Part shown: positions 1-40,638 of the stretch, piece after piece | Layout of the letters: the number at the start of each line of letters is the position of its first letter | How positions within the stretch are numbered: position 1 is the first letter of the stretch | NCBI GenBank assembly: GCA_964594005.1 | Contig: CAZQKP010000001.1 | Location: 1-40,638, forward strand | Source of the DNA: an uncultured Candidatus Saccharibacteria bacterium | GTDB taxonomy: Bacteria; Patescibacteriota; Minisyncoccia; Phycocordibacterales; DATDWN01 | Direction: 5' to 3' | Length of the DNA stretch: 40,638 nucleotides | Program-made: the position numbers and the translations under genes | The notes under the pieces: generated by a model | What the model was told of the DNA's origin: nothing | What the model saw: the letters and a program-made list of their open reading frames with translations, nothing else | The model's database searches: none

Positions 1-245
1 GCGCCAGACCGGCGGCAGCAAGGGCCACCCAGAGGTAGTACTCTGGCACTTCACCTGCGGGGCCGGCAGGACCAGCGGAGCCAGCAAGTCCGACTGGGCC
101 GCGGGGGCCGATCGGGCCGCGGGGGCCGGCGATGGGCGCCGGATCGTGGCAGGCGGCGGGCGTGGGCGGCGCGATCTCCTGGGGGGGCGGCGAACGGAAT
201 GTTGATGAATGCAACCATCGTGAGAACCAGCCACACAATACGCAT
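1..245 (-). CDS. Partial collagen-like repeat protein, apparently frameshifted; runs off the left edge
   Basis: ATG at 245-243 opens a hydrophobic signal/TM-like N-terminus (MRIVWLVLTMVAFINIPFA). After a C7 run (G7 on + strand, 181-187) the +1 frame reads ...PIAGPRGPIGPRGPVGLAGSAGPAGPAGEVPEYYLWVALAAAGLA, with 9 consecutive G-X-Y triplets and an 18-nt internal repeat. The ATG frame itself stops at 53-51. Confidence 0.35.
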
Positions 246-279
246 AACGTCTCCTTTGAAAGAACAGTTGAAATTTTAC

Positions 280-333
280 TTCCCGTAAAAATTTTCAAAC
301 AATTTTTTAATAGTTTAAAAATTTTTACGGGAA
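280..333. repeat. Perfect 16-bp inverted repeat (ttcccgtaaaaatttt / aaaatttttacgggaa) with a 22-nt AT-rich loop
   Basis: Arms at 280-295 and 318-333 are exact reverse complements. It lies about 35 nt upstream of the minus-strand ATG at 245, so it could be an operator or a terminator. Confidence 0.9.
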
Positions 334-644
334 CCCAACCTTGGTTGGGGAGTAGCTCGGCCTCGAGCAAAGAACTAAGTGCTGCGATCTAAGGTCGTTC
401 CCGCAGCGGAGTGAGTTTGCAAGAGCGACCCCTTGCTTTTACCACCGGTTTGCCACCGGTTCACTCTTTTGACCACAACCTGCGCCCTTGTGAGGCCTCC
501 GGTTGTCCGAGTTGTCTTTCGACTCCATTGTGAGCTTATTGCGATCCACCCTGGCCGGGGCTTTTCGCATGTGAGGGGTCAAATCCTCACTTCCCCTGAC
601 GGGGCCTGGCCCTACGCTCACAACTTTCCCCCATCTTTACCTTG

Positions 645-663
645 GCAAACTTTGAAAGTTTGC
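645..663. repeat. 19-nt palindrome gcaaactttGaaagtttgc
   Basis: 9-nt arms around a single central base. The half-site GCAAA(C)TTTG resembles the arms of the 986-1031 inverted repeat. Confidence 0.85.
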
Positions 664-985
664 TGCAGCACTTTGTCAGTAATGGGAGAGGCATTCACAA
701 AGAGGCTTGCGACCCCTAAGCTTAGCCACTGACTTTCCAACTTGCAGGTGTTGGCACACTTCCGTCTCGTCGACGGAAACCCTTCGGGATGCAACTCCCT
801 CGGGCCAGCTTGTCTTCTAACTCTCTCCACGCTGCCAAGCGTGAAAAGCGAATTTGGCTAAGAGACCCCGGGCTGGTAGCCCTTCTCTCAACCACTTTCG
901 TGGAGATTTGGATTACCTTGCGGCAAACCCTGCCTCGGACGTGCTGACCGAGACAAATCGTCCATTGCTGGACTGTCATGCTCTC

Positions 986-1031
986 CAGAGCAAATTTGAT
1001 TTTCAAAAAATTGAAGACCAAATTTGCTCTG
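986..1031. repeat. Perfect 13-bp inverted repeat (cagagcaaatttg / caaatttgctctg) with a 20-nt loop
   Basis: Arms at 986-998 and 1019-1031 are exact reverse complements. Confidence 0.9.
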
Positions 1032-1218
1032 TGAGTTGGGTTGGAAAATTTTTTCAAAAAACTTCTGTTTCGTCCTGAATGTAGAAGGACTCATCAGGTG
1101 AAGTACACACTTCACGACAGCAACAGCTTTTTCAAGCTGGGTTATTTTTGTGACTCGGTTAACCAACCGCGTATGCATTTTCTGTTCCCAGGGCTGCGAT
1201 AACCCCCCGGCCCCCACA

Positions 1219-1425
1219 CTAGTGGGAAATAGAACCTGAGTTTCGCTGGAGATATTCTTCCAGGTACAACTCAGCTTGCTCAGGGGCTCCGTGCTTTTCA
1301 AGCCACAGAGCATAAGCAAGGGCGTCCGTCTCGGTTTCCCGAAACTTCGGCCGCACTATCCGGATGCCATCCGTAAACGAGTACGTGGCAATCTCGGCGC
1401 CCAGTAGGATTTTCACCTGGGGCAT
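1219..1425 (-). CDS. Hypothetical 68-aa protein; the only protein-like ORF in the GC-rich block
   Basis: MPQVKILLGAEIATYSFTDGIRIVRPKFRETETDALAYALWLEKHGAPEQAELYLEEYLQ... has a balanced, globular-looking composition, unlike the Arg/Pro/Ser-rich neighbouring ORFs. No family recognised and no clear SD. Confidence 0.25.
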   Translation of the reverse strand: MPQVKILLGAEIATYSFTDGIRIVRPKFRETETDALAYALWLEKHGAPEQAELYLEEYLQRNSGSISH

Positions 1426-1644
1426 TTTGAAAGAGCAATCAAGAGTGGGGGGTTTTGGGTTCGGATGGGATCGGAGACTTCAGGGTGCAAATCCTGAGCT
1501 CCATGCCTAACTTGATCCCTTTTGGTTCACCTCTGGGTGCGAATCGCCTCACGCGTCGTCTTATCCCAGCAATCAGGTTCCGCACAACCACGCCTTGCCA
1601 GCGCGATCCCGTATGCGGTATTTCAACCCGGCAACCCTACCCGT

Positions 1645-1688
1645 CCCCCCATTCCAGAAGGCAAAACTTGTTTTCTGGAATGGAGGGG
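1645..1688. repeat. Inverted repeat / hairpin (ccccccattccagaa ... ttctggaatggagggg)
   Basis: 11 perfect bp (ccattccagaa / ttctggaatgg) plus 3-4 G:C pairs after a one-base bulge; 13-nt loop. Confidence 0.85.
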
Positions 1689-1977
1689 CGGGAGCCTCTC
1701 CATGTTGTTAAACTGCAGTTTTTTGAGACTGTGCCGCGGGACCGTGATAAAAATCTGGACGGTTGCCTCGCTGGTGTTCACTTGTCTCAATCAACTTACA
1801 CGGACAGTATATACCCAATCGGTTTTTTTGTCAAGTTGTTTTGACATTTTCTTTTTATATATAAAAATATAGCCTTATTTATAGCTTTATTTTAGAAATC
1901 TATTTTAATTTAAGTTGACTTTTAATTAACTATGAAGGAATCCTAGAACACATGTAATTTTGATTTGTTAATTTGAT

Positions 1978-2006
1978 TTGACAAATAAAAAGGATAGGTA
2001 TATACT
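1978..2006 (+). promoter_or_regulatory. Near-consensus sigma70-type promoter TTGACA-17nt-TATACT
   Basis: TTGACA at 1978-1983, a 17-nt spacer, TATACT at 2001-2006. Two tandem 13-nt repeats (taattttgatttg 1955-1967, ttaatttgatttg 1968-1980) run into the -35. Confidence 0.5.
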
Positions 2007-2012
2007 GTTTGT

Positions 2013-2320
2013 AGGAGGTTCCCTTTATGCAGGACTGAGGCCGGGACCCGTCCGATAAGCCATGCCGAGAGCGTGGGTCGGACGGAGGGTGCCCCTCCTG
2101 TTCACATAGAGCGTCGTTGGTCAGAAGAATCGGTTACTTTTCGGAAGGACGGTTCAAAGGAGTCGCAGATCATGTTGGACGAGTAGCCGCAATGCCGACA
2201 GCGATCGTCGGCTAGGCGGAGGGCGAAAGCCCACAGCACAAGGCATCGCGACATCAGCGCGCGTTGCCACACGGGTCCGACCGGGAGAGAGTTTCACTCT
2301 TTTCTCCCGGCCGGACCTTC
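2013..2320 (+). ncRNA. Candidate structured non-coding RNA of about 300 nt, class unknown
   Basis: A GC-rich island in AT-rich DNA, with no ORF beyond a 3-codon ATG-CAG-GAC-TGA. It follows the promoter at 1978-2006. Nested hairpin 2048-2055/2078-2085 (8 bp) encloses ccatgc/gcgtgg; gggc-GAAA-gccc tetraloop hairpin at 2221-2232; gccgac/gtcggc hairpin near 2196-2210. It ends in a strong stem at 2274-2317. Confidence 0.4.
2274..2317 (+). terminator. Strong GC-rich stem-loop followed by a T-rich tract
   Basis: ggtccg/ccggacc plus ccgggagag/ctcttttctcccgg pair into about 17 bp, followed by ttcattatttattc. It sits 4 nt from the stop of the convergent TrmB-like gene, so it may act in both directions. 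Confidence 0.5.
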
Positions 2321-2321
2321 A

Positions 2322-3074
2322 TTATTTATTCTTTAAATTATCAAAGGCTAAATTAAAAAGGCTCTTTAAAGTTTCGGCCAGATCTTTGCTCCTAATATAG
2401 ACTGCGGAAAGATGCTTGCCTAAAATACTTATTCGAACCTTGTCCTTATAGATACTAATGTCAGCGTAAAAGGGATACTTCTTTTCATCAACCTTAACCC
2501 TCTGAGCCAATTCATCTGATTGTTTCTCGCCCTGGGACCAGTTATACAAAACTTTAGCTTTTACTTGTTTTGTTTTTCTTATTTTTTTGTATTTATCAGA
2601 TTCCCTATCCTTAAACACGTCATCCAGTAAATCCTTGGAATACATAATATAAATGGGGGAGTCATCCGGATTGTCATCATAAACATCTTCGTTAATACTC
2701 ACTATACCCTCCTTACCGGAATAAAATTTTACTTCAGGCTTTTCGCCAACTTCTCTCTGAACACTTTTTATTTGAGGAATCACATCATTAATAAATCGCT
2801 CCTTAAGCTCACTTAAAGCAGATTCTTTCCTCTCAAGATAGGTCTTGAGTCTTTCTGGAGGTTCAGCCACATATCTAAATTTTTTATTTTCTTCAACCTC
2901 TGTAACCAATCCCTTTTTAGAGAGAGAGCTTAAAATTGTATAAACTGTTGGTCTCTTTATCTTGGTCTTTTGAGCCAATTCTGCAACAGAAGCTTCCTCG
3001 AGCTGAATTAACTGTAAATATATCTTGGCTTCCTTGTCACTTAGACCAGCTTCTTCGAGATATTTTTCAAACAT
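2322..3074 (-). CDS. TrmB-family HTH transcriptional regulator
   Basis: N-terminus MFEKYLEEAGLSDKEAKIYLQLIQLEEASVAELAQKTKIKRPTVYTILSSLSKKGLV matches the TrmB winged-helix signature; 250 aa. Confidence 0.75.
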   Translation of the reverse strand: MFEKYLEEAGLSDKEAKIYLQLIQLEEASVAELAQKTKIKRPTVYTILSSLSKKGLVTEVEENKKFRYVAEPPERLKTYLERKESALSELKERFINDVIPQIKSVQREVGEKPEVKFYSGKEGIVSINEDVYDDNPDDSPIYIMYSKDLLDDVFKDRESDKYKKIRKTKQVKAKVLYNWSQGEKQSDELAQRVKVDEKKYPFYADISIYKDKVRISILGKHLSAVYIRSKDLAETLKSLFNLAFDNLKNK

Positions 3075-3138
3075 AACCCCATAATAGTATAAATAATTAC
3101 TCTTGCAAAGATGAGAAATTTGTGATATCTTGGGGTCA

Positions 3139-3405
3139 ATGCTTACGAAAAATAAGAAATCAAGGGTTGTGAAGGATGTGCAGGTACACGATAAAGATAC
3201 TGGCTCGCCAGAAGTTCAGATTGCTTTGCTTTCCAAGAGAATTGATGAGTTAGCCAGTCATTTAAAGAAAAATCCTAAGGATAACCACTCTAGAAGGGGA
3301 CTTTTACAGATGGTGGCTACTAGAAAGACCCACATGAAGTATTTGGAGAAGAAAAATCCGAGACGCTATAACTCTTTAGTTAAAAAGATTGGGCTTAAGA
3401 AATAA
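3139..3405 (+). CDS. rpsO: 30S ribosomal protein S15
   Basis: DTGSPEVQIALLSKRIDELASHLKKNPKDNHSRRGLLQMVATRKTHMKYL is classic S15. The ATG at 3139 is preferred over the track's TTG at 3130. Confidence 0.95.
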   Translation: MLTKNKKSRVVKDVQVHDKDTGSPEVQIALLSKRIDELASHLKKNPKDNHSRRGLLQMVATRKTHMKYLEKKNPRRYNSLVKKIGLKK

Positions 3406-3600
3406 TCTCGTTATCGCCTTTTCAAAGCTCGCATAAATTTCTACTGAAATTTTGCTCTGCTCGACAATCAAGCAATTAATCTCCTCGATACATAGCCTTC
3501 TCGCAAACTCGCTTCGCTCAAACAGTGCTTCAGGCTTATTTTATCTTCGTCGTTAATTGCTAATTGTCTGCGCAAGGCTCTGAAAAAGTGATAACTCGAT
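3405..3600. repeat. Long imperfect inverted repeat / extended hairpin of about 195 nt directly after rpsO
   Basis: Outer arms atctcgttatcgccttttcaaagc (3405-3428) vs gctctgaaaaagtgataactcgat (3577-3600). Middle arms gacaatcaagcaattaa (about 3463-3479) vs ttaattgctaattgtc (about 3553-3568). Inner gata..agcct vs aggct..tatc. Confidence 0.7.
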
Positions 3601-3661
3601 ATGTGATATACTAAGGGAGGAATATTTTTATAAGCGAATTTTATTATTATTTTTATAATAT

Positions 3662-4213
3662 ATGGCAGTTATTAAACACAAGAATCAGAGAGTTGGTATT
3701 TTTATAGATACACAAAATTTATATCACTCCGCAAAAAATATTTATGGTTGTAAGGTTAATTTTGGCCAAATGGTTAAAGATGGCTTGGCCGGCAGAAATT
3801 TAATACGTGCAGTTGCATATGTAATCACTACCGAATCAGGTGAAGAAAAAAGTTTTTTTGAGGCATTAGAGAAAATGGGAATTGAAACCAAAACTAAAAA
3901 CCTCCAGATTTTTTCTGGTGGGGCCAAAAAAGCAGACTGGGACGTCGGGCTAGCAGTGGATGCAATTAAACTTGCGCCGAAGTTAGACGCAGTAATCGTT
4001 TGTTCCGGTGATGGTGATTTTGTACCATTGGTAGAATATTTGAAAGTAAATGAAGGCTGTCAGGTAGAGGCTATGGCATTTGGCAAGGCATCTTCAGCTA
4101 GGTTAATTGAGGCAGTGGATGACTTTACAGATTTAGATGAACAACCTCGTAAATATCTTCTGGGTTATAGGGAAGAAAGGATGAGAAGAGCACCAAGGGT
4201 AATGGGGAAATAA
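3662..4213 (+). CDS. NYN-domain (LabA/DUF88-like) predicted RNase
   Basis: RVGIFIDTQNLYHSAK near the N-terminus and VCSGDGDFVPLVEYLK are the conserved acidic motifs of NYN/LabA proteins. Confidence 0.8.
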   Translation: MAVIKHKNQRVGIFIDTQNLYHSAKNIYGCKVNFGQMVKDGLAGRNLIRAVAYVITTESGEEKSFFEALEKMGIETKTKNLQIFSGGAKKADWDVGLAVDAIKLAPKLDAVIVCSGDGDFVPLVEYLKVNEGCQVEAMAFGKASSARLIEAVDDFTDLDEQPRKYLLGYREERMRRAPRVMGK

Positions 4214-4225
4214 ATTTTGACAAGA

Positions 4226-4249
4226 CAGCTCGCGAAAGCGGGTTGTTTT
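4226..4249 (+). terminator. Intrinsic terminator after the NYN gene
   Basis: cagctcgc-GAAA-gcgggttg: an 8-bp stem (two G:U pairs) with a GNRA loop, followed by tttt. Confidence 0.6.
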
Positions 4250-4250
4250 G

Positions 4251-4279
4251 TTGACACAGAGAAAGAAAAGGGTAGTATA
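4251..4279 (+). promoter_or_regulatory. Sigma70-type promoter: TTGACA, with TAGTAT/TATAAA-type -10
   Basis: TTGACA at 4251-4256. -10 candidates are TAGTAT (16-nt spacer, 4273-4278) or the overlapping gtataa/tataaa. Confidence 0.45.
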
Positions 4280-4284
4280 AAAAT

Positions 4285-4438
4285 GCCGAGGCCTGGGTCA
4301 GCCTCGGCCCGCCAAGCACCCAGGTGGGGAGGGCCAAAGCGGAAAACCGCGGCACCGCTGCGGACCCTCCCAAACTGGGTTAGTTCTTTCCGGCAAGTGC
4401 CAAATTTTGTACAGGCCGTCGCTACAATCTCGTAGGGA
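4285..4438 (+). ncRNA. GC-rich structured leader or small RNA, class unknown
   Basis: 8-bp hairpin gccgaggc/gcctcggc (4285-4292/4301-4308). Helix acccag/ctgggt (4318-4323/4375-4380) encloses gggaggg/ccctccc (4327-4333/4365-4371) and a gcgg-aaaa-ccgc hairpin (4339-4350). The overlapping 72-aa ORF is Arg/Pro/Ala-rich and implausible. Confidence 0.35.
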
Positions 4439-5335
4439 ATGGCTTTTTTTGTTAGAATAAATAAAATGTCTCCCGAAACTCCTAAAAAACCAGAAGAAGA
4501 ACATAAACCAATAAAAAGCCTGCGAACTTTCGCGGGAGATGTAGAAGAAGCAATTGAAAAAGAAAAGTTTTCAACGGCAACTATTGCATTGGCAGAGCAA
4601 AAAAGACGAGAGGAGAGGCACGAAAAAATAGAAGAATTTCCTGAAGTTAAAAATCGCACCAGTCTTTATATTTACGGAGCAATTGGGTTATTTGTGCTTA
4701 GTATTGTTTTAGTCGCTGGAGTTTATATCTGGCGAAATCGCCAGGATAAAAAAATAGTGGAAAGACCAGTTACTCCAATAAGTTTCACTAAATTAGATAC
4801 CTTCCCAATCGCTGGTAAAAACAAGGATGCCTTACAGACCGAGATACTGTCACAGCAAAAATCATTTAATTCCCCGATAAATTCTGTATTGTTTATAAAT
4901 TTCGTAGATACTTTTAATAAGGCAGATGATGTTAGTAGTCTAATTAGTCTAATTTTTCCAAATATTCCATCATCCCTTGCTAGATCGTTCGCAGGCAATT
5001 ATATGTTTGGTATATACGCTTACGATGTAAATGCGCCTTTTATTATTTTAAACACTAACGATTATGCCTTAAGCTATTCAGGAATGCTTAAGTGGGAAAA
5101 CAGCATACCTTACGATCTGGGCAAAATATTTAACATTACTCCAAACGCTTCAACCACCCTAAAATTTATAGACAAGTCTATAAAAAATTACGATATGCGT
5201 GTTTTAACCGACGATGCGAGAAACACACTCCTCGTTTACTCTTTTATAAATAGAAATACACTAGTAATTACTAAAAACGAAAATATTTTTTCGGCAATTG
5301 TGGCAAAATACGAGATCAGCAAACAAACTAGATAA
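4439..5335 (+). CDS. Hypothetical single-pass membrane protein
   Basis: Charged N-terminus with an LRTFAGDVEEAI motif, TM helix LYIYGAIGLFVLSIVLVAGVYIW, then an extracytoplasmic domain of about 200 aa. No named family. Confidence 0.7.
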   Translation: MAFFVRINKMSPETPKKPEEEHKPIKSLRTFAGDVEEAIEKEKFSTATIALAEQKRREERHEKIEEFPEVKNRTSLYIYGAIGLFVLSIVLVAGVYIWRNRQDKKIVERPVTPISFTKLDTFPIAGKNKDALQTEILSQQKSFNSPINSVLFINFVDTFNKADDVSSLISLIFPNIPSSLARSFAGNYMFGIYAYDVNAPFIILNTNDYALSYSGMLKWENSIPYDLGKIFNITPNASTTLKFIDKSIKNYDMRVLTDDARNTLLVYSFINRNTLVITKNENIFSAIVAKYEISKQTR

Positions 5336-5364
5336 AAATAAACCCCTTTGTTAAGATACAGATA

Positions 5365-5724
5365 ATGGAAAAAAATACAAAACATTTTGAAGACTTACTT
5401 CTGAAAGAAAAAACTCTTTTGGAAAAAGAACTTTCAACCGTGGGCAGAAAAAATCCGAAGGATTCCGATTGGGAAGCTATCGAAGGGGATGTGGTAACGG
5501 ACACGGCGGAAGAAGGCGATGTGGCGGAAGGCATCGAGGAATATGAAAAAAACAGCGCTGTTTTATCCCAATTAGAATTGCGATTGAAAGAAGTAAAAGA
5601 AGCACTAGACAAAATAAAAATGGGTAATTATGGTAAATGTGAAGTTGATGGTAACCCAATTGAGGACGATAGACTCGAAGCAAATCCTGCAGCCAAAACT
5701 TGCAAGGCACACATGAACGGGTAG
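5365..5724 (+). CDS. DksA/TraR-family protein (two-Cys variant of the zinc finger)
   Basis: Coiled-coil N-terminus, then GNYGKCEVDGNPIEDDRLEANPAAKTCKAH, matching the DksA/TraR C-terminal pattern (G.C..CG..I...RL...P....C..C) with only two Cys retained. Confidence 0.7.
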   Translation: MEKNTKHFEDLLLKEKTLLEKELSTVGRKNPKDSDWEAIEGDVVTDTAEEGDVAEGIEEYEKNSAVLSQLELRLKEVKEALDKIKMGNYGKCEVDGNPIEDDRLEANPAAKTCKAHMNG

Positions 5725-5735
5725 AATGCTAGATT

Positions 5736-7310
5736 ATGGCAGTTTCCAAAATATATTCTGCCCAGGCCAATCTCCTCAATGCACAAATAATTGATATTGA
5801 AGTTGATCTTTCGCGAGGGCTTCATTCTTTTTCTATTGTAGGCTTAGCTGATAAATCAGTAGATGAATCCAAAGACAGAGTCTCTGCGGCCATAAAAAAT
5901 TCTGGTTGGAAATCACCAAAAAATAAAAACCAGAAAGTAGTGGTGTCTTTAGCGCCTGCAGATGTCAAAAAAGAAGGTCCGATTTTTGATTTGCCAATTG
6001 CACTAGCATATCTAATCGCGGCAGAAGAGATTAAAGCTGATTTTAAAAATCGTTTGTTCATTGGCGAACTTTCTTTGGACGGGGGACTGCGCGGAGTTAA
6101 GGGTGCCTTGCCAATTACTCAAAAAGCTAAGAAATCTGGGTTTAAAGAAATATTTTTACCCAAAGAAAATGCGGAGGAAGCCTCGAATATTTCAGGCATA
6201 AAAGTCTATGGCGCTGAGACACTTTTGGATGTGATTAAACACATCAACACCAAAGAGATCGTGGGAGAAGATGGCGAAAAAATTTTGGAGCATAAAGAAC
6301 TTAAGCCTTTTGTGAATAAAAAGAAAAAAATCCAAAATTTGGAGGTGGAATTAGATTTTGCGGATGTGAAAGGTCAGGAAGCAGCTAAAAGAGGGCTCGA
6401 GATTGCAGCGGCAGGGGGACATAATATTTTAATGTACGGTCCGCCAGGCACAGGTAAAACAATGCTCGCCCGTGCCTTTACATATCTTTTGCCCGCCCTT
6501 TCTTTTGAGGACAAACTAGAAGTTACATCGATTTATTCAATTGGCGGAATGTTAAATGAATCTTTGGTGGAACACCCACCATTTAGATCGCCTCATCATA
6601 CTGCCTCGTATGTTTCCCTTGTGGGGGGTGGAGCAAATTTAAAACCAGGTGAAGTTACTTTGGCTCACAAAGGTGTTTTATTTTTAGATGAATTTCCGGA
6701 ATTTGATAAAAAAGTATTAGAGAGTTTGAGGCAGCCATTGGAAGATAGAGAAGTAACAGTCTCTCGTGCCAAAGGTTCGGTTAAATATCCGGCGCATTTT
6801 ATTTTAGTTGCCACCATGAATCCTTGTCCTTGCGGCAATTATGGCGTTAAGGGTAAAGAATGTACTTGTTCCGCTCAAGCAATCGAAAGATACAAAAGAA
6901 AATTGTCGGGGCCAATTGTAGATCGCATTGATTTATGGGTGGAGGTCTCCAAAGTGGAGCACCAGAAATTAACTGATGCGAGAGAATTACACGAAGGTAC
7001 AGAAAAAATTAAACCAAGAGTGTTAAATGCTAGAAAAATTCAAGAAAGCAGATTTAAAAGTGGTAAATTGAAGGTAAAAACAAATGCAGAATTAACAGCA
7101 CGAGATTTGGTTAAACATATTGTGCTTAAAGACAGTGTAAAAGAACTTTTGAATAAATCCGCGAAGCAATTGGATCTCTCCGCACGCTCGTATCACCGCA
7201 TAATTAAAATTGCGCGAACAATTGCAGACCTGGGGGGAAGTCGCGAGATTGAGGAAAATCATATTTTGGAAGCACTGCAATACAGACCGAAAAAATATCA
7301 AGCTGTTTAA
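5736..7310 (+). CDS. comM: YifB/ComM-family Mg-chelatase-like AAA+ ATPase
   Basis: Lon-protease-like N-domain, Walker A MYGPPGTGKTM, Walker B VLFLDEFPEF, a CPCG...C.C zinc motif and a C-terminal SARSYHRIIKIARTIADL. Confidence 0.92.
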   Translation: MAVSKIYSAQANLLNAQIIDIEVDLSRGLHSFSIVGLADKSVDESKDRVSAAIKNSGWKSPKNKNQKVVVSLAPADVKKEGPIFDLPIALAYLIAAEEIKADFKNRLFIGELSLDGGLRGVKGALPITQKAKKSGFKEIFLPKENAEEASNISGIKVYGAETLLDVIKHINTKEIVGEDGEKILEHKELKPFVNKKKKIQNLEVELDFADVKGQEAAKRGLEIAAAGGHNILMYGPPGTGKTMLARAFTYLLPALSFEDKLEVTSIYSIGGMLNESLVEHPPFRSPHHTASYVSLVGGGANLKPGEVTLAHKGVLFLDEFPEFDKKVLESLRQPLEDREVTVSRAKGSVKYPAHFILVATMNPCPCGNYGVKGKECTCSAQAIERYKRKLSGPIVDRIDLWVEVSKVEHQKLTDARELHEGTEKIKPRVLNARKIQESRFKSGKLKVKTNAELTARDLVKHIVLKDSVKELLNKSAKQLDLSARSYHRIIKIARTIADLGGSREIEENHILEALQYRPKKYQAV

Positions 7311-8341
7311 AAAGGATTTTTGGCACCGCGGATTTCAAAGTGTAAATGCACCCCAGTAGCTTTGCCAGTTGCGCCCATGCGACCAATAACCTGGCCCTGA
7401 TTTACGTGATCACCCACAGAAACTAGGGCCGCGCTCAAGTGACCATAAAGAGTCTGGGTACCATTACCATGTTTTATAACTATGTAAGAACCATAGCCTC
7501 CATTCCAACCAGAATTTTTGGAAATAATTACATCACCCTCTGCGGCAGCATAAATATTTGCTCCGTAGGATGAAGCTAAATCTACTCCATTGTGTCCATG
7601 AATACCTTGAGTTTTGATTCCACCAATAATTGGTCTCATATAGTATCCATCATAAACAGGATAAGAAGACCCTTGAGTGCCCACGCCCGTCTGGTTGTAT
7701 TTTTTAGAACCAGAGTTAGAAGTTGGTGCCATTTCTCCATCTGGAATTATAATCACATCTCCAATTGAAAGTTTGGAATTTTTAGTTAAATTGTTGTAAG
7801 AGAGAATTTCATTTAGATCACCCTTATACATCTTGGCAATACTCAAAAGCGTATCGCCGGACTTAACTACGTGTTGCACTCCCGAAATTGGCAAAATAAC
7901 TAATTTTTGCCCTGGGGTGAGGTTATTACTGGTTAAATCATTACCCCAACGAATTGTATTAACAGAAACACCAAACATTTTGGCTATATCAGGTAAAGTA
8001 TCCCCCGGCCTTACCACATAAATACTAATTTGATCATTGGTCGATGTTTTATCCTCCGAAACTTGAATATCCGGCGAAAGAGAGGTGCCGCCAACAATAG
8101 CTGGATCTGAGTCAGTGGTAGTAGAATTCTGGCCAGGTGAAATCACGGCCTGCAGTAAAGCAATTGTTTGAGAATTTGATTCAATTTCCTCTGCTTCTAC
8201 CTTACTGCCGCCCCCAAAACAGGACAAAATGTCAAAAAATCCGCAGGCACTTACGGAAATTGGTGTAAAAAATAACGCCAAAATAAGCGGATTGACCACT
8301 AAAACCGAAACTATGTTCACCGTTGCAAGCCACGATCCCAC
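7307..8341 (-). CDS. Secreted peptidoglycan hydrolase: 2x LysM + M23 metallopeptidase
   Basis: LysM repeats YVVRPGDTLPDIAKMFGVSVNTI and HVVKSGDTLLSIAKMYKGDLNEI. M23 motifs HNGVDLA and GATGKATGVHLHFE. N-terminal TM anchor. Confidence 0.9.
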   Translation of the reverse strand: MGSWLATVNIVSVLVVNPLILALFFTPISVSACGFFDILSCFGGGSKVEAEEIESNSQTIALLQAVISPGQNSTTTDSDPAIVGGTSLSPDIQVSEDKTSTNDQISIYVVRPGDTLPDIAKMFGVSVNTIRWGNDLTSNNLTPGQKLVILPISGVQHVVKSGDTLLSIAKMYKGDLNEILSYNNLTKNSKLSIGDVIIIPDGEMAPTSNSGSKKYNQTGVGTQGSSYPVYDGYYMRPIIGGIKTQGIHGHNGVDLASSYGANIYAAAEGDVIISKNSGWNGGYGSYIVIKHGNGTQTLYGHLSAALVSVGDHVNQGQVIGRMGATGKATGVHLHFEIRGAKNPF

Positions 8342-8457
8342 ATTTCTGACTTTTTCAAAAAAAGTAGCTCTTGTGTTTTTAAGACCTGTATCTTGCTTTG
8401 GATCTTTTTTTAAACCTGATATGAATTTAAAATTAAGACCATTCAGAATTGCCTGAA

Positions 8458-8489
8458 TAAATAAATGGCTCTGTTAAGCCATTTATTTA
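8458..8489. repeat. Perfect 13-bp inverted repeat (taaataaatggct / agccatttattta), 6-nt loop, in a divergent promoter region
   Basis: Arms at 8458-8470 and 8477-8489 are exact reverse complements. It lies between the starts of the M23 gene (-) and pcrA (+). Confidence 0.85.
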
Positions 8490-8616
8490 CAACATTACTG
8501 TATTAATTAAATTATATCGAAACTTTATAACAGAGGTCAATATTAATTGCCCACAGAATGTAAACAAGCTATTTTGTCAAAAAATAAAGAGAAAATTCCT
8601 ATGTTATAATCGCCAA

Positions 8617-10545
8617 GTGAATTATCTCGATTCTCTCAACGAAAACCAAAAAAAAGCTGCTCTCACCACAGAAGGACCAGTCATGATAGTCGCGGGAGCG
8701 GGCGCTGGGAAAACCAAAGCTATAACTTTCCGGATTTTTCATTTAATTCAAACCGGGGTTCCGGCAGAAAAAATCTTGGCTATTACGTTTACTAACAAAG
8801 CAGCCAAAGAAATGCGGGAGAGAGTGTTAAAAATGCTGGGAGAAGATGAAACTAGTTATAAATTTGGCAAAAAACTCCCTTTTATCAGTACCTTTCATGC
8901 TTTGGGAGTCCAAATAATTAAAGAGAATAACAGTTTACTTAATTTGCCAAAAAATTTTGGTATTTTAGATAAAAGTGACAGCAAAAAAGCCTTGAAAGAT
9001 GCTCTAGTTTCCGTAAACATAGACCCCAAAGAACATCTAGATGGAATTAGAAACATAATTTCTAGAGAAAAAGGTAGCGGAGTAAGCTTATCTAATTTTA
9101 TTAACCGAGAAAGTTATGACTTTACAGGTGATTTAGTCAAAAAAGCTTGGAGTAAGTACGAAGAAATTTTAAAAAAAGAAAATTCTCTAGATTTTGATGA
9201 TCTTTTGTTAAAAGCTTTGAAACTATTAGAAAATCAGAACATTTTGGAAAAATATCAAAATAGATTTTTGTATGTTCATATAGATGAATACCAGGATACA
9301 AACAAAGTTCAACACAAAATTGCTGAACTTTTGGCTAAAAAAAATAAAAATATTTGTGTAGTGGGAGATACGGATCAAAATATTTATAGCTGGCGAGGAG
9401 CAGAAATTAAAAATATGCTTCACTTTGAGAAAATCTACCCAGAGGTACAAACATTTTTTTTAGAGCAAAACTACCGTTCTACCAAAAACATTCTGTCGGT
9501 GGCAAATGAGATAATTGAAAAAAATAACTTTAGAATTCCTAAAAAACTTTTTACAGATAATGAAGTGGGGGAAAAAATTACTATTTTTAATGGCAGATCC
9601 GAAACAGAAGAGGCCCATTTTATCGCTCTTAAATCTAAGGAATTAATCGCGCGAGGTGTTCAATCAGAGGAAATTGCTGTTTTATATCGTGCTAATTTTC
9701 AATCGAGGGTCTTGGAAGAAGCATTTCTCTCCTATGGAGTACCCTATCAAATGCTGGGTACAAAATTTTTTGAAAGAAAGGAAATAAAAGATGTCATGAG
9801 TTTCTTGCGCCTCGCCTTAAATGGCGAAAATTTGATTGACTTAACCAGAGTTATTAATATTCCCCCACGTGGGATTGGTAAAATAACCTTACGTAAGATT
9901 GTTGAAGGCAAAGAAGATGAATTGCCAGATAATGTAAAAAATAAAATTAAGGACTTTCGAAAAATGGTCGATGGCTTTAAAACGGACGTGGAGAAAAGTA
10001 AGCCAAGTAATGCTCTTAAAGGGATTATCCAAAAATCAGGTATAGAAAAAATGTACGCCACAGATTCGGAAGAAGATATAGATAGGCTAGAAAATATTAT
10101 GGAGCTGGTTAGTTTGGGTAAAGAATATGATATTTATCCAATTCCAGAGGGTATCGAGAAATTCTTAACTGACACATCACTCACATCGGATCAAGATCTT
10201 TTAGACGGCAGTAAAAACGGAGTTAAACTTATGACGGTTCACTCTGCCAAGGGCTTGGAATTTGATTATGTTTTTATATCTGGTTTGGAAGACGGTTTAT
10301 TTCCGCACAATAAAAACGCAGAGAGAAAGAAAGGTGAGGATCTTGAAGAAGAAAGAAGACTATTTTATGTAGCTGTAACTCGAGCCAAAAATAAACTTTT
10401 TTTGACTTGGGCACAGTTTAGAACAATCTTTGGGTCATTTGAGGCAAACCTTTCATCCGAATTCATCAATGATATTTCTTCAAAATATATTGAGAATGAA
10501 AAATCCCTATTTGGCGTTGAATCAGCATATAGTATAGATTTCTAG
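8617..10545 (+). CDS. pcrA: UvrD/PcrA-type ATP-dependent DNA helicase (GTG start)
   Basis: LNENQKKAALTTEGPVMIVAGAGAGKTK (Walker A), HIDEYQDTN (motif II), VGDTDQNIYSWRGA, QNYRST, TVHSAKGLEF, and RRLFYVAVTRAKNKL. Confidence 0.93.
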   Translation: MNYLDSLNENQKKAALTTEGPVMIVAGAGAGKTKAITFRIFHLIQTGVPAEKILAITFTNKAAKEMRERVLKMLGEDETSYKFGKKLPFISTFHALGVQIIKENNSLLNLPKNFGILDKSDSKKALKDALVSVNIDPKEHLDGIRNIISREKGSGVSLSNFINRESYDFTGDLVKKAWSKYEEILKKENSLDFDDLLLKALKLLENQNILEKYQNRFLYVHIDEYQDTNKVQHKIAELLAKKNKNICVVGDTDQNIYSWRGAEIKNMLHFEKIYPEVQTFFLEQNYRSTKNILSVANEIIEKNNFRIPKKLFTDNEVGEKITIFNGRSETEEAHFIALKSKELIARGVQSEEIAVLYRANFQSRVLEEAFLSYGVPYQMLGTKFFERKEIKDVMSFLRLALNGENLIDLTRVINIPPRGIGKITLRKIVEGKEDELPDNVKNKIKDFRKMVDGFKTDVEKSKPSNALKGIIQKSGIEKMYATDSEEDIDRLENIMELVSLGKEYDIYPIPEGIEKFLTDTSLTSDQDLLDGSKNGVKLMTVHSAKGLEFDYVFISGLEDGLFPHNKNAERKKGEDLEEERRLFYVAVTRAKNKLFLTWAQFRTIFGSFEANLSSEFINDISSKYIENEKSLFGVESAYSIDF

Positions 10546-10546
10546 T

Positions 10547-11326
10547 ATGAAAGCCAAAAAATCACTGGGGCAACATTTTTTAAAGTCAGAAAATTTTCTT
10601 TCTTTGATCGTCAATTCCGCCAAAATAAATCCTGGGGATAATGTTTTGGAGATTGGGCCAGGGAAAGGAGCATTGACCGAAAAACTATTAAAGACTGGGG
10701 CAAGAGTTATTGCTGTTGAAAAAGACAAACGCTTAATTTCTTATTTAGAAGATAAATTTAAAGAAGAAATAAAAGAAAATAATTTAAAAATTATTGAAGA
10801 AGATATTTTAAAATTTGATATAAATAAGATTGATTTGCCATATAAACTAGTCGCCAATATCCCTTACTATATTACTGGGGCAATTTTCAGAAAATTTTTA
10901 GAAACTAGTAGGCAACCGAAGTTAATTACTTTGCTGGTCCAGAAAGAAATCGCCCAGAGGATTGTGGCAAAAGATAAAAAGGAGTCTATTTTATCGATAT
11001 CTGTAAAAATTTTCGGGGCGCCAAAATATATTAAAACAGTCCCGAGAGGGGCATTTAGTCCTAGCCCCAAGGTAGACTCTGCCATATTAAATATTGAAAA
11101 TATTTCTCACAAAAAGCTCGAAGGTCTGGATGAAAAAAAATTTTTTAAGATATTACATGCCGGTTTTAGTCACAAAAGAAAACAGCTAATATCCAATTTG
11201 AATAACCTGGAGAATAAAGATAGTCTAATCAAAATATTTGAGGACGTAGGTATTGATTTAAAAATTCGGGCGGAAGATTTAAGCGTTGAGACTTGGGTTT
11301 CTATTTGTAATAAAATAGATAAATGA
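10547..11326 (+). CDS. rsmA: 16S rRNA (adenine1518/1519-N6)-dimethyltransferase
   Basis: KKSLGQHFL, VLEIGPGKGALT (SAM site) and NIPYYIT motifs. Confidence 0.93.
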   Translation: MKAKKSLGQHFLKSENFLSLIVNSAKINPGDNVLEIGPGKGALTEKLLKTGARVIAVEKDKRLISYLEDKFKEEIKENNLKIIEEDILKFDINKIDLPYKLVANIPYYITGAIFRKFLETSRQPKLITLLVQKEIAQRIVAKDKKESILSISVKIFGAPKYIKTVPRGAFSPSPKVDSAILNIENISHKKLEGLDEKKFFKILHAGFSHKRKQLISNLNNLENKDSLIKIFEDVGIDLKIRAEDLSVETWVSICNKIDK

Positions 11327-12975
11327 CAGAAAGGGTTATAACCTACATAGAAAGTAGAGAATTTGGCGTAGTGAATTGGTTATTAGCTTTTACTTCCATA
11401 CTTTTTATAAGGTTTTTTTTAGAATCTATATCTAGCCCCACCAATTCAGGAGTAATTGCTTCAGATATATTCACCTTAGTTCATTATTTCTTGTTTTTTT
11501 TAACTCTGACTTTAGCTTCAGCAATAATTTTAAGCAGTTTAACAAAAAACTACTTCGCCAGTCTTAAGATACTTTTATTTGGACTACCACTATTATGGCT
11601 TGCACCTTTAATTGATATTTTTGTAAGCGGAGGAAAAGGATTCAAGATGTTATACGTTTTTGATACTGGGAAAAAACTTTTATCTGATTTTTTAACTTTT
11701 TTTGGATCAGATTTAACCCACGGAGTAACAATAGGCATAAGAATTGTTGTGGCATCAGCAATTTTATCTTTAGGCTATTATATTTGGCGCAAGACAAGAA
11801 AAATCTCTCGAGTCTTTTTGGCCATATTTTTTTTATACCTAGTTATTTTTATAATTGGCAGCTTGCCTGGAATTCTGTTCACCTTGATCCATTTAAACTC
11901 ACCTCTTAGTACAAACAACGAAGTAGTGAATTATTTTTCTAATTTAATTTTAAGATCAAGCATAACTCACAACACTCTGCACGACGGGATAAACTCTGTA
12001 CCTGTAACTAGATTTATAGAATTAGGTTTTGATAAAGTTCTCTCCCAAACACTTTTTATATTAAGTTTTATCTTGGGATTAATTTTTTTCTTTAAAAGCA
12101 CCAAAGAAAAGTTTTTGGCCATTATAAAAAATTCCAGAATCGAGAGGCTGACATTTTATAGCCTATCCCTGGCTTGTGGGATAGGTTTTGCTTACTTAAA
12201 TAAATTGGGCACACAATTTGTTTGGGTAGACTCTCTTGGTTTTATTTGTCTTTTCATCTCTTGGGCATGCCTTTGGTTACATGCAGTTTCGTTAAACGAT
12301 ATCGCCGATCTAAACATAGATAAAATTTCAAACCGGAACAGGCCACTTGTAAAAGACAAGCTATCAATTCAAGAAATGAAAGAAGTTTCTGGCCTCTGGC
12401 TTATGGCAGGACTATTGGGTGCGTGGTCCGCTGGATATTATCCTCTTTTTATGGCTTTAGTTTATGTAGCAGCTTCTTATATTTACTCTACCGAGCCGCT
12501 ACGACTGAGGCGGCTTCCTCTTGTACCATCTTTTTTAATAGGCGTTGCTTGCGCAGGAACAGTTCTAGCTGGTTTCTTCTTTACTTCCCAATACAAAGAT
12601 ATACAGATTTTCCCCATTTTTCTCTTGATTGGCATAATTCTCATGGTCACTCTCGCAATTAATTTTAAGGATGTGAAAGATATTGAGGGGGACAAGGCAA
12701 ATAACATAATGACTATACCCGTCTTATTTCCTAATTATGGAATTCGGATGGTGGCTTCACTTTTTGCATTGAGTATCTTACTTATTCCCATTTTTCTCTC
12801 CTCCTATTTTCTTTATTTGTTTTGCTTACCAGGAGCTGTAATCGGATACAGGTTAATTGTAAAAAAACCATACAACGAAAAGCATATATTTACCTTACGA
12901 TTTTTTCTTTTAGTCGCGATTGGCCTCACATATCTTTTGGTTTATTGGTACGGGAAATCAACCGGTATATTCTAG
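11323..12975 (+). CDS. Polytopic membrane protein: N-terminal half of unknown function fused to a C-terminal UbiA-family prenyltransferase
   Basis: C-terminal half carries LNDIADLNIDKISNRNRP (NDxxDxxxD) and FKDVKDIEGDKANNIMTIPV (second Asp-rich motif). The N-terminal ~270 aa are multi-TM with no recognisable motif. ATGA overlap with rsmA. Confidence 0.75.
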   Translation: MTERVITYIESREFGVVNWLLAFTSILFIRFFLESISSPTNSGVIASDIFTLVHYFLFFLTLTLASAIILSSLTKNYFASLKILLFGLPLLWLAPLIDIFVSGGKGFKMLYVFDTGKKLLSDFLTFFGSDLTHGVTIGIRIVVASAILSLGYYIWRKTRKISRVFLAIFFLYLVIFIIGSLPGILFTLIHLNSPLSTNNEVVNYFSNLILRSSITHNTLHDGINSVPVTRFIELGFDKVLSQTLFILSFILGLIFFFKSTKEKFLAIIKNSRIERLTFYSLSLACGIGFAYLNKLGTQFVWVDSLGFICLFISWACLWLHAVSLNDIADLNIDKISNRNRPLVKDKLSIQEMKEVSGLWLMAGLLGAWSAGYYPLFMALVYVAASYIYSTEPLRLRRLPLVPSFLIGVACAGTVLAGFFFTSQYKDIQIFPIFLLIGIILMVTLAINFKDVKDIEGDKANNIMTIPVLFPNYGIRMVASLFALSILLIPIFLSSYFLYLFCLPGAVIGYRLIVKKPYNEKHIFTLRFFLLVAIGLTYLLVYWYGKSTGIF

Positions 12976-12993
12976 TTGTGATAAAATATAAAA

Positions 12994-13857
12994 ATGCCTA
13001 GCAAGAAAATTCTATCCGTAATTGTTTTATCGGGCGCAACTATTTTAGCCACTTGGCTTATAGCGAGCGCCCCAAGCCAAACTTCAATTTCTTCGGCCCA
13101 AAAAGGTCAAGTCTATTCAATTAGTCGGGATGAAATTAAAACAAACGAGGATTGGAAAAAGATTTTAACCAATATAACGGAAGCTAGTTCAACGGTAGTT
13201 AACTTAACTCAGAACAAGGGCGATGATACTTTTGATGAAACCTCTCTCACCGGACAAATGTCTCGGGATTTTATGTCCGAATATTTACTTTTAAAAAAAG
13301 GAAACAAAACTCTCACTCAAGCGGATATAAATAAAATTATTAATGACGTATCTTCTGCTCCCCAATATAGCCAGACCCAAGCGGCAGTTTACATTGCATC
13401 AAATCTGCATGTTATTTATCAAAATGATAAGGCAACCTCGGAAAAATATAAGCAAAATATAAATTTAATTTTGAAAACAAGATCTCTCCAAATTAAAGAC
13501 AACCCGGTTTGGATACTGGACTATAGAGCTGGCCAACCCCAGAGCGTAAGCGCAAGTGTAAATCAGAGCGAGGATGCTGTCTTGGGGAGATTGGATGCAG
13601 TTACCTCAGTGGGCCAAAGTATTATATCTGATCTTCTAAACGTAAGTGTGCCAAGTGATGCAGTTTCAATTCATTTATCCCTTTTAAATGCTTTCAGCCA
13701 TCTTTTATCGGATGTACAATCTATGAGACTCATTACCAGCGACCCGGTAAAAGCTATGGTGGGCTTAAGTCAATATACTAACGATATTTCTAACTTCAAC
13801 GCTATTTTAGAGAGCTTAAATTCTTACTTTATAAAAACCACTGGTTCCTCATTATAA
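12994..13857 (+). CDS. Hypothetical membrane-anchored protein (first gene of the T4SS-like cluster)
   Basis: N-terminal anchor ILSVIVLSGATILATWLIA; the rest is hydrophilic and Ser/Asn/Gln-rich. No family recognised. Confidence 0.65.
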   Translation: MPSKKILSVIVLSGATILATWLIASAPSQTSISSAQKGQVYSISRDEIKTNEDWKKILTNITEASSTVVNLTQNKGDDTFDETSLTGQMSRDFMSEYLLLKKGNKTLTQADINKIINDVSSAPQYSQTQAAVYIASNLHVIYQNDKATSEKYKQNINLILKTRSLQIKDNPVWILDYRAGQPQSVSASVNQSEDAVLGRLDAVTSVGQSIISDLLNVSVPSDAVSIHLSLLNAFSHLLSDVQSMRLITSDPVKAMVGLSQYTNDISNFNAILESLNSYFIKTTGSSL

Positions 13858-13973
13858 TTTAAGCCAATTCTAGCCTTAGTTTTCAACAGAAAACCCTAGT
13901 TTTGGCCTTTTTTGTGTTATACAATTAACCTATCGACGGCCTTTTTTTAAAAAATAATAAGGCTAAAAAGTTT

Positions 13974-15347
13974 TTGGCGACGCTTTTAGTTGCTTTGCTT
14001 TTATTTACCTCTGCCCCCATACCTGTGCATGCTCAGTGGGTTGATATTGCACAGAGTATTAAGGAGTATGGCCTCGACCCCTTAGCCTGGTTTGCTGCAA
14101 ATTACGTAATAAAAAAAGTAGCTTCCCAAACCATAGCTTGGATAAACTCTGGTTTTAAAGGTAATCCAGGCTACTTAACGGATCCCAAACAATTTTTTCT
14201 AAATGTAGGCGACAGTGCTGCGGCAAATTTTTTAAGTGAAACAGCTCTAAATAAACTCTGCGCCCCCTTTGCTGTGAATATTAGACTGGCCTTAGTGCGA
14301 CACTACCTAAAAGCAGACCAAAATTACTCTTGCAGCTTGGGGGTTCTAAAAAATAATTACAGCCAATTTATAAATGATTTTAGCCAAGGCGGTTGGCAAG
14401 GCTGGTTTGAACTAACCCAGACAGACGCAAACAATCCCTACGGTGCTTATGTCGCCGCTCAAAATCAACTAGATTTAAAAGTAACCGAAGCTCAAGAAAC
14501 CAAAAAACAAGATATAAGCGCCGGCAGTGGATTCCTATCTTTTCAGCGCTGTGATCCAGATTATGTTGTTACTCAAGCCATGATTGACGAACTAGCTCAA
14601 ACTGAACCAGAGCTTGCCAGCCACTACCGGGTTGGAGATTGTTTTGAAGACCATTTTGAAAATGTTACACCTGGCAATGTTATCCAAAATCAGTTAAACA
14701 AGGTTTTGGGGAGTGGTGAAAGTAGAATTGAAGTTGCAGATGAGATAAGTGAAATAATAAGTGCTCTCTTAAATCAGCTTATTAATAAAGTCCTCTCTGG
14801 ATCTGGCACTGGAGGCTTAAAGGGAGCAAGTGAAGGAGGAAACAATTCTTTTTCTACCCAACTGGGCAACGAAAAAGAGCCCAACCCAAGTAGTAAAGGC
14901 TTTACTACCAACCCACCAAAATGTACTTGGGATCAAAATACTGGACAAATTTCATGTGAACAGCAAACCTGCACCGCTGATCCGGATACAGGGGAGACCA
15001 CTTGCACAGGCGGTGGCAACAGCTATTCCCAGGCTTCTTATGGAGGTAATGGTAATTGTAATGACGTGGGTGGAGATGGAGTTGGTTTCACAGAAGCAGA
15101 GTGGCAAGCCATAATCGTGGGGGCAGAATGTACACCAGATGTTACAAGTCAGGGCCTGCAGTGTGTCCTCGCTGCGGTTTCTCCTCACGGTGGCAGTGTA
15201 GAATTTGATAGCGCCGGAAACTTACGAGCCAGAGTTTATCTTACAGTCCCAAGTGCGGACCTAAGTTGTACTAAGGCGGTAGATATAAGCACAGCCACAG
15301 ATTGTGAAAACTGTGGAGGACAATGGACATGGATAAAAAGATTCTGA
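13974..15347 (+). CDS. Hypothetical secreted protein with a Cys-rich C-terminal domain (TTG start)
   Basis: Signal peptide LLVALLLFTSAPIPVHA/QW. The last ~140 aa (from 14922) contain 10 Cys (CTWDQ..C..C..C ... DCENC). Confidence 0.65.
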   Translation: MATLLVALLLFTSAPIPVHAQWVDIAQSIKEYGLDPLAWFAANYVIKKVASQTIAWINSGFKGNPGYLTDPKQFFLNVGDSAAANFLSETALNKLCAPFAVNIRLALVRHYLKADQNYSCSLGVLKNNYSQFINDFSQGGWQGWFELTQTDANNPYGAYVAAQNQLDLKVTEAQETKKQDISAGSGFLSFQRCDPDYVVTQAMIDELAQTEPELASHYRVGDCFEDHFENVTPGNVIQNQLNKVLGSGESRIEVADEISEIISALLNQLINKVLSGSGTGGLKGASEGGNNSFSTQLGNEKEPNPSSKGFTTNPPKCTWDQNTGQISCEQQTCTADPDTGETTCTGGGNSYSQASYGGNGNCNDVGGDGVGFTEAEWQAIIVGAECTPDVTSQGLQCVLAAVSPHGGSVEFDSAGNLRARVYLTVPSADLSCTKAVDISTATDCENCGGQWTWIKRF

Positions 15348-17614
15348 TGAAAAAGGTTTTTTATCTTATTTTAATAGTTTTAGTGCTCATACCACTGTTT
15401 GTACCCCTCCACATAGCTTCTGCTGCCTGCTCACCCTGGGATTTTGGAGGTTGTATTGATTGGGCATTGACCAATATCGCCAATCTAATATTGGGTCTTC
15501 TCTCTTATTTAATGGGTTGGGCAGCTTTGTGGCTCAACTTTGTCTTGGACTGGACAATTGTGAGGATGAAAACAAATCTCGCTACATTAACTGGCATAAA
15601 TACGGCCTGGAAAGTTGTGAGGGATCTGATGAATGTTTTTTTTATTTTCCTACTTATTTACGAGGGTATAAAACTAATTATTAACTTGAACAGTCGAGAT
15701 GGAATCAAATCATTTATTACTGGAATTGTTTTAGCCTCAATTCTTATTAATTTCAGCCTTTTTTTCACCAAAGTAATCATAGATACTTCTAATATCGTGA
15801 CTATTGGATTTTATCAATCAATTCTAGATACAAATCGAGGAAAACAGGCGAGTTGTGATGCTCAAGGAAATTGTGGCACGGGTTATGGTTTGGCTGATCC
15901 TATTATGGGTGCGCTACATTTAACCAGCGCTTACGACGCAAAGGTTACTAATAGTTTGGGCGAAACATCAAGCTTTTTAATATCAGCGCTAGGTAACGCC
16001 CTCATAATTCTAGTTGCAGCTTTTGTTTTTTTTGCGGTTTCAATTGTATTCGCCGTTAGATACATGGTTTTGATTATTCTTATGATGCTATCCCCAGTAG
16101 CCTATATGGGTTTAGGACTACCTTTTATGAAAAAATATGCCAGTCAATGGTGGACTGCTTTCAATAGCCAAATTCTTTTTGCGCCTATTTTTATGATTTT
16201 AACTTGGATAAATATTACTCTAATGTACAGTCCGGGTTTTTTGACTACAGGTAGCTTCGCGGATGCCTTTGATAATAAAAACCCTGCTGGCGGAGGCGGC
16301 TTTAATCTTATTCTGAATTTTGCCATAATTATCGGCTTACTTATTGCCAGTTTAATTATTTCCAAAAAAACTGCGAGTCAGGGCAACAGCCTAATCGGTT
16401 CTGCAGTTGGTAATGCGACAAGTTTTGCGGGAGGCGCTTTGGTGGGGAGTACAGCAAGATTTGGCCGCGCAACTGTTGGTCGGGTCGGACAAGCACTTTC
16501 AGAGAGGGAGGGGCTTAAAGATGCCTCAACTAAAAGCGGAGTTCGGGGATTTATCGCCAGAAGAACGTTATCAGCAAGTAATAAGGCCGCCACATCTAGT
16601 TTTGATGCACGGGCTACAGATAGTTTTGGCAAATTGGCAAGTGCCACCGGTACTAATTTTGGCAAAGTGGACGCATCTAAACAGAACTTTAGAAAAATAA
16701 GAGAGGAGCAACAAAAGAAAGCGGAAGAAGAGGCTAAGAAGTACAAACCTTCTGACACCGCATATGCCGAAGCCAAAGAGAAAGATGAATTGGCTAAGGA
16801 GGAACTTAAAGAAAGAAAAGAAGAAGCCCAGAAAGCGGCGGATAGTGCTCAAAAAGCCTATGAGGCGGAATTAAATGAGGGCAGAACCTTAGACCAAATT
16901 GAAAAAGACCTCAAGGCAGCATTAGAAAAAGAGGAGAGTCATAAAAAATTTGGTATACCAAGTGACCCAGCTCTTGCTGCAGAGATAAATCGACTAAGAG
17001 CGGAATCCGAGACAAAGAAAACAACCCTCGCTTCCTTAGACAGGAACAAGAAAGAAACAAAATCAGCCGCCGAAAAACTTGAAAAAGACGAAAAGGAATT
17101 TAAGGAACAAGAAGAGAGAAAACTAAATGAAAAATACGCGGAAAGAGTTAATGCAGAAGCGGGAAGAAAGGGCCATGAAAACAGAGTGGCTTTGGAAGCG
17201 CAAAGAAAACTTGATGCTGACGACAGAAAATCTCCAGCAGAAAGAATGACAGTTGTTGAGAGAAAGAAATTGGAAGATCAAGTTAAAACTGGGGAGCACG
17301 ATACTAGGACAAACAAGGCTTGGCGATATGTGGCAAATACGGTGGGCCTTGTTACCAATGTGGCTGGGGTAACTAACATGCCAATGACCAAAAAAGATAG
17401 AGAGGCTTTGGCAAGAAAAGTAAGGGGAGTTGCCAAACAAAAGAACTCAAAAGATAAATTAGCTGAAGCGGTGAAGGATTATCAAAAAGATATCGACAAA
17501 GAATCAGGTGAAGCAGCGGCTGAAACAGCTGCCCCTGCTGCAGCGCCTGCACCGACCCCGGCCCCAGCCCCAGAACCTCCACCGTCACCACCACCAGCAG
17601 GAGGAGCTTCATAA
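15347..17614 (+). CDS. TrbL/VirB6-like polytopic membrane protein with a long K/E-rich coiled-coil and Pro-rich tail
   Basis: Signal/TM then about 8 hydrophobic helices (15347 to about 16380), typical of TrbL/VirB6 in size and topology. C-terminus (about 16685-17500) is EEQQKKAEEEAKK...-type charged helix, ending PAAAPAPTPAPAPEPPPSPPPAGGAS. Start taken at the ATG in TGATG (15345-15349); the track's ATG at 15323 is in frame. Confidence 0.55.
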   Translation: MKKVFYLILIVLVLIPLFVPLHIASAACSPWDFGGCIDWALTNIANLILGLLSYLMGWAALWLNFVLDWTIVRMKTNLATLTGINTAWKVVRDLMNVFFIFLLIYEGIKLIINLNSRDGIKSFITGIVLASILINFSLFFTKVIIDTSNIVTIGFYQSILDTNRGKQASCDAQGNCGTGYGLADPIMGALHLTSAYDAKVTNSLGETSSFLISALGNALIILVAAFVFFAVSIVFAVRYMVLIILMMLSPVAYMGLGLPFMKKYASQWWTAFNSQILFAPIFMILTWINITLMYSPGFLTTGSFADAFDNKNPAGGGGFNLILNFAIIIGLLIASLIISKKTASQGNSLIGSAVGNATSFAGGALVGSTARFGRATVGRVGQALSEREGLKDASTKSGVRGFIARRTLSASNKAATSSFDARATDSFGKLASATGTNFGKVDASKQNFRKIREEQQKKAEEEAKKYKPSDTAYAEAKEKDELAKEELKERKEEAQKAADSAQKAYEAELNEGRTLDQIEKDLKAALEKEESHKKFGIPSDPALAAEINRLRAESETKKTTLASLDRNKKETKSAAEKLEKDEKEFKEQEERKLNEKYAERVNAEAGRKGHENRVALEAQRKLDADDRKSPAERMTVVERKKLEDQVKTGEHDTRTNKAWRYVANTVGLVTNVAGVTNMPMTKKDREALARKVRGVAKQKNSKDKLAEAVKDYQKDIDKESGEAAAETAAPAAAPAPTPAPAPEPPPSPPPAGGAS

Positions 17615-17615
17615 T

Positions 17616-18281
17616 ATGAATGACGAAAATAAAATAGAAATACCAGATTACGTAAAAAAGCTACCACCGGAAGCCCAGGATTTTATATTTAGTTCTATCT
17701 GGGAAGATCGAACTAAGGAAGTTGCCCGAAAGTATTCGCTTAACGAAAGCCAGACTGAAAGCTTAATAAACACAGTTGCATTAGTTCTTATCGGAGTTGA
17801 AAATCCGGATGATCTCTACACAGATCTGTTGGAGGATTTAAAAACTTCTAAACTTTTAACTGAACAAATTATTTCTGAATTAGAGAAGAGAGTCTTCGAA
17901 TTTGGCGTAAAAATTATTTTGGACAACAAAAAACCAGAAAGCGATATCAAAGAAAAACCTGACACAACAATACCAGAGCTGAAGCCAAATCTACTACCTG
18001 AAACAGAAAAAGTAGCCAGCTCTTTTAAACCAATAAGTATTCCCAAGGAAGAAGTTGCTTCGGGCATAACTTATCCAGCCAAAAATGAAGAGACAGTACA
18101 ACAACCCCTAAAAGTCCCAGAAGTTAATATTGCCTCAGAAAAAGTTGAGACAAAACCAATAACCCCACCAACTATAGTGGAGACTAAACTTAAGGCAGTT
18201 ACCCCAAGTATTTCAGAAACACCTAGCTCAGATGCCCCCAAAAAATACACAGTTGATCCCTATCGCGAGCCAATAAACTAA
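17616..18281 (+). CDS. Hypothetical protein (T4SS-like cluster)
   Basis: ATG at 17616 lies about 11 nt after AGGAGG and 1 nt after the previous stop. The track's start at 17508 only adds the alternative reading of the upstream Pro-rich tail. No TM; Pro/Lys/Glu-rich C-terminus. Confidence 0.6.
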   Translation: MNDENKIEIPDYVKKLPPEAQDFIFSSIWEDRTKEVARKYSLNESQTESLINTVALVLIGVENPDDLYTDLLEDLKTSKLLTEQIISELEKRVFEFGVKIILDNKKPESDIKEKPDTTIPELKPNLLPETEKVASSFKPISIPKEEVASGITYPAKNEETVQQPLKVPEVNIASEKVETKPITPPTIVETKLKAVTPSISETPSSDAPKKYTVDPYREPIN

Positions 18282-18282
18282 A

Positions 18283-18717
18283 ATGAGATACCAAGTCCCT
18301 CAATTTATTGAAATAGAAGATAAGGTTATCGGACCATTTACCGTTAAACAGTTCGTTTACTTAGTAGGAGGTGGGGGTATGGCTTTTATTTTTTACAATT
18401 ACCTCAACTTATTTATAGCGATCCCGTTAATGGTTGGAGCTGTCGGATTGGGTCTCTCTTTAGCTTTTTATAAAATAAATAATAAACCGTTTATTGATTT
18501 TCTAGAGTCTGCTTTTATGTATTACACTAGAGGCAATCTCTATATCTGGCGAAAGGAGGTGAAAAAAATTGAACCCGCAAAAGAAAAGGCTGCCCAAGCT
18601 AATACTGTAACCGTTCCAAGGCTTTCTCAAAGCAAACTAAAGGAATTGTCTTGGTCTTTGGACATAAATGAAAATCTAAATCCAGTTACGAGTGAAAGCG
18701 GCAAGAGAACAAGCTAG
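18283..18717 (+). CDS. PrgI-family (VirB3-like) T4SS membrane protein
   Basis: MRYQVPQFIEIEDKVIGPFTVKQFVYLVGGGGMAFIFY followed by a second TM helix, which is the PrgI-family pattern; it lies just upstream of VirB4. Confidence 0.65.
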   Translation: MRYQVPQFIEIEDKVIGPFTVKQFVYLVGGGGMAFIFYNYLNLFIAIPLMVGAVGLGLSLAFYKINNKPFIDFLESAFMYYTRGNLYIWRKEVKKIEPAKEKAAQANTVTVPRLSQSKLKELSWSLDINENLNPVTSESGKRTS

Positions 18718-18738
18718 TTTTCGTGATATAATTTAAAT

Positions 18739-19389
18739 ATGGCAATCAGTTCCAAGGCAACTCAAGAGTTCGTTCCCATAAAAGAAGTCAAGGATGGCAT
18801 CATGATTTTGAAAAATGACTCCATGCGCGGGGTAGTTTTGGCTTCTTCTATCAACTTTTCTTTAAAATCGGACGACGAAAGAAACGCGATCATTTTACAA
18901 TTCCAAGATTTTTTAAACTCGCTCGATTTTCCGGTAGAAATTTCAATCGAATCTAGGCGCCTAGACATTAGACCCTATATTGCTCTCTTGGAAGGACGCT
19001 ATAAAGAACAGACCAATGACTTAATGAAAATACAGACCAGGGAATATATCGATTTTATTAAAAAATTTACGGAAAGTACCAGCATTATGACTAAAAGCTT
19101 TTTTATCATAGTGTCATACGATCCGGCACTAGTTAAACTTCAAGGACCTAATGCGGGCTTGAGTAAATTAAATATTTTTAAAAAAAAATCTGCCAATAAA
19201 CAACAAGAAGAAAAACAGGCAAATTTTGAGGAGAATCGTACACAGCTAGAGCAAAGAGTCTCGGTAGTTGAGCAAGGTCTTTCCCGTTGTGGTATTCGAG
19301 TTATTCGTTTGGGTACGGAAGAAGTGATTGAGTTGTTTTATAAAATATTTAATCCAGGGGACACAGAAAAACCAATTAAATTAAACTAA
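18739..19389 (+). CDS. Hypothetical protein resembling a free-standing VirB4/TraC N-terminal domain
   Basis: TQEFVPIKEVKDGIMILKNDSMRGVVLASSINFSLKSDDERNAIILQFQDFLNSLDFPVEISI follows the pattern of the N-terminal region of Gram-positive VirB4 homologues. TAATG overlap with virB4. Confidence 0.55.
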   Translation: MAISSKATQEFVPIKEVKDGIMILKNDSMRGVVLASSINFSLKSDDERNAIILQFQDFLNSLDFPVEISIESRRLDIRPYIALLEGRYKEQTNDLMKIQTREYIDFIKKFTESTSIMTKSFFIIVSYDPALVKLQGPNAGLSKLNIFKKKSANKQQEEKQANFEENRTQLEQRVSVVEQGLSRCGIRVIRLGTEEVIELFYKIFNPGDTEKPIKLN

Positions 19390-21203
19390 TGGCCTTACTC
19401 GATTTTTTAAAACCAAAAAAAGAAGAACCGATCTCAACTATTTTGCCGCAGGAGATTTATGACTCTAGCAGCCTAGAGTTAAAAGATGTTATTGCCCCCA
19501 GTGCACTTAAGGTTACTCCCAAAGAAATAAATTTAGGCGAAAAAATTGTGCGAGGATTTTTTGTTATTTCTTACCCAAGATACCTCTCGGAAAACTGGTT
19601 TGCGCCGATAATTAATCTGGACAAAATTTTTGATGTTTCTATTTTTGTTACTCCCATAGACTCCGCGGGCGCTTTAAAAACTTTCCAGAAAAAGGTAGCG
19701 GAGGTCCAAAGCCAGATTAATACCCGCGAAGCTAAGGGGCTTGTTCGAAATCCAATGCTGGATACTGCCTATCAAGACTTGGAGAGTCTACGTGATCAAC
19801 TGCAACAAGCCCAAGAGAAGCTTTTTGATGTCGGTCTATATATAAGTATCTACGCCGATAGTATGGAGGAACTGGATAAAATAGAGTCAGAAATAAAATC
19901 AATCTTGGAGGCAAAATTGGTTTACCTTAAGCCCGCTCTCTTTCAGCAAGAGCAATCTTTCCGCACATCAATTCCCTTGGGCACAGACGAACTTAAAGTT
20001 TATAGTAAATTAAACTCCTCACCCCTGTCACTTCTTTTTCCTTTTATTTCCTTCGACCTGACCTCGGATAAAGGAATTCTCTACGGCATCAATCGCCACA
20101 ATTCTTCTCTAGTTTTATTTGATCGCTTTTCCTTGGAGAATTACAACTCCATTACTTTTGCCAAGTCCGGTGCGGGCAAATCATTTTGCACCAAGCTAGA
20201 GATACTTCGTACACTTATGTTTGATACAGACGTTATTGTAATTGACCCAGAAAGAGAGTACGAATATCTAGCTGAAGCAGTGGGCGGCAGGTACTTCAAC
20301 ATTTCCCTTAATTCTGAACACCATATAAATCCTTTTGAACTGCCACACCCATCGGAAGACGAATCATTTTCTTCAGTCTTACGTACTAATATCATTAACT
20401 TAGTTGGTCTCTTTAGAATAATGATGGGCGGCTTAACACCTGAGGAAGACGCTATTATTGATCGCGCCATTTCAGAAACATACGCCCTAAAAGATATAAC
20501 TCCGGATTCTAATTTTGAGAATTTAGAGCCGCCTCTTATGTCCGATTTTGAATTAGTTCTCTCGGGTATGGAGGGGGGAGACTCTCTAGCACAAAGACTC
20601 TCCAAATACACTCGCGGCACTTGGGCTGGTTTTATTAATAAGCCATCCAATGTAGATATAAATAAAAAATTTATTGTTTTCTCTTTGCGCGATATGGAGG
20701 ATGAACTGAAGCCGATTGCTATGTATATTGTAATGCACTTTATCTGGAGTGCCATTAGAAAGAACTTAAAGAAAAGATTACTTGTGGTTGACGAGGCATG
20801 GTGGATGATGAAATCAGATGACACCGCTTCTTTCCTGTTATCTCTTGCCAAAAGAGGCCGAAAATATTATTTAGGGCTTGCAACAATTACTCAGGACGTA
20901 GATGATTTCATGAAGTCAAATTACGGCACGCCAATTATTACGAACTCTTCAATTCAAATTCTATTAAAGCAGTCACCAACGGTGATAGATAAACTACAAA
21001 CTGTCTTCAACTTAACCGATGAAGAAAAATACCTTCTCCTCGAGTCTGACGTGGGGGAGGGAATATTTTTTGCGGGCTTAAAACATGTGGCTATAAAAAT
21101 AATCCCATCCTACACCGAAGAACAAATCATTACCTCTGATCCATCCCAAGTTCTAGCTATTAAAGCGGCAAAAAGACAACTGGAAGAATCCCAAAATGGA
21201 TAA
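19389..21203 (+). CDS. virB4: VirB4/TraC-type T4SS ATPase
   Basis: Walker A FAKSGAGKSF, Walker B LLVVDEAWWMM, an ATITQDVDDF-type sensor region and 604 aa. The N-terminal domain has the VRGFFVISYPRYLSENWF pattern. Confidence 0.85.
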   Translation: MALLDFLKPKKEEPISTILPQEIYDSSSLELKDVIAPSALKVTPKEINLGEKIVRGFFVISYPRYLSENWFAPIINLDKIFDVSIFVTPIDSAGALKTFQKKVAEVQSQINTREAKGLVRNPMLDTAYQDLESLRDQLQQAQEKLFDVGLYISIYADSMEELDKIESEIKSILEAKLVYLKPALFQQEQSFRTSIPLGTDELKVYSKLNSSPLSLLFPFISFDLTSDKGILYGINRHNSSLVLFDRFSLENYNSITFAKSGAGKSFCTKLEILRTLMFDTDVIVIDPEREYEYLAEAVGGRYFNISLNSEHHINPFELPHPSEDESFSSVLRTNIINLVGLFRIMMGGLTPEEDAIIDRAISETYALKDITPDSNFENLEPPLMSDFELVLSGMEGGDSLAQRLSKYTRGTWAGFINKPSNVDINKKFIVFSLRDMEDELKPIAMYIVMHFIWSAIRKNLKKRLLVVDEAWWMMKSDDTASFLLSLAKRGRKYYLGLATITQDVDDFMKSNYGTPIITNSSIQILLKQSPTVIDKLQTVFNLTDEEKYLLLESDVGEGIFFAGLKHVAIKIIPSYTEEQIITSDPSQVLAIKAAKRQLEESQNG

Positions 21204-22026
21204 TGGAGAAGAAAATGGATCCAAAATAAGCTTAATGGAGTGGGGGCTAGTAATTGGTGCCTTATTCGTTTGTGATCTTTTACAAGCTGGCCTCGATTTA
21301 TTGGTTATTGGTGAATTTACAAATCCTTTTTTTGATTTAATTATTGGAATGAGTTTCGGTTTGTATCTCCAGATGAGAGGAGAAAGTCTAACTAAACCTT
21401 CGAGAGCTTTTGGATTACTTGGAACTTTTCTTTTGGAAATGGTTCCTCTAATTGATGACTTGCCATTATGGAGTCTAGATGGACTTTTTAATATGCTTGT
21501 CTCTAGGCCAGATATTCTAAATAAGGTTAGCATGGGCATACCTGGATCTGGAGTGGTAAATAAATTAATTATTCCAGCCAAGACAGAACCAAACAAACCC
21601 GCTCAAGAAAAAGCGGAAAGGCTACGCGAATTGCCTGCGAAGAATACAAATCCAGGCTTTAATAGTAAGGAAAACGCAGTTGCCGCGAGAGAAAGATTAA
21701 ACAACGTTACAGATAAATATAACTTGGATACAGATAAAAACAAAGAGCCGATAAATGTAAACGAACAAAACTTAAAAGTGGCTAAGGATAAAAATCAAAC
21801 TGTAGATGAACAAAATTGGGAAGCAGCTAGAAGAAAGAACCGACAAAAAACAGTAGAGGAAGAAAATTTGGAGGCGGCTAGAAACAAAAACTCGGGAGAG
21901 GTCTATAATTTGAAGGGGGACGAGGCAATAAGACTAAGAAATGAGAGGCTGGAAGTAGCTAGAAGATTGGGCCTGCACTCAAGCGGAACGTCTCAAGAGA
22001 CTTCGGATCTAGAAAAAGCAGCCTAG
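21196..22026 (+). CDS. Hypothetical membrane protein with a repetitive charged tail
   Basis: 3-4 hydrophobic helices in the first ~100 aa. The tail has three ~14-aa repeats: NEQNLKVAKDKNQT / DEQNWEAARRKNRQKT / EEENLEAARNKNSG (about 21760-21895). 8-nt overlap with virB4. Confidence 0.6.
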   Translation: MDNGEENGSKISLMEWGLVIGALFVCDLLQAGLDLLVIGEFTNPFFDLIIGMSFGLYLQMRGESLTKPSRAFGLLGTFLLEMVPLIDDLPLWSLDGLFNMLVSRPDILNKVSMGIPGSGVVNKLIIPAKTEPNKPAQEKAERLRELPAKNTNPGFNSKENAVAARERLNNVTDKYNLDTDKNKEPINVNEQNLKVAKDKNQTVDEQNWEAARRKNRQKTVEEENLEAARNKNSGEVYNLKGDEAIRLRNERLEVARRLGLHSSGTSQETSDLEKAA

Positions 22027-22075
22027 TGTGCATAATCCACGTTTAGATACAATTTGACGTGTTACAATTATAGAG

Positions 22076-23062
22076 ATGAAGTATGTTTTTTCGACCATAC
22101 TGGCCTTATCTTTATTGCCAGCAATAGGTTTTGCGCAAATACCGGGAGTTGATAATTCAGATTTAAATGTAGAGCTAATTCCCGAAAGTCCCCACCCCAA
22201 CGAAGTGGTTAACGTTAGATTAACCGACTACAGTATTGATCTGGATTCTTCCCGAATAATCTGGAAAATAAATGGGGTTGTAAAACAATCTGGCACGGGG
22301 AATAAAACCTTCAGTTTCACTGTGGGTGATTTAAACAGTCATACTATTCTGACTATCGATGTCTCTGCCGCTTCCGGCCAAAATCTAGAGAAAATTGTTG
22401 AGGTAAGGCCTTCGAGTGTAGATATTTTATGGCAATCAGAAAGTTTTACTCCGCCATTTTATCGCGGCAAGGCATTGTTTAGTTATGAAAACAAAATTAC
22501 TTTTATCGCAATTCCCCATATAAGTAGTGGTAGTGGCGAGATTCCAACCAAGAATTTAATCTATAAATGGGAGATGAATAGCAATGTGATAGATGATTCC
22601 TCGGGCTACGGCAAAAATACTTTCACCACTATTGGTTCCCTCATCGCACGGCCACTTGAGGTAACTGTAGAAGTTTCGTCTTTAGATGGGATTTTCTCAG
22701 GCAGAGGACATATTATTACCACACCTGTTGATCCTAAACTCTTGCTCTATCAGGACGATCCGATTTATGGTTTACAATTTCAAAAGGCTCTAAACAATAA
22801 TTTAAATTTGGGGGGAGAAGAAATAGAAGTTATGGGTATACCATTTTATTTTGGGATAAAAGATCTTAGTTCTCCATATATTTCTTTTAAATGGTCGATA
22901 AACGGAGTCCCAACTGATAATGATGTGAGTGCCAATACTCAAGTGTTTAGAAAAAAAGAGGGAACTAGCGGCACCTCCAACATCTCTCTTAGAGTTGAGG
23001 ACTCTCAAAAGATCCTGCAAGCTGCTACCAGTAATTTTAATTTAAATTTTAACAATGAGTAG
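22076..23062 (+). CDS. Hypothetical secreted protein
   Basis: Signal peptide MKYVFSTILALSLLPAIGFA/Q. Beta-rich composition with internally similar segments (IIWKINGVVKQSGTG... / ISFKWSINGVPTDND...). Confidence 0.65.
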   Translation: MKYVFSTILALSLLPAIGFAQIPGVDNSDLNVELIPESPHPNEVVNVRLTDYSIDLDSSRIIWKINGVVKQSGTGNKTFSFTVGDLNSHTILTIDVSAASGQNLEKIVEVRPSSVDILWQSESFTPPFYRGKALFSYENKITFIAIPHISSGSGEIPTKNLIYKWEMNSNVIDDSSGYGKNTFTTIGSLIARPLEVTVEVSSLDGIFSGRGHIITTPVDPKLLLYQDDPIYGLQFQKALNNNLNLGGEEIEVMGIPFYFGIKDLSSPYISFKWSINGVPTDNDVSANTQVFRKKEGTSGTSNISLRVEDSQKILQAATSNFNLNFNNE

Positions 23063-23921
23063 AAGAATTTTAAAATTAGCCTTGGTTCTTTTAACCTTAT
23101 TTGGTCTTCAATTTTCTTTGGCCTTAGCTCAAAGCCAACAAATTCAATACCAGGTTTTAGCGCCTCTAGACAACGAACCAGCCACAATAACACTTCCTCA
23201 ATACATACCCTTCATAATTAACTTGTCTATTGGTATAGCCGCAGTCATGGCCTTCGTCATGATTACTTTTGGGGGAATTACATACGCTACAACTGACGCC
23301 TTACAAAAAAAACAAGATGGTAGAAAATTTATTGAAAATGCGATTATTGGTTTACTTCTGGTTATAAGCGCCTGGGTTATTCTTAATACAATTAATCCTC
23401 AAACACTTGATTTTAGTTTTTTAAGTAAATTACCCACCGCGCAAGTCACAGCGCCCACAAATGTGATTCCTGGCACTCCCATGACCCCCGAGCAACTTGC
23501 TGATGATGCTAATGTAAGATCCATACTGACCTCCCAATCTGGTGGCCAAGTAGTGGTGGCTCTAGCTCCCTGTGCGAGTGGCCAAACTAAGGGTTGCACA
23601 AATGTAAATGGTTTGCCGGTAAATGCTATCGACGGTCTCACTCGCTTGTCTAAAGACTGCAATTGTCAGATTATCGTGACCGGTGGAACAGAAGGAGGTC
23701 ATGTATCTCACGGTCCCGGCAAACCCGTTGTGGATTTGAGATCTCAAAATAGTGCTTTAACTGCCTTGTTGAGTAAATTTGATTCAAGAGCAGCTAACCC
23801 GTTTTCTAAACTGGCATTTGGAGTCACCCTTAAGGATCGCACCCATGCTAATTTCTCATATGAGACTGCTGAAGACCCTAACTCAAGCGGAGCGCATTGG
23901 CATGTAAGCTTTGGCCCATAA
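23055..23921 (+). CDS. T4SS pilin-like (VirB2/TrbC-type) module fused to a putative LAS/M15-like zinc peptidase domain
   Basis: Signal peptide, then IPFIINLSIGIAAVMAFVMITFGGITYATTDALQKKQDGRKFIENAIIGLLLVISAWVILNTINP, a two-helix pilin pattern. The C-terminus has GGHVSHGPGKPVVDL (S-x-H-x-x-G-x-x-x-D-like) and SGAHWHVSF (WH motif). Confidence 0.6.
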   Translation: MSRRILKLALVLLTLFGLQFSLALAQSQQIQYQVLAPLDNEPATITLPQYIPFIINLSIGIAAVMAFVMITFGGITYATTDALQKKQDGRKFIENAIIGLLLVISAWVILNTINPQTLDFSFLSKLPTAQVTAPTNVIPGTPMTPEQLADDANVRSILTSQSGGQVVVALAPCASGQTKGCTNVNGLPVNAIDGLTRLSKDCNCQIIVTGGTEGGHVSHGPGKPVVDLRSQNSALTALLSKFDSRAANPFSKLAFGVTLKDRTHANFSYETAEDPNSSGAHWHVSFGP

Positions 23922-23922
23922 T

Positions 23923-25146
23923 ATGTCTCGTAAATCTGTCTTTATTTTAATATCTGCAATTCTAGGTTTATTTTTAATATGCTTGATTGCTTATTATTTT
24001 ATTCTTTTAGGGAATGGTGGAAGCACAAGCAACACTCCAAGTGTTTTTAAAAATTTTTTTCCATTTGGAGGAAACGATAATGTTACAGCCAATCCGCCAG
24101 GAACTACTACTAACCAAAATCCTCCCATAAACCCTCCGGCTGAAAATTTTACTCAAAAGCTTAGAGAATTATCCGCCGAACCAGTCTCAGGCGCTGGGAG
24201 TTTGGATCTAAAAGCTGGCACAATTGTGCGTTACATTGAAAAAGCAACTGGTCATATTTATGAGGTGGAAATGTTTTCTCCAAACAAGACCAGGATATCC
24301 AACACAACCCTACCGCTGGTTTATGATGCACAATGGGGCAATAAAAATAATTCCTTAATTGCCAGGTATTTAAAAGACGACAATGAAACAGTAGACACCT
24401 ATGGTTTAACCCTTAAAAACTCGACCAGTACAGATAGTACGGTCTCGGGCACCCCTTTTCCAAAGAATATTTCAGATGTTTCCGTGTTTGATACAAGTGT
24501 GTTTTATCTGGTAGTAACACCGGACAACTCTTCTGGGTTTGTTTCCACCTTTGCGGGAGGACAAAAGAAACAGATTTGGAACTCCCCAATTACTGAACTC
24601 AACTCTCAATTTGTGAACTCTAAAACAGTAGCCCTTAACACCAAACCTTACCCTGGCATTCCGGGTTATCTCTATTTAGTCGATACAGGCACAGGTGGGG
24701 TTAAAAAAGTTTTGGGTGATGTTAATGGTCTTTCTACTTTAGTTAGCCCGGACGTAGCCCAAATAATTTATTTAAGCCAAGATAACATTGCCAAAATGTC
24801 TATTTGGAGTTCCAAAAGTAAAGCCTCAACCGATATAAGCCCCGCTACATTCCCAGAAAAATGTGTCTGGAGTAAAAAAAATACACAATTTGTTTATTGC
24901 GCCGTGCCTAAAAGGATTATTGGCCCAAATACATTAATCAATTGGTATCAGGGTTTGGAAGAAGAAAGTGATGATATTTGGAAATATGATTTAAAAACCA
25001 ATACCTCCGCCATTATAGAAAATCTCTCCACAGACGCTCGAGTAGACATTGATGTGATAAAACCATTTCTCTCTCAAAATGAACAATACCTAGTGTTTAT
25101 GAATAAAATTGATAATAGCTTGTGGAGTTTGGATTTGACCAAATAG
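23923..25146 (+). CDS. Hypothetical membrane-anchored protein, probably beta-propeller-like
   Basis: TM anchor VFILISAILGLFLICLIAYYFILL, a Pro/Asn/Thr linker, then about 330 aa of beta-rich sequence. ATG at 23923 lies 1 nt after the previous stop. Confidence 0.65.
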   Translation: MSRKSVFILISAILGLFLICLIAYYFILLGNGGSTSNTPSVFKNFFPFGGNDNVTANPPGTTTNQNPPINPPAENFTQKLRELSAEPVSGAGSLDLKAGTIVRYIEKATGHIYEVEMFSPNKTRISNTTLPLVYDAQWGNKNNSLIARYLKDDNETVDTYGLTLKNSTSTDSTVSGTPFPKNISDVSVFDTSVFYLVVTPDNSSGFVSTFAGGQKKQIWNSPITELNSQFVNSKTVALNTKPYPGIPGYLYLVDTGTGGVKKVLGDVNGLSTLVSPDVAQIIYLSQDNIAKMSIWSSKSKASTDISPATFPEKCVWSKKNTQFVYCAVPKRIIGPNTLINWYQGLEEESDDIWKYDLKTNTSAIIENLSTDARVDIDVIKPFLSQNEQYLVFMNKIDNSLWSLDLTK

Positions 25147-25863
25147 TTACTCGACTAAAACAGCTGTGTGGTATTTTTTTCGAATATAATATTCTTGGGC
25201 AATTGCAAATATGTTACTGGTGATTAGATAGAGGGCAACTGCAGAGGAAATAGTATAAGCAATTAACGCCATAAAAAAGGGGAAGAAGTATTTCATCTGC
25301 ATGGACATTGCTCGGGCAAAGTCACCCTGTTCACCAGAGTTTTGGGTGGGGTTGGCAAGGCTAATTTGGAAGTAGGTGGATATGCCAGCGATAGCAGCCA
25401 AAATAATACTCTTTTGAGATATATTTATTAAATTTAGAAAGGCCATGTTAATTGAAGCTGGGGGAGAAACAAAAGAGTAAAGTAAGCCCAAGTTAATTTG
25501 GGGCAAACCAGAGCGAATAAAAACCCGATACAAGCCAATTAAAATTGGCAGCTGAATAATTAGAATCAGAAAACCTGCAAGGGGATTTATGCCACGCTCC
25601 TTGTAATATTCCATCGTAGCTCTAGCTTGTTCCTCCTTATTGTCCTTATATTTCTCTTTAATTTTAGCTAAATCTTTTTCAGTCGTTTTCATTTCGATCT
25701 GGGCTTTGGAAGCCTTGATTGAAAGTGGTAAAAGAATCACCTTAATAATAATAGTAAAGATTATTATGATTATTCCGGCGTCAAAAAAAGGCAGGATTTT
25801 CATTAAAACAATAAAACCGTTGTACAGGGGTTTGGAGATAAGTGCACTAAATATAGCCGACAT
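25147..25863 (-). CDS. yidC: YidC/Oxa1-family membrane protein insertase (short form)
   Basis: LYNGFIVLMKILPFFDAGIIIIIFTIIIKVILLPLSIKASKAQ and ...NPLAGFLILIIQLPILIGLY are conserved YidC core motifs. Canonical position next to rnpA. Confidence 0.9.
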   Translation of the reverse strand: MSAIFSALISKPLYNGFIVLMKILPFFDAGIIIIIFTIIIKVILLPLSIKASKAQIEMKTTEKDLAKIKEKYKDNKEEQARATMEYYKERGINPLAGFLILIIQLPILIGLYRVFIRSGLPQINLGLLYSFVSPPASINMAFLNLINISQKSIILAAIAGISTYFQISLANPTQNSGEQGDFARAMSMQMKYFFPFFMALIAYTISSAVALYLITSNIFAIAQEYYIRKKYHTAVLVE

Positions 25864-25868
25864 GGGCT

Positions 25869-26210
25869 TTATCTTATCACAGCTCCGGAATTAAGTAACT
25901 CCAGAATTTCCTCTTTGGATTTATTAAAAGTAAGTGGCTCACTATTTTTTTTAAATTGAAAAAATAAAAAGTATCCGGGCTTAACCTTATTCTCTAAACT
26001 AGTTATCACCTCGTAGCCCCATCTTCTTAATTTATTCCGTTTTACTGCGGAGTTTGAAATCTTTTTGGAAACAGAAAAAGAAAACTGGCTCGGCTTTTCC
26101 ACTTTTTGCCTGCTTAAATACAAAAGAAGGTGTTTGGAGTTAATTTTTTTATTATGAGAAAGAATATAAGGAAAAATTTCCCTGTCTATTCTTCTTTTTT
26201 TGGATAGCAT
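25869..26210 (-). CDS. rnpA: Ribonuclease P protein component
   Basis: SFSVSKKISNSAVKRNKLRRWGYEVI matches the RNase P protein RNR-type motif; it lies between rpmH and yidC. Confidence 0.88.
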   Translation of the reverse strand: MLSKKRRIDREIFPYILSHNKKINSKHLLLYLSRQKVEKPSQFSFSVSKKISNSAVKRNKLRRWGYEVITSLENKVKPGYFLFFQFKKNSEPLTFNKSKEEILELLNSGAVIR

Positions 26211-26218
26211 AACTAAAT

Positions 26219-26362
26219 TTATCTACCTGAGACCGAGAGCTTTTTTCGGCCCTTTCTCCTGCGTCGCAATAGGGTATTTTGACCGTACTTGGATTTGGAT
26301 CTAACCAAAAAACCATGCGTTTTTGCTCTTTTTCTTTTCTTGGGATTATAAGTTTTTGACAT
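26219..26362 (-). CDS. rpmH: 50S ribosomal protein L34 (not in the ORF track; 47 aa)
   Basis: The reverse strand translates to [47 protein letters not shown], then TAA. Classic L34 in the canonical rpmH-rnpA-yidC order. Confidence 0.93.
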
Positions 26363-26480
26363 ATGTTATAAAATTCATCTAATTTTCACTGTAAACAATT
26401 TATACACATATTATTAACATAAGAGTAGCTTTCCGGCAACTATCTACTTTATTTATTATAGATATAATTCTTAGAACAAT
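26363..26480. promoter_or_regulatory. Divergent rpmH / dnaA control region, possibly part of oriC
   Basis: 118-nt AT-rich spacer between divergent rpmH and dnaA. One near-consensus DnaA box, TTATACACA, at 26400-26408. Confidence 0.4.
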
Positions 26481-27047
26481 ATGGATAATAAAAAACTCTG
26501 GGACAGCGTTTTGGTCGAAATGGAACTTTCTCTCTCAAAGCCTAATTTCAACACCTGGTTTAAGGATACAGCAATTGTAAGACTTGATGGTAGCACTGTT
26601 TATCTGGGTGTACCTAATACGTTTGTTCAGGACTGGCTGTCCAGTAAATTCCACAACTCTATTCTAAAAGTATTAAGATCGCTCGCCGGCAATGTCCAGT
26701 CACTACAGTATGTAATCCATAAAGAAGATGGAGGGCATCATGTTGAGCCCAAAATATTACCTATTACCAGAGAGCTGCCGATTGCCGATACATATATTAA
26801 CAAAGAAGACGGACTCAACCCCCGCTACACCTTTGAAACATTTATTGTGGGACCGTTCAATGAATTTGCCTATGCTGCAAGCCAAGCAGTTATAAACAAA
26901 CCAGGTATTGTTTATAATCCACTCTTTATTTATGGTGGCACTGGACATGGCAAGACCCACCTAATCCAAGCTGTGGGAAATTTTCTAAAAAACGCGAGCG
27001 GCCGAAAGGTTTTTTACACCACTTCTGAAAAATTTGCCCATAAGTAA
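26481..27047 (+). CDS. dnaA: DnaA, N-terminal segment (domains I-II and Walker A), ending at an in-frame TAA
   Basis: LWDSVLVEMELSLSKPNFNTWF..., NPRYTFETFIVG, NPLFIYGGTGHGKTHL (Walker A). Stops at 27045-27047 inside the conserved SEKF..(F/Y).NAI.. segment. Confidence 0.85.
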   Translation: MDNKKLWDSVLVEMELSLSKPNFNTWFKDTAIVRLDGSTVYLGVPNTFVQDWLSSKFHNSILKVLRSLAGNVQSLQYVIHKEDGGHHVEPKILPITRELPIADTYINKEDGLNPRYTFETFIVGPFNEFAYAASQAVINKPGIVYNPLFIYGGTGHGKTHLIQAVGNFLKNASGRKVFYTTSEKFAHK

Positions 27048-27116
27048 AAAAATGCAATCCAACTTAATAAACCCAATCTTTTTAAAGGAAAATAACGCAA
27101 ATACGATGTTTTAATT

Positions 27117-27815
27117 ATGGATGATATCCAATTTTTCTCTGGCAAGGCCAAGGTGCAGGAGGAATTATTCCATCTTTTTAACCACCTCTATGACAACAAT
27201 AAGCAAATTATCTTTTCCTCGGACAAACACCCGGGATTAATTCAAGACCTAGAGGAAAGACTGAAATCTCGTTTTAGTGCTGGCATGGTAATTGACATTC
27301 CGGCGCCAGACAACGAGTCCCGTGCCGCAATAATAAGATCTAAATCAACCAATTCTGCCTTTCCACCATCGAAAGAAACTATTGATTACCTAGCTTATTC
27401 AGTGGTCGGCAACATTAGAGAGCTAGAAGGCATAATAAATTTCATTAATGCCCAAGCTCAACTAAGAAACAGGGAAGTTTCTATAACTGAAATAAAAAAT
27501 TATGTTAAAAATAATGCGCGACCCAAAAAACTTGTCTCACCCAAGGAGGTGGTCAAAACCGTGGCAGATTTTTATAACATTGAGGAACAACTGATTTATG
27601 ACAAAACCAGAAAAAAAGAAATTATTAAGCCGCGTCAAATAATTATGTACATTCTGCGAGAAGACTTTAACATTTCTTACCCCGCGATTGGTGAGAAGTT
27701 GGGAGGTAGAGACCACACTACCGTTATGCACTCCTGCGAAAAAATAAAAAATGATATGAAAGCGGACGAAGCTTTAATTCAAGAGATCAATCAGTTACGC
27801 TCTGTCTTTGTGTAA
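27117..27815 (+). CDS. dnaA: DnaA, C-terminal segment (Walker B, sensors, domain IV), in the same frame as 26481-27047
   Basis: (VLI)MDDIQFFSGKAKVQEELFHLFN (Walker B), IIFSSDKHP, RLKSRFSAGMVIDIPAPD, and domain IV IIMYILREDFNISYPAIGEKLGGRDHTTVMHSCEKI. 27117-26481 = 636, which is divisible by 3. Confidence 0.85.
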   Translation: MDDIQFFSGKAKVQEELFHLFNHLYDNNKQIIFSSDKHPGLIQDLEERLKSRFSAGMVIDIPAPDNESRAAIIRSKSTNSAFPPSKETIDYLAYSVVGNIRELEGIINFINAQAQLRNREVSITEIKNYVKNNARPKKLVSPKEVVKTVADFYNIEEQLIYDKTRKKEIIKPRQIIMYILREDFNISYPAIGEKLGGRDHTTVMHSCEKIKNDMKADEALIQEINQLRSVFV

Positions 27816-28032
27816 AAACTTCTGTATAACTTGTTAATTCAATAAAAAAAAATGTGAATAAAGAAATAAAACCTGGGGAAGAAAAATACAAAAATGAAGT
27901 TGTTATGAAGCTGTCCACACCAAAACGGAATAAAAAATTGCCAAAAAACAAACTAGATTATGAAAATTTTATGAACTATCCCCATATCCACATCCCTAAT
28001 AGTGCTTTTGTTTTAAATAAAAAATAAATACT
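27816..28032. promoter_or_regulatory. dnaA-dnaN intergenic DnaA-box cluster (candidate oriC)
   Basis: 217-nt AT-rich spacer with TGTGAATAA (27853-27861, 1 mismatch), CTGTCCACA (27911-27919, 2 mismatches), CTATCCCCA (27976-27984, 2 mismatches) and ATATCCACA (27984-27992, 1 mismatch), compared with TTATCCACA. Confidence 0.5.
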
Positions 28033-29130
28033 ATGAATATTGAGTGTATAAAAGAAAAGTTGGTTTACGCGGTGAGCAAAGCCGAAAAAATTACAGGTAA
28101 AAACATTACATTGCCAGTTTTGAATTGTCTACTTTTGGAAGCTGATAAGACCAATCTCAAAATCAAGGCTACCAACTTGGATCTTGGTATTGAAATTAAT
28201 TTACCAGTTAAAGTGATAAAACCAGGTAGAGTAGCAGTACCAGGCCAGGTTTTATATAATTTCATCTCAAATTTAACCAATGATAAGAATATTACTCTGG
28301 AAGTTGTGGATAATAACTTGAAGATTGAAACAAAACATTCTAAGTCCCTCATAAAAACTCAACCAGTAGATGACTTCCCTAATATCCCAAGGGTTTCTGG
28401 TACACCATTTACACTTAATTCGCCATCACTTTTGAGGGGATTAAAATCAGTTATGTACAGTGCCTCTGTCTCATCCATACGGCCAGTTCTCTCTAGTATC
28501 CTGGTCTCCTCCGAAGAAGATAGTGTGATTTTTGTTGCAACCGACTCGTTTAGATTGGCAGAAAAGAAATTGCCGGTTAAAAAACACAAAGAATTCACTC
28601 AAATATTAATTCCATTTAAAAATGTAGGAGATATTGTGAGATCTCTGGAAGATATTAAAGAAGATGTGGAGGTCAGTTTAAACGATAACCAGATCTCTTT
28701 TGTGTTTAATGACCTGTATCTGACATCTAGAGTTATAGATGGGGTATTTCCGGATTACAAACAGATCGTGCCTAAAGAAACAAAAACAGAAGTCGTTTTA
28801 CTAAAGCAGGATTTGGTAAGTTCTCTTAGAATTTCTAATATTTTTTCGGATAAATTTAGCCAAGTTGTTTTTTCAATCTCACCCAAAAATAAGACATTTA
28901 AGATTACCACCAAGAATATGGACATAGGCGAGAATACGAATACATTAGACGCTGTAATAAAAGGGGAGGAGCTTAATATTAGTTTCAATTACAAATACAT
29001 TATCGATTGTTTTAATTCTATTGATTCCGACAGTGTTTCACTTTCATTCTCGGATAACAATAAGCCCATGGTCATAAAAGGAGTTTCCGATAAGTCCTTT
29101 CTCTATTTAGTTATGCCAATGAATAAATAA
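28033..29130 (+). CDS. dnaN: DNA polymerase III beta sliding clamp
   Basis: 365 aa with LPVLNCLLLEA..LKIKATNLDLGIE, ATDSFRLAEK and a PMVIKG...LYLVMPMN C-terminus. Canonical position after dnaA. Confidence 0.93.
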   Translation: MNIECIKEKLVYAVSKAEKITGKNITLPVLNCLLLEADKTNLKIKATNLDLGIEINLPVKVIKPGRVAVPGQVLYNFISNLTNDKNITLEVVDNNLKIETKHSKSLIKTQPVDDFPNIPRVSGTPFTLNSPSLLRGLKSVMYSASVSSIRPVLSSILVSSEEDSVIFVATDSFRLAEKKLPVKKHKEFTQILIPFKNVGDIVRSLEDIKEDVEVSLNDNQISFVFNDLYLTSRVIDGVFPDYKQIVPKETKTEVVLLKQDLVSSLRISNIFSDKFSQVVFSISPKNKTFKITTKNMDIGENTNTLDAVIKGEELNISFNYKYIIDCFNSIDSDSVSLSFSDNNKPMVIKGVSDKSFLYLVMPMNK

Positions 29131-29131
29131 A

Positions 29132-29389
29132 ATGTTGGACGACATTTCTAAGTATTTAAAAAAATTCTCGAAAAATATAGAAGATAACGAAGGAAATAAA
29201 AGTAAGATAATTGAAATAATAAAACAAAACACAGGGGTAGAAGTATTCAAAGAAAATATAGAGATAAAAAATAATGTTCTCTATGTGAAAATCTCTCCTG
29301 CGGGAAGGAACACAATTTTTATTAACAAAAGATCAATTTTAGAAGGTATTAAAGCTTACACCCAGCTTGCAATTCTAGATATTAAATAG
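29132..29389 (+). CDS. Small DUF721/DciA-like protein (tentative)
   Basis: 85 aa immediately after dnaN. ENIEIKNNVLYVKISPAGRNTIFINKRSILEGIK fits the DUF721 pattern (L.V.v.s..w..el......il..l). Confidence 0.4.
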   Translation: MLDDISKYLKKFSKNIEDNEGNKSKIIEIIKQNTGVEVFKENIEIKNNVLYVKISPAGRNTIFINKRSILEGIKAYTQLAILDIK

Positions 29390-31567
29390 CTATTGGAAGC
29401 CGTTTTGCTCGGCCCAAAGTCGAACTTGGTACTCCCATCTTTCAAATTGAGGATCATCGGCTGGATTTGTGGGTTGTGCCCCACGAGGGTTGTCTTTGTC
29501 TAGCCAATATAAGATAGAATGAACACCCCCAATCAATATTTCCTGTGGAGTATTGGAGGCTGAGAGGTCAATTCCTGGAGGCAAATTAGAAATTCCACCT
29601 TGCCATTTGCCTCGTAAGGCCGGTTTTAAGTCTGTGGTGTTTTCAACCACTGGTTTAATAAATGACTCTGATGGCACAGCTTTTAAGGCTTCGTCCATGA
29701 ATGCACGCCACATGGGGGCCACAATTAAACCTGAGACTTTTTTGGCCATGGGGGTGTTGTCGTTATTCCCGGCCCAAGTACCAACTACAATATTTGGGGT
29801 ATAACCAATTGTCCAAGCATCACGGTAATCGTTGGTAGTACCAGTTTTAACCGCTACATCTTGATTTGAGAAATAGATAACTGAATTAGGACCATATAGT
29901 GGAGTTCGGGCGACATTATCTGAGAGAATATCTGAAATCTTTCTTGTGATTTCAGGGTCTAAGACTTGGCTTGGGTTAGGGGTAAGTTCCTCCAAAACAT
30001 TGCCGTTTTTATCTTCCACCCGCAAAATTGCAGTATATGGATTTCTTACCCCCTCCGTGGCAAAAACACCATATGCAGAAGTCATATCAAGAAGAGATAC
30101 TTCGCCACCTCCCAAAACCAGAGTTAGGCCATAGGTATTTGGATCACCCAGACTTTGAATTCCCATACTTTCGGCAAGTTCCACGGAATCCCTTATGCCC
30201 GCTAGATATAAAACCTTAACTGATGGTACGTTAATTGATTGGGCGAGGGCATTGCGCAGGGTCATCGGCCCTCTAAATTTATCGTCGTAGTTTTTAGGCG
30301 AATAGCAGTCGCCATCACTTGTAAGATTATCTTGTGGACACTTAACTGAAAATTGAGTTGGTACATCAAACAAAACTGTATCTGGTGTGTAGCCTTTTAT
30401 AAATGCTTCTGCATAAACGAAGGGCTTAAAAGTGGAGCCAGGTTGTCTGTGAGCAGTGGCAACATTAAAATTGCCATCTATTCCAGTATCAAAATAATCC
30501 CTTGAGCCGACCATGGTTAAGATCCCGCCCGTATTGGGGTCAATTGCTACGAATGCATCATTGGAACCGTTAAAGTTTTTCTCATTAGAGAGAGCGTATT
30601 TGTTTGCAATTGCTTCTGCTTTTGCCTCCAAATCATAATTTAAAGTAGTGATTACCTTGAGACCGCCTGATTCAAGTACATCCGCTCCATATTTTTTTTC
30701 CAAATAATCTTTCACAAACATTACAAAATGGGGGGCCTTAATTCCTCCCGAAATCTTGGGCTGGAATTCTACTTTTTCTTTTAGCGCTTGGTCATATTGT
30801 TCCTTGGTAATTTTGCCATCGTTTAACATCTCTTTTAAAACTAAATTTTTCCTCTCATCCAGGGCAGCTTTGTTTTTGCCATATGGCGAATAAAAAGTTG
30901 GGGCTTGAGGTATTGCTGCCAAATAAGCAGCTTGCGCCAGGCTCACACTTGCGGAACTAGTTGCAAAAAATGTTTGGGAAGCCTCCTCTACTCCGTATAT
31001 ACTGCCGCCGTAGGGGTTTTCATTTAAATAAATACTTAGAATTTGGTCTTTGGTTAGAACCTTGTCTAGCTTCAAAGCTAAAACTATTTCCTTTAATTTT
31101 CGGGCGGGGGTTTTGTCGTCAATTAAAATGGACTTTTTAACAACCTGTTGAGTGATGGTAGATCCACCTTGCGTAAAGTTTAAAGTTAAAAGGTCAACTA
31201 GTATCGCACGCAGGATTGCTAGGGGCCTAACACCAGAATTAGAGTAAAAAGTCTTGTCCTCAATTGAGATGCTGGCGTCTTTAATAAAAGGCGAGATATC
31301 TTCAATAGGTACAACTGTTCTGCGAGCCTTATTGTAGACATCGTAGAGTAGAATTTTTCCAGTACTGTCGTAAATTTTGGTGGACTGATCAACCTTTCTC
31401 TGCTCGATTGTATCTAAGGAAGGAATTTTAAATGTAGAAACCCAAATAAGTATAATGCCGGAGAGTACAATTAGGCAGGAGATAGCGAATATAATAATAT
31501 TGCGCCAGCCATGTTGTTTCAGTAGCTTTTCTATATAATTCAAGGATCGCGAAACCCATTTTTGCAT
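29390..31567 (-). CDS. Class A penicillin-binding protein (GT51 transglycosylase + transpeptidase)
   Basis: N-terminal TM, then EDKTFYSNSGV, GGSTITQQ and RKLKE (GT51). STFKP (SxxK), SIN (SxN) and KTGTTND (KTG) are the transpeptidase motifs. Confidence 0.93.
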   Translation of the reverse strand: MQKWVSRSLNYIEKLLKQHGWRNIIIFAISCLIVLSGIILIWVSTFKIPSLDTIEQRKVDQSTKIYDSTGKILLYDVYNKARRTVVPIEDISPFIKDASISIEDKTFYSNSGVRPLAILRAILVDLLTLNFTQGGSTITQQVVKKSILIDDKTPARKLKEIVLALKLDKVLTKDQILSIYLNENPYGGSIYGVEEASQTFFATSSASVSLAQAAYLAAIPQAPTFYSPYGKNKAALDERKNLVLKEMLNDGKITKEQYDQALKEKVEFQPKISGGIKAPHFVMFVKDYLEKKYGADVLESGGLKVITTLNYDLEAKAEAIANKYALSNEKNFNGSNDAFVAIDPNTGGILTMVGSRDYFDTGIDGNFNVATAHRQPGSTFKPFVYAEAFIKGYTPDTVLFDVPTQFSVKCPQDNLTSDGDCYSPKNYDDKFRGPMTLRNALAQSINVPSVKVLYLAGIRDSVELAESMGIQSLGDPNTYGLTLVLGGGEVSLLDMTSAYGVFATEGVRNPYTAILRVEDKNGNVLEELTPNPSQVLDPEITRKISDILSDNVARTPLYGPNSVIYFSNQDVAVKTGTTNDYRDAWTIGYTPNIVVGTWAGNNDNTPMAKKVSGLIVAPMWRAFMDEALKAVPSESFIKPVVENTTDLKPALRGKWQGGISNLPPGIDLSASNTPQEILIGGVHSILYWLDKDNPRGAQPTNPADDPQFERWEYQVRLWAEQNGFQ

Positions 31568-31617
31568 TTTCGTATTCTATCACAATTATGCTAGAGTAAT
31601 AATACCTAAAAATCACT

Positions 31618-32808
31618 ATGGATGGCCAAAAAACCATTACAGATAAGGATAAAATAGAAGAACTCCTTACTCGCGGTGTTGATAAGATTTACCCCACTAA
31701 AGAGAAACTTGAGGCGCTTCTATCTTCTGGCAAAAGATTAAAGCTATATCAAGGTTTTGACCCGACCGGCGATAAATTGCACATTGGTCATATGGTGGGT
31801 ATAAGAAAACATAGGCAGTGGCAAGATTTGGGTCATGAAGTGATTTTTCTTATTGGCGATGGCACCGGCCAGGCGGGAGATCCCAGCGGCAAAAAGAAAA
31901 CTAGAGAAAAATTTTTTACCCAAGAAGAACTACGTGAGAATGCTAAAAATTATGTTGCCCAAGCTGGCAAGGTAGTACGTTTTGATGGGCCTAATCCAGT
32001 AAAGGTTTTGTACAATAGTGAATGGCTAAATAAACTGAATTTAGTAGATATTTTAAATATTGCCCAAAATTTTTCTGTGCAGCAGTTAATTGAAAGAGAT
32101 ATGTTTCAAGAAAGGATGAAAGCGGGAGAGTCAATTAATTTACGTGAGTTTCTTTATCCTTTACTGCAAGGTTATGACAGTGTGGCAATGGACGTAGATC
32201 TGGAGTTGGGTGCAACGGATCAAACTTTTAATATGCTAACCGGCCGAACTCTCATGCAGGCAATGAAAGGCAAGGAGAAATTTGTTATGACCGTGCCACT
32301 TCTTACCGATTCTAAAGGAGTAAAAATCGGTAAAAGTGAGGGAAATGTTATCGGGTTGACGGATGCGCCAAACGATTTATATGGCAAAATAATGGCTTTG
32401 GGTGATGACTCAATTATTCCTATGTTTACTCTATTAACTGATGTGCCAACTTCGGAAATAAAAAAATTTGATGTGAATAAAAATCCATTAGAGCTTAAAA
32501 AGCGAGTGGCCAAAATTATAGTTGCCAGTTTGAATTCGGAGAAAGAAGGAGAGGAGGCAGAGTTAAATTTTGAAAATACATTTAGTAGAAAGGGTGTACC
32601 AGAGGGTATTTTAGAAGTTAAGACTAAGGGCAGTTTTTCTGAGGTTTTAATAAGAGAAAAAATTATATCTTCCAAATCAGAATTTAAACGACTTCTTTCG
32701 GAAGGGGCAATTACCAATATGGATACTGATGAAAAGATTTTAACAGATGATACACCTAAACCCGGTTCTTATCGCATTGGCAAAAAGAGATTTATCAAAA
32801 TAAACTAA
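31618..32808 (+). CDS. tyrS: Tyrosine--tRNA ligase
   Basis: YQGFDPTGDKLHIGH (HIGH), KIGKSEGN (KMSKS-like) and a C-terminal S4-like SKSEFKRLLSEGAI. Confidence 0.9.
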   Translation: MDGQKTITDKDKIEELLTRGVDKIYPTKEKLEALLSSGKRLKLYQGFDPTGDKLHIGHMVGIRKHRQWQDLGHEVIFLIGDGTGQAGDPSGKKKTREKFFTQEELRENAKNYVAQAGKVVRFDGPNPVKVLYNSEWLNKLNLVDILNIAQNFSVQQLIERDMFQERMKAGESINLREFLYPLLQGYDSVAMDVDLELGATDQTFNMLTGRTLMQAMKGKEKFVMTVPLLTDSKGVKIGKSEGNVIGLTDAPNDLYGKIMALGDDSIIPMFTLLTDVPTSEIKKFDVNKNPLELKKRVAKIIVASLNSEKEGEEAELNFENTFSRKGVPEGILEVKTKGSFSEVLIREKIISSKSEFKRLLSEGAITNMDTDEKILTDDTPKPGSYRIGKKRFIKIN

Positions 32809-32828
32809 AAGGCCCCTAAGGGCTTTTT
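32807..32828. terminator. Bidirectional terminator hairpin between convergent tyrS and the acidic ORF
   Basis: aaaaggccc-ctaa-gggcttttt: the stem is flanked by an A-run and a T-run. Confidence 0.65.
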
Positions 32829-32832
32829 AGTT

Positions 32833-33036
32833 TTACCACATATCTTCTGGTTCAACATCGTCAAATGAATCATCCGGCAGAGCCTCGTCTTCTTCTTCAG
32901 CTAATGCATCTAGCGAGTCATCGTCTGTAGGTTTTTTAGATTTCTTTTTAGTGCCAGGTTCTTCAAATTCATCCTCTTCCAGAGAATCTTCATCTTCTTC
33001 GCCTAAATCTTTTGGGTCAATTGCGTCGTCATCCAT
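32833..33036 (-). CDS. Hypothetical extremely acidic 67-aa protein
   Basis: MDDDAIDPKDLGEEDEDSLEEDEFEEPGTKKKSKKPTDDDSLDALAEEEDEALPDDSFDDVEPEDMW: two Asp/Glu-rich blocks around a short KKKSKK patch. Has its own terminator. Confidence 0.5.
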   Translation of the reverse strand: MDDDAIDPKDLGEEDEDSLEEDEFEEPGTKKKSKKPTDDDSLDALAEEEDEALPDDSFDDVEPEDMW

Positions 33037-33214
33037 ATTATTTATAAAGGTTTTTAATCTTTACCAAGTCTATTAACTTAATTTCTTGGTGATTTCCATA
33101 TTTGTATCAAATTGTTTATTTTTTGCAAACCTATTTTATTGTGGATAACTAGAGTTAATAAACCTTGATAGATAAAAGCTTTCTAATTGTCTATATATAT
33201 GCTTAAATTCCCCT

Positions 33215-34177
33215 ATGTTTATCGATGAACTCACTATTAATATAAGAGCCGGCAATGGCGGACCAGGGATTGTCTCCTGGAAACACGAAAAAGGCAAGGA
33301 CAAGGCAGGCCCGGGTGGGGGAGATGGGGGCAAGGGAGGTAGTGTGTATATAAAAGGTGTAAATGATTTGAGTTTACTTTCGCGCTACAGGTTTATAAAG
33401 GATTTCGAAGCAGAGAATGGCGAGTCGGGCCAAAAAAATAATATGCACGGCAAGGCGGGTTCAGATCTTACAATTGAATTACCAATTGGCAGTGTTCTTA
33501 CAAATACAGAAACGAAAATTGAAACGGAGATATTAAATGAAAAACCATTTTTATTCCTCTCGGGTGGATTTGGGGGATATGGCAACGCTCACTTTAAAGG
33601 TCCAAAAAATAGAAGACCAAAACAAAATACCAGTGGTAAAAAAGGAGAAAGCGGAGAATTTTTTGTGGAATTAAAATTAGTAGTTGATCTTGGATTAATT
33701 GGTTTACCCAATGCTGGTAAATCAACCTTACTAAACTCTTTAACTTCTGCTCACGCTAAAGTTGGCAACTACGAGTTTACAACTCTTTCCCCAAATTTAG
33801 GAGAGTTAAGAGGGTTTATTATAGCTGATATACCCGGCTTAATTTCTGGAGCAAGTGAAGGCAAGGGTTTAGGGCATAAATTTTTAAGGCATATTTCTCG
33901 AACCAAAATATTGCTTCACTGTATTTCTTGTGAGCATGAGGATCCGCTAATAGCTTATGAAACGGTGAGAACGGAACTTAAAAAATATGACAAGAACCTT
34001 TTAGATAAACCAGAAGTTATTGCGCTCACCAAAACTGATTTAGTAAGTGAGAAAGAATTAATCAAGATAAAGTCACTTTTTAAAACCAAAGAGCAAATAA
34101 TTGATTTTTCTACCAAGGATCTCCATAAAAAAGAGGAAATTAAGCAAAAATTGGTAAATATTATGCGGAGCCTGTAA
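33215..34177 (+). CDS. obg: GTPase Obg/CgtA
   Basis: MFIDELTINIRAGNGGPG...GGGDGGKGGSVY (Obg fold), GLPNAGKST (G1), DIPGLI (G3), and TKTD (G4). Confidence 0.93.
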   Translation: MFIDELTINIRAGNGGPGIVSWKHEKGKDKAGPGGGDGGKGGSVYIKGVNDLSLLSRYRFIKDFEAENGESGQKNNMHGKAGSDLTIELPIGSVLTNTETKIETEILNEKPFLFLSGGFGGYGNAHFKGPKNRRPKQNTSGKKGESGEFFVELKLVVDLGLIGLPNAGKSTLLNSLTSAHAKVGNYEFTTLSPNLGELRGFIIADIPGLISGASEGKGLGHKFLRHISRTKILLHCISCEHEDPLIAYETVRTELKKYDKNLLDKPEVIALTKTDLVSEKELIKIKSLFKTKEQIIDFSTKDLHKKEEIKQKLVNIMRSL

Positions 34178-34191
34178 TATATGGTTAACAC

Positions 34192-35604
34192 ATGCCTCAG
34201 TATAAAATGACAATTGGCTTGGAGATCCATGCCGAGCTAAACACAAAAAGTAAAATGTTTTGTGGTTGCCAGAATGCACCTCTTATCAAAACACCCAATT
34301 TAAATGTTTGCCCAATCTGTCTGGGACATCCTGGGACATTGCCAACTATAAATAAAGAAGCTGTAAAAAAAGTAATTATGTTAGGGCTAGCTCTGGGTGG
34401 CAAGATAGCAGATCTAACCTACTTTGATCGAAAGAATTATTTTTATCCTGACATTCCAAAGGGTTACCAGATAAGCCAGTATAAAAACCCTCTTGTTTCA
34501 GGGGGAGAATTAAATGGAGTAAAAATTACTAGGGTTCATTTAGAAGAAGATACGGCTAGATCTACCCACGAAGGGCTTGATTCCAGTTTGGTTGATTTTA
34601 ACCGCGCAGGAGTACCTCTTATGGAATTGGTTACAGAACCTGTCATGCATTCTTCGGAAGAAGTCATAAATTTTGGGAGAGAACTTCAACTACTATTGCA
34701 GTATTTGGGTATTTCGGAAGCCAACATGGAAAAGGGTGAGATGAGGGTAGAAGTTAATATCTCAGTTTCTCCGGATCAAAATTTTGGTACAAAAGTCGAA
34801 GTAAAAAATATTAATTCATTTAAAGCGGCGGGTAGAGCAATTGAGTATGAATTCAAAAGGCAGGTGGAGGTTTTAGAAAAAGGCGAAAAAGTAGTTCAGG
34901 AAACCAGAGGGTTTGACGAGAATAAGGGAGTGACTTTAAGCCAGAGATCTAAGGAGGATGCGCATGATTATAGGTACTTTCCAGAACCAGATTTAACTAA
35001 ACTCAAGATAAGTGAAATAAAGGACTTTGATTCAGATAAATTACGAAAAGAACTAAAAGAATTGCCTCAACAAAAAAGAGACAGATTAAAAAAATACGGC
35101 GTGAAGGATTCAGACATTGAAGTTTATGTGACTAACAGAGCGGTAGGGGAGTACTTTGAAGAGTTCAATAAATTAAGTAAACCGGAGACATTACAGCTTG
35201 GTTCAAACTACATTACTTCATCCATTCTAGGTCTATCTAAAGAAGTAGGTCAGGACTTTTCACCGGGTCAAATTACTCCAGACCGATTACAAAAAATAAT
35301 GGAGATGATTCTCAAGGGAGATCTATCCTCTACAAATGCAAAAACAATTTTGACTATCGTCTTTAAAGAAGGGGGTGATCCGGAGGGGATTGCTAAAAAT
35401 AAAAATCTAATTCTAAAAAACGACCCAGAAGAATTTAGAAAAATAGTAACAGATATTATTGAGGGTAACCCAAAAGTCGTAGAAGAATTCAAATCAGGTA
35501 AAGAATCAGTCTTTCAATTTTTTGTTGGTCAAGCCATGAAAGAAACAAAAGGTCAGGCCAATCCTGAAATATTAAAATCAATTATTCTTGAATTACTAAA
35601 ATAA
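34192..35604 (+). CDS. gatB: Asp/Glu-tRNA(Asn/Gln) amidotransferase subunit B
   Basis: IGLEIHAELNTKSKMFCGC, CPICLGHPGTLP, YFYPD(I)PKGYQISQ and RVHLEEDTA motifs. Confidence 0.93.
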   Translation: MPQYKMTIGLEIHAELNTKSKMFCGCQNAPLIKTPNLNVCPICLGHPGTLPTINKEAVKKVIMLGLALGGKIADLTYFDRKNYFYPDIPKGYQISQYKNPLVSGGELNGVKITRVHLEEDTARSTHEGLDSSLVDFNRAGVPLMELVTEPVMHSSEEVINFGRELQLLLQYLGISEANMEKGEMRVEVNISVSPDQNFGTKVEVKNINSFKAAGRAIEYEFKRQVEVLEKGEKVVQETRGFDENKGVTLSQRSKEDAHDYRYFPEPDLTKLKISEIKDFDSDKLRKELKELPQQKRDRLKKYGVKDSDIEVYVTNRAVGEYFEEFNKLSKPETLQLGSNYITSSILGLSKEVGQDFSPGQITPDRLQKIMEMILKGDLSSTNAKTILTIVFKEGGDPEGIAKNKNLILKNDPEEFRKIVTDIIEGNPKVVEEFKSGKESVFQFFVGQAMKETKGQANPEILKSIILELLK

Positions 35605-35629
35605 AAATAGCTCAGGTTGGAGCTATTTT
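35604..35629. terminator. Bidirectional terminator hairpin between convergent gatB and the MerR-like ORF
   Basis: aaaatagctc-aggttg-gagctatttt: a 10-bp stem with A/T flanks. Confidence 0.65.
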
Positions 35630-35880
35630 TATTTATCCTCTTCCTCCAAATGTTTAACAATTAGTTTCCTGATATCTTTTTTCGGACTTCTTCGTAGGCC
35701 CGCGTTTGTCTCAATTTCCTGAATTACATTCTCAAGGTCCTCGATCTTGTAAACACGGTAGTTGTTCATGGGGTGTCGATGAGCCTTGAGTTTCCCATTG
35801 TTATCCCAGTTTCGCAAAGTAAGGGGAGAGACCCCAAGTATCTTTGCCGCCTGCTTTATTGTTATGTATAAATTAGCCAT
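35629..35880 (-). CDS. Stand-alone MerR/excisionase-type HTH protein (resembles the N-terminal HTH of IS607-type serine recombinases)
   Basis: ITIKQAAKILGVSPLTLRNWDNNGKLKAHRHPMNNYRVYKIEDLENV matches the MerR-like HTH pattern (GVS..TLR.WD..G.L...R....YR.Y). At 83 aa it has no effector or catalytic domain. Confidence 0.65.
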   Translation of the reverse strand: MANLYITIKQAAKILGVSPLTLRNWDNNGKLKAHRHPMNNYRVYKIEDLENVIQEIETNAGLRRSPKKDIRKLIVKHLEEEDK

Positions 35881-36303
35881 ATTTATTTTATAAGCTTAAC
35901 AAAGATTAATAATAATTATATATATGTTTAATATCATTATATAAGTCTTTGTCTAATTTATCAATCAATTATTTCGGGGCATGTGGAGAATTAACCTTGA
36001 GTATTTTTACTTGCTATTACTCTATTTTTCATAGAGTGAGTGTTATTTGGCTAACTATATAAGCCCTAGTTTGCATGTTTCAGTGCTATCAAAAGGTGGT
36101 AGAGATAATATTTTGGAGTCAGGCCCGAACAGAACATGTTCGATGCAACACTTACTAGATGTTCACTACCATAAAATATTTTAGCTAATTGCCCTCTTGT
36201 ATATCCGATATTTTGCTAATTAACAACATATTTTTATATCCCTGTTCAGATTTGATAAATTCTCCACATACCTTTAAATAGAAAATATTGATATGATAAT
36301 CCT

Positions 36304-36687
36304 ATGTCCAATAAAAAATCTCACATAAGCTATGAAGAGCGTTTTTGTATTGAGAGACTCCTAAAGGCTAACTGTAGTGTTAGTTTCATTTCAAGGATCC
36401 TAGAAAGGGGAGTATCGACAATCAATAAAGAAATAAAGCTAAATTCTATTAATTCCATGTACGTGGCTGCTAAGGCCCAAGAAAGGGCAAATAATGGGCA
36501 AAGAGTAAAAAAACAAATGGCAAACAAGGTAGTAAAAAGCCATGCACTAAGACTGGAGGTTGACCGTATGATAAAAGCAAAAATGACACCAGAAAAGATA
36601 TCTAGGGAATTGCTAGGCAGCGAGAGCGTCTATAGGGTAAGTAGCAAAAGTATAAGGAAGTACATACTATACATTAATAAACATTAA
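36304..36687 (+). mobile_element. Truncated IS30-family transposase: N-terminal HTH region only, no DDE domain
   Basis: HISYEERFCIERLLKANCSVSFISRILERGVSTINKEIKLN...YVAAKAQERANNGQRVKK...MIKAKMTPEKISRELLG mirrors the IS30 transposase N-terminus (H.t.eER..Ie.l...g.S...IA..lgRs.sTIsREi.RN ... y.A..A......R...). The ORF stops at 127 aa, inside two pairs of 10-bp tandem repeats. Confidence 0.55.
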
Positions 36688-37007
36688 TAAAGATATTAGT
36701 ATACATTAGTATATTTTTTTAATTAATAATATATTTTATAAATCTTACTATAATAACCCAGGGTTTATTTTTTTATAATTCTGTATTGAGTCTGAAATTA
36801 TTTTTTTAATATTTTCGCGATATATTTATCTAATTCAGTCCATTCCTTATTATCTGCCCGCCTCTATTTGTGAAATTCGATGTATTTTTATATTTTGAGC
36901 ACTATTTTTTGACTAAGATCATCTAATTTTTAAACAATTGATGAGGAGTCAATTTCTAACCTTAATTTTAGGCGTATTTTAAGGCTAAAATTATTTTTAA
37001 TTTTCAG

Positions 37008-37039
37008 CAAAATCTTGGATATTTCCCAAAATCTTGGAT
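37008..37039 (+). repeat. 13-bp direct repeat caaaatcttggat x2, 19 bp apart start to start, upstream of the giant ORF
   Basis: Copies at 37008-37020 and 37027-37039. The second runs into the palindrome cttgg-atcg-ccaag (37034-37047). A perfect DnaA box TTATCCACA lies at 37057-37065. Confidence 0.8.
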
Positions 37040-37120
37040 CGCCAAGAAATTGAGATTTATCCACAGTTTTTTTCATTTTTTTGTAACTTACAGGCGCCCA
37101 AAACATATATAATTAGTGTA

Positions 37121-40100
37121 ATGGGTTCTGACTTATTTTTTGACAGCAAGAAATATATTCCAGCCAAAGAAGCAAGTGCGCTTACCGGCTACTCCAAGGA
37201 TTACATCGGACAGCTTTGCCGAAATAAAAAAGTCTTAGCAAAAAGAGTTGGTCACACTTGGTATGTTTGTGAAGAGTCAATCCGCGAATATAAGGATTCT
37301 CCAACCTCTTATGATTTTTCTAAGAATTTTTATGGTAAGTTAACTCAGGATATTTCTACTGGTGCACAAACAAGACAAGAGTATAAGCCAATCAAACTAG
37401 AGTTTCCAGAGAAAAAGCTTTTTCCAAAGACGTCCCAATTTATTCATGAATTTTTGTTTGCTTATGATTTCAGCCTAGGAGCGAAGATTTTACCCATTAC
37501 TCTAGCTCTTATTTTTACTCTTGGCCTTGTTTCCCTAAAGGACAGAGTGTTTAGTTTCCGAGAGGGGGTGAGGGAAGTTAAAAACTCTTTTAACCAGGTT
37601 TCTAGCAATTTTTCCGCTAATGGCGTAACCATTGCAGATGTCTCAGAGAAGATAAACACTTCACCATATGACCTTTACAATTCAACGGATGGACTTCTGG
37701 ATTCATATGCGGGCAAACTTTCTGGCACCTATCTTTCTTTGGGGAATGTGTTAAACACTGTCAGCTTTTCTTTTGTAAATCAAACCTTCTTAGCTCTAAA
37801 AAATCCGCCAGCATATATTTTGGGTACACTTGAAAAACTTTCGCTAAGCGATAAAAAATTTACTGACAAAACTATTTCCGGTATAACTTCTTCCCTATCA
37901 ACTAATAGCACAAAAGTTTTAGCCTTTGTCTCCGATACATTGGGCGGTGCATCTTATGCAAATAATTATTTTTTGGATAGAACAAAAAATTTAACTGCTG
38001 CAGTTGCAACAGCAGCAAGTGATGAATTAAATCCTGTTGACCATTCCGGTTTAGTTGTTTATCGCACTATAAATAATTTTTTCCAAAATTCAATTTATTT
38101 ACCGCTAGCGAGCTTGTTTAATAGTTCTCCAAATATTGTTAACACAACTTATGTTGCTACAACTCAAAGCCAAACAAAAAATATTCCAAAAGTTGTTGCG
38201 CAAAATACAACTTCCTCGCAGCCAACTAGAATTGTAAATACAACCAATGTAGTTGAAAGAATAATTGAAAGACCGGCAGACTATGCCGTAACTAAAACAG
38301 AATTAGAAGCAAGACTTCAGGAATTCAATAACAGCATCATGTCTAAGTTCTACTCCCTCTCGACTGGGAGTGGTGGCTCGGTCACAAATATTTACCAGGA
38401 AATTGCCGGAAGTCAAAGAATCGACCAGCTAAGCGGAACAGTCATCACAAATCCATCAATTTCTGGAGGTTCAATTAACAACACTGCGGTAAATGCGACG
38501 AGTTTGTCAGTTTCCAACACAAGTACTTCCACTTTTGCCGGTGGTATCGCAGTCACAGGCGGTTGCGTTTCTGTTAACGGTACTTGTCTCGGTACTGGTG
38601 GAGGTGGAGGTGGTACACCAGGAGGGAATAATACTGATGTGCAATTTAATAATGGCGGAACATTGGGTGGTTCGGATAATTTTGTTTTTGATAACACCAA
38701 CGGTCGTGTTGGAATTGGTACCACTTCACCATACGCACCACTTTCTGTTTCGGGTAAAGTAGTGGCAGATAATTTTGTAGCAACTTCTACCACCGCAACT
38801 TCAACTTTTTCGGGAGGCTTAAGTATAATCGGAGGACTTGATTTAAACTCCGGATATATTTTTGGTGGCGGACTTTCTTCTTGTTCGGGAATTGCAGATA
38901 AATTAATTTGGAATTCTACAACTGGAAAATTTGGTTGTGGTACAGACGCGGGGGCGGGTGGTGGAATTACTAACCTGGGTTCAGGTTACGCATCCACAAC
39001 TGGATCAACAATTGCATTTTCTACAACCACTACATCATTCAATGGATTAACTTTTGGTCAGAACATTGTTCCAACAGCTTCTGCTCTAACATTTACCCCA
39101 ACAGTTTCTGGCACGCTAACAGTTCCTGGTGGTGGTACAGGCTGGTCGAACATTCAAGCAGGAACTGTTCTATTAGGTAACGGTAGTGGTTCTCTGTCGA
39201 CAACATCAGCCGGAATAAACGGCCAAGTTCTTGCACTTGTTTCTGGCACGCCAACTTGGGTTGCGACTACAACTGCTGGCACAGGTCTTTCTTACAATGG
39301 AACTTCCTTTAACGTAAACACAACTCAAAATATTTCTAATCTTTCAAATCTTTCTTCAAACGGAGTAGTTTACACAGCTGGCGGAAATGGCACACTAAAT
39401 ACACAAGGAACTTCTACTCCGACCATCGGAGCATCACTTTCTTACTCGGGCACGGTCGGTTATTTCTTGGGAGGTTCATCTGGCACACTTTCACTTAACA
39501 CCGGGAATGCCAACAATTGGACAGCACTCCAAACTTTTCTTAACTCATCTTCAACTCTTCTTTCGGCCTACACCGCTTACTTTGGTTCATCTGGTACAAC
39601 TACAATAACTTCAACTGGGGCAATTGGCATTGGCACATCCTCCCCGTATGCTCCACTCTCCGTAGTCGGCCAAATAGTCGCTTCCTACTTTACAGCCACC
39701 ACTACCGCAACTTCAACCTTTCCAACTCTGCTTGCTACGAATGCAACTACATCCAGGTTAGCTATAACTGGCATAACGGGTGCACTTCTTAAAACAGATT
39801 CAAATGGAAATATAATTCCTGCTACAGCTGGATCTGACTATGCAAATTTTACTTTCCCATTTACAGTAAATACTGGTTACAACTCTACTTCCACAGCTAT
39901 TGGATTTAATGGTCTTTTCTCAACTGCGTCATCCACTTTCTCATCCAATCTCTATCTTTCCAATCTTTCTCAAGGTTACACGTATTTGGGTTCTAATGGT
40001 CTAGTCCAAACAGTTTCGACTTCTACAATAGCAGCACAAGTATTTCCATTTACATCTAACTCGGGTTACAACTCAACCTCTACGACTCTTGGATTGACCG

Positions 40101-40638
40101 GGGGATTATTCTCTACCGCATCTTCTACTTTCTCTTCTTCACTCTATCTCTCGTCCCTGTCTCAAGGTTTTGCTTACACTGGATCAAATGGACAAGTAAA
40201 TACGATTGCATCATCGTCGATTAAACTTTCTTGGTTTAATAATGATGCAGGTTTTAGCCAGGATGAATTTACTCATCCTGCAGCAAGTCAAAGTGCCACA
40301 ACTTCTTTGGTGCTTCTTAATGGTAATGCTTCTTCCACTGGCATTTCAGCTAACTACGGATATTTTGGAGGAACAGGCACAACTACAATTGATTCAGTTG
40401 GCAGAATCACATTTGCATATTCATCATCAACTGCATACTCATCGTTTGTAAATTCATCTTCAACTAATGGATTTGCAGGGACATTAACTTTGGGAACACT
40501 AAGTGGTCCACTCCAAGCAGTCAATGGATTGGTCTCTGCTTCGTCTACTCTCTCAGTAAACGTTGGTGGCACAGGCTGGGGAAATATTCAGGCGAACACA
40601 ATTCTTCTTGGCAATGGAACTCAGAGACTTTCAACAAC
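37121..40638 (+). CDS. Giant repetitive surface protein with N-terminal excisionase-type HTH and one TM helix; open at the window end (at least 1172 codons)
   Basis: I translated frame 2 by hand from the ATG at 37121 to 40638 and found no stop. N-terminus KYIPAKEASALTGYSKDYIGQLCRNKKVLAKRVGHTWYVCEESIREY (HTH_17-like); TM ILPITLALIFTLGLVSL; then Ser/Thr/Gly/Asn-rich repeats. Not in the supplied track, presumably because no stop falls inside the window. Confidence 0.8.
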   Translation, partial: MGSDLFFDSKKYIPAKEASALTGYSKDYIGQLCRNKKVLAKRVGHTWYVCEESIREYKDSPTSYDFSKNFYGKLTQDISTGAQTRQEYKPIKLEFPEKKLFPKTSQFIHEFLFAYDFSLGAKILPITLALIFTLGLVSLKDRVFSFREGVREVKNSFNQVSSNFSANGVTIADVSEKINTSPYDLYNSTDGLLDSYAGKLSGTYLSLGNVLNTVSFSFVNQTFLALKNPPAYILGTLEKLSLSDKKFTDKTISGITSSLSTNSTKVLAFVSDTLGGASYANNYFLDRTKNLTAAVATAASDELNPVDHSGLVVYRTINNFFQNSIYLPLASLFNSSPNIVNTTYVATTQSQTKNIPKVVAQNTTSSQPTRIVNTTNVVERIIERPADYAVTKTELEARLQEFNNSIMSKFYSLSTGSGGSVTNIYQEIAGSQRIDQLSGTVITNPSISGGSINNTAVNATSLSVSNTSTSTFAGGIAVTGGCVSVNGTCLGTGGGGGGTPGGNNTDVQFNNGGTLGGSDNFVFDNTNGRVGIGTTSPYAPLSVSGKVVADNFVATSTTATSTFSGGLSIIGGLDLNSGYIFGGGLSSCSGIADKLIWNSTTGKFGCGTDAGAGGGITNLGSGYASTTGSTIAFSTTTTSFNGLTFGQNIVPTASALTFTPTVSGTLTVPGGGTGWSNIQAGTVLLGNGSGSLSTTSAGINGQVLALVSGTPTWVATTTAGTGLSYNGTSFNVNTTQNISNLSNLSSNGVVYTAGGNGTLNTQGTSTPTIGASLSYSGTVGYFLGGSSGTLSLNTGNANNWTALQTFLNSSSTLLSAYTAYFGSSGTTTITSTGAIGIGTSSPYAPLSVVGQIVASYFTATTTATSTFPTLLATNATTSRLAITGITGALLKTDSNGNIIPATAGSDYANFTFPFTVNTGYNSTSTAIGFNGLFSTASSTFSSNLYLSNLSQGYTYLGSNGLVQTVSTSTIAAQVFPFTSNSGYNSTSTTLGLTGGLFSTASSTFSSSLYLSSLSQGFAYTGSNGQVNTIASSSIKLSWFNNDAGFSQDEFTHPAASQSATTSLVLLNGNASSTGISANYGYFGGTGTTTIDSVGRITFAYSSSTAYSSFVNSSSTNGFAGTLTLGTLSGPLQAVNGLVSASSTLSVNVGGTGWGNIQANTILLGNGTQRLST

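Follow-up and report, generated by a model that had tools for sequence, protein, structure and literature searches.

Near the beginning of the window, the 40,638-nt stretch of DNA from an uncultured bacterium (genome G000) that was analysed here, a GC-rich transcription unit ends against a regulator gene, and the question is what this unit does. A sequence-only reading had presented it as an orphan, stand-alone structured RNA of no known class and with no ORF. The unit (2013-2320, plus strand) is a predicted discrete small RNA of about 300 nt with a strong promoter and a strong terminator. Its sigma-70-type promoter, TTGACA-17-TATACT (1978-2006, plus strand), matches the consensus at 11 of 12 positions, and the same design (TTGACAAATAAAA..GGTATATACT) recurs in G012, G018, L073, L084 and G007. 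From the promoter position, the RNA is expected to start near 2012-2014, which would place the first Shine-Dalgarno (SD) sequence at its extreme 5' end. Two tandem 13-nt repeats, TGTAATTTTGATT (1953-1965) and TGTTAATTTGATT (1966-1978), both on the plus strand, are 85% alike; the second adjoins the -35 box and shares the first base of that box with it. The repeats are partly kept as TTTGATTTGACAA in G004 and G012, and they are a candidate operator. The GC content is 0.555-0.575 over 2001-2300, as compared with 0.235 upstream (1801-2000), and that of the downstream gene is about 0.35-0.36. At the other end, the terminator (2274-2335, plus strand) consists of a 15-bp GC-rich stem with arms at 2274-2288 and 2303-2317 (15 nt each, 93% complementary), followed by ttcattatttattc. 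A simple terminator scan did not return it because its loop is longer than the limit of the scan. The U-rich tail (2318-2335) overlaps the last codons of the downstream gene, including the stop codon at 2322-2324. The sequence-only reading had described the promoter, the GC contrast and the terminal stem with its T-rich end correctly, and the repeats too except for coordinates that were 2 nt off.

The downstream gene (2322-3074, minus strand) encodes a TrmB-family winged-helix regulator of 250 aa (Pfam TrmB, E 3.8e-17). It is convergent with the RNA, so the unit does stand alone and is not a 5' leader. On the other side, a second promoter, TTGACA-17-TATACT (1834-1806, minus strand), is the mirror image of the first. 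It is overlapped by the palindrome TGTCAA-N6-TTGACA (1829-1846) and probably drives a divergent hammerhead-bearing block. The sequence-only reading had missed this mirror-image promoter as well as a second SD-led mini-ORF at 2172-2186. In G000, the neighbours of the RNA are the TrmB-like gene, rpsO, an NYN-domain gene and the hammerhead block. The arrangement of TrmB gene, RNA and divergent hammerhead-bearing block is conserved as a three-part locus, and the word orphan therefore does not apply. The neighbouring island holds hammerheads, and in six loci a Ro60 orthologue; the Ro60-carrying loci gave no match to YrlA or Y_RNA.

Homologous units were found by synteny behind the orthologous TrmB gene, where the RNA runs convergently to the TrmB stop codon in all nine orthologous loci, one in each of nine genomes, and in most of 80 further Paceibacteria loci. 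The expectation that the unit would be conserved in relatives was thus borne out. The TrmB orthologue itself is present in 7 of the 25 genomes of the genus, and paralogous TrmB genes stand without the RNA. A strong terminator adjoins the TrmB stop codon in 9 of the 9 loci examined. Throughout the family the terminators are very strong (GC stems of 10-18 bp with a U tract behind each), and the G000 unit, with its own sigma-70 promoter and strong intrinsic terminator, matches the family span of about 250-400 nt between the two. One such case is G007, whose TrmB protein is 76% identical. It has the same promoter, GAGGTTCCCaaTATGCAtGAC at the same place, a hairpin and a terminator, and a 21-nt 5' motif is common to G000 and G007.

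Direct sequence searches returned far less. BLASTN of 2010-2320 against 60 relatives gave the self-match only. A 20-nt motif search in the genus gave G007 as the sole true match, the three others being chance matches in coding DNA, and all 49 matches of the 21-nt pattern (ending in GAC) in metagenome contigs lay in unrelated protein genes. A covariance model of the first module (R1) was built from 10 genus-level relatives, with G000 excluded. With default filters it missed G000 and found nothing in 151 genomes of the order. With the filters off, in a 401-nt search, it matched G000 weakly (7.5 bits, E 0.02) at 2009-2133 of the plus strand in the correct register. The family is too divergent for a single narrow covariance model. 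The absence of a known class, as claimed earlier for RNase P, tmRNA and SRP, also held. A search with Rfam 15 gave no family, 6S RNA included, at the gathering score in the window, and at E <= 10 in 1-3200 only a chance-level Pyrobac-1. A tmRNA is rejected, since relatives that carry this RNA, such as G007, have a normal tmRNA elsewhere; ARAGORN found no tmRNA in the incomplete G000 assembly. No description of a TrmB-linked small RNA family with twin mini-ORFs was found in Rfam or in the literature searched, and the literature on hammerheads in Patescibacteria or Parcubacteria and on structured RNAs of CPR bacteria held nothing relevant. On the genomic evidence, the unit is a small RNA gene in its own right, carried by an ultra-small bacterium (CPR/Paceibacteria), and it belongs to a Paceibacteria-wide family.

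The most conserved feature of the family is the one that had been set aside when the unit was said to have no ORF. As already noticed in the first reading, SD1 (AGGAGG, 2013-2018, plus strand) is followed after 8 nt by ATG CAG GAC TGA (Met-Gln-Asp-stop, MQD; 2027-2038, plus strand). A second such element had escaped notice: SD2 (AAGGAG, 2157-2162, plus strand; predicted unpaired probability 0.18) leads ATG TTG GAC GAG TAG (Met-Leu-Asp-Glu-stop, MLDE; 2172-2186, plus strand). Both mini-ORFs have 3-4 codons and an identical third codon. The module was defined as SD, 5-9 nt, AUG-NNN-GAY and stop, with AUG rarely replaced by GUG. In the whole 581-kb G000 genome, the loose SD-start-NNN-GAY-stop expression matched 7 times against 5 expected from shuffles, and the two ATG-bearing matches are 145 nt apart, both inside the 2013-2320 RNA, which goes beyond chance. 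Two SD-mini-ORF modules were found in 9 of the 9 orthologous loci, the second M-X-D module being present in relatives too. In the alignment of nine genomes, the only invariant columns are those of the SD (G columns G8, G10 and G11), the AUG and the GAC. In the 77 loci with enough flank, the pattern SD-start-NNN-GAY-(NNN)-stop matched 88 times on the RNA strand and never on the opposite strand, with 0.2 matches in shuffles, and the same pattern matched a single time in 211 kb of control DNA. When codon 3 was left free, GAC or GAT stood there in 99 of 172 SD-start sites. A stop followed directly in 74 of these 99 sites (TAG 39, TAA 22, TGA 13), and TGG was never found in its place. In about 25% of the modules, MLDE of G000 among them, a further sense codon stands between codon 3 and the stop. 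What selection has kept in the family, as far as alignments reveal it, is two putative minigenes, each with a strong SD, AUG, a free codon, a fixed codon 3 and usually an immediate stop.

The identity of codon 3 depends on the lineage. It is Asp, Gly (GGA, GGC), His or Trp, and it is identical in both modules of one RNA, while the second codon is free across the family. A codon 3 that varies between lineages and is yet matched between modules suggests that what counts is how a single codon or tRNA is decoded, and not the peptide made. Of the modules, 85% have GAC, as compared with 27% in G000 genes, in which GAT is favoured (73%). UAG is enriched as the module stop relative to genome usage. 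G000 has one tRNA-Asp(GUC), the sole reader of GAC.

The G000 RNA has a predicted minimum free energy of -133.6 kcal/mol (z = -3.77), and none of 100 shuffles folded as well. All the nested helices and hairpins pointed out from the sequence are present in this fold, including the terminal stem. The nested hairpin CCGUCCGAU..(CCAUGC CGAGA GCGUGG)..GUCGGACGG (2048-2085, plus strand) is, by MAFFT placement, an insertion specific to G000 within the genus. Two small hairpins (2194-2232, plus strand), GCCGAC/GUCGGC (2194-2212) and GGGC-GAAA-GCCC (2221-2232), occur in the centroid fold as well. A short hairpin, GGAGGG-UGC-CCCUCC (2083-2097, plus strand), aligns with the P3 hairpin of the family and carries an anti-SD-like CCUCC. 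UGGUCAG (2118-2124, plus strand) is the predicted partner of GACUG/CUGA in mini-ORF 1, forming helix P1, in which the Asp codon and the stop are both paired; the covariance-model alignment places GACUG with UGGUC. Finally, CAUAGAG (2105-2111, plus strand) is complementary over 7 bp to CUUUAUG (2023-2029), a stretch that takes in the AUG of mini-ORF 1. This match is at chance level (about 6 in shuffles) and lies outside a hairpin loop; it is a possible counterpart of the start-codon pseudoknot of other lineages. The G000 RNA is a divergent member of the family, in which the type-A fold is weakly seen.

In the type-A subgroup the fold is much clearer. In the P3 hairpin 13 of 15 pairs covary, and in helix P1 (N)GACU pairs with AGUC(N'). 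The share of paired cells is 96.1%; shuffles give 79.1%, and slid registers reach no more than 47%. The pairing between the hairpin loop and the start codon has flanks that are paired in 24-26 of the 26 type-A sequences with 3-6 pair types. The observed value was 128 as compared with 84 +/- 5 after permutation, a value not reached in any of 5000 permutations, and the own-versus-cross comparison gave p = 2.5e-6. This covariation supports a pseudoknot in which the loop would pair with the start codon. The same comparison of the stop-codon region gave no significant covariation (p = 0.37), and the stop codons of relatives occur with matching partners, UGA with UCA and UAG with CUA. In subtypes with a different fold, the AUG or GUG and its SD spacing are retained. 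The GC enrichment had been taken as the signature of a structural RNA; that the structure is real is supported by its covariation in relatives, but the conserved letters turned out to be translation signals.

We give about an even chance to the explanation that this is a ribosome-engaging minigene RNA, most likely a translation brake of the CreT or lambda-bar type, genetically linked to the TrmB regulator and to the divergent hammerhead/Ro60 RNA island. Ribosomes would engage the RNA at the two minigenes, and repeated translation of a 3-4-codon ORF would tie up ribosomes or the single tRNA(Asp), so that translation is braked. Two controls may act on it: the RNA structure would sequester the SD, the start codon, codon 3 and the stop codon, and the linked TrmB-like protein would regulate transcription of the RNA. 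In CreT, too, a strong promoter drives an RNA made up of an SD, a mini-ORF and a stable hairpin, which supports this reading, and the accessory, tightly linked distribution of TrmB gene and RNA resembles that of toxin-guard pairs. On the other hand, the initiation region is strongly sequestered, and translation may therefore be rare. Other observations counting against a brake are that tRNAs for Asp, Gly, His and Trp are not "rare", that one codon only is fixed, that the G000 RNA fits the family structure poorly, and that BLAST returned no relative.

A possible but rather doubtful alternative is that the RNA senses one tRNA or amino acid. Scarce or damaged Asp-tRNA(Asp) would stall a ribosome with GAC in the A site, the gating helices would stay open, and the refolded RNA would signal to TrmB and to the hammerhead/Ro60 island as an RNA quality-control system. 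Several of the above results fit this. Codon 3 is fixed by position, with one amino acid per RNA and both modules matched, and it is position 3 that is conserved, not the last codon. Moreover, the whole mini-ORF lies inside covarying helices that a ribosome would melt, and the adjacent island has its hammerheads and, in the six loci, the Ro60 orthologue. However, no output path was found. Terminators were no more complementary to upstream sequence of their own RNA than to that of other RNAs (p = 0.19 and 0.98). Pairing of the RNA with the divergent leader was not specific (p = 0.97), and that with the TrmB initiation region was marginal (p = 0.04). There is also no downstream gene in cis, and classical leader peptides sense more than a single codon. 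In a broader form, which we regard as unlikely, the RNAs would be a new free-standing, ribosome-gated class in which each module is a start codon followed by a lineage-specific probe codon. Such an RNA would report whether one tRNA can be decoded and, with its TrmB partner, would switch on the hammerhead/Ro60 island, in effect as a translation-coupled tRNA-integrity sensor in bacteria without most of the known stress regulators. The module would be clamped by anticodon-like internal strands, the CAU of the hairpin loop on AUG and GUC on GAC.

It is quite unlikely that the RNA is purely structural or protein-binding, its SD-like, AUG and GAC letters being helix or tertiary elements, or a decoy for an initiation-region-binding protein, that are never translated. 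All of these letters are indeed base-paired in the type-A fold, and SD1 is predicted to be less often unpaired than the RNA average (0.26 as compared with 0.36); that of G000 is mostly paired, with an unpaired probability of 0.24. A structural role alone does not account for the use of all three stop codons with UGG never among them, nor for the survival of AUG or GUG and the SD spacing when the fold changes between subtypes, and the synonymous variation GAC/GAT and GGA/GGC/GGT points to the codon level. A CsrA-binding decoy of the CsrB/RsmZ type was rejected, since no CsrA gene was found above the cut-off in 21 genomes and the RNA has two GGA sites only, both of which are followed by a start codon at the distance usual for an SD.

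Still less is explained by a ribosome-dependent attenuator, in which read-through of the terminator would produce an antisense RNA to the convergent TrmB gene. The constant convergent layout would suit it, and in G000 the 3' arm of the terminator contains UCCCGGCC, which is able to base-pair with GGCCGGGA (2039-2046). This pairing is a 6-8-mer match at chance level, a family-wide test found no conserved antiterminator, and the terminators are very strong, all of which makes an attenuator very unlikely. A leader-peptide attenuator is rejected as well, because the next gene is convergent and the own-versus-cross complementarity test was negative. Lastly, an artefact (a foreign or chimeric left block) or ordinary coding is scarcely credible: the window begins at a contig end with positions 1-2320 higher in GC than the remainder, and TGA read as sense opens a 62-codon frame for a 62-aa protein, but the left block and the RNA have mirror-image promoters and recur jointly, in the same three-part layout, in many independent assemblies, so that the junction is biological, and read-through or a selenoprotein is rejected by the TAG or TAA that relatives have at the same place, by the normal use of TGA (it ends 44 of 257 long G000 ORFs) and by a search that found no suppressor tRNA.

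To our knowledge, regulatory RNAs of CPR bacteria are almost unknown. If the RNA acts through its ORFs of 3-4 codons, few genes that selection has preserved throughout a bacterial class would be shorter. In that case the recently discovered principle of CreT-type "mini-ORF RNA toxins" would also reach outside CRISPR loci, as CPR bacteria would have a chromosomal RNA of this kind paired with an ordinary transcription factor. The module-matched, lineage-specific codon 3 is a directly testable handle on whether a single tRNA species serves as target or as signal, and a covarying pseudoknot that hides the start codon of a non-coding-looking RNA offers a clean model of how structure can gate translation. 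Its link to the hammerhead/Ro60 island hints that the RNA is part of a stress or addiction module centred on RNA, in organisms not yet grown alone.

Several known systems share parts of this design. The vmlR leader of Bacillus subtilis and the lmo0919 leader of Listeria are antibiotic-responsive ribosome sensors with three-codon uORFs. Like the present RNA, they have an ORF of about three codons behind an SD; in those sensors, a ribosome that occupies it changes the RNA structure. These are 5' leaders acting on a downstream gene through a terminator and antiterminator, whereas here there is neither a downstream gene nor a conserved antiterminator. In type I toxin mRNAs and in the operator pseudoknot of Escherichia coli rpsO, long-range pairing or a pseudoknot makes the initiation region inaccessible. 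The locking of SD and start codon in structure, and with it a conditional translation, is what the present RNA would have in common with them; they encode real proteins, whereas the "gene" here has 3-4 codons with a free second residue.

The principle of peptidyl-tRNA drop-off on minigenes has been described (PMC2490762). As in the bar minigenes, the SD here leads an ORF that reaches its stop after two to four codons, and G000 encodes Pth. With lambda bar and engineered minigenes of 2-6 codons, the effect is set by the tRNA of the last decoded codons, not by the peptide, and is counteracted by Pth. The bar minigenes sit within a phage transcript and have no regulator partner, whereas the present RNA has a conserved gene of its own on the chromosome, complete with promoter, terminator and gating fold.

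The nearest relatives in design are the CreT RNA toxins of the CRISPR-regulated toxin-antitoxin (CreTA) modules of Haloarcula, Halobacterium and P. aeruginosa, whose toxicity was shown by experiment (PMC8501985; bioRxiv 10.64898/2026.06.02.729485). CreT is partnered by CRISPR/CreA, and here neither this partner nor cas genes are found, no repeat-spacer structure was seen in 1-3200, and it is a TrmB-type regulator gene that always lies alongside. Each RNA has two modules, and codon 3 alone is fixed, whereas CreT needs two consecutive critical codons (rare or Pro) after the start; the fixed codons here (Asp, Gly, His, Trp) are read by non-rare tRNAs. A covarying pseudoknot sequesters the initiation region, and toxicity would be a prediction for the minigene RNA. 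There are likenesses too. Both are free-standing small RNAs under a strong promoter. Initiation is favoured in both by a strong SD (CreT may instead have a leaderless start) and by an efficient start codon, and the mini-ORF (4-6 codons in CreT) is followed by a stable GC-rich stem-loop, which corresponds to 2048-2085 in G000 and to the covarying P3 in relatives. In both, the critical codon changes between lineages (Arg, Ile or Pro in CreT), and both are tightly linked to a partner, CreT sitting with the gene set that represses it as the present RNA sits with its TrmB gene.

The RNA unit lies in G000, a 581 kb assembly of 78 contigs (77% complete, overall GC 39.5%); the window covers contig C1 from its start to 40.6 kb. 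The promoter, tandem repeats, GC-rich structured RNA and terminator described in the sequence-only reading were all recovered. The promoter scan detected TTGACA-17-TATACT at 1978-2006, and two 13-nt repeats lie 5' of it at 1953-1978. About 300 nt with 55–57% GC follow, whereas the upstream DNA has 24% and the downstream DNA about 35%. The predicted fold (-133.6 kcal/mol, z = -3.8) includes all of the hairpins that had been named, and a 15-bp stem (2274-2288/2303-2317) is followed by a U-rich tail, which overlaps the stop of a convergent TrmB-family gene (250 aa; 2322-3074, minus strand). However, the claim that the unit has no ORF was not sustained. Two mini-ORF modules led by Shine-Dalgarno (SD) sequences are present on the plus strand, AGGAGG-N8-ATG CAG GAC TGA at 2013-2038 and AAGGAG-N9-ATG TTG GAC GAG TAG at 2157-2186. 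No Rfam family matched the sRNA region, ARAGORN predicted neither a tRNA nor a tmRNA within the window, and no description of a TrmB-linked twin mini-ORF RNA was found in the literature outside subscription journals. A tmRNA was not found by ARAGORN in the whole G000 assembly either, and the Rfam tmRNA model gave sub-threshold matches only; since a tmRNA is present in 18 of 21 relatives, the absence most likely reflects sequence missing from an assembly that is 77% complete.

Conservation of the sRNA shows through synteny, not through sequence search. Where BLASTN of the RNA gave no relatives in 60 genomes, a protein search recovered orthologues of the neighbouring TrmB. In the related genome G007, whose TrmB is 76% identical, the DNA past the TrmB 3' end matches G000 in the order of its parts, i.e., TTGACA..TATACT within an AT-rich spacer, then cAGAGGTTCCCaatATGcatgacgagTGA, a long hairpin and, adjoining the TrmB stop, a terminator. 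The layout is the same in eight more orthologous loci, which come from the genus and from three additional families within the order. Only three G of the SD, AUG and GAC are invariant columns in the alignment of the nine RNAs, and each RNA carries two modules, with the peptides MQD*, MHDE*, MSD*, MID*, MND*, MHD*, MHD*, MNDY* and MND* in module 1, and MLDE*, MQDD*, MRD*, MGD*, MHD*, MND*, (GUG)DD*, MHDL* and (GUG)GDR* in module 2. The G000 RNA scores only 7.5 bits against a model from ten relatives, and is regarded as a family member because of the synteny, the invariant signals and the 5' motif in common with G007. The TrmB/RNA/hammerhead locus is accessory; within the genus, just 7 of 25 genomes have a TrmB orthologue, and no sRNA-like unit was found at paralogous TrmB genes. 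When the G000 window (3130-7310) is compared with the G007 locus (L022, G007:C17, 9354-13750), the rpsO-NYN-298aa-119aa-524aa block has opposite orientations with respect to the TrmB gene, and therefore the TrmB/RNA/hammerhead locus lies at a rearrangement boundary.

GTDB representative genomes were scanned with a TrmB alignment, which yielded 80 loci. Both strands of the 600 nt past the TrmB stop, and controls, were searched for SD-(3-14 nt)-ATG/GTG-NNN-GAY-(0-1 codon)-stop. The convergent strand, which holds the RNA, gave 88 matches over 46 kb from 77 loci, the opposite strand gave 0, shuffles gave 0.2, and a control of 211 kb, consisting of TrmB genes with upstream DNA, gave 1. Thus, the mini-ORFs are far above chance. 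When codon 3 was left free, it was GAC (84) or GAT (15) at 99 of 172 SD-start sites, with the runner-up codon occurring 5 times. A stop directly followed GAC/GAT in 74 of the 99 (TAG 39, TAA 22 and TGA 13), TGG was never found after codon 3 at these 99 sites, and the modules start with AUG and GUG only. Because all three stops are used, Trp is absent, starts are restricted to AUG/GUG, and both GAC and GAT are tolerated, the conserved letters indicate selected translation signals beyond a mere RNA motif. Genome-wide, the loose pattern occurs 7 times in G000 versus 5 expected, and only the two matches inside the sRNA combine ATG with a strong SD.

Loci without M-X-D keep the twin design with another third codon (L070, L077, L083, L098 and L103-L106, on the strand of the sRNA beyond the TrmB gene). 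The third residue is Gly in MHG*/MYG.. (L070), MNG*/MFG* (L077) and MHG*/MWG* (L083), His in MDH*/VNH* (L098) and MSH* (L104), and Trp in MNW*/MLW* (L106) and MNW*/MWW.. (L105). Codon 3 is lineage-specific and matched between the modules of one RNA. The Gly variants use GGA, GGC and GGT, a mix that speaks for amino-acid-level selection over one single codon. Because residue 2 is free and residue 3 changes, the variants argue for the decoding of one codon/tRNA, and not a peptide product, as the probable functional event. G000 has one tRNA-Asp(GUC). Asp is GAT in 73% of cases in its genes versus GAC in 85% in the mini-ORFs, and the preferred stops are TAA (60%) and UAG (53%), respectively.

Two structural forms were named type A and type B in this analysis. 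In type A (26 non-redundant RNAs, e.g., L035-L062), a hairpin, P3, of 13–22 bp lies 3' of the mini-ORF, and its loop, containing CAU 38–47 nt past the AUG, pairs with start-codon positions -2 to +4. The flanking pairs are kept in 24–26 of the 26 RNAs with 3–6 pair types. Own-loop pairing reached 128 versus 84 ± 5 when permuted (0 of 5000 permutations as high), and own versus cross pairing differed at p = 2.5e-6. P3, the pseudoknot core and a helix (N)GACU/AGUC(N') together gave 96% paired cells in the MAFFT alignment, versus 79% in shuffles and ≤47% in slid registers, with two-sided changes at sixteen pairs. Pairing is therefore predicted throughout the AUG, codon 2 and the Asp codon, and for the first base of the stop. 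The SD shows a tendency to pair with CCUCC/CAUCUC farther downstream (p = 0.035), and its mean unpaired probability is 0.26 versus 0.36 for the whole RNA; the modelled pairing is weakly supported. For type B, the genus of G000, RNAalifold gave a consensus of P1 (GACUA/UAGUC), a short P2 and the P3 hairpin, and no clear start-codon pseudoknot. The G000 RNA is modelled as a divergent type B, with an extra nested hairpin (2048-2085), a short hairpin GGAGGG/CCCUCC (2083-2097) that aligns with P3, and P1 shrunk to GACUG/UGGUC. Pairing of its CUUUAUG (2023-2029) with CAUAGAG (2105-2111) is possible but at chance level.

A mirror-image promoter, TTGACA-17-TATACT, lies on the minus strand at 1834-1806 (within 1806-1846). 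In 8 of 9 loci the palindrome TGTCAA-N6-TTGACA (1829-1846) is retained, and beyond the hexamers both promoters have TTGACAAA..AAAA..GGTATATACTGT in common, which marks the region as a candidate operator for TrmB and suggests that the two divergent RNA units are co-regulated. The minus-strand promoter is predicted to drive the GC-rich, ORF-poor block at 300-1800. The block carries, on this strand, the only hammerhead core of the assembly, a type III core (CUGAUGAG..CGAAAC, helices I–III; 1065-1120) of 28 bits, below the Rfam cut-off. Relatives have 1–5 better-scoring hammerheads per block on the same strand, up to 43.7 bits, and a regex search of the 80 loci found 55 cores on that strand and 0 on the other. 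A 68-aa ORF, MPQVKILLGAEIATY... (1219-1425, minus strand), with a weak TPR-like match, is probably a genuine small gene lying 5' of the hammerhead, because homologues are found at the corresponding position in L081 (66% identity) and G012 (L025/L058; 44–46%). A Ro60 orthologue (TROVE and vWA_Ro60 domains) was found in the divergent block of six loci. In L024 of G044 the orthologue (614 aa, Pfam TROVE and vWA_Ro60) lies inside the hammerhead block (7402-9243, plus strand); it was also seen in L035, L037, L040, L041, L056 and L095. No YrlA or Y RNA matches were found near these genes. The presence of Ro60 hints that the island is concerned with RNA quality control or repair. Because the hammerhead block recurs in relatives, the left block, suspected earlier of being chimeric, is not an assembly chimera but part of a recurrent three-part locus. 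At the contig end, a secreted collagen-like (Gly-X-Y) gene (1-370, minus strand) has a very GC-rich start (about 76%); its ATG at 245 and the repeat are in different frames, and the sequence around its SD, TTCAAAGGAGACG, is almost the same as that around SD2 in the sRNA (2153-2165).

We favour an RNA that engages ribosomes, in which mini-ORF translation would tie up ribosomes or tRNA(Asp), with its own fold as one probable brake and the TrmB-like protein, judging from the obligatory linkage, as a putative second. Against this, only one codon is fixed, it is sometimes not the last sense codon, and the tRNAs concerned are not rare. Pth, which recycles peptidyl-tRNA, is present in G000. The main rival, an RNA that senses the status of a tRNA or amino acid, would account for the fixed position 3 and suits the RNA-repair flavour of the neighbourhood, but an output path was looked for and not found: the RNA family showed no conserved antiterminator, and the sRNA no specific pairing with neighbouring transcripts. 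That the RNA is purely a decoy is unlikely, because no CsrA scored above the cut-off in 21 genomes and the variation sits at the codon level. The ribosome-engaging RNA is favoured because of its architecture, in which a strong promoter and a strong SD are combined with an efficient start codon, a stable hairpin and a very short ORF containing one critical codon. This is the design of the CreT RNA toxins of CRISPR-regulated toxin-antitoxin modules, for which it is backed by mutational evidence (PMC8501985) and of which a proline-codon example exists in P. aeruginosa (bioRxiv 10.64898/2026.06.02.729485), and likewise that of the lambda bar-type minigenes (PMC2490762).

Follow-up and report, generated by a model that had tools for sequence, protein, structure and literature searches.

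The locus studied here raises the question of whether a cluster of T4SS-like genes, lying between core chromosomal genes beside dnaA, is a conjugation machine or serves a different role. We analysed it in a 40,638-nt stretch of DNA (the window, a single 40.6 kb contig), in which it occupies positions 12994-25146. In our reading, to which we give a probability of roughly 85% on the sequence evidence below, it is a vertically inherited, chromosomal, non-conjugative Patescibacteria T4SS, the Paceibacteria/Parcubacteria version, derived from monoderm MPF_FATA conjugation machinery.

Gene layout, flanks and conservation

ORF calling resolves the cluster into 11 consecutive + strand ORFs (O1 to O11), not the twelve of the original prediction, and in relatives the interval between UbiA/rsmA and yidC likewise contains 11 called genes. 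Every start/stop junction that had been proposed proved exact: TGATG at 15345-15349, TAATG at 19387-19391, the overlaps ATGGATAA at 21196-21203 and ATGAGTAG at 23055-23062, and 1-nt gaps at 17614/17616, 18281/18283 and 23921/23923. Three larger intergenic gaps, of 116, 21 and 49 nt, are also present. At these gaps and at the 5′ end of the cluster, -10-like motifs lie 6-10 nt ahead of the start codons, including TGATAAAAT 8 nt 5′ of the O1 ATG, TGATATAAT 8 nt 5′ of the O6 ATG and TACAAT 8 nt 5′ of the O9 ATG, the last being the same in 63% of orthologous loci. Motifs of this kind at the cluster gaps and 5′ end are seen again in orthologous loci. Consensus promoter and terminator scans of the cluster were not enriched compared to shuffles. 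The tight junctions behind the idea of one coupled operon hold, but the larger gaps and -10-like motifs make a single operon doubtful, and the cluster probably comprises several adjacent transcription units (O1, O2-O5, O6-O8 and O9-O11). Each unit would have a promoter directly 5′ of its start codon, with the genes inside translationally coupled. The promoter-like motifs that hint at this arrangement may be a new detail.

The cluster is flanked by core genes, as predicted, all confirmed by Pfam or translation. Its conserved left neighbor is rsmA/ksgA (10547..11326, + strand; Pfam RrnaAD, E 7e-60), followed by UbiA (11323-12975; Pfam UbiA, E 1e-28), whose insertion between rsmA and the cluster is confined to this genome and its nearest relatives. 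To the right lie yidC (25147-25863), rnpA (25869-26210) and rpmH (26219-26362, by translation) on the - strand, then dnaA (26481-27815) and dnaN (28033-29130) on the + strand. Two in-frame TAA codons in dnaA are possibly a new detail. The placement of oriC beside dnaA has dnaA/dnaN synteny as its one basis; DnaA boxes were not enriched (16 found vs 11 expected), and GC skew showed no switch at dnaA. Most of the sequence observations in the original prediction stand, with corrections to the ORF count, the single operon, the overlooked VirB4 split, the sub-threshold VirB6 call and this origin.

Gene order was compared across 80 other Parcubacteria/Paceibacteria species-level genomes. The arrangement rsmA – 11 genes – yidC-rnpA-rpmH-dnaA-dnaN-PBP1 is colinear, in order and strand, in 78/80 species, and relatives have the identical 11-gene order between rsmA and yidC-rnpA-rpmH-dnaA-dnaN. 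VirB4 has a median identity of 80%, above DnaA (57-64%), DnaN (53%) and UvrD (53%) from the same genomes. The cluster is thus real and strongly conserved, and its colinearity together with the conservation of VirB4 above DnaA and DnaN argues for vertical inheritance and against an integrated conjugative element (ICE).

T4SS components

By HMM and structure tests, five of the products are T4SS parts: a VirB4, a TrsD-like protein, a PrgI/VirB3, a VirB6-like protein and a VirB2-type pilin module. O7 (19389..21203, + strand) is a 604-aa VirB4 ATPase of the CD1110/MPF_FATA type, in which both the Walker A (FAKSGAGKSF) and Walker B (LLVVDEAWWMM) motifs were found as predicted. The VirB4 assignment is borne out by a score of 377 bits against the NCBIfam CD1110 (NF045971) cut-off of 325, and Pfam matches include P-loop_TraG (E 1.7e-28) and AAA_10. 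There are at least 8000 homologues, the best 120 of which are 84-89% identical and ~603 aa long. Among the matches listed, the closest VirB4 homologues all come from Parcubacteria/Paceibacteria (Zambryski-, Taylor-, Nomura- and Wolfebacteria), at 77-89% identity.

Directly 5′ of virB4, and coupled to it via TAATG, lies O6 (18739..19389, + strand), which has a gene of its own for a 216-aa TrsD-like protein equivalent to the N-terminal domain of VirB4. It matches NCBIfam VirB4_plasma (residues 101-240, E 1.3e-11), CD1110 (residues 2-120) and TrsD/TraD (E 2.6e-5); its orthologues, annotated as PF26593 TraC-like, occur in 79/80 loci at a median identity of 64%. This split of VirB4 into a TrsD-like N-terminal protein and a 604-aa ATPase had been overlooked. 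As the best VirB4 homologues are all ~603 aa, the TrsD/VirB4 split is ancestral. O5 (18283..18717, + strand) is a small membrane protein with a TM hairpin whose proposed PrgI/VirB3 identity was confirmed by Pfam PrgI (35.8 bits vs a cut-off of 27); it also matches TcpE (E 2e-4) and has orthologues in 78/80 loci (median identity 50%).

O3 (15347..17614, + strand; alternative start at 15323) is a polytopic membrane protein with a signal/anchor helix plus ~6 TM helices in residues 1-345 and a charged, coiled-coil-like cytoplasmic tail of ~400 aa with a Pro-rich end. The VirB6/TrbL assignment could not be made from O3 itself, which had no match in a Pfam search, but is supported by its orthologues and a structure model. 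The family consensus matches TrbL (E 0.0048) and TrbL_4 (E 0.0075), TrbL is matched by 5/46 orthologues, and precomputed TrbL_3 matches are common among homologues. The sole membrane-protein match of the family profile is 'TrwI protein' (E 0.13). Upon Foldseek search of the PDB with the AF2 model (pLDDT 83, pTM 0.75), the four highest-ranking matches were stalk chains of R388 TrwI/VirB6 (probability 0.98-1.0). Structurally, the membrane domain comes closest to R388 TrwI/VirB6 as resolved in the T4SS stalk (PDB 7o3v, 8rt9, 8rtd), at 13-20% identity, TM-scores of 0.24-0.42 and E-values of 5e-3 to 3e-2. Unlike R388 TrwI, O3 has the extra ~400-aa tail, resembling the 'extended VirB6' type (PMC12857230). 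From these sub-threshold HMM scores and TM-scores of a modest 0.36-0.42, we regard O3 as a divergent VirB6/TrbL-like channel or platform protein.

In O10 (23055..23921, + strand), a predicted signal peptide precedes a helical hairpin of the VirB2-type T4SS pilin (residues ~47-113), which a linker connects to an alpha/beta C-domain of 150 aa. The pilin assignment passed its HMM check (Pfam T4SS_pilin, 35.5 bits vs a cut-off of 26.6), and O10 also matches NCBIfam Mbov_0395 pilin-like (E 9e-5). In the AF2 model (pLDDT 88.5), the C-domain reaches 96-98. This domain has invariant H219, D227, H281 and H283 and four conserved Cys, and H-x7-D...H-x-H is invariant across 91 homologues. The orthologue profile matches the hedgehog N-domain (LAS fold, E 0.01), and positional orthologues bear M15_3, M15_4, SLT, 3D or CHAP domains in place of the C-domain; P0239 carries NlpC_P60 and Amidase_5 together with the pilin module, and P0370 an SLT domain followed by an O10-type C-domain. 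This combination of a pilin module with interchangeable cell-wall-hydrolase domains is possibly a new detail. Peptidase identity reached significance in no single test of the C-domain, Foldseek and a homogeneous profile included; taken together, the residues and domain exchanges suggest that it is probably a LAS/M15-like zinc peptidoglycan peptidase. O10 may be a membrane-anchored enzyme and not a pilin, because a 17-kDa domain per subunit may not fit a polymerised VirB2 pilus.

Lineage-specific partners

The other six genes are lineage-specific partners, five of them encoding membrane-anchored or secreted proteins (O1, O2, O8, O9 and O11). The expectation that the remaining ORFs carry a signal peptide or anchor agrees with an N-terminal hydrophobic segment or TM helices in 8/11 cluster products; five products have Sec-type N-termini. 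O1 (12994..13857, + strand) is a 287-aa bitopic protein with a TM helix at residues ~6-24 and an extracytoplasmic domain, without a Pfam, NCBIfam or PDB-profile match and with orthologues in 29/80 loci (20-42% identity). O2 (13974..15347, + strand) is secreted, 457 aa long and contains 14 Cys, and its conserved ~300-aa N-terminal domain (motifs WINxGF, LCSPF, QGGW, NNPYGAY) precedes a variable C-terminus; Pfam and PDB searches returned no match, and orthologues occur in 57/80 loci at a median identity of 33%. O4 (17616..18281, + strand) is an acidic 221-aa protein without TM segments, presumed cytoplasmic; its conserved ~100-aa N-terminal domain is followed by a Pro-rich linker, and the C-terminal motif DPYREP (D214-P219) is invariant. 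O8 (21196..22026, + strand) is a small polytopic membrane protein with a conserved N-terminal region of ~110 aa; its orthologues are 117-135 aa long, and in this genome it has an extra charged C-terminal extension of ~150 aa. Pfam, NCBIfam and consensus searches found no family match for O4 or O8, which are detectable in just 16/80 and 12/80 loci, respectively (O8 by tblastn).

O9 and O11 are more widespread, in 77/80 and 62/80 loci (O11 at 25-61% identity). O9 (22076..23062, + strand), a 328-aa secreted protein with a signal-like N-terminus, consists of three Ig/PKD-like repeats that all contain a 'W..NG' motif; its consensus weakly matches BiPBP_C (E 1e-4), PKD_3 and Ig_3, and its PDB profile matches Hoc Ig-like domains (E 0.006). 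O11 (23923..25146, + strand; alternative TTG start at 23911) has 407 aa; behind its N-terminal TM anchor, a low-complexity linker leads to a predicted extracytoplasmic TolB-like beta-propeller. The PDB profile matches 12 TolB entries (E 0.01-0.1), and the consensus weakly matches DPPIV_N and PD40. Its stop codon abuts the convergent yidC stop codon (TAGTTAC).

Proposed function and relation to known systems

It is highly improbable that the cluster is an ICE, or the remnant of one, that can still mobilise DNA and whose relaxase, oriT and VirD4 lie just beyond the window or have recently been lost. The cluster's VirB4 belongs to the CD1110 conjugal-transfer family (NCBIfam), MPF_FATA ancestry is conjugative (PMC12102498), and an HTH_38 ORF (IS30-type HTH) lies at 36304-36687. 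Moreover, the data here are one 40.6 kb contig, and a relaxase or T4CP could sit elsewhere in the genome; in most Patescibacteria, VirD4-like proteins are far from virB4 (PMC12102498). However, this reading is largely refuted by synteny, as 78/80 species have the cluster in the identical place and orientation between the same core genes; VirB4, moreover, is conserved above DnaA. As predicted, no long ORF of the window has a relaxase, VirD4 or integrase domain; the contig has no tRNA, and neither the 13 kb on the left nor the 15 kb on the right holds an att site or repeat, integrase, tRNA, relaxase or T4CP. Just 15 of the 109 relaxases in 3,035 Patescibacteria genomes are near virB4 (PMC12102498). 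With neither a coupling protein nor a relaxase encoded nearby, the cluster is in our view not a conjugation machine, and its Parcubacteria homologues, the synteny and the window free of mobility genes uphold the original prediction of a chromosomally fixed, non-conjugative T4SS derivative in an episymbiont with a small genome. A decaying, non-functional relic is more improbable still. The two TAA codons could mark a degrading region or a poor assembly, but this reading is already contradicted by the ORFs, all 11 of which are intact and of orthologue-like length; the VirB4 is 77-89% identical to relatives, and catalytic motifs and invariant residues are kept.

We think it unlikely that the cluster is dedicated to DNA uptake (competence) in the manner of H. 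pylori ComB or archaeal Ced, working with comM (5736-7310), 6 kb upstream. T4CP-less, VirB4-only systems are established to include the importers ComB and Ced (discussed in PMC11665869), Patescibacteria lack nucleotide synthesis, and there is a weak CedB match, although its 33 bits are far under the cut-off of 700. The suggested functional tie to comM, drawn from proximity, is not supported: comM is not contiguous with the cluster, in which no DNA-binding or nuclease component is recognised. In the Saccharibacteria member S. epibionticum, cells deleted for comEC lose competence but stay fully viable, whereas the T4SS is essential (PMC12857230); competence and T4SS are therefore separable. Protein-effector or toxin export into the host, like that of the T4CP-less Bordetella Ptl or Brucella VirB systems, is conceivable but doubtful; the cargo would be the Sec-dependent products O2, O9 and O11 or the O10 hydrolase domain. 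Wang et al. favor protein export or an alternative role for the S. epibionticum T4SS (PMC10633639) because it has no recognisable coupling protein (T4CP) or relaxase (PMC10633639, PMC12857230). Here, the five Sec-type N-termini would suit export, and the pilin-module hydrolase domains differ between species, as effector domains do. However, no effector was identified, and O2, O9 and O11 are conserved, syntenic and structural-looking and not variable cargo.

We return to a non-conjugative, vertically inherited T4SS, whose most likely role is that of a contact conduit in a host-dependent life; we lean towards host macromolecule uptake over effector export. We hypothesize that VirB4/TrsD docks via PrgI on the VirB6 platform in a single membrane and supplies the energy by which the pilin-module protein is extracted and built into a short pilus or stalk. 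The O10 C-domain, as a probable zinc peptidoglycan peptidase, would open the cell's own or the host's wall and replace the missing VirB1, and O2, O9 and O11 would form the extracellular part contacting the host cell.

A non-conjugative T4SS cluster beside dnaA in Parcubacteria-type ultrasmall bacteria is already in the literature (2023-2025). Quiñonero-Coronel et al. (2025) reported a Patescibacteria VirB4 clade with TrsD, PrgI, VirB6 and VirB2, in which relaxases are scarce, located in Paceibacteria and Microgenomatia near dnaA, dnaN, rnpA, ksgA and rpmH (PMC12102498). Wang et al. (2023) found the T4SS essential to epibiotic growth of S. epibionticum, of another class than this cluster's (PMC10633639, PMC12857230). 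In Paceibacterales cultures, genes for T4SS-pilin proteins rank with the most strongly expressed unknown genes (PMC10936435), and a 2026 preprint describes tubular T4SS-like structures at the parasite-host interface and host RNA uptake.

Like this cluster, H. pylori ComB (DNA uptake), archaeal Ced (DNA import) and Bordetella Ptl (toxin export) rely on a VirB4-type ATPase, have no coupling protein and serve a non-conjugative function, as we propose here; there is no specific sequence relationship, and ComB and Ptl, unlike this cluster, are diderm MPF_T systems with VirB7, VirB9 and VirB10. Among monoderm conjugative MPF_FATA T4SSs, the cluster resembles the CD1110 type (CTn2) in a VirB4 that passes the family cut-off, the pGO1/pSK41 subclass (TrsC-TrsD-TrsE) in the TrsD-like gene directly 5′ of virB4, and the pCF10 type (PrgH-PrgI-PrgJ-PrgK-PrgL) in its PrgI-family VirB3 and PrgH/VirB6-type polytopic protein. 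As in those systems, an outer-membrane core is absent, which fits a single membrane. In contrast to these plasmid- or ICE-borne systems, it is chromosomally fixed, has no relaxase, oriT, T4CP (PcfC/TcpA), adhesin or recognisable VirB8-like (PrgL/TraM) or VirB1-like (PrgK/TrsG) gene, and encodes a VirB2-type pilin, which is absent from Gram-positive systems.

Compared to the Patescibacteria-clade T4SS (PMC12102498; S. epibionticum SEML1_0006-0019, PMC10633639), the cluster has one pilin-module gene with an enzyme-like C-terminal domain, whereas Saccharimonadia and Microgenomatia are reported to have 2-11 short pilins in an array. It lacks the lysozyme or peptidase gene found directly 3′ of virB4 in S. 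epibionticum, and its six lineage-specific partners are not named in PMC12102498 or PMC10633639. Several features agree with that clade: VirB4 derives from MPF_FATA systems, TrsD adjoins it and a VirB2-like pilin is encoded nearby, PrgI/VirB3 is present, VirB6 is divergent, and the chromosomal cluster, beside dnaA and its neighbors, has no relaxase or T4CP.

Components and transcription of the cluster

The cluster consists of eleven consecutive + strand ORFs at 12994-25146, numbered in gene order: O1 (12994-13857, 287 aa), O2 (13974-15347, 457 aa), O3 (15347-17614, 755/763 aa), O4 (17616-18281, 221 aa), O5 (18283-18717, 144 aa), O6 (18739-19389, 216 aa), O7 (19389-21203, 604 aa), O8 (21196-22026, 276 aa), O9 (22076-23062, 328 aa), O10 (23055-23921, 288 aa), and O11 (23923-25146, 407 aa). 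The original prediction had counted twelve; the consecutive same-strand arrangement stands, the count does not, and every start/stop junction it quoted is exact. The ORFs are joined by TGATG (15345-15349) and TAATG (19387-19391), by 8-nt overlaps at 21196 and 23055, and by 1-nt spacers at 17615, 18282, and 23922. True intergenic gaps occur at just three places, ahead of 13974 (116 nt), 18739 (21 nt), and 22076 (49 nt), and O11 and the convergent yidC abut stop-to-stop (TAGTTAC at 25144-25150).

These junctions had been taken as evidence of one coupled operon, which is doubtful: -10-like motifs precede O1, O6, and O9, so the cluster probably yields more than one transcript. The motifs are of the extended type (TGnTAnAAT/TACAAT: TGATAAAAT, TGATATAAT, TTACAAT), lie within 12973-12993, 18718-18738, and 22027-22075, and in each case stop 8 nt short of the ATG (12994, 18739, and 22076). 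Across the orthologous loci (L002-L081), a -10-like hexamer is found 4-10 nt upstream of the start at 63% for O9, 54% for O6, 47% for O5, and 33% for O1, compared to 9-19% at translationally coupled genes in the same census. Because generic scans for sigma-70 promoters (33 vs 33.6) and intrinsic terminators (15 vs 13.4) gave no enrichment over shuffles, we infer the operon structure from this census, which suggests the transcription units O1, O2-O5, O6-O8, and O9-O11, with leaderless or near-leaderless mRNAs.

O7 is a VirB4 ATPase. It scores 377 bits against the NCBIfam model 'VirB4-like conjugal transfer ATPase, CD1110 family' (cut-off 325), matches Pfam P-loop_TraG at E 1.7e-28, and carries the predicted Walker A and B motifs. 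Its alignment to the CD1110 model begins at about position 178. The VirB4 N-terminal domain is encoded as its own gene, O6, a split that the original prediction overlooked: O6 matches residues 101-240 of the mycoplasma VirB4 model and 2-120 of the CD1110 model (NCBIfam), as well as the TrsD/TraD family of staphylococcal plasmids, and is joined to virB4 by the TAATG overlap. VirB4 has at least 8000 homologues, the best 120 of which are 84-89% identical to it; of those that carry a name, nearly all come from Parcubacteria, Paceibacteria, or Patescibacteria, with two labelled Nitrospira sp. A frameshift artefact can be ruled out as the cause of the TrsD/VirB4 split, since all of the best 120 homologues are ~603 aa long and relatives have a 212-215-aa 'TraC-like' gene 5′ of virB4.

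O5 was correctly predicted to be PrgI/VirB3-like (35.8 bits against Pfam PrgI, cut-off 27). For O3, predicted as a polytopic TrbL/VirB6-like protein, fold and family-level matches support the assignment, but the protein itself does not reach a curated threshold of the TrbL clan; Pfam returned no match to it at E<=0.1. The O3 family consensus matches only TrbL (E 0.0048; 17.1 bits vs a cut-off of 25.9) and TrbL_4 (E 0.0075), TrbL is matched at E<0.01 in 5 of 46 orthologues, and precomputed annotations place TrbL_3 on many homologues and TrbL on a few. With an AlphaFold2 model of residues 1-408 (pLDDT 83, pTM 0.75), the top four Foldseek matches in the PDB were R388 TrwJ/VirB5-TrwI/VirB6 stalk chains, confirmed to be TrwI/VirB6 (probability 0.98-1.0, E 5e-3 to 3e-2, target-normalised TM 0.36-0.42). 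The sole membrane-protein match of the family profile was likewise 'TrwI protein' (7o3v_F, E 0.13). As the homologue, orthologue, consensus, and structural matches converge, we accept O3 as a predicted, highly divergent VirB6 with a ~400-aa charged, Pro-rich cytoplasmic tail. Among the expected T4SS parts, PrgI, T4SS_pilin, and VirB4 are recognised above their profile cut-offs and O3 by its family-level and fold matches.

A signal peptide or anchor helix had been predicted for nearly all ORFs beyond the recognisable T4SS parts; across all products, a hydropathy scan found that 8 of 11 either are polytopic or have an N-terminal hydrophobic anchor or signal segment, with no TM segment in O4, O6, or O7. 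These ORFs had been described as matching nothing nameable, which stands for O1 and O2 but not for O6 (TrsD) nor, by weak matches, for O9 (Ig/PKD-like) and O11 (TolB-like). Neither the bitopic O1 nor the secreted O2, which has 14 Cys and a conserved domain in its N-terminal ~300 aa, had a match in PDB-profile searches or by Pfam on consensus sequences. O9 is secreted and has three Ig/PKD-like repeats (weak profile/consensus matches). O11 is TM-anchored; its family profile matches 12 TolB beta-propeller entries, weakly but consistently (E 0.01-0.1), and its consensus gives PD40/DPPIV_N hints in Pfam. The acidic O4, presumably cytoplasmic because it is without a TM segment, is a Pro-rich, otherwise poorly conserved protein ending in an invariant C-terminal DPYREP (residues 214-219), conceivably a short motif at which the ATPase or another partner docks. 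At 276 aa, the small polytopic O8 is longer than its counterparts in relatives (117-135 aa), with ~150 additional residues making up a charged, repeat-like tail (…EEQNWEAARRKN…EEENLEAARNKN…). Neither a VirB8-like nor a VirB1-like gene could be recognised in the cluster.

A pilin module with a C-terminal domain

The predicted VirB2/TrbC-like pilin module resides in O10, which scores 35.5 bits against Pfam T4SS_pilin (cut-off 26.6); the same match is found in 43 of 45 orthologues. An AF2 model of O10 (pLDDT 88.5) consists of a signal helix, a helical hairpin at 47-113 (helices 47-79 and 83-113), a disordered linker, and an alpha/beta domain at residues 145-286 (pLDDT 96-98). A C-terminal extension, with a median of ~190 aa, is present on O10 and on 60/60 positional orthologues and is atypical for a polymerising VirB2.

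The C-terminal domain has invariant H219, D227, H281, and H283, both across 91 homologues and across 39 C-domains, as well as four nearly invariant Cys. The resulting pattern, H-x7-D ... H-x-H, corresponds to the metal-ligand signature by which LAS/M15 zinc peptidoglycan peptidases are known. The case for a peptidase is circumstantial: a heterogeneous profile of the positional orthologues matched the hedgehog N-domain, a LAS fold (E 0.01), and in other species the pilin module of the positional orthologues is followed by Peptidase_M15_3, M15_4, SLT, 3D, or CHAP. In one O10 homologue, the pilin module occurs together with NlpC_P60 and Amidase_5. A library clustered at 50% identity contains 739 representative relatives of the C-domain at E<=1e-3; of the 150 listed, the majority are 270-320 aa long and carry the domain at the C-terminal end, and one has it after an SLT domain.

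Direct tests of a peptidase fold gave no clear match. The O10 C-domain had no Pfam match, a homogeneous profile of the C-domain only found nothing relevant among PDB sequences, and Foldseek with the full-length two-domain model found no LAS match in the PDB. It returned only matches pairing a helical hairpin with an alpha/beta domain (PheRS, histidine kinases; E >= 0.02), which were rejected as spurious. A phage 'Peptidase M15A' protein in a viral library gave a weak hint with the full-length model (E 0.03), and hhalign of the C-domain to an M15_3-bearing orthologue aligned the H..D metal motif at 2% probability only. Because of these profile, Foldseek, and hhalign outcomes, we consider it plausible, at slightly better than even odds, that O10 joins a VirB2 module to a zinc peptidase that would cut the cell wall.

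A broader proposal, which we regard as improbable, is that the Paceibacteria VirB2-like module is not a plain pilus subunit and would instead serve as a T4SS-handled membrane carrier of interchangeable wall-cutting domains. The domains that replace the C-domain in positional orthologues and homologues are SLT, CHAP, NlpC/P60, Amidase_5, 3D, and M15, and the domain in the window may be a new LAS-like Zn-peptidase almost confined to this architecture. Should this be true, the tip of the machine would show a species-specific lytic domain, breaching the host wall, which would account for both the missing VirB1 and host specificity. The survey of Quiñonero-Coronel et al. 2025 (PMC12102498) makes no mention of pilin-hydrolase fusions.

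Genomic setting and inheritance

The flanks are core genes without tRNAs or att sites, as predicted. On the left lie a comM-type Mg-chelatase ATPase (5736-7310), an M23/LysM peptidase (7307-8341, - strand) and, nearer the cluster, UvrD, rsmA/ksgA, and a long UbiA-family protein; on the right, yidC, rnpA, rpmH (26219-26362), dnaA, dnaN, and a class A PBP are followed by a class I (Trp/Tyr-type) aminoacyl-tRNA synthetase, Obg, and GatB. No tRNA was found in the window, which comprises one whole NCBI contig of 40,638 bp.

To place the cluster among its relatives, we used 80 species-representative genomes recovered with VirB4, in which neighbours were located by tblastn. Gene order and strands are identical in 78/80, and two relatives with called genes have the same eleven-gene block between rsmA(-UbiA) and yidC. 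Median identity to the window is 80% for VirB4 and 64% for TrsD, compared to 57-64% for DnaA, 59% for PBP1, 53% each for DnaN and UvrD, 50% for PrgI, and 24-39% for the remaining cluster proteins. VirB4 thus appears to be under stronger constraint than DnaA or DnaN, which is unusual for a secretion ATPase; the loci were selected by VirB4 similarity, which inflates its identity somewhat, but the comparison stays within the same genome pairs.

The original prediction named VirD4, relaxase/oriT, and integrase as missing partners; the long ORFs of the 40.6 kb contig contain no recognisable domain of a relaxase, T4CP, or integrase, and in two relatives no relaxase or T4CP was found within ±10 kb of the cluster. 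No second ATPase that could act as a coupling protein was found in the window, the sole TraG-type P-loop match being VirB4 itself. None of the features that define a conjugative MPF_FATA element (relaxase, T4CP, integrase/att/tRNA boundaries) was found within the window. An ICE is rejected because of the synteny, with the position fixed in 78/80 species. The conserved order and the pattern of VirB4 and core-gene identities instead indicate a vertically inherited core machine, and the predicted chromosomally fixed, non-conjugative T4SS derivative is supported by both the synteny and the absence of mobility genes from the contig.

The cluster is transcribed toward dnaA, converging on yidC, an orientation kept in 78/80 genomes; if oriC adjoins dnaA, a 12-kb conserved cluster would run head-on to replication. 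It had been described as wedged against the replication origin, but oriC is not demonstrated here, because DnaA boxes are not significantly enriched (16 vs 11.2±3.1 expected) and GC skew does not switch at dnaA. The dnaA gene itself (26481-27815) has two in-frame TAA codons in its AAA+ domain, at 27045-27047 and 27093-27095, 16 codons apart. The second aligns with TAT/TAC in 10/10 relatives and the first in 7/10, with TTT or CTC in the other three, and the surrounding residues are unusually divergent (QEY->HK*, KEKY->KGK*) and lie in A-rich runs. Code-25 or other recoding was rejected because TAA ends normal genes across the cluster and both stops stand in for Tyr codons where the sequence has diverged locally; they are probably a sequencing/assembly error or a population variant.

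Further observations concern the contig at large. The LysM-LysM-Peptidase_M23 protein at 7307-8341 (-), 5 kb upstream of the cluster, is near the cluster in several relatives (42-53% identity); some VirB1-like proteins bear M23/LysM domains (PMC12102498), and this one may be a wall hydrolase for the system or merely syntenic. Positions 1-2300 have a GC of 0.45-0.56, compared to ~0.37 elsewhere, with no ORF > ~150 aa in any frame and no tRNA, and may represent foreign DNA, a chimeric assembly, or a non-coding element. Rfam gave nothing at gathering thresholds over the whole window, and its matches in 1-3700 were at chance level only. A 127-aa HTH_38 (IS30-type HTH) ORF at 36304-36687 precedes an open frame of at least 1212 aa (37001-40638) that runs off the contig end. 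Its product has an N-terminal stretch weakly resembling HTH_17, a TM segment, and long repeats rich in Ser, Thr, and Gly, suggesting a giant protein of surface or adhesin-like type; the frame encodes neither a relaxase nor a T4CP.

Proposed function and relation to the Patescibacteria T4SS

Component identities, synteny, and the lack of mobility genes in the contig are direct observations, onto which we place a proposed mechanism. VirB4/TrsD would dock through PrgI on the VirB6 platform and there assemble or extrude the pilin-module protein O10, whose C-terminal domain would cut peptidoglycan, standing in for VirB1. O2, O9, and O11 may form the extracellular, host-contacting part, and the whole would be a contact conduit required for the host-dependent lifestyle.

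For what such a conduit might transport, import of host macromolecules is slightly favoured, at a probability of roughly one third. Reviews call the role of the T4SS 'completely unknown' and name effector delivery and nucleotide acquisition as ideas (PMC12857230, PMC11665869); export of effectors is, in our estimate, only slightly less likely than import. Pure adhesion seems less likely still.

Every testable feature of the Patescibacteria-clade T4SS is present in the cluster and those of conjugative elements are not, so the original finding is a rediscovery of an already known kind of cluster. In a search of 3,035 Patescibacteria genomes, 2,425 VirB4s in 2,407 assemblies were monophyletic and nested in MPF_FATA (PMC12102498), and the VirB4 of the window resembles this clade, placed by its CD1110 score and nearest homologues. 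TrsD, the commonest companion of Patescibacteria VirB4, adjoins virB4 in both, and the surroundings of virB4 in Patescibacteria hold PrgI/VirB3, a divergent VirB6, and VirB2-like pilins (PMC12102498), as they do here. Relaxases are almost absent from Patescibacteria and T4CP homologues are seldom linked to virB4 (PMC12102498), matching their absence from the cluster in this 40.6 kb contig. The location beside dnaA, dnaN, rnpA, rpmH, and ksgA follows the pattern of Paceibacteria and Microgenomatia (PMC12102498).

The Patescibacteria T4SS is nearly universal in a phylum that holds a large share of bacterial diversity and is essential in the sole species tested. By Tn-seq, the T4SS, including pilins, is essential for the epibiotic growth of S. 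epibionticum, from which alone essentiality for host-dependent growth is known; its T4SS is without recognisable coupling or relaxase proteins (Wang et al. 2023, PMC10633639). In Paceibacterales-methanogen cultures, the unknown genes with the highest expression include those for T4SS-pilin proteins (PMC10936435). A 2026 preprint describes T4SS-like tubes at a parasite-host interface together with host RNA uptake. Set beside these systems, the window offers no new kind of machine; it serves as a clean Paceibacteria example, complete with its eleven intact genes, and adds the apparent constraint on VirB4, a putatively swappable wall-hydrolase-like domain on a single pilin-module protein, and probable multiple promoters.

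Follow-up and report, generated by a model that had tools for sequence, protein, structure and literature searches.

A type IV secretion pilin of Patescibacteria fused to a conserved, putatively LAS-like domain

In the one Patescibacterium tested genetically, a type IV secretion system (T4SS) is essential for epibiotic growth (Wang et al. 2023, PMC10633639). The T4SS clusters of Patescibacteria mostly lack a relaxase and VirB1, and most carriers of VirB2 are without VirB1 (Quinonero-Coronel et al. 2025, PMC12102498). How does such an apparatus cross the cell wall? The question is raised by a gene in the 40,638-nucleotide stretch of DNA analysed here (the window), which an earlier note, made from the letters alone, had read as a pilin fused to a zinc peptidase of the LAS/M15 type (LAS: lysostaphin, D-Ala-D-Ala peptidase, Sonic hedgehog). 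The gene occupies positions 23055..23921 of the forward strand as an open reading frame of 288 amino acids with an ATG start, overlapping the upstream gene by 8 nt at its start and the downstream gene by 11 nt at its end. Our reading of 23055-23921 was identical letter for letter and recovered the motif strings that the earlier note had cited, with GGHVSHGPGKPVVDL at residues 214-228 and SGAHWHVSF at residues 278-286.

The N-terminal half of the protein is a genuine T4SS pilin of family PF18895. It begins with a probable Sec signal peptide at residues 1-25 (23055..23129, + strand; MSRRILKLALVLLTLFGLQFSLALA/Q, the slash marking the likely cleavage site), a signal-peptide-like N-terminus that ends in …SLALA/QSQQ and was modelled as a helix over residues 3-23. 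The VirB2-like pilin core follows at residues 57-113 (23223..23393, +), where PF18895 (T4SS_pilin) matched with 35.5 bits (E = 1e-8), clearing the Pfam cut-off of 26.6 bits; a whole-genome scan gave the same coordinates, and a pilin-like match to NF045849 at 22 bits lay below cut-off. The core comprises two hydrophobic helices separated by a short K/R-rich loop, with a conserved TINP at the end, and in the AlphaFold2 model it forms a helical hairpin of helices 47-79 and 83-113. The family match above cut-off and the modelled hairpin bear out the VirB2/TrbC-like pilin that had been proposed for this half. A Pro/Thr-rich linker, residues ~119-143 (23409..23483, +), varies in length among the alignments and was modelled with lower confidence (pLDDT 64-67 for the residue blocks 121-140).

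Beyond the linker lies a globular α/β domain, residues ~144-288 (23484..23918, +), putatively LAS-like (Hedgehog/DD-peptidase-like), predicted to be extracytoplasmic and modelled at pLDDT 96.4 and pTM 0.90. Across an alignment of 125 homologues (type A; ~27-53% identity), residues E213, H219, D227 and H283 are invariant, and conservation is 90% or more at H216, E270, H281, C173, C181, C202 and G210-T212; on the strength of this alignment, the pattern is not chance. Four cysteines, C173, C181, C202 and C204 (23571..23666, +; at least 90% conserved in family alignment A3), probably pair into two disulfides. The conserved loop GGTEGGHVSHGPGKPVVD, residues 210-227 (23682..23735, +), which aligns with the S-x-H…D of CwlK and with Sonic hedgehog (Shh), holds the invariant E213, the near-invariant H216 and the putative zinc ligands H219 and D227. 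Residue E270 (23862..23864, +) ends the penultimate strand (…FSYE); it is a proposed general base and a proposed counterpart of Shh E177 (…VYYE). The last strand carries the H-x-H motif H281-W-H283 (23895..23903, +), in which H283 would be the third zinc ligand and H281 a catalytic residue.

LAS zinc peptidases (Hedgehog/DD-peptidase; M15, M23, M74) are defined by an H-x(3-6)-D motif that supplies two zinc ligands. The window protein does not fit the fuller S-x-H-x-x-G-x-A-x-D literally, as its S-H has no spacer, the Ala is absent and H-x7-D takes the place of H-x6-D. The H219-x7-D227 spacing is one residue longer than the LAS range, with both residues invariant in the homologues. At the distal end, where LAS enzymes take the third ligand and a catalytic residue from H-x-H (or E/D-x-x-H), the window protein has H281-W-H283 on the last strand and the conserved Glu upstream.

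Profile searches placed the domain near the LAS enzymes at sub-threshold scores. The C-domain of the window protein, queried as the protein itself and through three family profiles, gave no match in Pfam, NCBIfam or the PDB; the exception was a profile of a bridge subset, for which the PDB returned N-domains of Hedgehog and nothing else (E = 0.015). The Shh core received 18.5 bits from this bridge profile, with no score above 9.1 among 5,000 shuffles; the profile also aligned with CwlK in the same register by hhalign (P = 0.0013). The whole-family profile was marginal on Shh (5.5 bits, ~99.9th percentile of shuffles), and the whole type-A family was not significant against CwlK/M15_4 by hhalign (P = 0.078). 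The window protein's own domain matched no curated LAS model of Pfam, and every match of family members to these models fell below cut-off, the best scores being 21.1 bits for PF13539 (cut-off 25) and 16.5 bits for PF01085 (cut-off 22.1). One type-A member matched PF13539 over positions 3-67 of 70 with E = 4.8e-4, the matches to this model in homologues extend to position 67-69 of 70, and a sub-optimal collinear alignment sets sgdHwHvef against SKAHIHCSV of Shh.

By Foldseek, the C-domain model retrieved nothing at E ≤ 1e-3 from the PDB or BFVD. M15 peptidases were the only named whole-domain matches near the top in BFVD (probability 0.47-0.66, E = 0.04-0.15, TM ~0.4). The full-length model paired with helical hairpins and α/β look-alikes such as histidine kinases, none of them significant. 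Because a model of such high confidence found no significant LAS structure, the fold comparison suggested in the earlier note does not confirm a LAS assignment.

Sister genomes, in the corresponding gene slot, do have canonical motifs. Type-B variants in this slot carry SLHYQGRA(V/F)D and …GDHWHVS and match the window-protein family profile with E between 1e-17 and 1e-20 (shuffle maximum, 11 bits); apart from the pilin, Pfam matches them best to Peptidase_M15_4, over model positions 3-69 of 70, and to HH_signal, with E = 0.002-0.07. The H-x6-D spacing is found in homologues of the same family, among them some with the exact S-x-H-x-x-G-x-A-x-D. Across the order, 301 genomes searched for more type-B variants yielded only two, too few for a sharper profile. 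Type-C variants of the slot, which are probably related to the C-domain family (bridge profile by hhalign: 76.5%, P = 2.2e-5), have Q for the first His in L019 and L020 and HFS for H-x-H in L018-L021. With H changed to Q or S at putative ligand positions in these variants, catalysis may not be a requirement of the slot. The LAS/M15 assignment is supported indirectly, by the invariant H…D…E…H-x-H, by the sister variants with a canonical motif, by the sub-threshold collinear matches to M15_4 and HH_signal, and by the bridge profile, whose sole PDB family is Hedgehog; against it, Foldseek gave no significant match to a LAS structure, and the whole family did not align significantly with CwlK-type M15_4. 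From these residues and alignments, we regard the C-domain as a probable, very divergent relative of the LAS enzymes.

The earlier note had asked how far the fusion extends, and it proved not to be rare, with hundreds of sequence clusters. The C-domain family comprises 750 representative homologue clusters; the PF18895 pilin is present in 111 of the 125 members sampled, and an added SLT domain in only one of them. Pilins of PF18895 with a C-terminal cargo domain also come in longer forms of 425-873 aa. Actinobacteria, a fungus and a springtail have the C-domain on its own, in small secreted proteins that hhalign identifies as carrying the same domain (99.9%, E = 1.9e-31), and one homologue has PG_binding_1 followed by the C-domain. 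The stand-alone branch terminates in H-W-D, not H-x-H; its profile had no matches in the PDB and no significant hhalign alignment with CwlK/M15_4. Together these sequences define a large domain family without a Pfam annotation, which connects the pilins of Patescibacteria with those stand-alone secreted proteins.

The fusion gene lies within a T4SS cluster on the forward strand. The cluster comprises a PrgI/VirB3-like gene (18283-18717, +; PF12666), a gene for a 216-aa TraC-like protein (18739-19389, +; PF26593 on the equivalent gene in relatives), a VirB4 ATPase gene (19389-21203, +; NF045971 at 377 bits, above the cut-off of 325, and PF19044), and two genes without an assigned family, of 276 aa and 328 aa, directly upstream of the fusion and syntenic in relatives (21196..23062, +). 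Downstream, a 411-aa gene conserved by synteny (23911..25146, +) is the last in the cluster before the convergent yidC. The overlapping order PrgI, TraC-like, VirB4, x, x, pilin fusion, x, beside yidC/rnpA/dnaA, is the same in the window and in independent assemblies of relatives, and the PF18895 fusion pilin shares its cluster with PrgI/VirB3 and VirB4, the mark of a Patescibacteria T4SS pilin. Pfam searches recognised no wall-hydrolase domain in the other cluster genes. Elsewhere in the genome, outside the window, PF18895 matched six more times, and at least four of these matches are short pilins arrayed in tandem on contig C4, which makes the long fusion the odd one out.

On balance, we think it somewhat probable that the protein is a minor pilin with a specialised role, anchoring or displaying a putative LAS-like zinc peptidoglycan peptidase at the T4SS. 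By analogy with VirB2, the hairpin would lie in the membrane or the pilus after signal-peptide cleavage, with both ends outside, and the ~25-residue Pro/Thr-rich linker would present the disulfide-stabilised ~145-aa domain on the outer face. There, H219, D227 and H283 would hold Zn2+, and E270 would activate a water molecule with help from H216 and H281. The putative enzyme would cut a peptide bond in the peptidoglycan stem or cross-link, and the pilin tether would confine cutting to where the T4SS or pilus crosses the wall. The target could be the cell's own wall, with the domain replacing the VirB1 hydrolase absent from the cluster, or the wall of a host bacterium at the point of contact. 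In this way the wall-opening enzyme may be delivered as part of the pilin-like subunit, as the earlier note had suggested. Counting against the proposal, a pilus would be crowded if each subunit bore a 17-kDa domain.

We also speculate, as an unlikely extension, that the Patescibacteria T4SS pilus is enzymatically armed, a subunit at the tip or along the fibre bringing the putative zinc peptidase to the host wall and cutting it locally. If so, a way would be opened for the essential relaxase-less T4SS to form a conduit into the host. Such a wall-piercing pilus would be unlike anything in the characterised T4SSs, and a Hedgehog-like domain would here serve bacteria in cell-to-cell contact.

Alternatively, the C-domain could be a non-catalytic binding module on the pilin, a pseudo-peptidase or Hedgehog-like ligand that recognises peptidoglycan stem peptides or another surface ligand, which would make the protein a T4SS pilus adhesin. 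The probably family-related type-C variants without putative ligands (L018-L021) fit this idea, as do the non-canonical H-x7-D spacing of the window protein, the missing fold-level match to active LAS enzymes, and the loss of catalytic residues in other LAS domains, for example Drosophila Hh (PMC6027127). We nevertheless hold it to be doubtful, as 125 type-A sequences, with an identity of only ~30-50% elsewhere, keep all seven residues proposed as ligands or for catalysis invariant or almost invariant, which is typical of active sites, and the stand-alone relatives are small and secreted, one with a PG-binding domain, as lytic enzymes would be.

It appears quite improbable that the C-domain is unrelated to LAS, being instead a new, possibly metal-binding fold with a convergent H/D/H-x-H and another activity or substrate, whether as another hydrolase or a structural cap. 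In favour of this reading, the very confident model has no significant structural neighbour, the LAS sequence links are all sub-threshold and come mostly from one loop of ~30 residues, and the extra N-terminal helix and Cys-loop are absent from LAS. However, three independent LAS branches (CwlK/M15_4, Hedgehog and phage M15) align on the same His and Asp, the PF13539 matches are collinear over the whole model to the terminal His, the residue order parallels that of Shh, and one homologue also carries a PG-binding domain. That an assembly error or frameshift joined two separate genes, one for a short pilin and one for a secreted enzyme, is next to impossible and was ruled out: the source assembly is fragmented (78 contigs, 77% complete) and the nearby dnaA has a damaged patch, but independent clusters and assemblies, hundreds in all (NCBI, JGI, ENA, Logan), show the same layout in one ORF of 270-320 aa.

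To return to the tethered peptidase that we favour, the fusion is widespread and may explain how Patescibacteria cells breach a cell wall. A conserved pilin with its own probable peptidoglycan peptidase would offer a testable answer to how the apparatus crosses the wall, and would also bear on whether the T4SS attacks the host wall. The C-domain would further extend the Hedgehog/DD-peptidase story (PMC6027127) to another bacterial lineage.

Like VirB2/TrbC-type pilins (PF18895), the fusion pilin combines a signal peptide with a two-helix hydrophobic hairpin and scores above the Pfam cut-off, and such pilins are likewise found with a VirB4/PrgI cluster near oriC, as in the window (PMC12102498, PMC10633639). 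Described PF18895 pilins measure ~100-160 aa and often occur in tandem, whereas the fusion pilin is a single copy in the core cluster and carries a ~145-aa C-terminal globular domain. No pilin-LAS-like fusion is described in the literature that we searched. The pilins RP4 TrbC and Ti VirB2 are processed C-terminal to the second helix, with non-enzymatic propeptides of a few to ~30 residues; on this precedent, the linker could, hypothetically, be a cleavage site that frees the enzyme.

VirB1-type hydrolases (VirB1, TraG of pIP501, PrgK and TcpG; SLT with or without CHAP) share the job proposed here, local peptidoglycan opening, and are likewise encoded in the T4SS operon. They are glycosidases and separate proteins, whereas the fusion C-domain would be a peptidase attached covalently to the pilin. 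Pfam and NCBIfam recognised no SLT, CHAP or lysozyme domain in the fusion protein, which rules out homology to VirB1 and leaves a functional analogue at most.

The LAS zinc peptidases reportedly unite Hedgehog with the M15 DD- and LD-peptidases (Bochtler 2004). With Shh (H141/D148/H183 and E177), CwlK, VanX/VanY and the S. albus DD-carboxypeptidase, the C-domain shares the order H-x6/7-D, then a Glu at the end of the strand before the last, then H-x-H on the last strand itself; the layout of the S. albus DD-peptidase resembles that of the homologue with PG_binding_1. Set against Shh, TE…H…H-x6/7-D…YE…H-x-H…S follows the same order as TEG…HH…H-x6-D…YYE…H-x-H-C-S, and the exact SLHYQGRAVD of Hedgehog also occurs in homologues of the fusion C-domain. 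The role of Shh E177 has been discussed alongside Drosophila Hh, which lacks equivalents of D148 and E177 and has H-x-Y in place of H-x-H (Roelink 2018, PMC6027127). Three features set the fusion C-domain family apart from LAS proteins and are specific to it: the signature GGTE-GGH, an additional helix at the N-terminal end, and a loop with four Cys.

The pilin-fusion gene occupies positions 23055-23921 of the forward strand as an open frame of 288 aa. Overlaps of 8 nt with the upstream gene at its start and of 11 nt with the downstream gene at its end show that it is part of a densely packed operon. The first 25 residues resemble a Sec signal peptide, and residues 57-113 match the pilin family PF18895 (T4SS_pilin; E = 1e-8), with a score of 35.5 bits that exceeds the gathering score of 26.6 bits, and in an AlphaFold2 model of the protein the long helices 47-79 and 83-113 form a hairpin. 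The pilin module proposed in the earlier note is thus borne out, and the C-terminal strings quoted there are present, with GGHVSHGPGKPVVDL at residues 214-228 and SGAHWHVSFGP at the protein end.

The fusion is preceded by a PrgI/VirB3-like gene (18283-18717), by a 216-aa gene with TraC-like equivalents in relatives, by a VirB4 ATPase gene (NF045971, 377 bits, above the cut-off) and, between the latter and the fusion, by two genes of unknown family. Downstream is a 411-aa gene, also of unknown family, followed by convergent yidC-rnpA and then dnaA-dnaN. Independent assemblies from NCBI, JGI and Logan keep this order, with the fusion in the equivalent slot. Some relatives have an extra gene of 114 aa, 23S_rRNA_IVP (PF05635), between the TraC-like gene and virB4 (3521-3865 in locus L003, 1953-2297 in L004). 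The window's dnaA (26481-27815) is present as two ORFs of 188 and 232 aa; relatives have a single intact dnaA of 445-448 aa in this position. The genome, a 0.58-Mb assembly that is 77% complete, is typical of the group. The cluster is the chromosomal, origin-proximal, relaxase-less T4SS known from Patescibacteria (PMC12102498), which Southlakia epibionticum has been found to require (PMC10633639). A domain-profile search recognised no wall-hydrolase domain in any gene of the cluster. A separate LysM-LysM-Peptidase_M23 protein, another LAS-type wall peptidase (LAS: lysostaphin, D-Ala-D-Ala peptidase, Sonic hedgehog), is encoded at 7307-8341 on the opposite strand, ~5 kb upstream of the cluster start.

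Seven PF18895 matches occur in the window's genome, six of them outside the window. At least four, among the matches listed, fall on a stretch of contig C4 (~15396-17651; 897-3152 in locus L025) where six short and divergent pilin-like ORFs of 95-140 aa follow one another in tandem. This run is of the 'VirB2 array' type (PMC12102498), and its pilins end 10-25 residues past the second helix. The VirB4 cluster holds one pilin only, the long fusion. An array plus one long pilin is a pattern common to relatives, which speaks for a specialised, minor role of the fusion and against its being the bulk pilin. PF18895 is also found within far longer ORFs of relatives (425-873 aa; for example G043:C4:23423, G038:C32:29333, G047:C4:45895 and G037:C1:102433), and one member of the C-domain family has an added SLT lytic transglycosylase domain; C-terminal 'cargo' on pilins may be a recurrent feature of the group.

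The C-domain (residues ~144-288) has no match in Pfam, NCBIfam or PDB sequences. An exhaustive phmmer search returned 750 representative clusters at E <= 1e-3, of which 192 reach E <= 1e-10. Among the best 150 of the 750, almost every one is 270-320 aa long with the domain at the C-terminus, and PF18895 is present in 111 of 125 sampled family members. The fusion, whose breadth the earlier note had raised as a question, is therefore an old, widespread architecture and not a local accident. Across a 125-sequence alignment, E213, H219, D227 and H283 are invariant. Conservation is 90% or more at H216, E270, H281, GGT and three cysteines, and also, in a domain-only alignment, at a fourth cysteine, C204. 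A profile search also found stand-alone secreted versions of 130-180 aa in Streptomyces, Amycolatopsis, Nakamurella, Deinococcus, a basidiomycete (Flagelloscypha) and a springtail (Allacma fusca), among them P0188, P0191, P0199, P0245, P0250 and P0251. These have no Pfam model, and one, P0188, is fused to PG_binding_1. The stand-alone branch aligns with the pilin-fused family over 128 columns (hhalign, 99.9% probability, E = 1.9e-31), with H-x6-D spacing and a C-terminal N-H-W-D, not HWH. Its distribution suggests horizontal spread of a putative secreted enzyme.

The earlier note had read this domain as a LAS/M15 zinc peptidase. For a very confident domain-only model (pLDDT 96.4, pTM 0.90), Foldseek returned nothing significant from the PDB, and its top 50 included no LAS enzyme, so that the fold comparison did not confirm this reading. 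Against a viral library the matches were weak, and the named whole-domain ones were M15 peptidases (E = 0.04-0.15, TM ~0.4). An hhalign comparison of the whole family with a CwlK-type M15_4 alignment was not significant (P = 0.078); in that non-significant alignment, H219 and D227 nevertheless line up with the CwlK ligands. The stand-alone family profile found nothing in the PDB. The window's protein has H-x7-D, one residue longer than the LAS-defining H-x(3-6)-D.

Alternative C-domains in the same gene slot provide links to known peptidases. In the syntenic pilin of sister genomes of the same genus, a second type (type B; L008 789-1691 on the reverse strand, L015 and L016) reads …ITSDTGGSHDPNSLHYQGRAVD…FLWE…GDHWHVS. 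Its canonical Hedgehog-like SLHYQGRAVD is an exact S-x-H-x-x-G-x-A-x-D motif, nearly identical to the Hedgehog counterpart. The profile of the window-like family (type A) covers the type-B domains from helix alpha-2 through to their C-terminal end and scores 48-58 bits on them (E = 1e-17 to 1e-20), whereas none of 3,780 shuffles exceeded 11 bits; types A and B are thus homologous. For all three type-B proteins the best non-pilin Pfam matches are Peptidase_M15_4 and HH_signal (E = 0.002-0.07); the former covers model positions 3-69 of 70 and is thus collinear down to the terminal histidine. About a dozen type-A members combine H-x2-G-x-A-x-D with a retained GGTE, one of them matching PF13539 over positions 3-67 of 70 (E = 4.8e-4). 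A bridge profile made from this subset picked up nothing but Hedgehog N-domains when run against the whole PDB (23 distinct sequences, E = 0.015-0.18). Against the Sonic hedgehog (Shh) catalytic core, its sequence recovered from 2wfx_A, this profile scored 18.5 bits (P ~9e-8; maximum 9.1 in 5,000 shuffles), and a type-A-only profile 5.5 bits, at the ~99.9th percentile of shuffles. With CwlK the bridge profile gave P = 0.0013 (hhalign), in the register of the whole-family alignment.

The order of conserved elements parallels Shh, with VTEG…GHH…SLH-x6-D…VYYE-SKA-HIH-CSV in Shh and VTGGTEGGH…SH-x7-D…FSYE-(insert)-HWH-VSF in the window. Shh binds zinc through H141, D148 and H183, with E177 as catalytic glutamate, and the DD-peptidase signature is H-X(6)-D plus H-X-H (PMC6027127). 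We infer a putative mapping of H219, D227 and H283 onto the three Shh ligands, of E270 onto E177 and of H281 onto H181; H216 would correspond to one 'GHH' histidine. Distant LAS homology is likely, and the LAS/M15 reading has indirect support from type B, Hedgehog and M15_4. Neither a curated-model score nor a fold match places the domain in the superfamily, and we therefore call it LAS-like rather than a superfamily member.

The main rival is that the C-domain is a non-catalytic binding module. A third type in the pilin-fusion slot (type C; L017-L021) reads VTEGYPPTTTHQDTCHANGTCVD…SHFHIQ, with the pattern VTE(G/A/T)(Y/W/F)PPT…(H/Q)x(D/N)GT(C/S)(V/I)D…HF(H/S), and is probably related to the family (hhalign 76.5%, P = 2.2e-5 against the bridge profile). 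In favour of a binding role, some type-C domains have the putative ligands replaced, with Q for His in L019 and L020 and an HFS end in L018-L021; from these substitutions, catalysis seems dispensable at least in such lineages.

Both ends of the mature VirB2 hairpin face outward, so that by analogy the C-domain would be extracytoplasmic, a location that its four conserved cysteines fit. The hairpin would anchor the putative zinc peptidase, or carry the enzyme into the pilus, and the peptidase would cleave peptide bonds of peptidoglycan at the point where the T4SS passes through a wall, whether the cell's own or the host's. Linker cleavage might release the enzyme, for which the C-terminal processing of RP4 TrbC and VirB2 is a precedent. 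A wall-cutting peptidase, anchored or carried into the pilus, that takes the place of VirB1 is the most economical reading; most Patescibacteria with VirB2 are without VirB1 (PMC12102498). The earlier note knew of no such fusion from characterised systems, and in agreement a pilin and peptidase-like fusion goes unmentioned in the Patescibacteria T4SS survey (PMC12102498), the Cell 2023 study (PMC10633639), a 2025 T4SS review and the only other PF18895-citing paper. Neither the combination nor the Pfam-unannotated GGTE…HWH/HWD subfamily appears to have been described; the pilin part and the peptidase-like part each belong to known kinds.

Follow-up and report, generated by a model that had tools for sequence, protein, structure and literature searches.

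DnaA is essential in nearly all bacteria; the dnaA gene has been lost in some insect endosymbionts, and replication is independent of DnaA in some cyanobacteria. Known cases of bypassing and codon reassignment include phage T4 gene 60, which is translated across a bypass gap of 50 nt, and code 25, in which UGA specifies Gly in Gracilibacteria and Absconditabacteria. In E. coli, termination at UAA is comparatively weak when a C follows (UAA-C). Bacterial DnaA proteins combine the Pfam domains DnaA_N, Bac_DnaA and Bac_DnaA_C and are represented by the structures 8BTG, 2Z4R and 1L8Q/3R8F. In DnaA from B. subtilis the residues N187 and I190 contact ssDNA, and alanine changes at these positions lead to severe growth defects.

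The dnaA gene considered here lies in a window of 40,638 nt, which is the whole stretch of DNA that was analyzed and makes up a complete NCBI contig. It shares the domain order and the gene neighbors of other bacterial dnaA genes, and Walker A, Walker B and domain IV are conserved in it. Unlike these genes, it has a frame that is broken twice, and four conserved residues in the region of the initiator-specific motif (ISM) are replaced. The evidence points to a single corrupted tract of 55 nt in one contig of a metagenome-assembled genome (MAG). The stops most probably reflect a local sequence error or else a defective allele, and not a new mode of decoding.

The dnaA locus of the window

The features of the region are listed in Table 1. 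The dnaA product has 91% amino acid identity to its sister protein P0001 and 80-82% identity to many DnaA proteins of the Paceibacteria/Zambryskibacteria type; it matches the structure 8BTG with E = 3e-102. A Pfam search with both fragments found DnaA_N, the AAA+ domain Bac_DnaA and Bac_DnaA_C, all present and in order. The N-terminal ORF contains DnaA_N and positions 1-77 of the 162 positions in the Bac_DnaA profile, while the C-terminal ORF, which begins with the conserved Met in the LIMDD of Walker B, contains positions 103-162 and Bac_DnaA_C. A synteny comparison showed that the order rpmH-rnpA-yidC / dnaA-dnaN is the same in five relatives. The dnaN protein has an exact match in the protein collection (P0121). 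Furthermore, the DnaA box TTATNCACA occurs eight times in the window, where 1.8 copies are expected; none of 100 shuffled sequences reached this number. Outside of the tract described below, dnaA is an ordinary, strongly conserved chromosomal gene of a Paceibacteria-type bacterium from the Candidate Phyla Radiation (CPR).

Table 1. Positions of genes, fragments, sites and repeats around dnaA in the window.
Feature	Position	Strand	Description
yidC	25147-25863	-	intact; Pfam 60KD_IMP
rnpA	25869-26210	-	intact; Pfam Ribonuclease_P
rpmH	26219-26362	-	intact; from translation
DnaA box TTATACACA	26400..26408	+	between rpmH and dnaA
dnaA	26481..27815	+	445 codons including terminal stop; two in-frame TAA; chromosomal; from translation
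N-terminal ORF	26481..27047	+	188 aa, closed by the first TAA; covers DnaA domain I, linker and Walker A
End of Logan contig L009	26999..27009		last base is window 27009; synonymous strain difference at 26999
Inverted repeat (imperfect), left arm CCATAAGTAAAA	27038..27049	+	overlaps sub-cluster 1
Sub-cluster 1	27039..27050	+	codons 187-190, CAT AAG TAA AAA (H K stop K); relatives have Q E [Y/L/F] [V/I/L]
Aberrant patch	27041..27095	+	55 nt; all 7-8 abnormal base substitutions and no indels
Sub-cluster 2	27087..27095	+	codons 203-205, GGA AAA TAA (G K stop); relatives have E K Y
Inverted repeat, right arm TTTTAATTATGG	27109..27120	+	codes for conserved V-L-I-M-D; possible template for a template switch
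C-terminal ORF	27117..27815	+	232 aa; remaining AAA+ domain and DNA-binding domain IV
DnaA box TTATTCACA	27853..27861	-	between dnaA and dnaN
dnaN	28033..29130	+	365 aa, intact; one HSP with the L001 ortholog, at 86% identity

An earlier note on this DNA had placed the two ORFs in one frame, and this is correct: their starts are offset by 636 nt, which equals 3 x 212. The two TAA codons at 27045-27047 and 27093-27095, which are 48 nt apart, are in frame with both, so that reading straight through gives SEKFAHK, a stop, KNAIQLNKPNLFKGK, a second stop and RKYDVLIMDDIQFF. An uninterrupted frame with a complete AAA+ module and a conserved ISM is not what the dnaA of the window offers. The N-terminal fragment (P0241, found in NCBI only) and the C-terminal fragment (P0242) each form a singleton cluster among about 15 billion proteins. 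A 'repaired' full-length DnaA with either L189 or Y189 was also absent from the protein collection.

A cluster of substitutions in the ISM region

The alignment with dnaA from close relatives, which had been proposed as a check, bears out the positions assigned to the two stops. The first TAA falls on a hydrophobic/aromatic position that is occupied by Tyr in 79, Leu in 30 and Phe in 11 of 120 relatives. The second replaces Y205, which is kept in 119 of the 120 and is Phe in the remaining one. None of the 120 has a stop at either site. Each TAA is one substitution away from a sense codon; the relative L001 has TTA and TAT at these places.

The further claim that the gene is otherwise intact and free of other decay did not survive this comparison, since four radical substitutions (Q187H, E188K, V190K and E203G) accompany the stops. 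The columns of Q187H, E188K and E203G are invariant in all 120 relatives, and the column of V190K otherwise always holds V, I or L. In the first sub-cluster H187, K188, the stop at 189 and K190 were seen in none of the relatives; L001 reads CAA GAG TTA GTT at codons 187-190 and GAA AAA TAT at codons 203-205. The protein has 11 never-seen residues in total, and six of these lie within the 19 codons from 187 to 205 (scan-statistic P = 1.6e-4). The anomaly is one 55-nt patch of substitutions rather than a pair of separate stop codons. It extends over the ssDNA-binding ISM; in the alignment with B. subtilis DnaA, N187 and I190 are the counterparts of positions 187 and 190.

The 37 nt between the two sub-clusters encode normal NAIQLNKPNLFK. 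This includes L200, which is shared only with the sister protein P0001; the tract is consequently native and not foreign. Compensating frameshifts and an inversion between repeat arms are both excluded because frame 0 gives a normal DnaA sequence for the 12 codons that separate the stops. A search of the rest of the window at up to three mismatches found no second copy of the patch that could have been the donor in a gene conversion or a DGR-like template. The base changes in the patch also do not fit adenine-specific DGR mutagenesis or the signature of a deaminase.

The rest of the window gave a different picture from the patch. The other 22 genes that were compared with a syntenic relative are all intact, and about 4,300 neighboring codons contain no second comparable patch or extra stop. 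Two suspected second patches, in GatB and in an aaRS, proved to be variable segments with ordinary divergence. A search of the genome contig collection for contigs of the same species returned only a 29-nt chance match to a Campbellbacteria dnaA, and a search of metagenome contigs with the linker-peptide pattern returned none. The literature search on dnaA pseudogenes in Patescibacteria found no relevant paper and none that mentions the sequencing run SRR12313479.

Decoding of the stops and a divided initiator

Four explanations had been listed in the earlier note. Recent pseudogenisation and a strain-level or assembly artefact are supported by our analysis; read-through or suppression and a two-piece DnaA are undercut by it.

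If TAA had been reassigned to Tyr or Leu throughout the genome in this lineage, this would fit the alignment of both TAA codons with Tyr/Leu/Phe positions. Such a reassignment is ruled out, because TAA ends 20 of the 32 tabulated ORFs at the lengths expected from orthologs, because none of the 22 other orthologous genes has an in-frame TAA and because relatives use TAT, TAC or TTA at both sites.

The same predominance of TAA among the genuine terminators of the window speaks against programmed read-through, suppression or ribosome hopping, in which ribosomes would sometimes decode or bypass both UAA codons. This could happen through a suppressor tRNA, or through hopping of a peptidyl-tRNA-Lys from the Lys codon before the stop to an AAA further downstream. 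A full-length or near full-length DnaA would then be made, perhaps in a way that keeps the level of the initiator low. The situation resembles known cases of read-through, reassignment and bypassing in that in-frame stops occur in an otherwise conserved essential gene, and the 48-nt spacing loosely recalls the 50-nt gap of T4 gene 60. A Lys codon (AAG and AAA, respectively) precedes each stop, an AAA follows within 1-2 codons, and the second stop is followed by C, giving the UAA-C context. The remainder of the gene is intact and conserved. However, Lys codons on both sides of the stops are expected by chance since they are abundant in this A-rich gene. Unlike the known systems, this locus has stops that occur in no relative and a UAA that is the main terminator of the genome, and normal DnaA is encoded between the stops, with damage in the residues that flank them. 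Purifying selection is also not apparent on the adjoining codons, since the four radical, never-seen substitutions lie within 1-2 codons of the stops. A product of read-through would carry H187, K188, K190 and G203 at invariant or conserved positions of the ISM region, which a functional protein should not tolerate.

No tRNA, including suppressor tRNAs, and no Rfam element were detected in the window. A stimulatory RNA or DNA structure at the stops was not found either; the fold has a z-score of +1.08, which is worse than that of shuffled sequences and of the 'repaired' sequence. A metagenome scan for the pattern F-K-x-K-TAA-R-K-Y-D-V returned no DnaA but only an unrelated, microsatellite-rich contig. 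We consider decoding or bypass of both stops as highly improbable.

The long open frames on both sides of the patch, each with recognizable DnaA domains, could also mean that DnaA is made as two pieces. In this case a 188-aa protein with domains I-II and Walker A would be synthesized separately from a 232-aa protein that runs from Walker B to domain IV, and the two would reassemble to give a working initiator. The C-terminal ORF indeed starts with a Met at 27117. However, intact relatives have this Met too, as the conserved M of LIMDD, and it is not a newly evolved start. The residues 189-212, which comprise the ISM helices for capture of ssDNA and the beta-strand leading to Walker B, are missing from both pieces. 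A split dnaA is present in no relative, and the singleton status of both fragments also speaks against this arrangement, which is scarcely credible. Directly upstream of 27117 no promoter-like site was found. A Shine-Dalgarno sequence precedes only 2 of 29 genes; this genome hardly uses it, and the test for one at the C-terminal ORF says little. Together, these results are strong arguments against both a programmed read-through and a designed split.

A real patch that has become fixed in a living population of Paceibacteria is very unlikely. A CPR bacterium would then replicate without functional DnaA, or it would make DnaA by low-level read-through or tRNA-Lys hopping across two UAA codons; in a slow-growing episymbiont, either outcome would keep the initiator in check. 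If they were genuine and functional, the stops would make this the first bacterial replication initiator with UAA read-through or bypass, or they would be evidence that replication in the CPR can proceed without DnaA. The loss of dnaA from reduced genomes would be similar in so far as a bacterium with a small genome would have an inactivated dnaA. In those genomes, however, the gene is absent or thoroughly decayed, whereas here purifying selection is evident in all but 55 nt and the DnaA boxes have been retained.

Origin of the aberrant patch

The same species has been assembled independently in Logan from SRR12313479. This assembly is 99.9% identical to the window, and the yidC, rnpA and rpmH proteins are the same in the Logan contig. 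All five differences (5/5) are synonymous, a result with a probability of about 5e-4 if they were random errors. The Logan contig L009 corresponds to window positions 24748-27009 with two mismatches. Its end lies 32 nt short of the first aberrant base; as a result the patch is not spanned by the second assembly and is uncorroborated. One of the strain differences, at 26999, is only 42 nt upstream of the patch; the window has C and Logan has T, and both codons (AGC/AGT) encode Ser. A repeat or a shared sequence feature that could account for the break in L009 was not found.

The reading that we prefer, with a probability of roughly one half, is that the patch is a consensus error in a single contig, at a spot with thin support, rather than a true allele. 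At a place with thin or ambiguous read support, an assembler may have carried an error-rich stretch into the consensus. Such an error would produce 7-8 substitutions and no indels over approximately the length of one k-mer or read tail. The true gene of the organism would then encode an intact DnaA with Q-E-[L/Y]-V and E-K-Y at the positions of the patch. The extreme clustering, with only conservative changes in the gene outside of the patch, favors this explanation, since gradual decay of a pseudogene would scatter changes over the whole gene. It is also favored because the changes are substitutions only and are confined to 55 nt, because the 22 other genes are intact with no stop or patch nearby and because the origin context, in synteny and in enriched DnaA boxes, is fully preserved. 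Furthermore, the Logan assembly, the only independent one for this species, breaks off shortly before the patch, where an end this close has a chance of about 5%; a strain difference lies nearby, and no Logan-derived protein equals either of the DnaA fragments.

Some observations do not agree well with a consensus error. The contig is otherwise accurate, as the synonymous nature of all differences from the Logan strain indicates, and a dense patch of errors would be an outlier in it. The Logan contigs of this organism are only about 2.2 kb long, and a break so near to the patch, with a probability of about 5%, is possibly a coincidence. In addition, the first sub-cluster has a modest signature of a real mutational mechanism.

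This signature and the accuracy of the contig are among the reasons to consider the patch as a real and very recent loss-of-function allele of dnaA, generated by one complex multi-nucleotide event. The product would be the 188-aa N-terminal fragment, and this copy would provide no functional initiator. The allele would be carried by the assembled haplotype, perhaps beside an intact allele in the same population; a complex bubble from two haplotypes could also account for the end of the Logan contig just before the patch. The event might, for example, be a quasi-palindrome template switch in which 27109-27120 served as the template for the first sub-cluster, combined with further changes. As in known mutations of this type, adjacent substitutions move the arm towards complementarity: the derived CCATAAGTAAAA is complementary to the right arm at 11 of 12 positions, compared with 6 of 12 for the inferred ancestor, from which it differs by five derived bases. 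Equal complementarity is reached in only 5 of 243 alternative mutant states (2%, or 3.2% when weighted by composition). Outside of the patch the 14 window-specific amino acid changes, compared with 5 specific to the sister, are all conservative and amount to a slight, non-significant excess (p = 0.064).

Unlike a complete template switch, however, the event left G27044 in the arm unconverted, and the second sub-cluster (27088 and 27095) is unexplained, with no template nearby; support at the level of 2-3% is modest. It is improbable that independent later hits would all fall into a stretch of about 50 nt and spare the rest of the 1.3 kb. The gene is essential in nearly all bacteria, the DnaA boxes and the origin synteny are intact, and the lesion, if it is real, has effectively zero age. 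A null allele would also have to dominate the population in order to be assembled, and no second assembly shows it. A real defective allele, the main alternative to a consensus error, is on this evidence possible but doubtful.

A consensus error has its closest counterparts in the local errors of MAGs, where error-rich reads enter the consensus through low-coverage or ambiguous regions of the assembly graph. The patch resembles these in its content of substitutions only and in its extent of about one k-mer or read tail; it occurs once in a 40-kb contig and is unspanned by a second assembler. It differs from them in that the remainder of the contig looks highly accurate. The match of 55 nt to a common k-mer size of assemblers is a coincidence and was not counted as evidence. 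For MAGs in general this case advises caution: when an essential gene has an in-frame stop, co-clustered abnormal substitutions and a second assembly or the reads should be checked before recoding is proposed. In the present case the surrounding cluster of substitutions was missed at the first reading of the sequence, and it is this cluster that alters the interpretation.

Stop codons and clustered substitutions in dnaA

Straight-through translation of dnaA confirmed what the earlier note had described: both TAA codons, 15 codons apart, are in frame, and the ORFs on either side share that frame and, by Pfam, divide the DnaA domains between them.

Coordinates of dnaA, its parts and the matching contigs of the second assembly
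Feature	Position	Strand	Remark
dnaA	26481-27815	+	straight-through translation
First dnaA ORF	26481-27047	+	DnaA_N and first half of AAA+ Bac_DnaA
First TAA	27045-27047	+
Second TAA	27093-27095	+
Patch	27041-27095	+	55 nt
Second dnaA ORF	27117-27815	+	second half of Bac_DnaA, then Bac_DnaA_C
L008 (Logan contig, SRR12313479)	33661-35848		3 mismatches
L009 (Logan contig, SRR12313479)	24748-27009		2 mismatches

In the alignment the window DnaA reads FAHK-stop-KNAIQLNKPNLFKGK-stop-RKY, where the closest relative has FAQELVNAIQINKPNLFKEKYRKY and most other relatives have F[SA]QEYVNA[IL]QLNKPNFFKEKYRKY. Residues that occur in none of 120 relatives were found at 11 of the 444 positions. Six of them fall within codons 187-205 (Q187H, E188K, [Y/L/F]189stop, [V/I/L]190K, E203G and Y205stop), a concentration in 19 codons with P = 1.6e-4. 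Three of these six columns are invariant across the 120 relatives, and Y205 is found in 119. The statement that no other decay is visible therefore does not hold, since Q187H, E188K, [V/I/L]190K and E203G accompany the stops.

On the nucleotide level the patch contains 7-8 substitutions and no indels, in two sub-clusters. Codons 187-190 read CAT AAG TAA AAA in the window and CAA GAG TTA GTT in the relative; codons 203-205 read GGA AAA TAA and GAA AAA TAT. The 37 nt separating them are normal DnaA coding sequence, and the rare L200 is common to the window and the sister lineage (91% identical DnaA), which indicates that the tract is native. Outside the patch the changes in the window lineage are all conservative (14 vs 5 in the sister, p = 0.064). 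Across ten neighbouring genes (~3,860 codons; ~4,300 with dnaA), positions at which 3-5 relatives all agree showed neither a further stop nor a patch of this kind; the lesion has no second instance in the 40 kb. GatB and the aaRS each have a milder cluster, rejected as a further patch; on inspection, and by comparison with 118 GatB relatives, these proved to be ordinary divergence.

Between Walker A and Walker B lies the initiator-specific motif (ISM), which the patch covers. Residues N187, I190, I193, R202 and E228 of B. subtilis DnaA serve in capture of DnaA-trio ssDNA, and alanine at any of them causes a severe growth defect (PMC10721633). The residue numbering of the B. subtilis structure (8BTG) equals that of the window DnaA, in which the counterparts of N187 and I190 are altered. 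Read-through of both stops would therefore still yield a DnaA damaged at ISM residues that matter.

Chromosomal context

The proteins nearest to the window DnaA come from Paceibacteria/Zambryskibacteria-type Patescibacteria (CPR) MAGs, many with 80-82% identity. The closest has 91% protein identity but only 78% DNA identity, which indicates strong purifying selection for nearly the whole history of the gene. The locus is ordered T4SS-like cluster, yidC, rnpA, rpmH / dnaA, dnaN, an 85-aa gene, PBP, aaRS, obg, gatB, as in all five relatives fetched, as far as each locus extends. The window dnaA is the chromosomal initiator and occupies its canonical position. The window itself is an entire NCBI contig (40,638 bp). 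DnaA boxes (TTATNCACA) occur eight times (6311, 22027, 26400, 27853, 28305, 32472, 33140, 37057) against 1.8 expected, a number reached in 0 of 100 shuffles; one lies upstream of dnaA and another in the dnaA-dnaN gap. As the boxes are scattered across 30 kb and form no single tight oriC cluster, they do not pinpoint the origin itself.

The T4SS-like genes at 15323-25146 (TrbL_3, PrgI, TraC-like, TraG-type P-loop ATPase, T4SS pilin) adjoin yidC-rnpA-rpmH/dnaA, also in the relatives whose loci extend far enough upstream (L001, L005, L006, L007); the locus L002 extends only to the pilin gene. In L007 the TraG-like ATPase contains a LAGLIDADG-endonuclease intein.

Origin of the lesion

The dnaA finding is a localised lesion and not a coding feature. 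Reassignment of TAA is refuted: this codon is the main terminator, ending 20 of 32 window ORFs, and each of the syntenic relative's other 22 proteins matches the window in one uninterrupted stretch. Site-specific read-through, an option in the earlier note, or hopping is very improbable in view of this codon usage. The search for suppressor tRNAs, which covered the window, found no tRNA and no Rfam family; the predicted fold at the stops is no more stable than those of shuffled controls (z = +1.08), and none of the 120 aligned relatives has a stop at either site. A degenerate scan for F-K-x-K-TAA-R-K-Y-D-V in 241 million metagenome records matched only an unrelated contig. A two-piece DnaA, also proposed there, is more improbable still: it would be without residues 189-212, the supposed start of its second piece is the conserved Met of LIMDD, and both fragments are singleton clusters among ~15 billion proteins.

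Recent pseudogenisation and a strain-level or assembly artefact, the remaining suggestions of the earlier note, are the better supported ones. The window's species is also present in the Logan assembly of SRR12313479. All five differences between the assemblies are synonymous (P ~5e-4 if they were random errors), which indicates two slightly different strains, both assembled accurately in general. They lie at 24978, 26999, 34236-34237 and 35737; the change at 34236-34237, in gatB, is an adjacent GC/AT dinucleotide across two codons (GAG CTA vs GAA TTA). L009 stops 32 nt short of where the aberrant bases begin, close to the strain difference that it carries at 26999; with Logan contigs of ~2.2 kb, the chance of an end so close to the patch is ~5%. 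No repeat or shared sequence feature was found behind the Logan breaks, and the protein database holds neither a Logan product equal to either DnaA fragment nor a near-identical full-length DnaA. No second assembly thus corroborates the patch, and the only independent graph stops shortly before reaching it, a break of the kind that sparse coverage or an unresolved bubble would cause.

We give most weight, a probability of about 0.5, to an error in the consensus where its support was poor. This reading is favoured by the extreme density of substitution-only changes within 55 nt, the absence of decay elsewhere in dnaA, the intact DnaA-dependent origin context and the failure of the independent assembly to span the patch. 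Read support would have been thin or ambiguous there, leaving an error-laden stretch in the consensus.

A less probable but serious alternative is that the allele is real, defective and of essentially zero age, whether fixed or segregating. It is kept alive by a contig that is accurate in general and by a partial template-switch signature. With ancestral codon 189 assumed to be TTA or TAY, the derived CCATAAGTAAAA (27038-49) is complementary to TTTTAATTATGG (27109-20) at 11 of 12 positions, against 6 of 12 for the inferred ancestor; only 5 of 243 alternative mutant states match comparably (2%; 3.2% composition-weighted). This rise may reflect a quasi-palindrome template switch, for which it offers limited support. 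However, G27044 in the first sub-cluster is not converted toward the complement, and no template was found for the second.

Start sites and contig ends

A Shine-Dalgarno core precedes only 2 of 29 window genes. Many genes have instead a TGNTATAAT/GATAAAAT box resembling an extended -10 element, its end 5-10 nt upstream of the start codon (e.g. 8595-8616, 12972-12993, 18717-18738, 26459-26480, 31568-31589), which suggests that mRNAs of this lineage are leaderless or carry very short leaders.

The first ~2.3 kb (1-2300) contain no ORF with a Pfam match, and an Rfam search there gave nothing credible. GC is 76% at 1-200, a stretch whose minus strand has a frame of collagen-like GPx repeats continuing past the contig start, and ~54% at 400-1800 vs ~37% in the rest of the contig; a 23% GC island follows at 1800-2000. 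The minus strand of 401-1000 has a far more stable predicted fold than shuffled controls (z = -4.85; matched by 0 of 100 shuffles). The region could be a large structured RNA without an Rfam family, or foreign or chimeric DNA at the contig end. Its neighbours encode an NYN-domain (RNase-like) protein and a TrmB-family HTH regulator (3662-4213 and 2322-3074). The other end (37121-40638) encodes part of a giant, repetitive surface-type protein rich in Ser, Thr and Gly, whose frame stays open for at least 1,172 codons and runs off the contig; the gene called at this position has 7,479 aa in L006 and 2,077 aa in L001, two relatives' loci. At either end the contig breaks off within a repetitive gene, which is what one would expect of short-read assembly.

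Follow-up and report, generated by a model that had tools for sequence, protein, structure and literature searches.

A conserved Patescibacteria gene predicted to join a membrane-anchored DNA-binding domain to a giant tail-fibre-like surface fibre

The window analysed here, a stretch of 40,638 nt (40.6 kb), ends inside a giant gene whose 3' end is missing (37121..40638, + strand). As the earlier note had claimed, the frame is open from the ATG at 37121 to the window end, with 1172 codons visible and zero stops in the translation; given the base composition of the region, the chance of such a stop-free run is about 5e-31, and the remaining five frames each hold 47-79 stops. The ORF is missing from the ORF track, whose lister leaves out ORFs running off the source. 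The closest in-frame stop upstream is a TAA at 36998, and a TTG at 37034 is the sole alternative in-frame start candidate upstream of the ATG. An ortholog (L003), itself open-ended at 2077 aa, is 65% identical across aa 1-712, and NCBI labels homologues of the protein 'helix-turn-helix domain-containing protein, partial'. Repeat-induced assembly breaks account for the position of the gene at a contig end: 56 of 80 relatives are likewise cut. The analysis shows 37121-40638 to be a genuine chromosomal gene of a Paceibacteria-type (Patescibacteria/CPR) bacterium, a tiny organism of symbiotic type, and the local member of a Patescibacteria family with a helix-turn-helix (HTH), transmembrane (TM) and ectodomain architecture.

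In about 65 of 80 loci, members of this family share one chromosomal slot, which lies about 10 kb from dnaA and has the order Obg-GatB-small MerR gene (opposite strand)-giant gene; among the 80 loci, the upstream neighbours include GatB in 62, Obg in 52 and the MerR gene, adjoining the giant gene, in 50. The slot holds short forms (237-481 aa) as well as giant forms (to >3,400 aa), and ectodomain length across the family runs from about 50 aa to >3,400 aa. The MerR gene of the window is divergent (35629..35880, - strand) and encodes an 83-aa MerR-family DNA-binding protein (MerR 1.6e-11, HTH_17 4.7e-9) that resembles SkgA/CarA-N; its identity is 76-95% among the closer relatives and 45-68% among the more distant. 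Its own dyad operator differs in sequence from the candidate operator of the giant gene described below. Where GatB is inverted, in five loci, the MerR gene remains with the giant gene in four, and we regard its product as a candidate regulator or partner of the giant gene. Between the two lies a gene for a 127-aa HTH_38 protein (36304..36687, + strand; HTH_38 1.3e-9), which is kept in the closest relatives (9 syntenic loci, 40-47% identity) and is not an IS remnant.

The earlier note had placed the giant gene directly beside mobile-element remnants, but its neighbours are conserved chromosomal genes, with the MerR gene and the HTH_38 ORF embedded in dnaA-dnaN-PBP-TyrRS-Obg-GatB housekeeping synteny. 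We therefore give very little credence to the idea that the gene is mobile-element or prophage cargo (a tail-fibre gene plus an excisionase remnant), or two genes fused only by an error of assembly or a frameshift. The membership of HTH_17 in the excisionase family, the matches of relatives to tail-fibre PHROGs and S74, the small HTH genes upstream and the contig end itself could all be read that way. However, the assembly breaks account for the contig end, the synteny is kept in about 65 of 80 genomes, the promoter and start codon are conserved, and phage genes, IS genes and terminal repeats were not found in the region around the gene. In addition, 77 of 79 related genes at least 200 aa long, from separate Patescibacteria assemblies, show the same in-frame fusion of HTH and single TM helix. 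Synteny, recurrence of the fusion and the lack of phage or IS genes nearby largely refute the idea; judged by these comparisons, the HTH-TM fusion is not an artefact and the giant gene is a core gene, not cargo. Our survey likewise found the architecture of HTH, TM helix and giant repetitive ectodomain in dozens of Patescibacteria genomes.

The predicted promoter elements of the gene are also conserved, as seen in the palindrome, the DnaA-box motif and the spacing between -10 box and ATG. The palindrome TCTTGGATCGCCAAGA (6-4-6; 37032..37047) is a candidate operator and lies 89 nt before the ATG. It has an additional half-site, TCTTGGAT, at 37013-37020 and is the single match in the window, where 0.15 are expected. 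In 1.03 Mb there are 77 matches, and 42 of these precede the orthologous gene by at most 250 nt, at -78/-89 or -32. Upstream of long forms it is found exactly in 38 of 65 cases and with up to one mismatch in 55, against background rates of 1.5% and 6.5%, respectively; upstream of short forms the counts are 0 and 3 of 15, so the palindrome is no universal HTH target. A perfect DnaA-box consensus, TTATCCACA, lies 64 nt upstream of the ATG (37057..37065, + strand). Of 51 orthologous loci, 49 carry this motif on the same strand within some 90 nt before the start; about 41 have it at -52 to -64, and 36 have a perfect copy. A -10 hexamer, TATAAT (37108..37113, + strand), ends 7 nt before the ATG, exactly as in 35 of 51 loci, which implies a leaderless or near-leaderless mRNA that lacks a Shine-Dalgarno sequence.

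The protein begins with a MerR/excisionase-type, HTH_17-like winged HTH (aa 8-60; 37142..37300, + strand), identified from Pfam, an AF2 model and conservation. The Pfam HTH_17 match (aa 16-59) has an E-value of 0.0047 (17.6 bits) with the entire protein and of 8.4e-5 (23.2 bits) with the N-terminal 72 aa taken alone, so that the window protein alone falls short of the curated cut-off of 27 bits; all 18 of 18 aligned family N-termini match, the best at 4.7e-8. Together with the modelled fold (pLDDT 82.7; order beta-beta-H-H-beta-beta-H), the match upholds the excisionase pattern that had been noted in the first ~50 aa. The closest folds found by Foldseek are TraN, Xis, BldC, GlnR, RacA and RdfS, every one with E>0.04. 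Lys/Arg are conserved in the recognition helix, GYSKDYIGQLCR, and in the wing, KRVGHTWYV, and the domain is strongly basic, with a net charge of +6 in the window protein and +4.8 on average in the family. A18, Y24, D27, Y28, L32, R34 and W47 are invariant, and some family members carry the HTH as a tandem duplicate.

A cytoplasmic connector, delimited by conservation and flank sequences, follows (37301..37486, + strand). It opens with a conserved motif, PTSYDFSKNFYG (aa 61-72), and closes just before the membrane with another, HEFLFAYDFSLGAK (aa 109-122); within this roughly 60-aa stretch lies a variable linker (aa 73-104) of 16-38% identity, versus 63-88% in the HTH, the best-conserved segment. 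The hydrophobic helix that the earlier note had put at about 37490-37545 is ILPITLALIFTLGLVSL (aa 123-139; 37487..37537, + strand), the sole segment with a Kyte-Doolittle hydropathy above 1.6, and one TM helix at aa 75-310 is present in 77 of 79 family members. The translation has no N-terminal signal peptide. Across the family, the N-flank averages 2.8 Lys+Arg and the C-flank 1.7; the N-flank has more in 52 members, the C-flank has more in 12, and the two are equal in 13. The cytoplasmic HTH claimed before is thus favoured family-wide, although the window protein's own flanks, with 1-2 Lys/Arg before the helix and 5 after it, go against the positive-inside rule. All four ectodomain Cys (4/4) occur in pairs, and the ectodomains of relatives are of surface types (Peptidase_S74, Bact_surface_Ig-like, HYR, LVIVD). 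We infer a single-pass protein with its N-terminus inside, a cytoplasmic HTH and the TM helix as signal-anchor.

Outside the membrane, a juxtamembrane region (aa 140-375; 37538..38245, + strand), in which a Ser/Thr-rich spacer accompanies the conserved motif NPVDHSGLVVYRTINNFF, is found in just a subset of relatives. It leads into a conserved stalk (aa 376-450; 38246..38470, + strand) made up of VVERIIE, a predicted helix, TKTELEARLQEFNNSIMSKFYSL, and then LSTGSGGSVTNIYQEIAGSQRIDQLSGTVITNPSISGGSI, with Q-R-I-D and GG invariant and an identity of 47-92%. The HTH and this extracellular coiled-coil stalk are the best-conserved portions of the family proteins, and the stalk is also present in a protein without HTH (P0019). 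The stalk helix is the sole part of the ectodomain to reach a pLDDT of 75-80; the AF2 monomer model of the ectodomain is otherwise poor (pLDDT 54.8).

Beyond the stalk, the visible protein is a mosaic of Ser/Thr/Gly/Asn-rich fibre modules (38471..40638, + strand), delimited by motif coordinates, repeat scores and module sharing; these four residues make up 56% of aa 481-1172. The repeats reported earlier are all in place: a Gly run at 38591-38626, two copies each of the IGT(T/S)SPYAPLSV module (38714, 39629) and the GGTGW module (39131, 40565), and tandem 63-aa FPFT repeats at 39854-40042 and 40043-40231. They score far above shuffles, with 42 of 59 residues identical in the 63-aa tandem (z=25.7), 26 of 37 in the IGTTSPYAPLSV module (z=16.1) and 22 of 34 in the GGTGW module (z=13.6). 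Tandem Repeats Finder did not report the 189-nt repeat and returned just three short arrays (periods 6, 9 and 11 nt); the fibre repeats exist on the protein level only. The Cys pairs fall at C482/C489, within GGCVSVNGTCLG, and at C588/C606. The visible ectodomain has zero Pfam, PHROG or PDB matches. Its modules are shared and shuffled among P0001-P0007 and the HTH-less giants P0012, P0014-16 and P0019, and their order departs from that of the ortholog L003 beyond aa 712.

Complete relatives terminate in a phage-type Peptidase_S74 chaperone domain, which lies at aa 1207-1625 in four of them, and an Ig-like domain; in L029, a positional ortholog, the SD-R-K motif of S74 occurs along with tail-fibre PHROG matches and an Ig-like end. 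By comparison, the absent C-terminus probably ends in a Peptidase_S74 intramolecular-chaperone and an Ig-like domain, in which case the ectodomain would be a trimeric surface appendage, tail-fibre-like and used for contact or adhesion; S74 and trimer formation are extrapolated here, because the C-terminus of the window protein is missing. The self-cleaving S74 domain of relatives also raises the improbable scenario of a latent transcription factor freed by proteolysis, following the logic of Notch, MYRF or regulated intramembrane proteolysis, in which the protein, once its fibre made contact or came under tension, would be cut close to the membrane and the HTH set free to act on the chromosome. 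Such release would suit the long, flexible and poorly conserved linker between HTH and TM, and MYRF does place an S74-type and a DNA-binding domain in one protein with a TM helix. However, S74 is extracellular and far C-terminal, where cleavage cannot free the HTH, and neither a site-2-protease motif nor another cleavage motif was found. Short forms with tails of ~50 aa moreover retain HTH and TM, which argues that membrane attachment is itself part of the function.

We lean, with slightly more confidence than doubt, towards a single-pass transmembrane DNA-binding protein, of the transmembrane transcription regulator (TTR) class, fused to a tail-fibre-like surface fibre. The HTH is predicted to bind DNA at the membrane, probably clustered through oligomerisation of stalk and fibre, and may either regulate transcription from there in the manner of ToxR and CadC or tether origin-proximal DNA. 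The constant HTH+TM part would carry the core function, the fibre would serve as a lineage-specific extracellular input or adhesin, and expression of the gene itself might be controlled via the DnaA-box-like site and the dedicated candidate operator. The earlier suggestion of a membrane-anchored fibre or adhesin with an HTH at its inner end holds for the architecture, which is conserved, and for the modules, which are shared with proteins ending in tail-fibre S74 and Ig-like surface domains; DNA binding, regulation and tethering are its inferred parts.

It is also conceivable, if rather unlikely, that the winged helix is a protein-docking module and the product a purely structural surface fibre or adhesin, the HTH anchoring or sorting a family of such proteins to some conserved partner in the cytoplasm, for instance a factor of the cytoskeleton, of division or of export/assembly. 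The HTH+TM acts as a portable N-terminal unit, joined to at least four ectodomain types, and the recognition helix is almost invariant among members with unrelated ectodomains, which would also fit a single conserved protein partner. In the palindrome comparisons, moreover, the HTH could not be matched to a cognate DNA site, and no covariation was seen between HTH residues and palindrome half-sites. Yet the members are positional orthologs, so that an invariant helix is equally expected from a conserved DNA target; the close structural and sequence neighbours are all dsDNA binders; the domain is strongly basic and keeps its Lys/Arg in wing and recognition helix; and the tandem duplication recalls the DNA-binding internal dimer of TraN. 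If the membrane-bound DNA-binding reading is correct, this widespread, conserved and uncharacterised family may link contact outside the cell to DNA inside it.

Several known systems share parts of this design. Phage tail fibres and endosialidase-type proteins bear a C-terminal Peptidase_S74 chaperone, as L029 does. The modules IGTTSPYAKLSV..FTATSTTATSTF and GGTG..LLGNG are common to the giant protein and the S74-terminated P0011-P0013, and S74-terminated relatives sharing modules include cellular 'tail fiber domain-containing' proteins of Patescibacteria. Unlike tail fibres, the giant gene is chromosomal, syntenic, single-copy and outside any virion gene cluster, and its product is anchored in its own cell membrane by an N-terminal TM helix with a predicted cytoplasmic HTH and has no S74 match in its visible part. 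In MYRF, a membrane-bound transcription factor of eukaryotes, a single protein holds a DNA-binding domain, a phage-derived, trimerising and self-cleaving S74/ICA domain and a TM helix, in the order DBD-S74-TM. The order in the giant-protein family is HTH-TM-fibre-S74-Ig, such that S74 cleavage cannot release the DNA-binding domain, and the DNA-binding domains are unrelated (Ndt80-type versus MerR-type).

TraN (ORF14) of the Enterococcus pIP501 type IV secretion system (PDB 4p0y, 4p0z, 4pm3, 6g1t) is the best PDB sequence match to the N-terminal profile (E 0.003-0.006) and among the top Foldseek matches of the HTH (28% identity, probability 0.99). It has two excisionase-like HTH repeats, as in the two-HTH members of the family, but belongs to a conjugative plasmid and is small, soluble and cytoplasmic, without TM or ectodomain, and the similarity is weak. 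Bacillus subtilis RacA (PDB 5i44) shares the MerR-type winged helix fold (probability 0.93) and anchors origin-proximal DNA to the cell pole, a concept that would fit a gene about 10 kb from dnaA with a local palindrome; RacA, however, lacks TM and ectodomain, and the relationship is one of fold only. RacA reaches the membrane indirectly, through DivIVA. RodZ has the same single-pass layout of N-terminal cytoplasmic HTH, single TM helix and periplasmic domain, and its HTH binds MreB, showing that such an HTH can bind protein rather than DNA; it differs in its Xre-type HTH (HTH_25) and small DUF4115 periplasmic domain, versus an HTH_17-type domain and a giant fibre here.

Closest in design are the single-pass transmembrane transcription regulators, a recognised class (PMC10269533), which makes the earlier description as a ToxR-like one-component regulator or DNA tether a fair one at the level of class; a strict ToxR relationship falls with the absence of the OmpR-type domain (Trans_reg_C) of ToxR and CadC, in place of which the giant protein has a MerR/excisionase-type domain. 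In a TTR census, HTH_17-type members are a rare subset, 151 among 50,302 (Demey et al. 2023, PMC10269533), and Patescibacteria are unmentioned in its main text and supplement. In TTRs such as ToxR, TcpP, CadC, BcrR and HigX, as predicted for the giant protein, one polypeptide both binds DNA and spans the membrane, with a single pass, an N-terminal cytoplasmic DNA-binding domain and a C-terminal extracytoplasmic domain. The known TTR sensors, however, are small periplasmic domains, not fibres like those here of 1,000 to >3,300 aa.

Translation of the plus-strand frame that begins with the ATG at 37121 yields 1172 codons with no stop before the end of the window at 40638. The earlier note's description of this giant gene as an open frame encoding a helix-turn-helix (HTH), one transmembrane (TM) helix and repeats was confirmed; the predicted protein contains a single hydrophobic segment, and every repeat could be matched at the position that had been given for it. 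The first in-frame stop upstream lies at 36998, the chance of the frame staying open is about 5e-31 given the local base composition, and the remaining five frames contain 47-79 stops each across the same region. Its absence from ORF lists is explained solely by the fact that such lists omit ORFs that run off the source. The score of each fibre repeat exceeds that of shuffled controls by 13-26 standard deviations, and at the DNA level the repeats have diverged. An assembly artefact as the source of the HTH-fibre fusion was rejected. In attempts to extend the gene, exact-protein look-ups of two upstream genes returned only Logan contigs of 1.2 kb and 2.2 kb (SRR12313479), and a 47-nt exact search of metagenome contigs gave no match.

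Two word-indexed protein searches returned Minisyncoccia/Parcubacteria proteins, most of them named 'helix-turn-helix domain-containing protein, partial'. These homologues have in common an N-terminus of the form M(G/V)SD(L/I)FF(E/D)NKKY, an HTH, one TM helix and a conserved 'QRID' stalk motif. Scanning a single genome for each species identified 278 relatives, of which the best 80 loci come from metagenome-assembled genomes labelled as Patescibacteria types (including Zambryskibacteria, Nomurabacteria, Taylorbacteria, Paceibacterota and Parcubacteria), except for one, L065, labelled Gammaproteobacteria. The pairing of HTH and TM helix recurs in nearly all of these: within the best 80 loci, the TM helix lies 75-310 residues from the start in 77 of the 79 ORFs of at least 200 aa. 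As with the window gene, 56 of the 80 loci are cut by a contig end; the repeats of these genes cause them to be split in short-read assemblies, and because they break such assemblies systematically they are under-annotated. Complete members span 237 aa to 3,008 aa, while two more are still open at ~3,400 aa, a lower bound on their length. An exhaustive profile search with a 72-aa N-terminal alignment matched 10,120 representative proteins or clusters at E ≤ 1e-3 (5,085 at E ≤ 1e-10), the top matches being proteins of ~300-350 aa with two tandem HTH copies, one TM helix and a ~50-aa tail.

The single Pfam domain detected in the giant protein is HTH_17, at aa 16-59, with an E-value of 0.0047 when the whole protein is searched and 8.4e-5 when the N-terminus is searched by itself; the corresponding bit scores, 17.6 and 23.2, both fall below the curated cut-off of 27. 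HTH_17 also matches all 18 aligned family N-termini (best E 4.7e-8), and PF12728 is precomputed for several homologues. Seven positions are invariant in the aligned HTH N-termini (A18, Y24, D27, Y28, L32, R34 and W47). No other segment of the protein is as well conserved as this domain, which shares 63-88% identity with seven orthologs (linker, 16-38%) and carries a net charge of +6 (family mean +4.8). Its AF2 model (pLDDT 82.7, core ~90 or above) has the element order E-E-H-H-E-E-H, the helix-turn-helix plus beta-hairpin wing fold of the MerR/excisionase superfamily. The top Foldseek neighbours of this small domain, at TM-scores of 0.5-0.76 normalised to the target and with no E-value below 0.04, are Xis (from mycobacteriophage Pukovnik), BldC, TraN (of pIP501, 28% identity), RacA, GlnR and RdfS, which are MerR/excisionase-type binders of double-stranded DNA; among PDB sequences, the N-terminal profile matches TraN/AM32 only (E 0.003-0.006). 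From these profiles and the model we conclude that the N-terminal domain is probably a functional MerR/Xis-type winged helix that would bind DNA. As such it is a candidate either for regulating transcription or for tethering origin-proximal DNA in the manner of RacA. By analogy with the HTH of RodZ, docking to a protein is another candidate role.

The sole hydrophobic segment, ILPITLALIFTLGLVSL, occupies aa 123-139, and the giant protein lacks an N-terminal signal peptide. Among 77 members, the TM flanks carry 2.8 Lys+Arg on the N side versus 1.7 on the C side, with the N side richer in 52, equal in 13 and poorer in 12. This family-wide positive-inside signal supports a cytoplasmic HTH (N-in), although the window protein's own flanks are reversed, with 1-2 Lys/Arg on the N side versus 5 on the C side. 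An extracellular location of the C-terminal part receives further support from the four Cys residues of the ectodomain, all in two pairs (C482/C489 lie within GGC(V/F)S(V/I)NG(T/V)C, a motif recurring in relatives), from the surface-type Pfam domains of complete relatives (Peptidase_S74, Bact_surface_Ig-like, HYR and LVIVD), and from the unlikelihood that a folded, basic N-domain of 120 aa would be translocated across the membrane.

Beyond the TM helix, a juxtamembrane region found in some relatives only is followed by a conserved stalk (VVERIIE, a helix, then LSTGSGG..QRIDQLSGT.I.NP.I.GG.I) and a mosaic of short modules. These fibre modules reappear in varying order and number in relatives, HTH-less giant proteins included. 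In the closest ortholog (L003), identity is 65% over aa 1-712, and the arrangement differs beyond that point. A Peptidase_S74 and an Ig-like domain stand at the ends of three complete relatives (P0011, P0013 and P0017) and of the positional ortholog L029, which matches tail-fibre PHROGs and has its S74 at aa 1432-1483 with an SD-R-K cleavage motif (YGSDARMKEN). The complete relatives L035, L068 and L081 lack S74, and other complete relatives have different ends, such as LVIVD repeats, or ends without a recognisable domain. Within the visible 1172 aa of the window protein, whose 3' end is missing, Pfam and PHROG searches found no Peptidase_S74 with a Ser-Lys dyad, and the visible ectodomain matched nothing in Pfam, PHROG, NCBIfam or PDB sequences. 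A monomer AF2 model of aa 362-581, comprising the stalk and first fibre modules and built from a 15-sequence alignment, reached a pLDDT of 54.8, with the stalk helix alone confident, and was too poor for a fold search. Because the visible ectodomain has no domain matches and its model is poor, the suggestion that its ectodomain is trimeric and tail-fibre-like is an extrapolation from relatives.

A second type of ectodomain is found on the HTH-TM module. Many short members (L050, L051, L052, L057, L063, L064, L071, L075 and L076) end in a conserved extracellular C-terminal domain of ~70 aa, ..SFSDEVEV.PD.SG.AGVI.PVF....YVMVPV, for which there is no Pfam match. In one relative of 1282 aa (L067, 846-4691), the ectodomain-coding part contains an intein (Intein_splicing, 6.2e-22) into which an NYN nuclease domain is inserted; a stand-alone NYN protein is encoded in the window at 3662-4213.

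The window is an origin-region chromosome segment with the gene order yidC (-), dnaA, dnaN, PBP1 (-), TyrRS, Obg, GatB, MerR gene (35629-35880, -), HTH_38 gene (36304-36687, +) and giant gene. Among the 80 loci, 62 have GatB upstream of the family gene, 52 have Obg and 50 have the MerR gene. Where GatB is inverted, the MerR gene adjoins the family gene in four of five loci; its identity is 76-95% in closer relatives and drops to 45-68% in those more distant. Because short and giant forms share one slot, they are positional orthologs. The earlier note had described the gene as lying directly beside mobile-element remnants, a description that our data do not bear out: the neighbours (dnaA, dnaN, PBP1, TyrRS, Obg and GatB) are conserved across genomes, they do not form a phage or prophage structural module, and nothing phage- or IS-like was found among the neighbours or in an intergenic repeat scan of the region, which upstream of the giant gene returned AT-rich chance matches only and no element-like terminal repeats. 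The idea that the giant gene is prophage or IS cargo was accordingly rejected. The 127-aa HTH_38 ORF, an IS30-type N-terminal HTH, stands alone and occurs at the same position in nine related loci at 40-47% identity; since no transposase catalytic domain lies behind it, it is not a decaying IS.

Several other features of the segment were recorded. The MerR protein, divergent and 83 aa long, is better conserved in closer relatives than GatB (~60-67%); the region upstream of its gene (35881-36010) contains a dyad of its own, TAAACATTACTAAA ... TTTAGTAATGTTTA, unlike the palindrome of the giant gene, and in many loci a DnaA-box-like motif lies ~90-110 nt upstream of the MerR gene. Two in-frame TAA codons (27045-27047 and 27093-27095), at a distance of 16 codons from each other, break the dnaA frame (26481-27815), which is otherwise intact; in eight orthologs the first site is Tyr (once Phe) within QEYVNAL and the second is Tyr within KEKYRKY. 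These stops could reflect sequencing or assembly error beside A-runs, a pseudogene variant or recoding. Between 13974 and 25146 lies a block of plus-strand ORFs, mostly without a Pfam match, that includes a VirB4/TraG-type P-loop ATPase (19389-21203; TraG P-loop, 1.7e-28) and could represent a cluster of type IV secretion or conjugation-like genes adjoining yidC-dnaA. At the start of the window (1-2000), the first kilobase has 56% G+C versus ~33-43% for most of the window; its ORFs have no Pfam match, neither rRNA nor tRNA was found there, and the DNA may be of foreign origin or the end of a chimeric contig.

Comparison of 51 orthologous intergenic regions revealed a conserved promoter. In the window, a perfect-consensus DnaA-box motif, TTATCCACA, lies on the coding strand at 37057-37065. 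The motif occurs on that strand, ~90 nt or less upstream of the start, in 49 of the 51 loci, and lies at -52 to -64 in ~41 of them (perfect in 36). A -10 box, TATAAT (37108-37113), ends 7 nt before the ATG, exactly the spacing seen in 35 of the 51 loci. A -10 box this close to the start codon implies a leaderless transcript, which explains the absent Shine-Dalgarno sequence and validates the start codon of the giant gene. Control of the gene may be linked to DnaA. The giant-gene locus was rejected as oriC, given that DnaA boxes number just one or two per intergenic region. Two further perfect boxes lie inside dnaN and upstream of obg (28305-28313 and 33140-33148), and boxes with one mismatch precede dnaA by 81 nt and dnaN by 49 nt (26400-26408 and 27984-27992); in total, the 16 boxes with at most one mismatch are not significantly more than the 11.2 +/- 3.1 in shuffles. 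A generic promoter/terminator scan upstream of the giant gene did not rise above shuffles, and an Rfam and tRNA scan gave no match there or elsewhere in the window.

The third promoter element is a palindrome, TCTTGGATCGCCAAGA (TCTYG-N6-CRAGA; 37032-37047), which occurs nowhere else in the 40.6-kb window; an extra half-site lies at 37013-37020. The arrangement of palindrome, DnaA-box motif and -10 box is shared by most of the 51 loci. In 1.03 Mb of loci, 42 of 77 such sites lie at fixed positions within 250 nt upstream of a family gene. The palindrome precedes long forms in 38 of 65 cases exactly and in 55 of 65 with at most one mismatch; for short forms the counts are 0 of 15 and 3 of 15 (background, 1.5% and 6.5%). 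The palindrome may be bound by the HTH of the membrane protein itself, by the MerR protein or by an unlinked factor. The MerR protein was considered less likely, since its own dyad differs and the palindrome is also found in loci without an adjacent MerR gene. Between half-site (TCTCG/TCTTG) and HTH residues no covariation was evident, although the independent variants were too few to judge by. About 15 relatives have a second palindrome, TCTCG-N6-CGAGA, 210-400 nt inside the gene, where the HTH-TM linker is encoded (from the start codon, L016 +249, L029 +255, L030 +301, L036 +234, L060 +354 and L068 +399), which suggests paired operators that act by looping or as a roadblock; the window gene has no internal palindrome.

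The best fit of the sequence and model data is a candidate single-pass transmembrane DNA-binding protein, in which HTH and TM helix would form the constant part and the ectodomain a lineage-specific addition, in the window lineage presumably a giant tail-fibre-like surface fibre. Indirect evidence for possible binding to promoter DNA comes from the DNA-binding fold neighbours, the basic charge of the domain and the orphan palindrome at the gene's own promoter. We also entertain, as an improbable extension, that the HTH+TM core serves throughout Paceibacteria as a single-copy coupler of membrane and DNA under DnaA-box control. Such a coupler would physically join the envelope either to origin-proximal chromosomal DNA or to a small regulon. 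The window lineage and others like it would have lengthened the core into a giant tail-fibre-like appendage, so that one polypeptide could pass surface contact or tension, such as that arising when the cell attaches to a host, directly to DNA.

Patescibacteria are abundant, and most of them have not been cultured. They possess very few regulators and are believed to live attached to other cells; little has been described, to our knowledge, of the ways in which they sense a host and keep hold of it. If the coupler reading is true, the family would provide a previously undescribed device for contact-to-chromosome signalling or tethering in ultra-small symbiotic bacteria. Should the HTH bind DNA, these proteins, with a phage-derived fibre joined to a DNA-binding domain, would make up a type of transmembrane transcription regulator larger and more unusual than any other. 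Should it not, HTH+TM would represent a new kind of N-terminal module by which surface proteins are anchored. The question can be tested either way with the 72-aa domain and the 16-bp palindrome. The family is large, conserved and uncharacterised, with relatives in at least 278 species genomes, and has an unusual architecture: its signature is a fixed near-origin position, a conserved promoter and a strongly conserved cytoplasmic putative DNA-binding domain, and the length of its ectodomain varies from next to nothing to over 3,400 residues.

How does this architecture compare with known membrane-bound HTH proteins? ToxR and CadC in the strict sense have an OmpR/PhoB-type winged helix (Trans_reg_C); the giant protein matches HTH_17 alone and, having no Trans_reg_C domain, stands outside the ToxR/CadC family proper. 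RodZ combines an Xre-type HTH (HTH_25) with a periplasmic DUF4115, neither of which was detected in the giant protein. In MYRF-like factors the S74/ICA domain comes after the DNA-binding domain and before the TM helix, and self-cleavage frees the DNA-binding domain, unlike the order HTH-TM-fibre-S74-Ig seen in complete relatives. With the wrong HTH type for the one or the wrong domain order for the other, the giant protein is neither RodZ- nor MYRF-like. Full-text literature searches found no paper on the HTH-TM-ectodomain family, and one general census of transmembrane transcription regulators alone was relevant; it counts 50,302 proteins, of which 56% are single-pass and 151 carry HTH_17 (Demey et al., PMC10269533). 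Carrying a putative DNA-binding domain (HTH_17) and a TM helix in one polypeptide, the giant protein would belong, architecturally, to this class.
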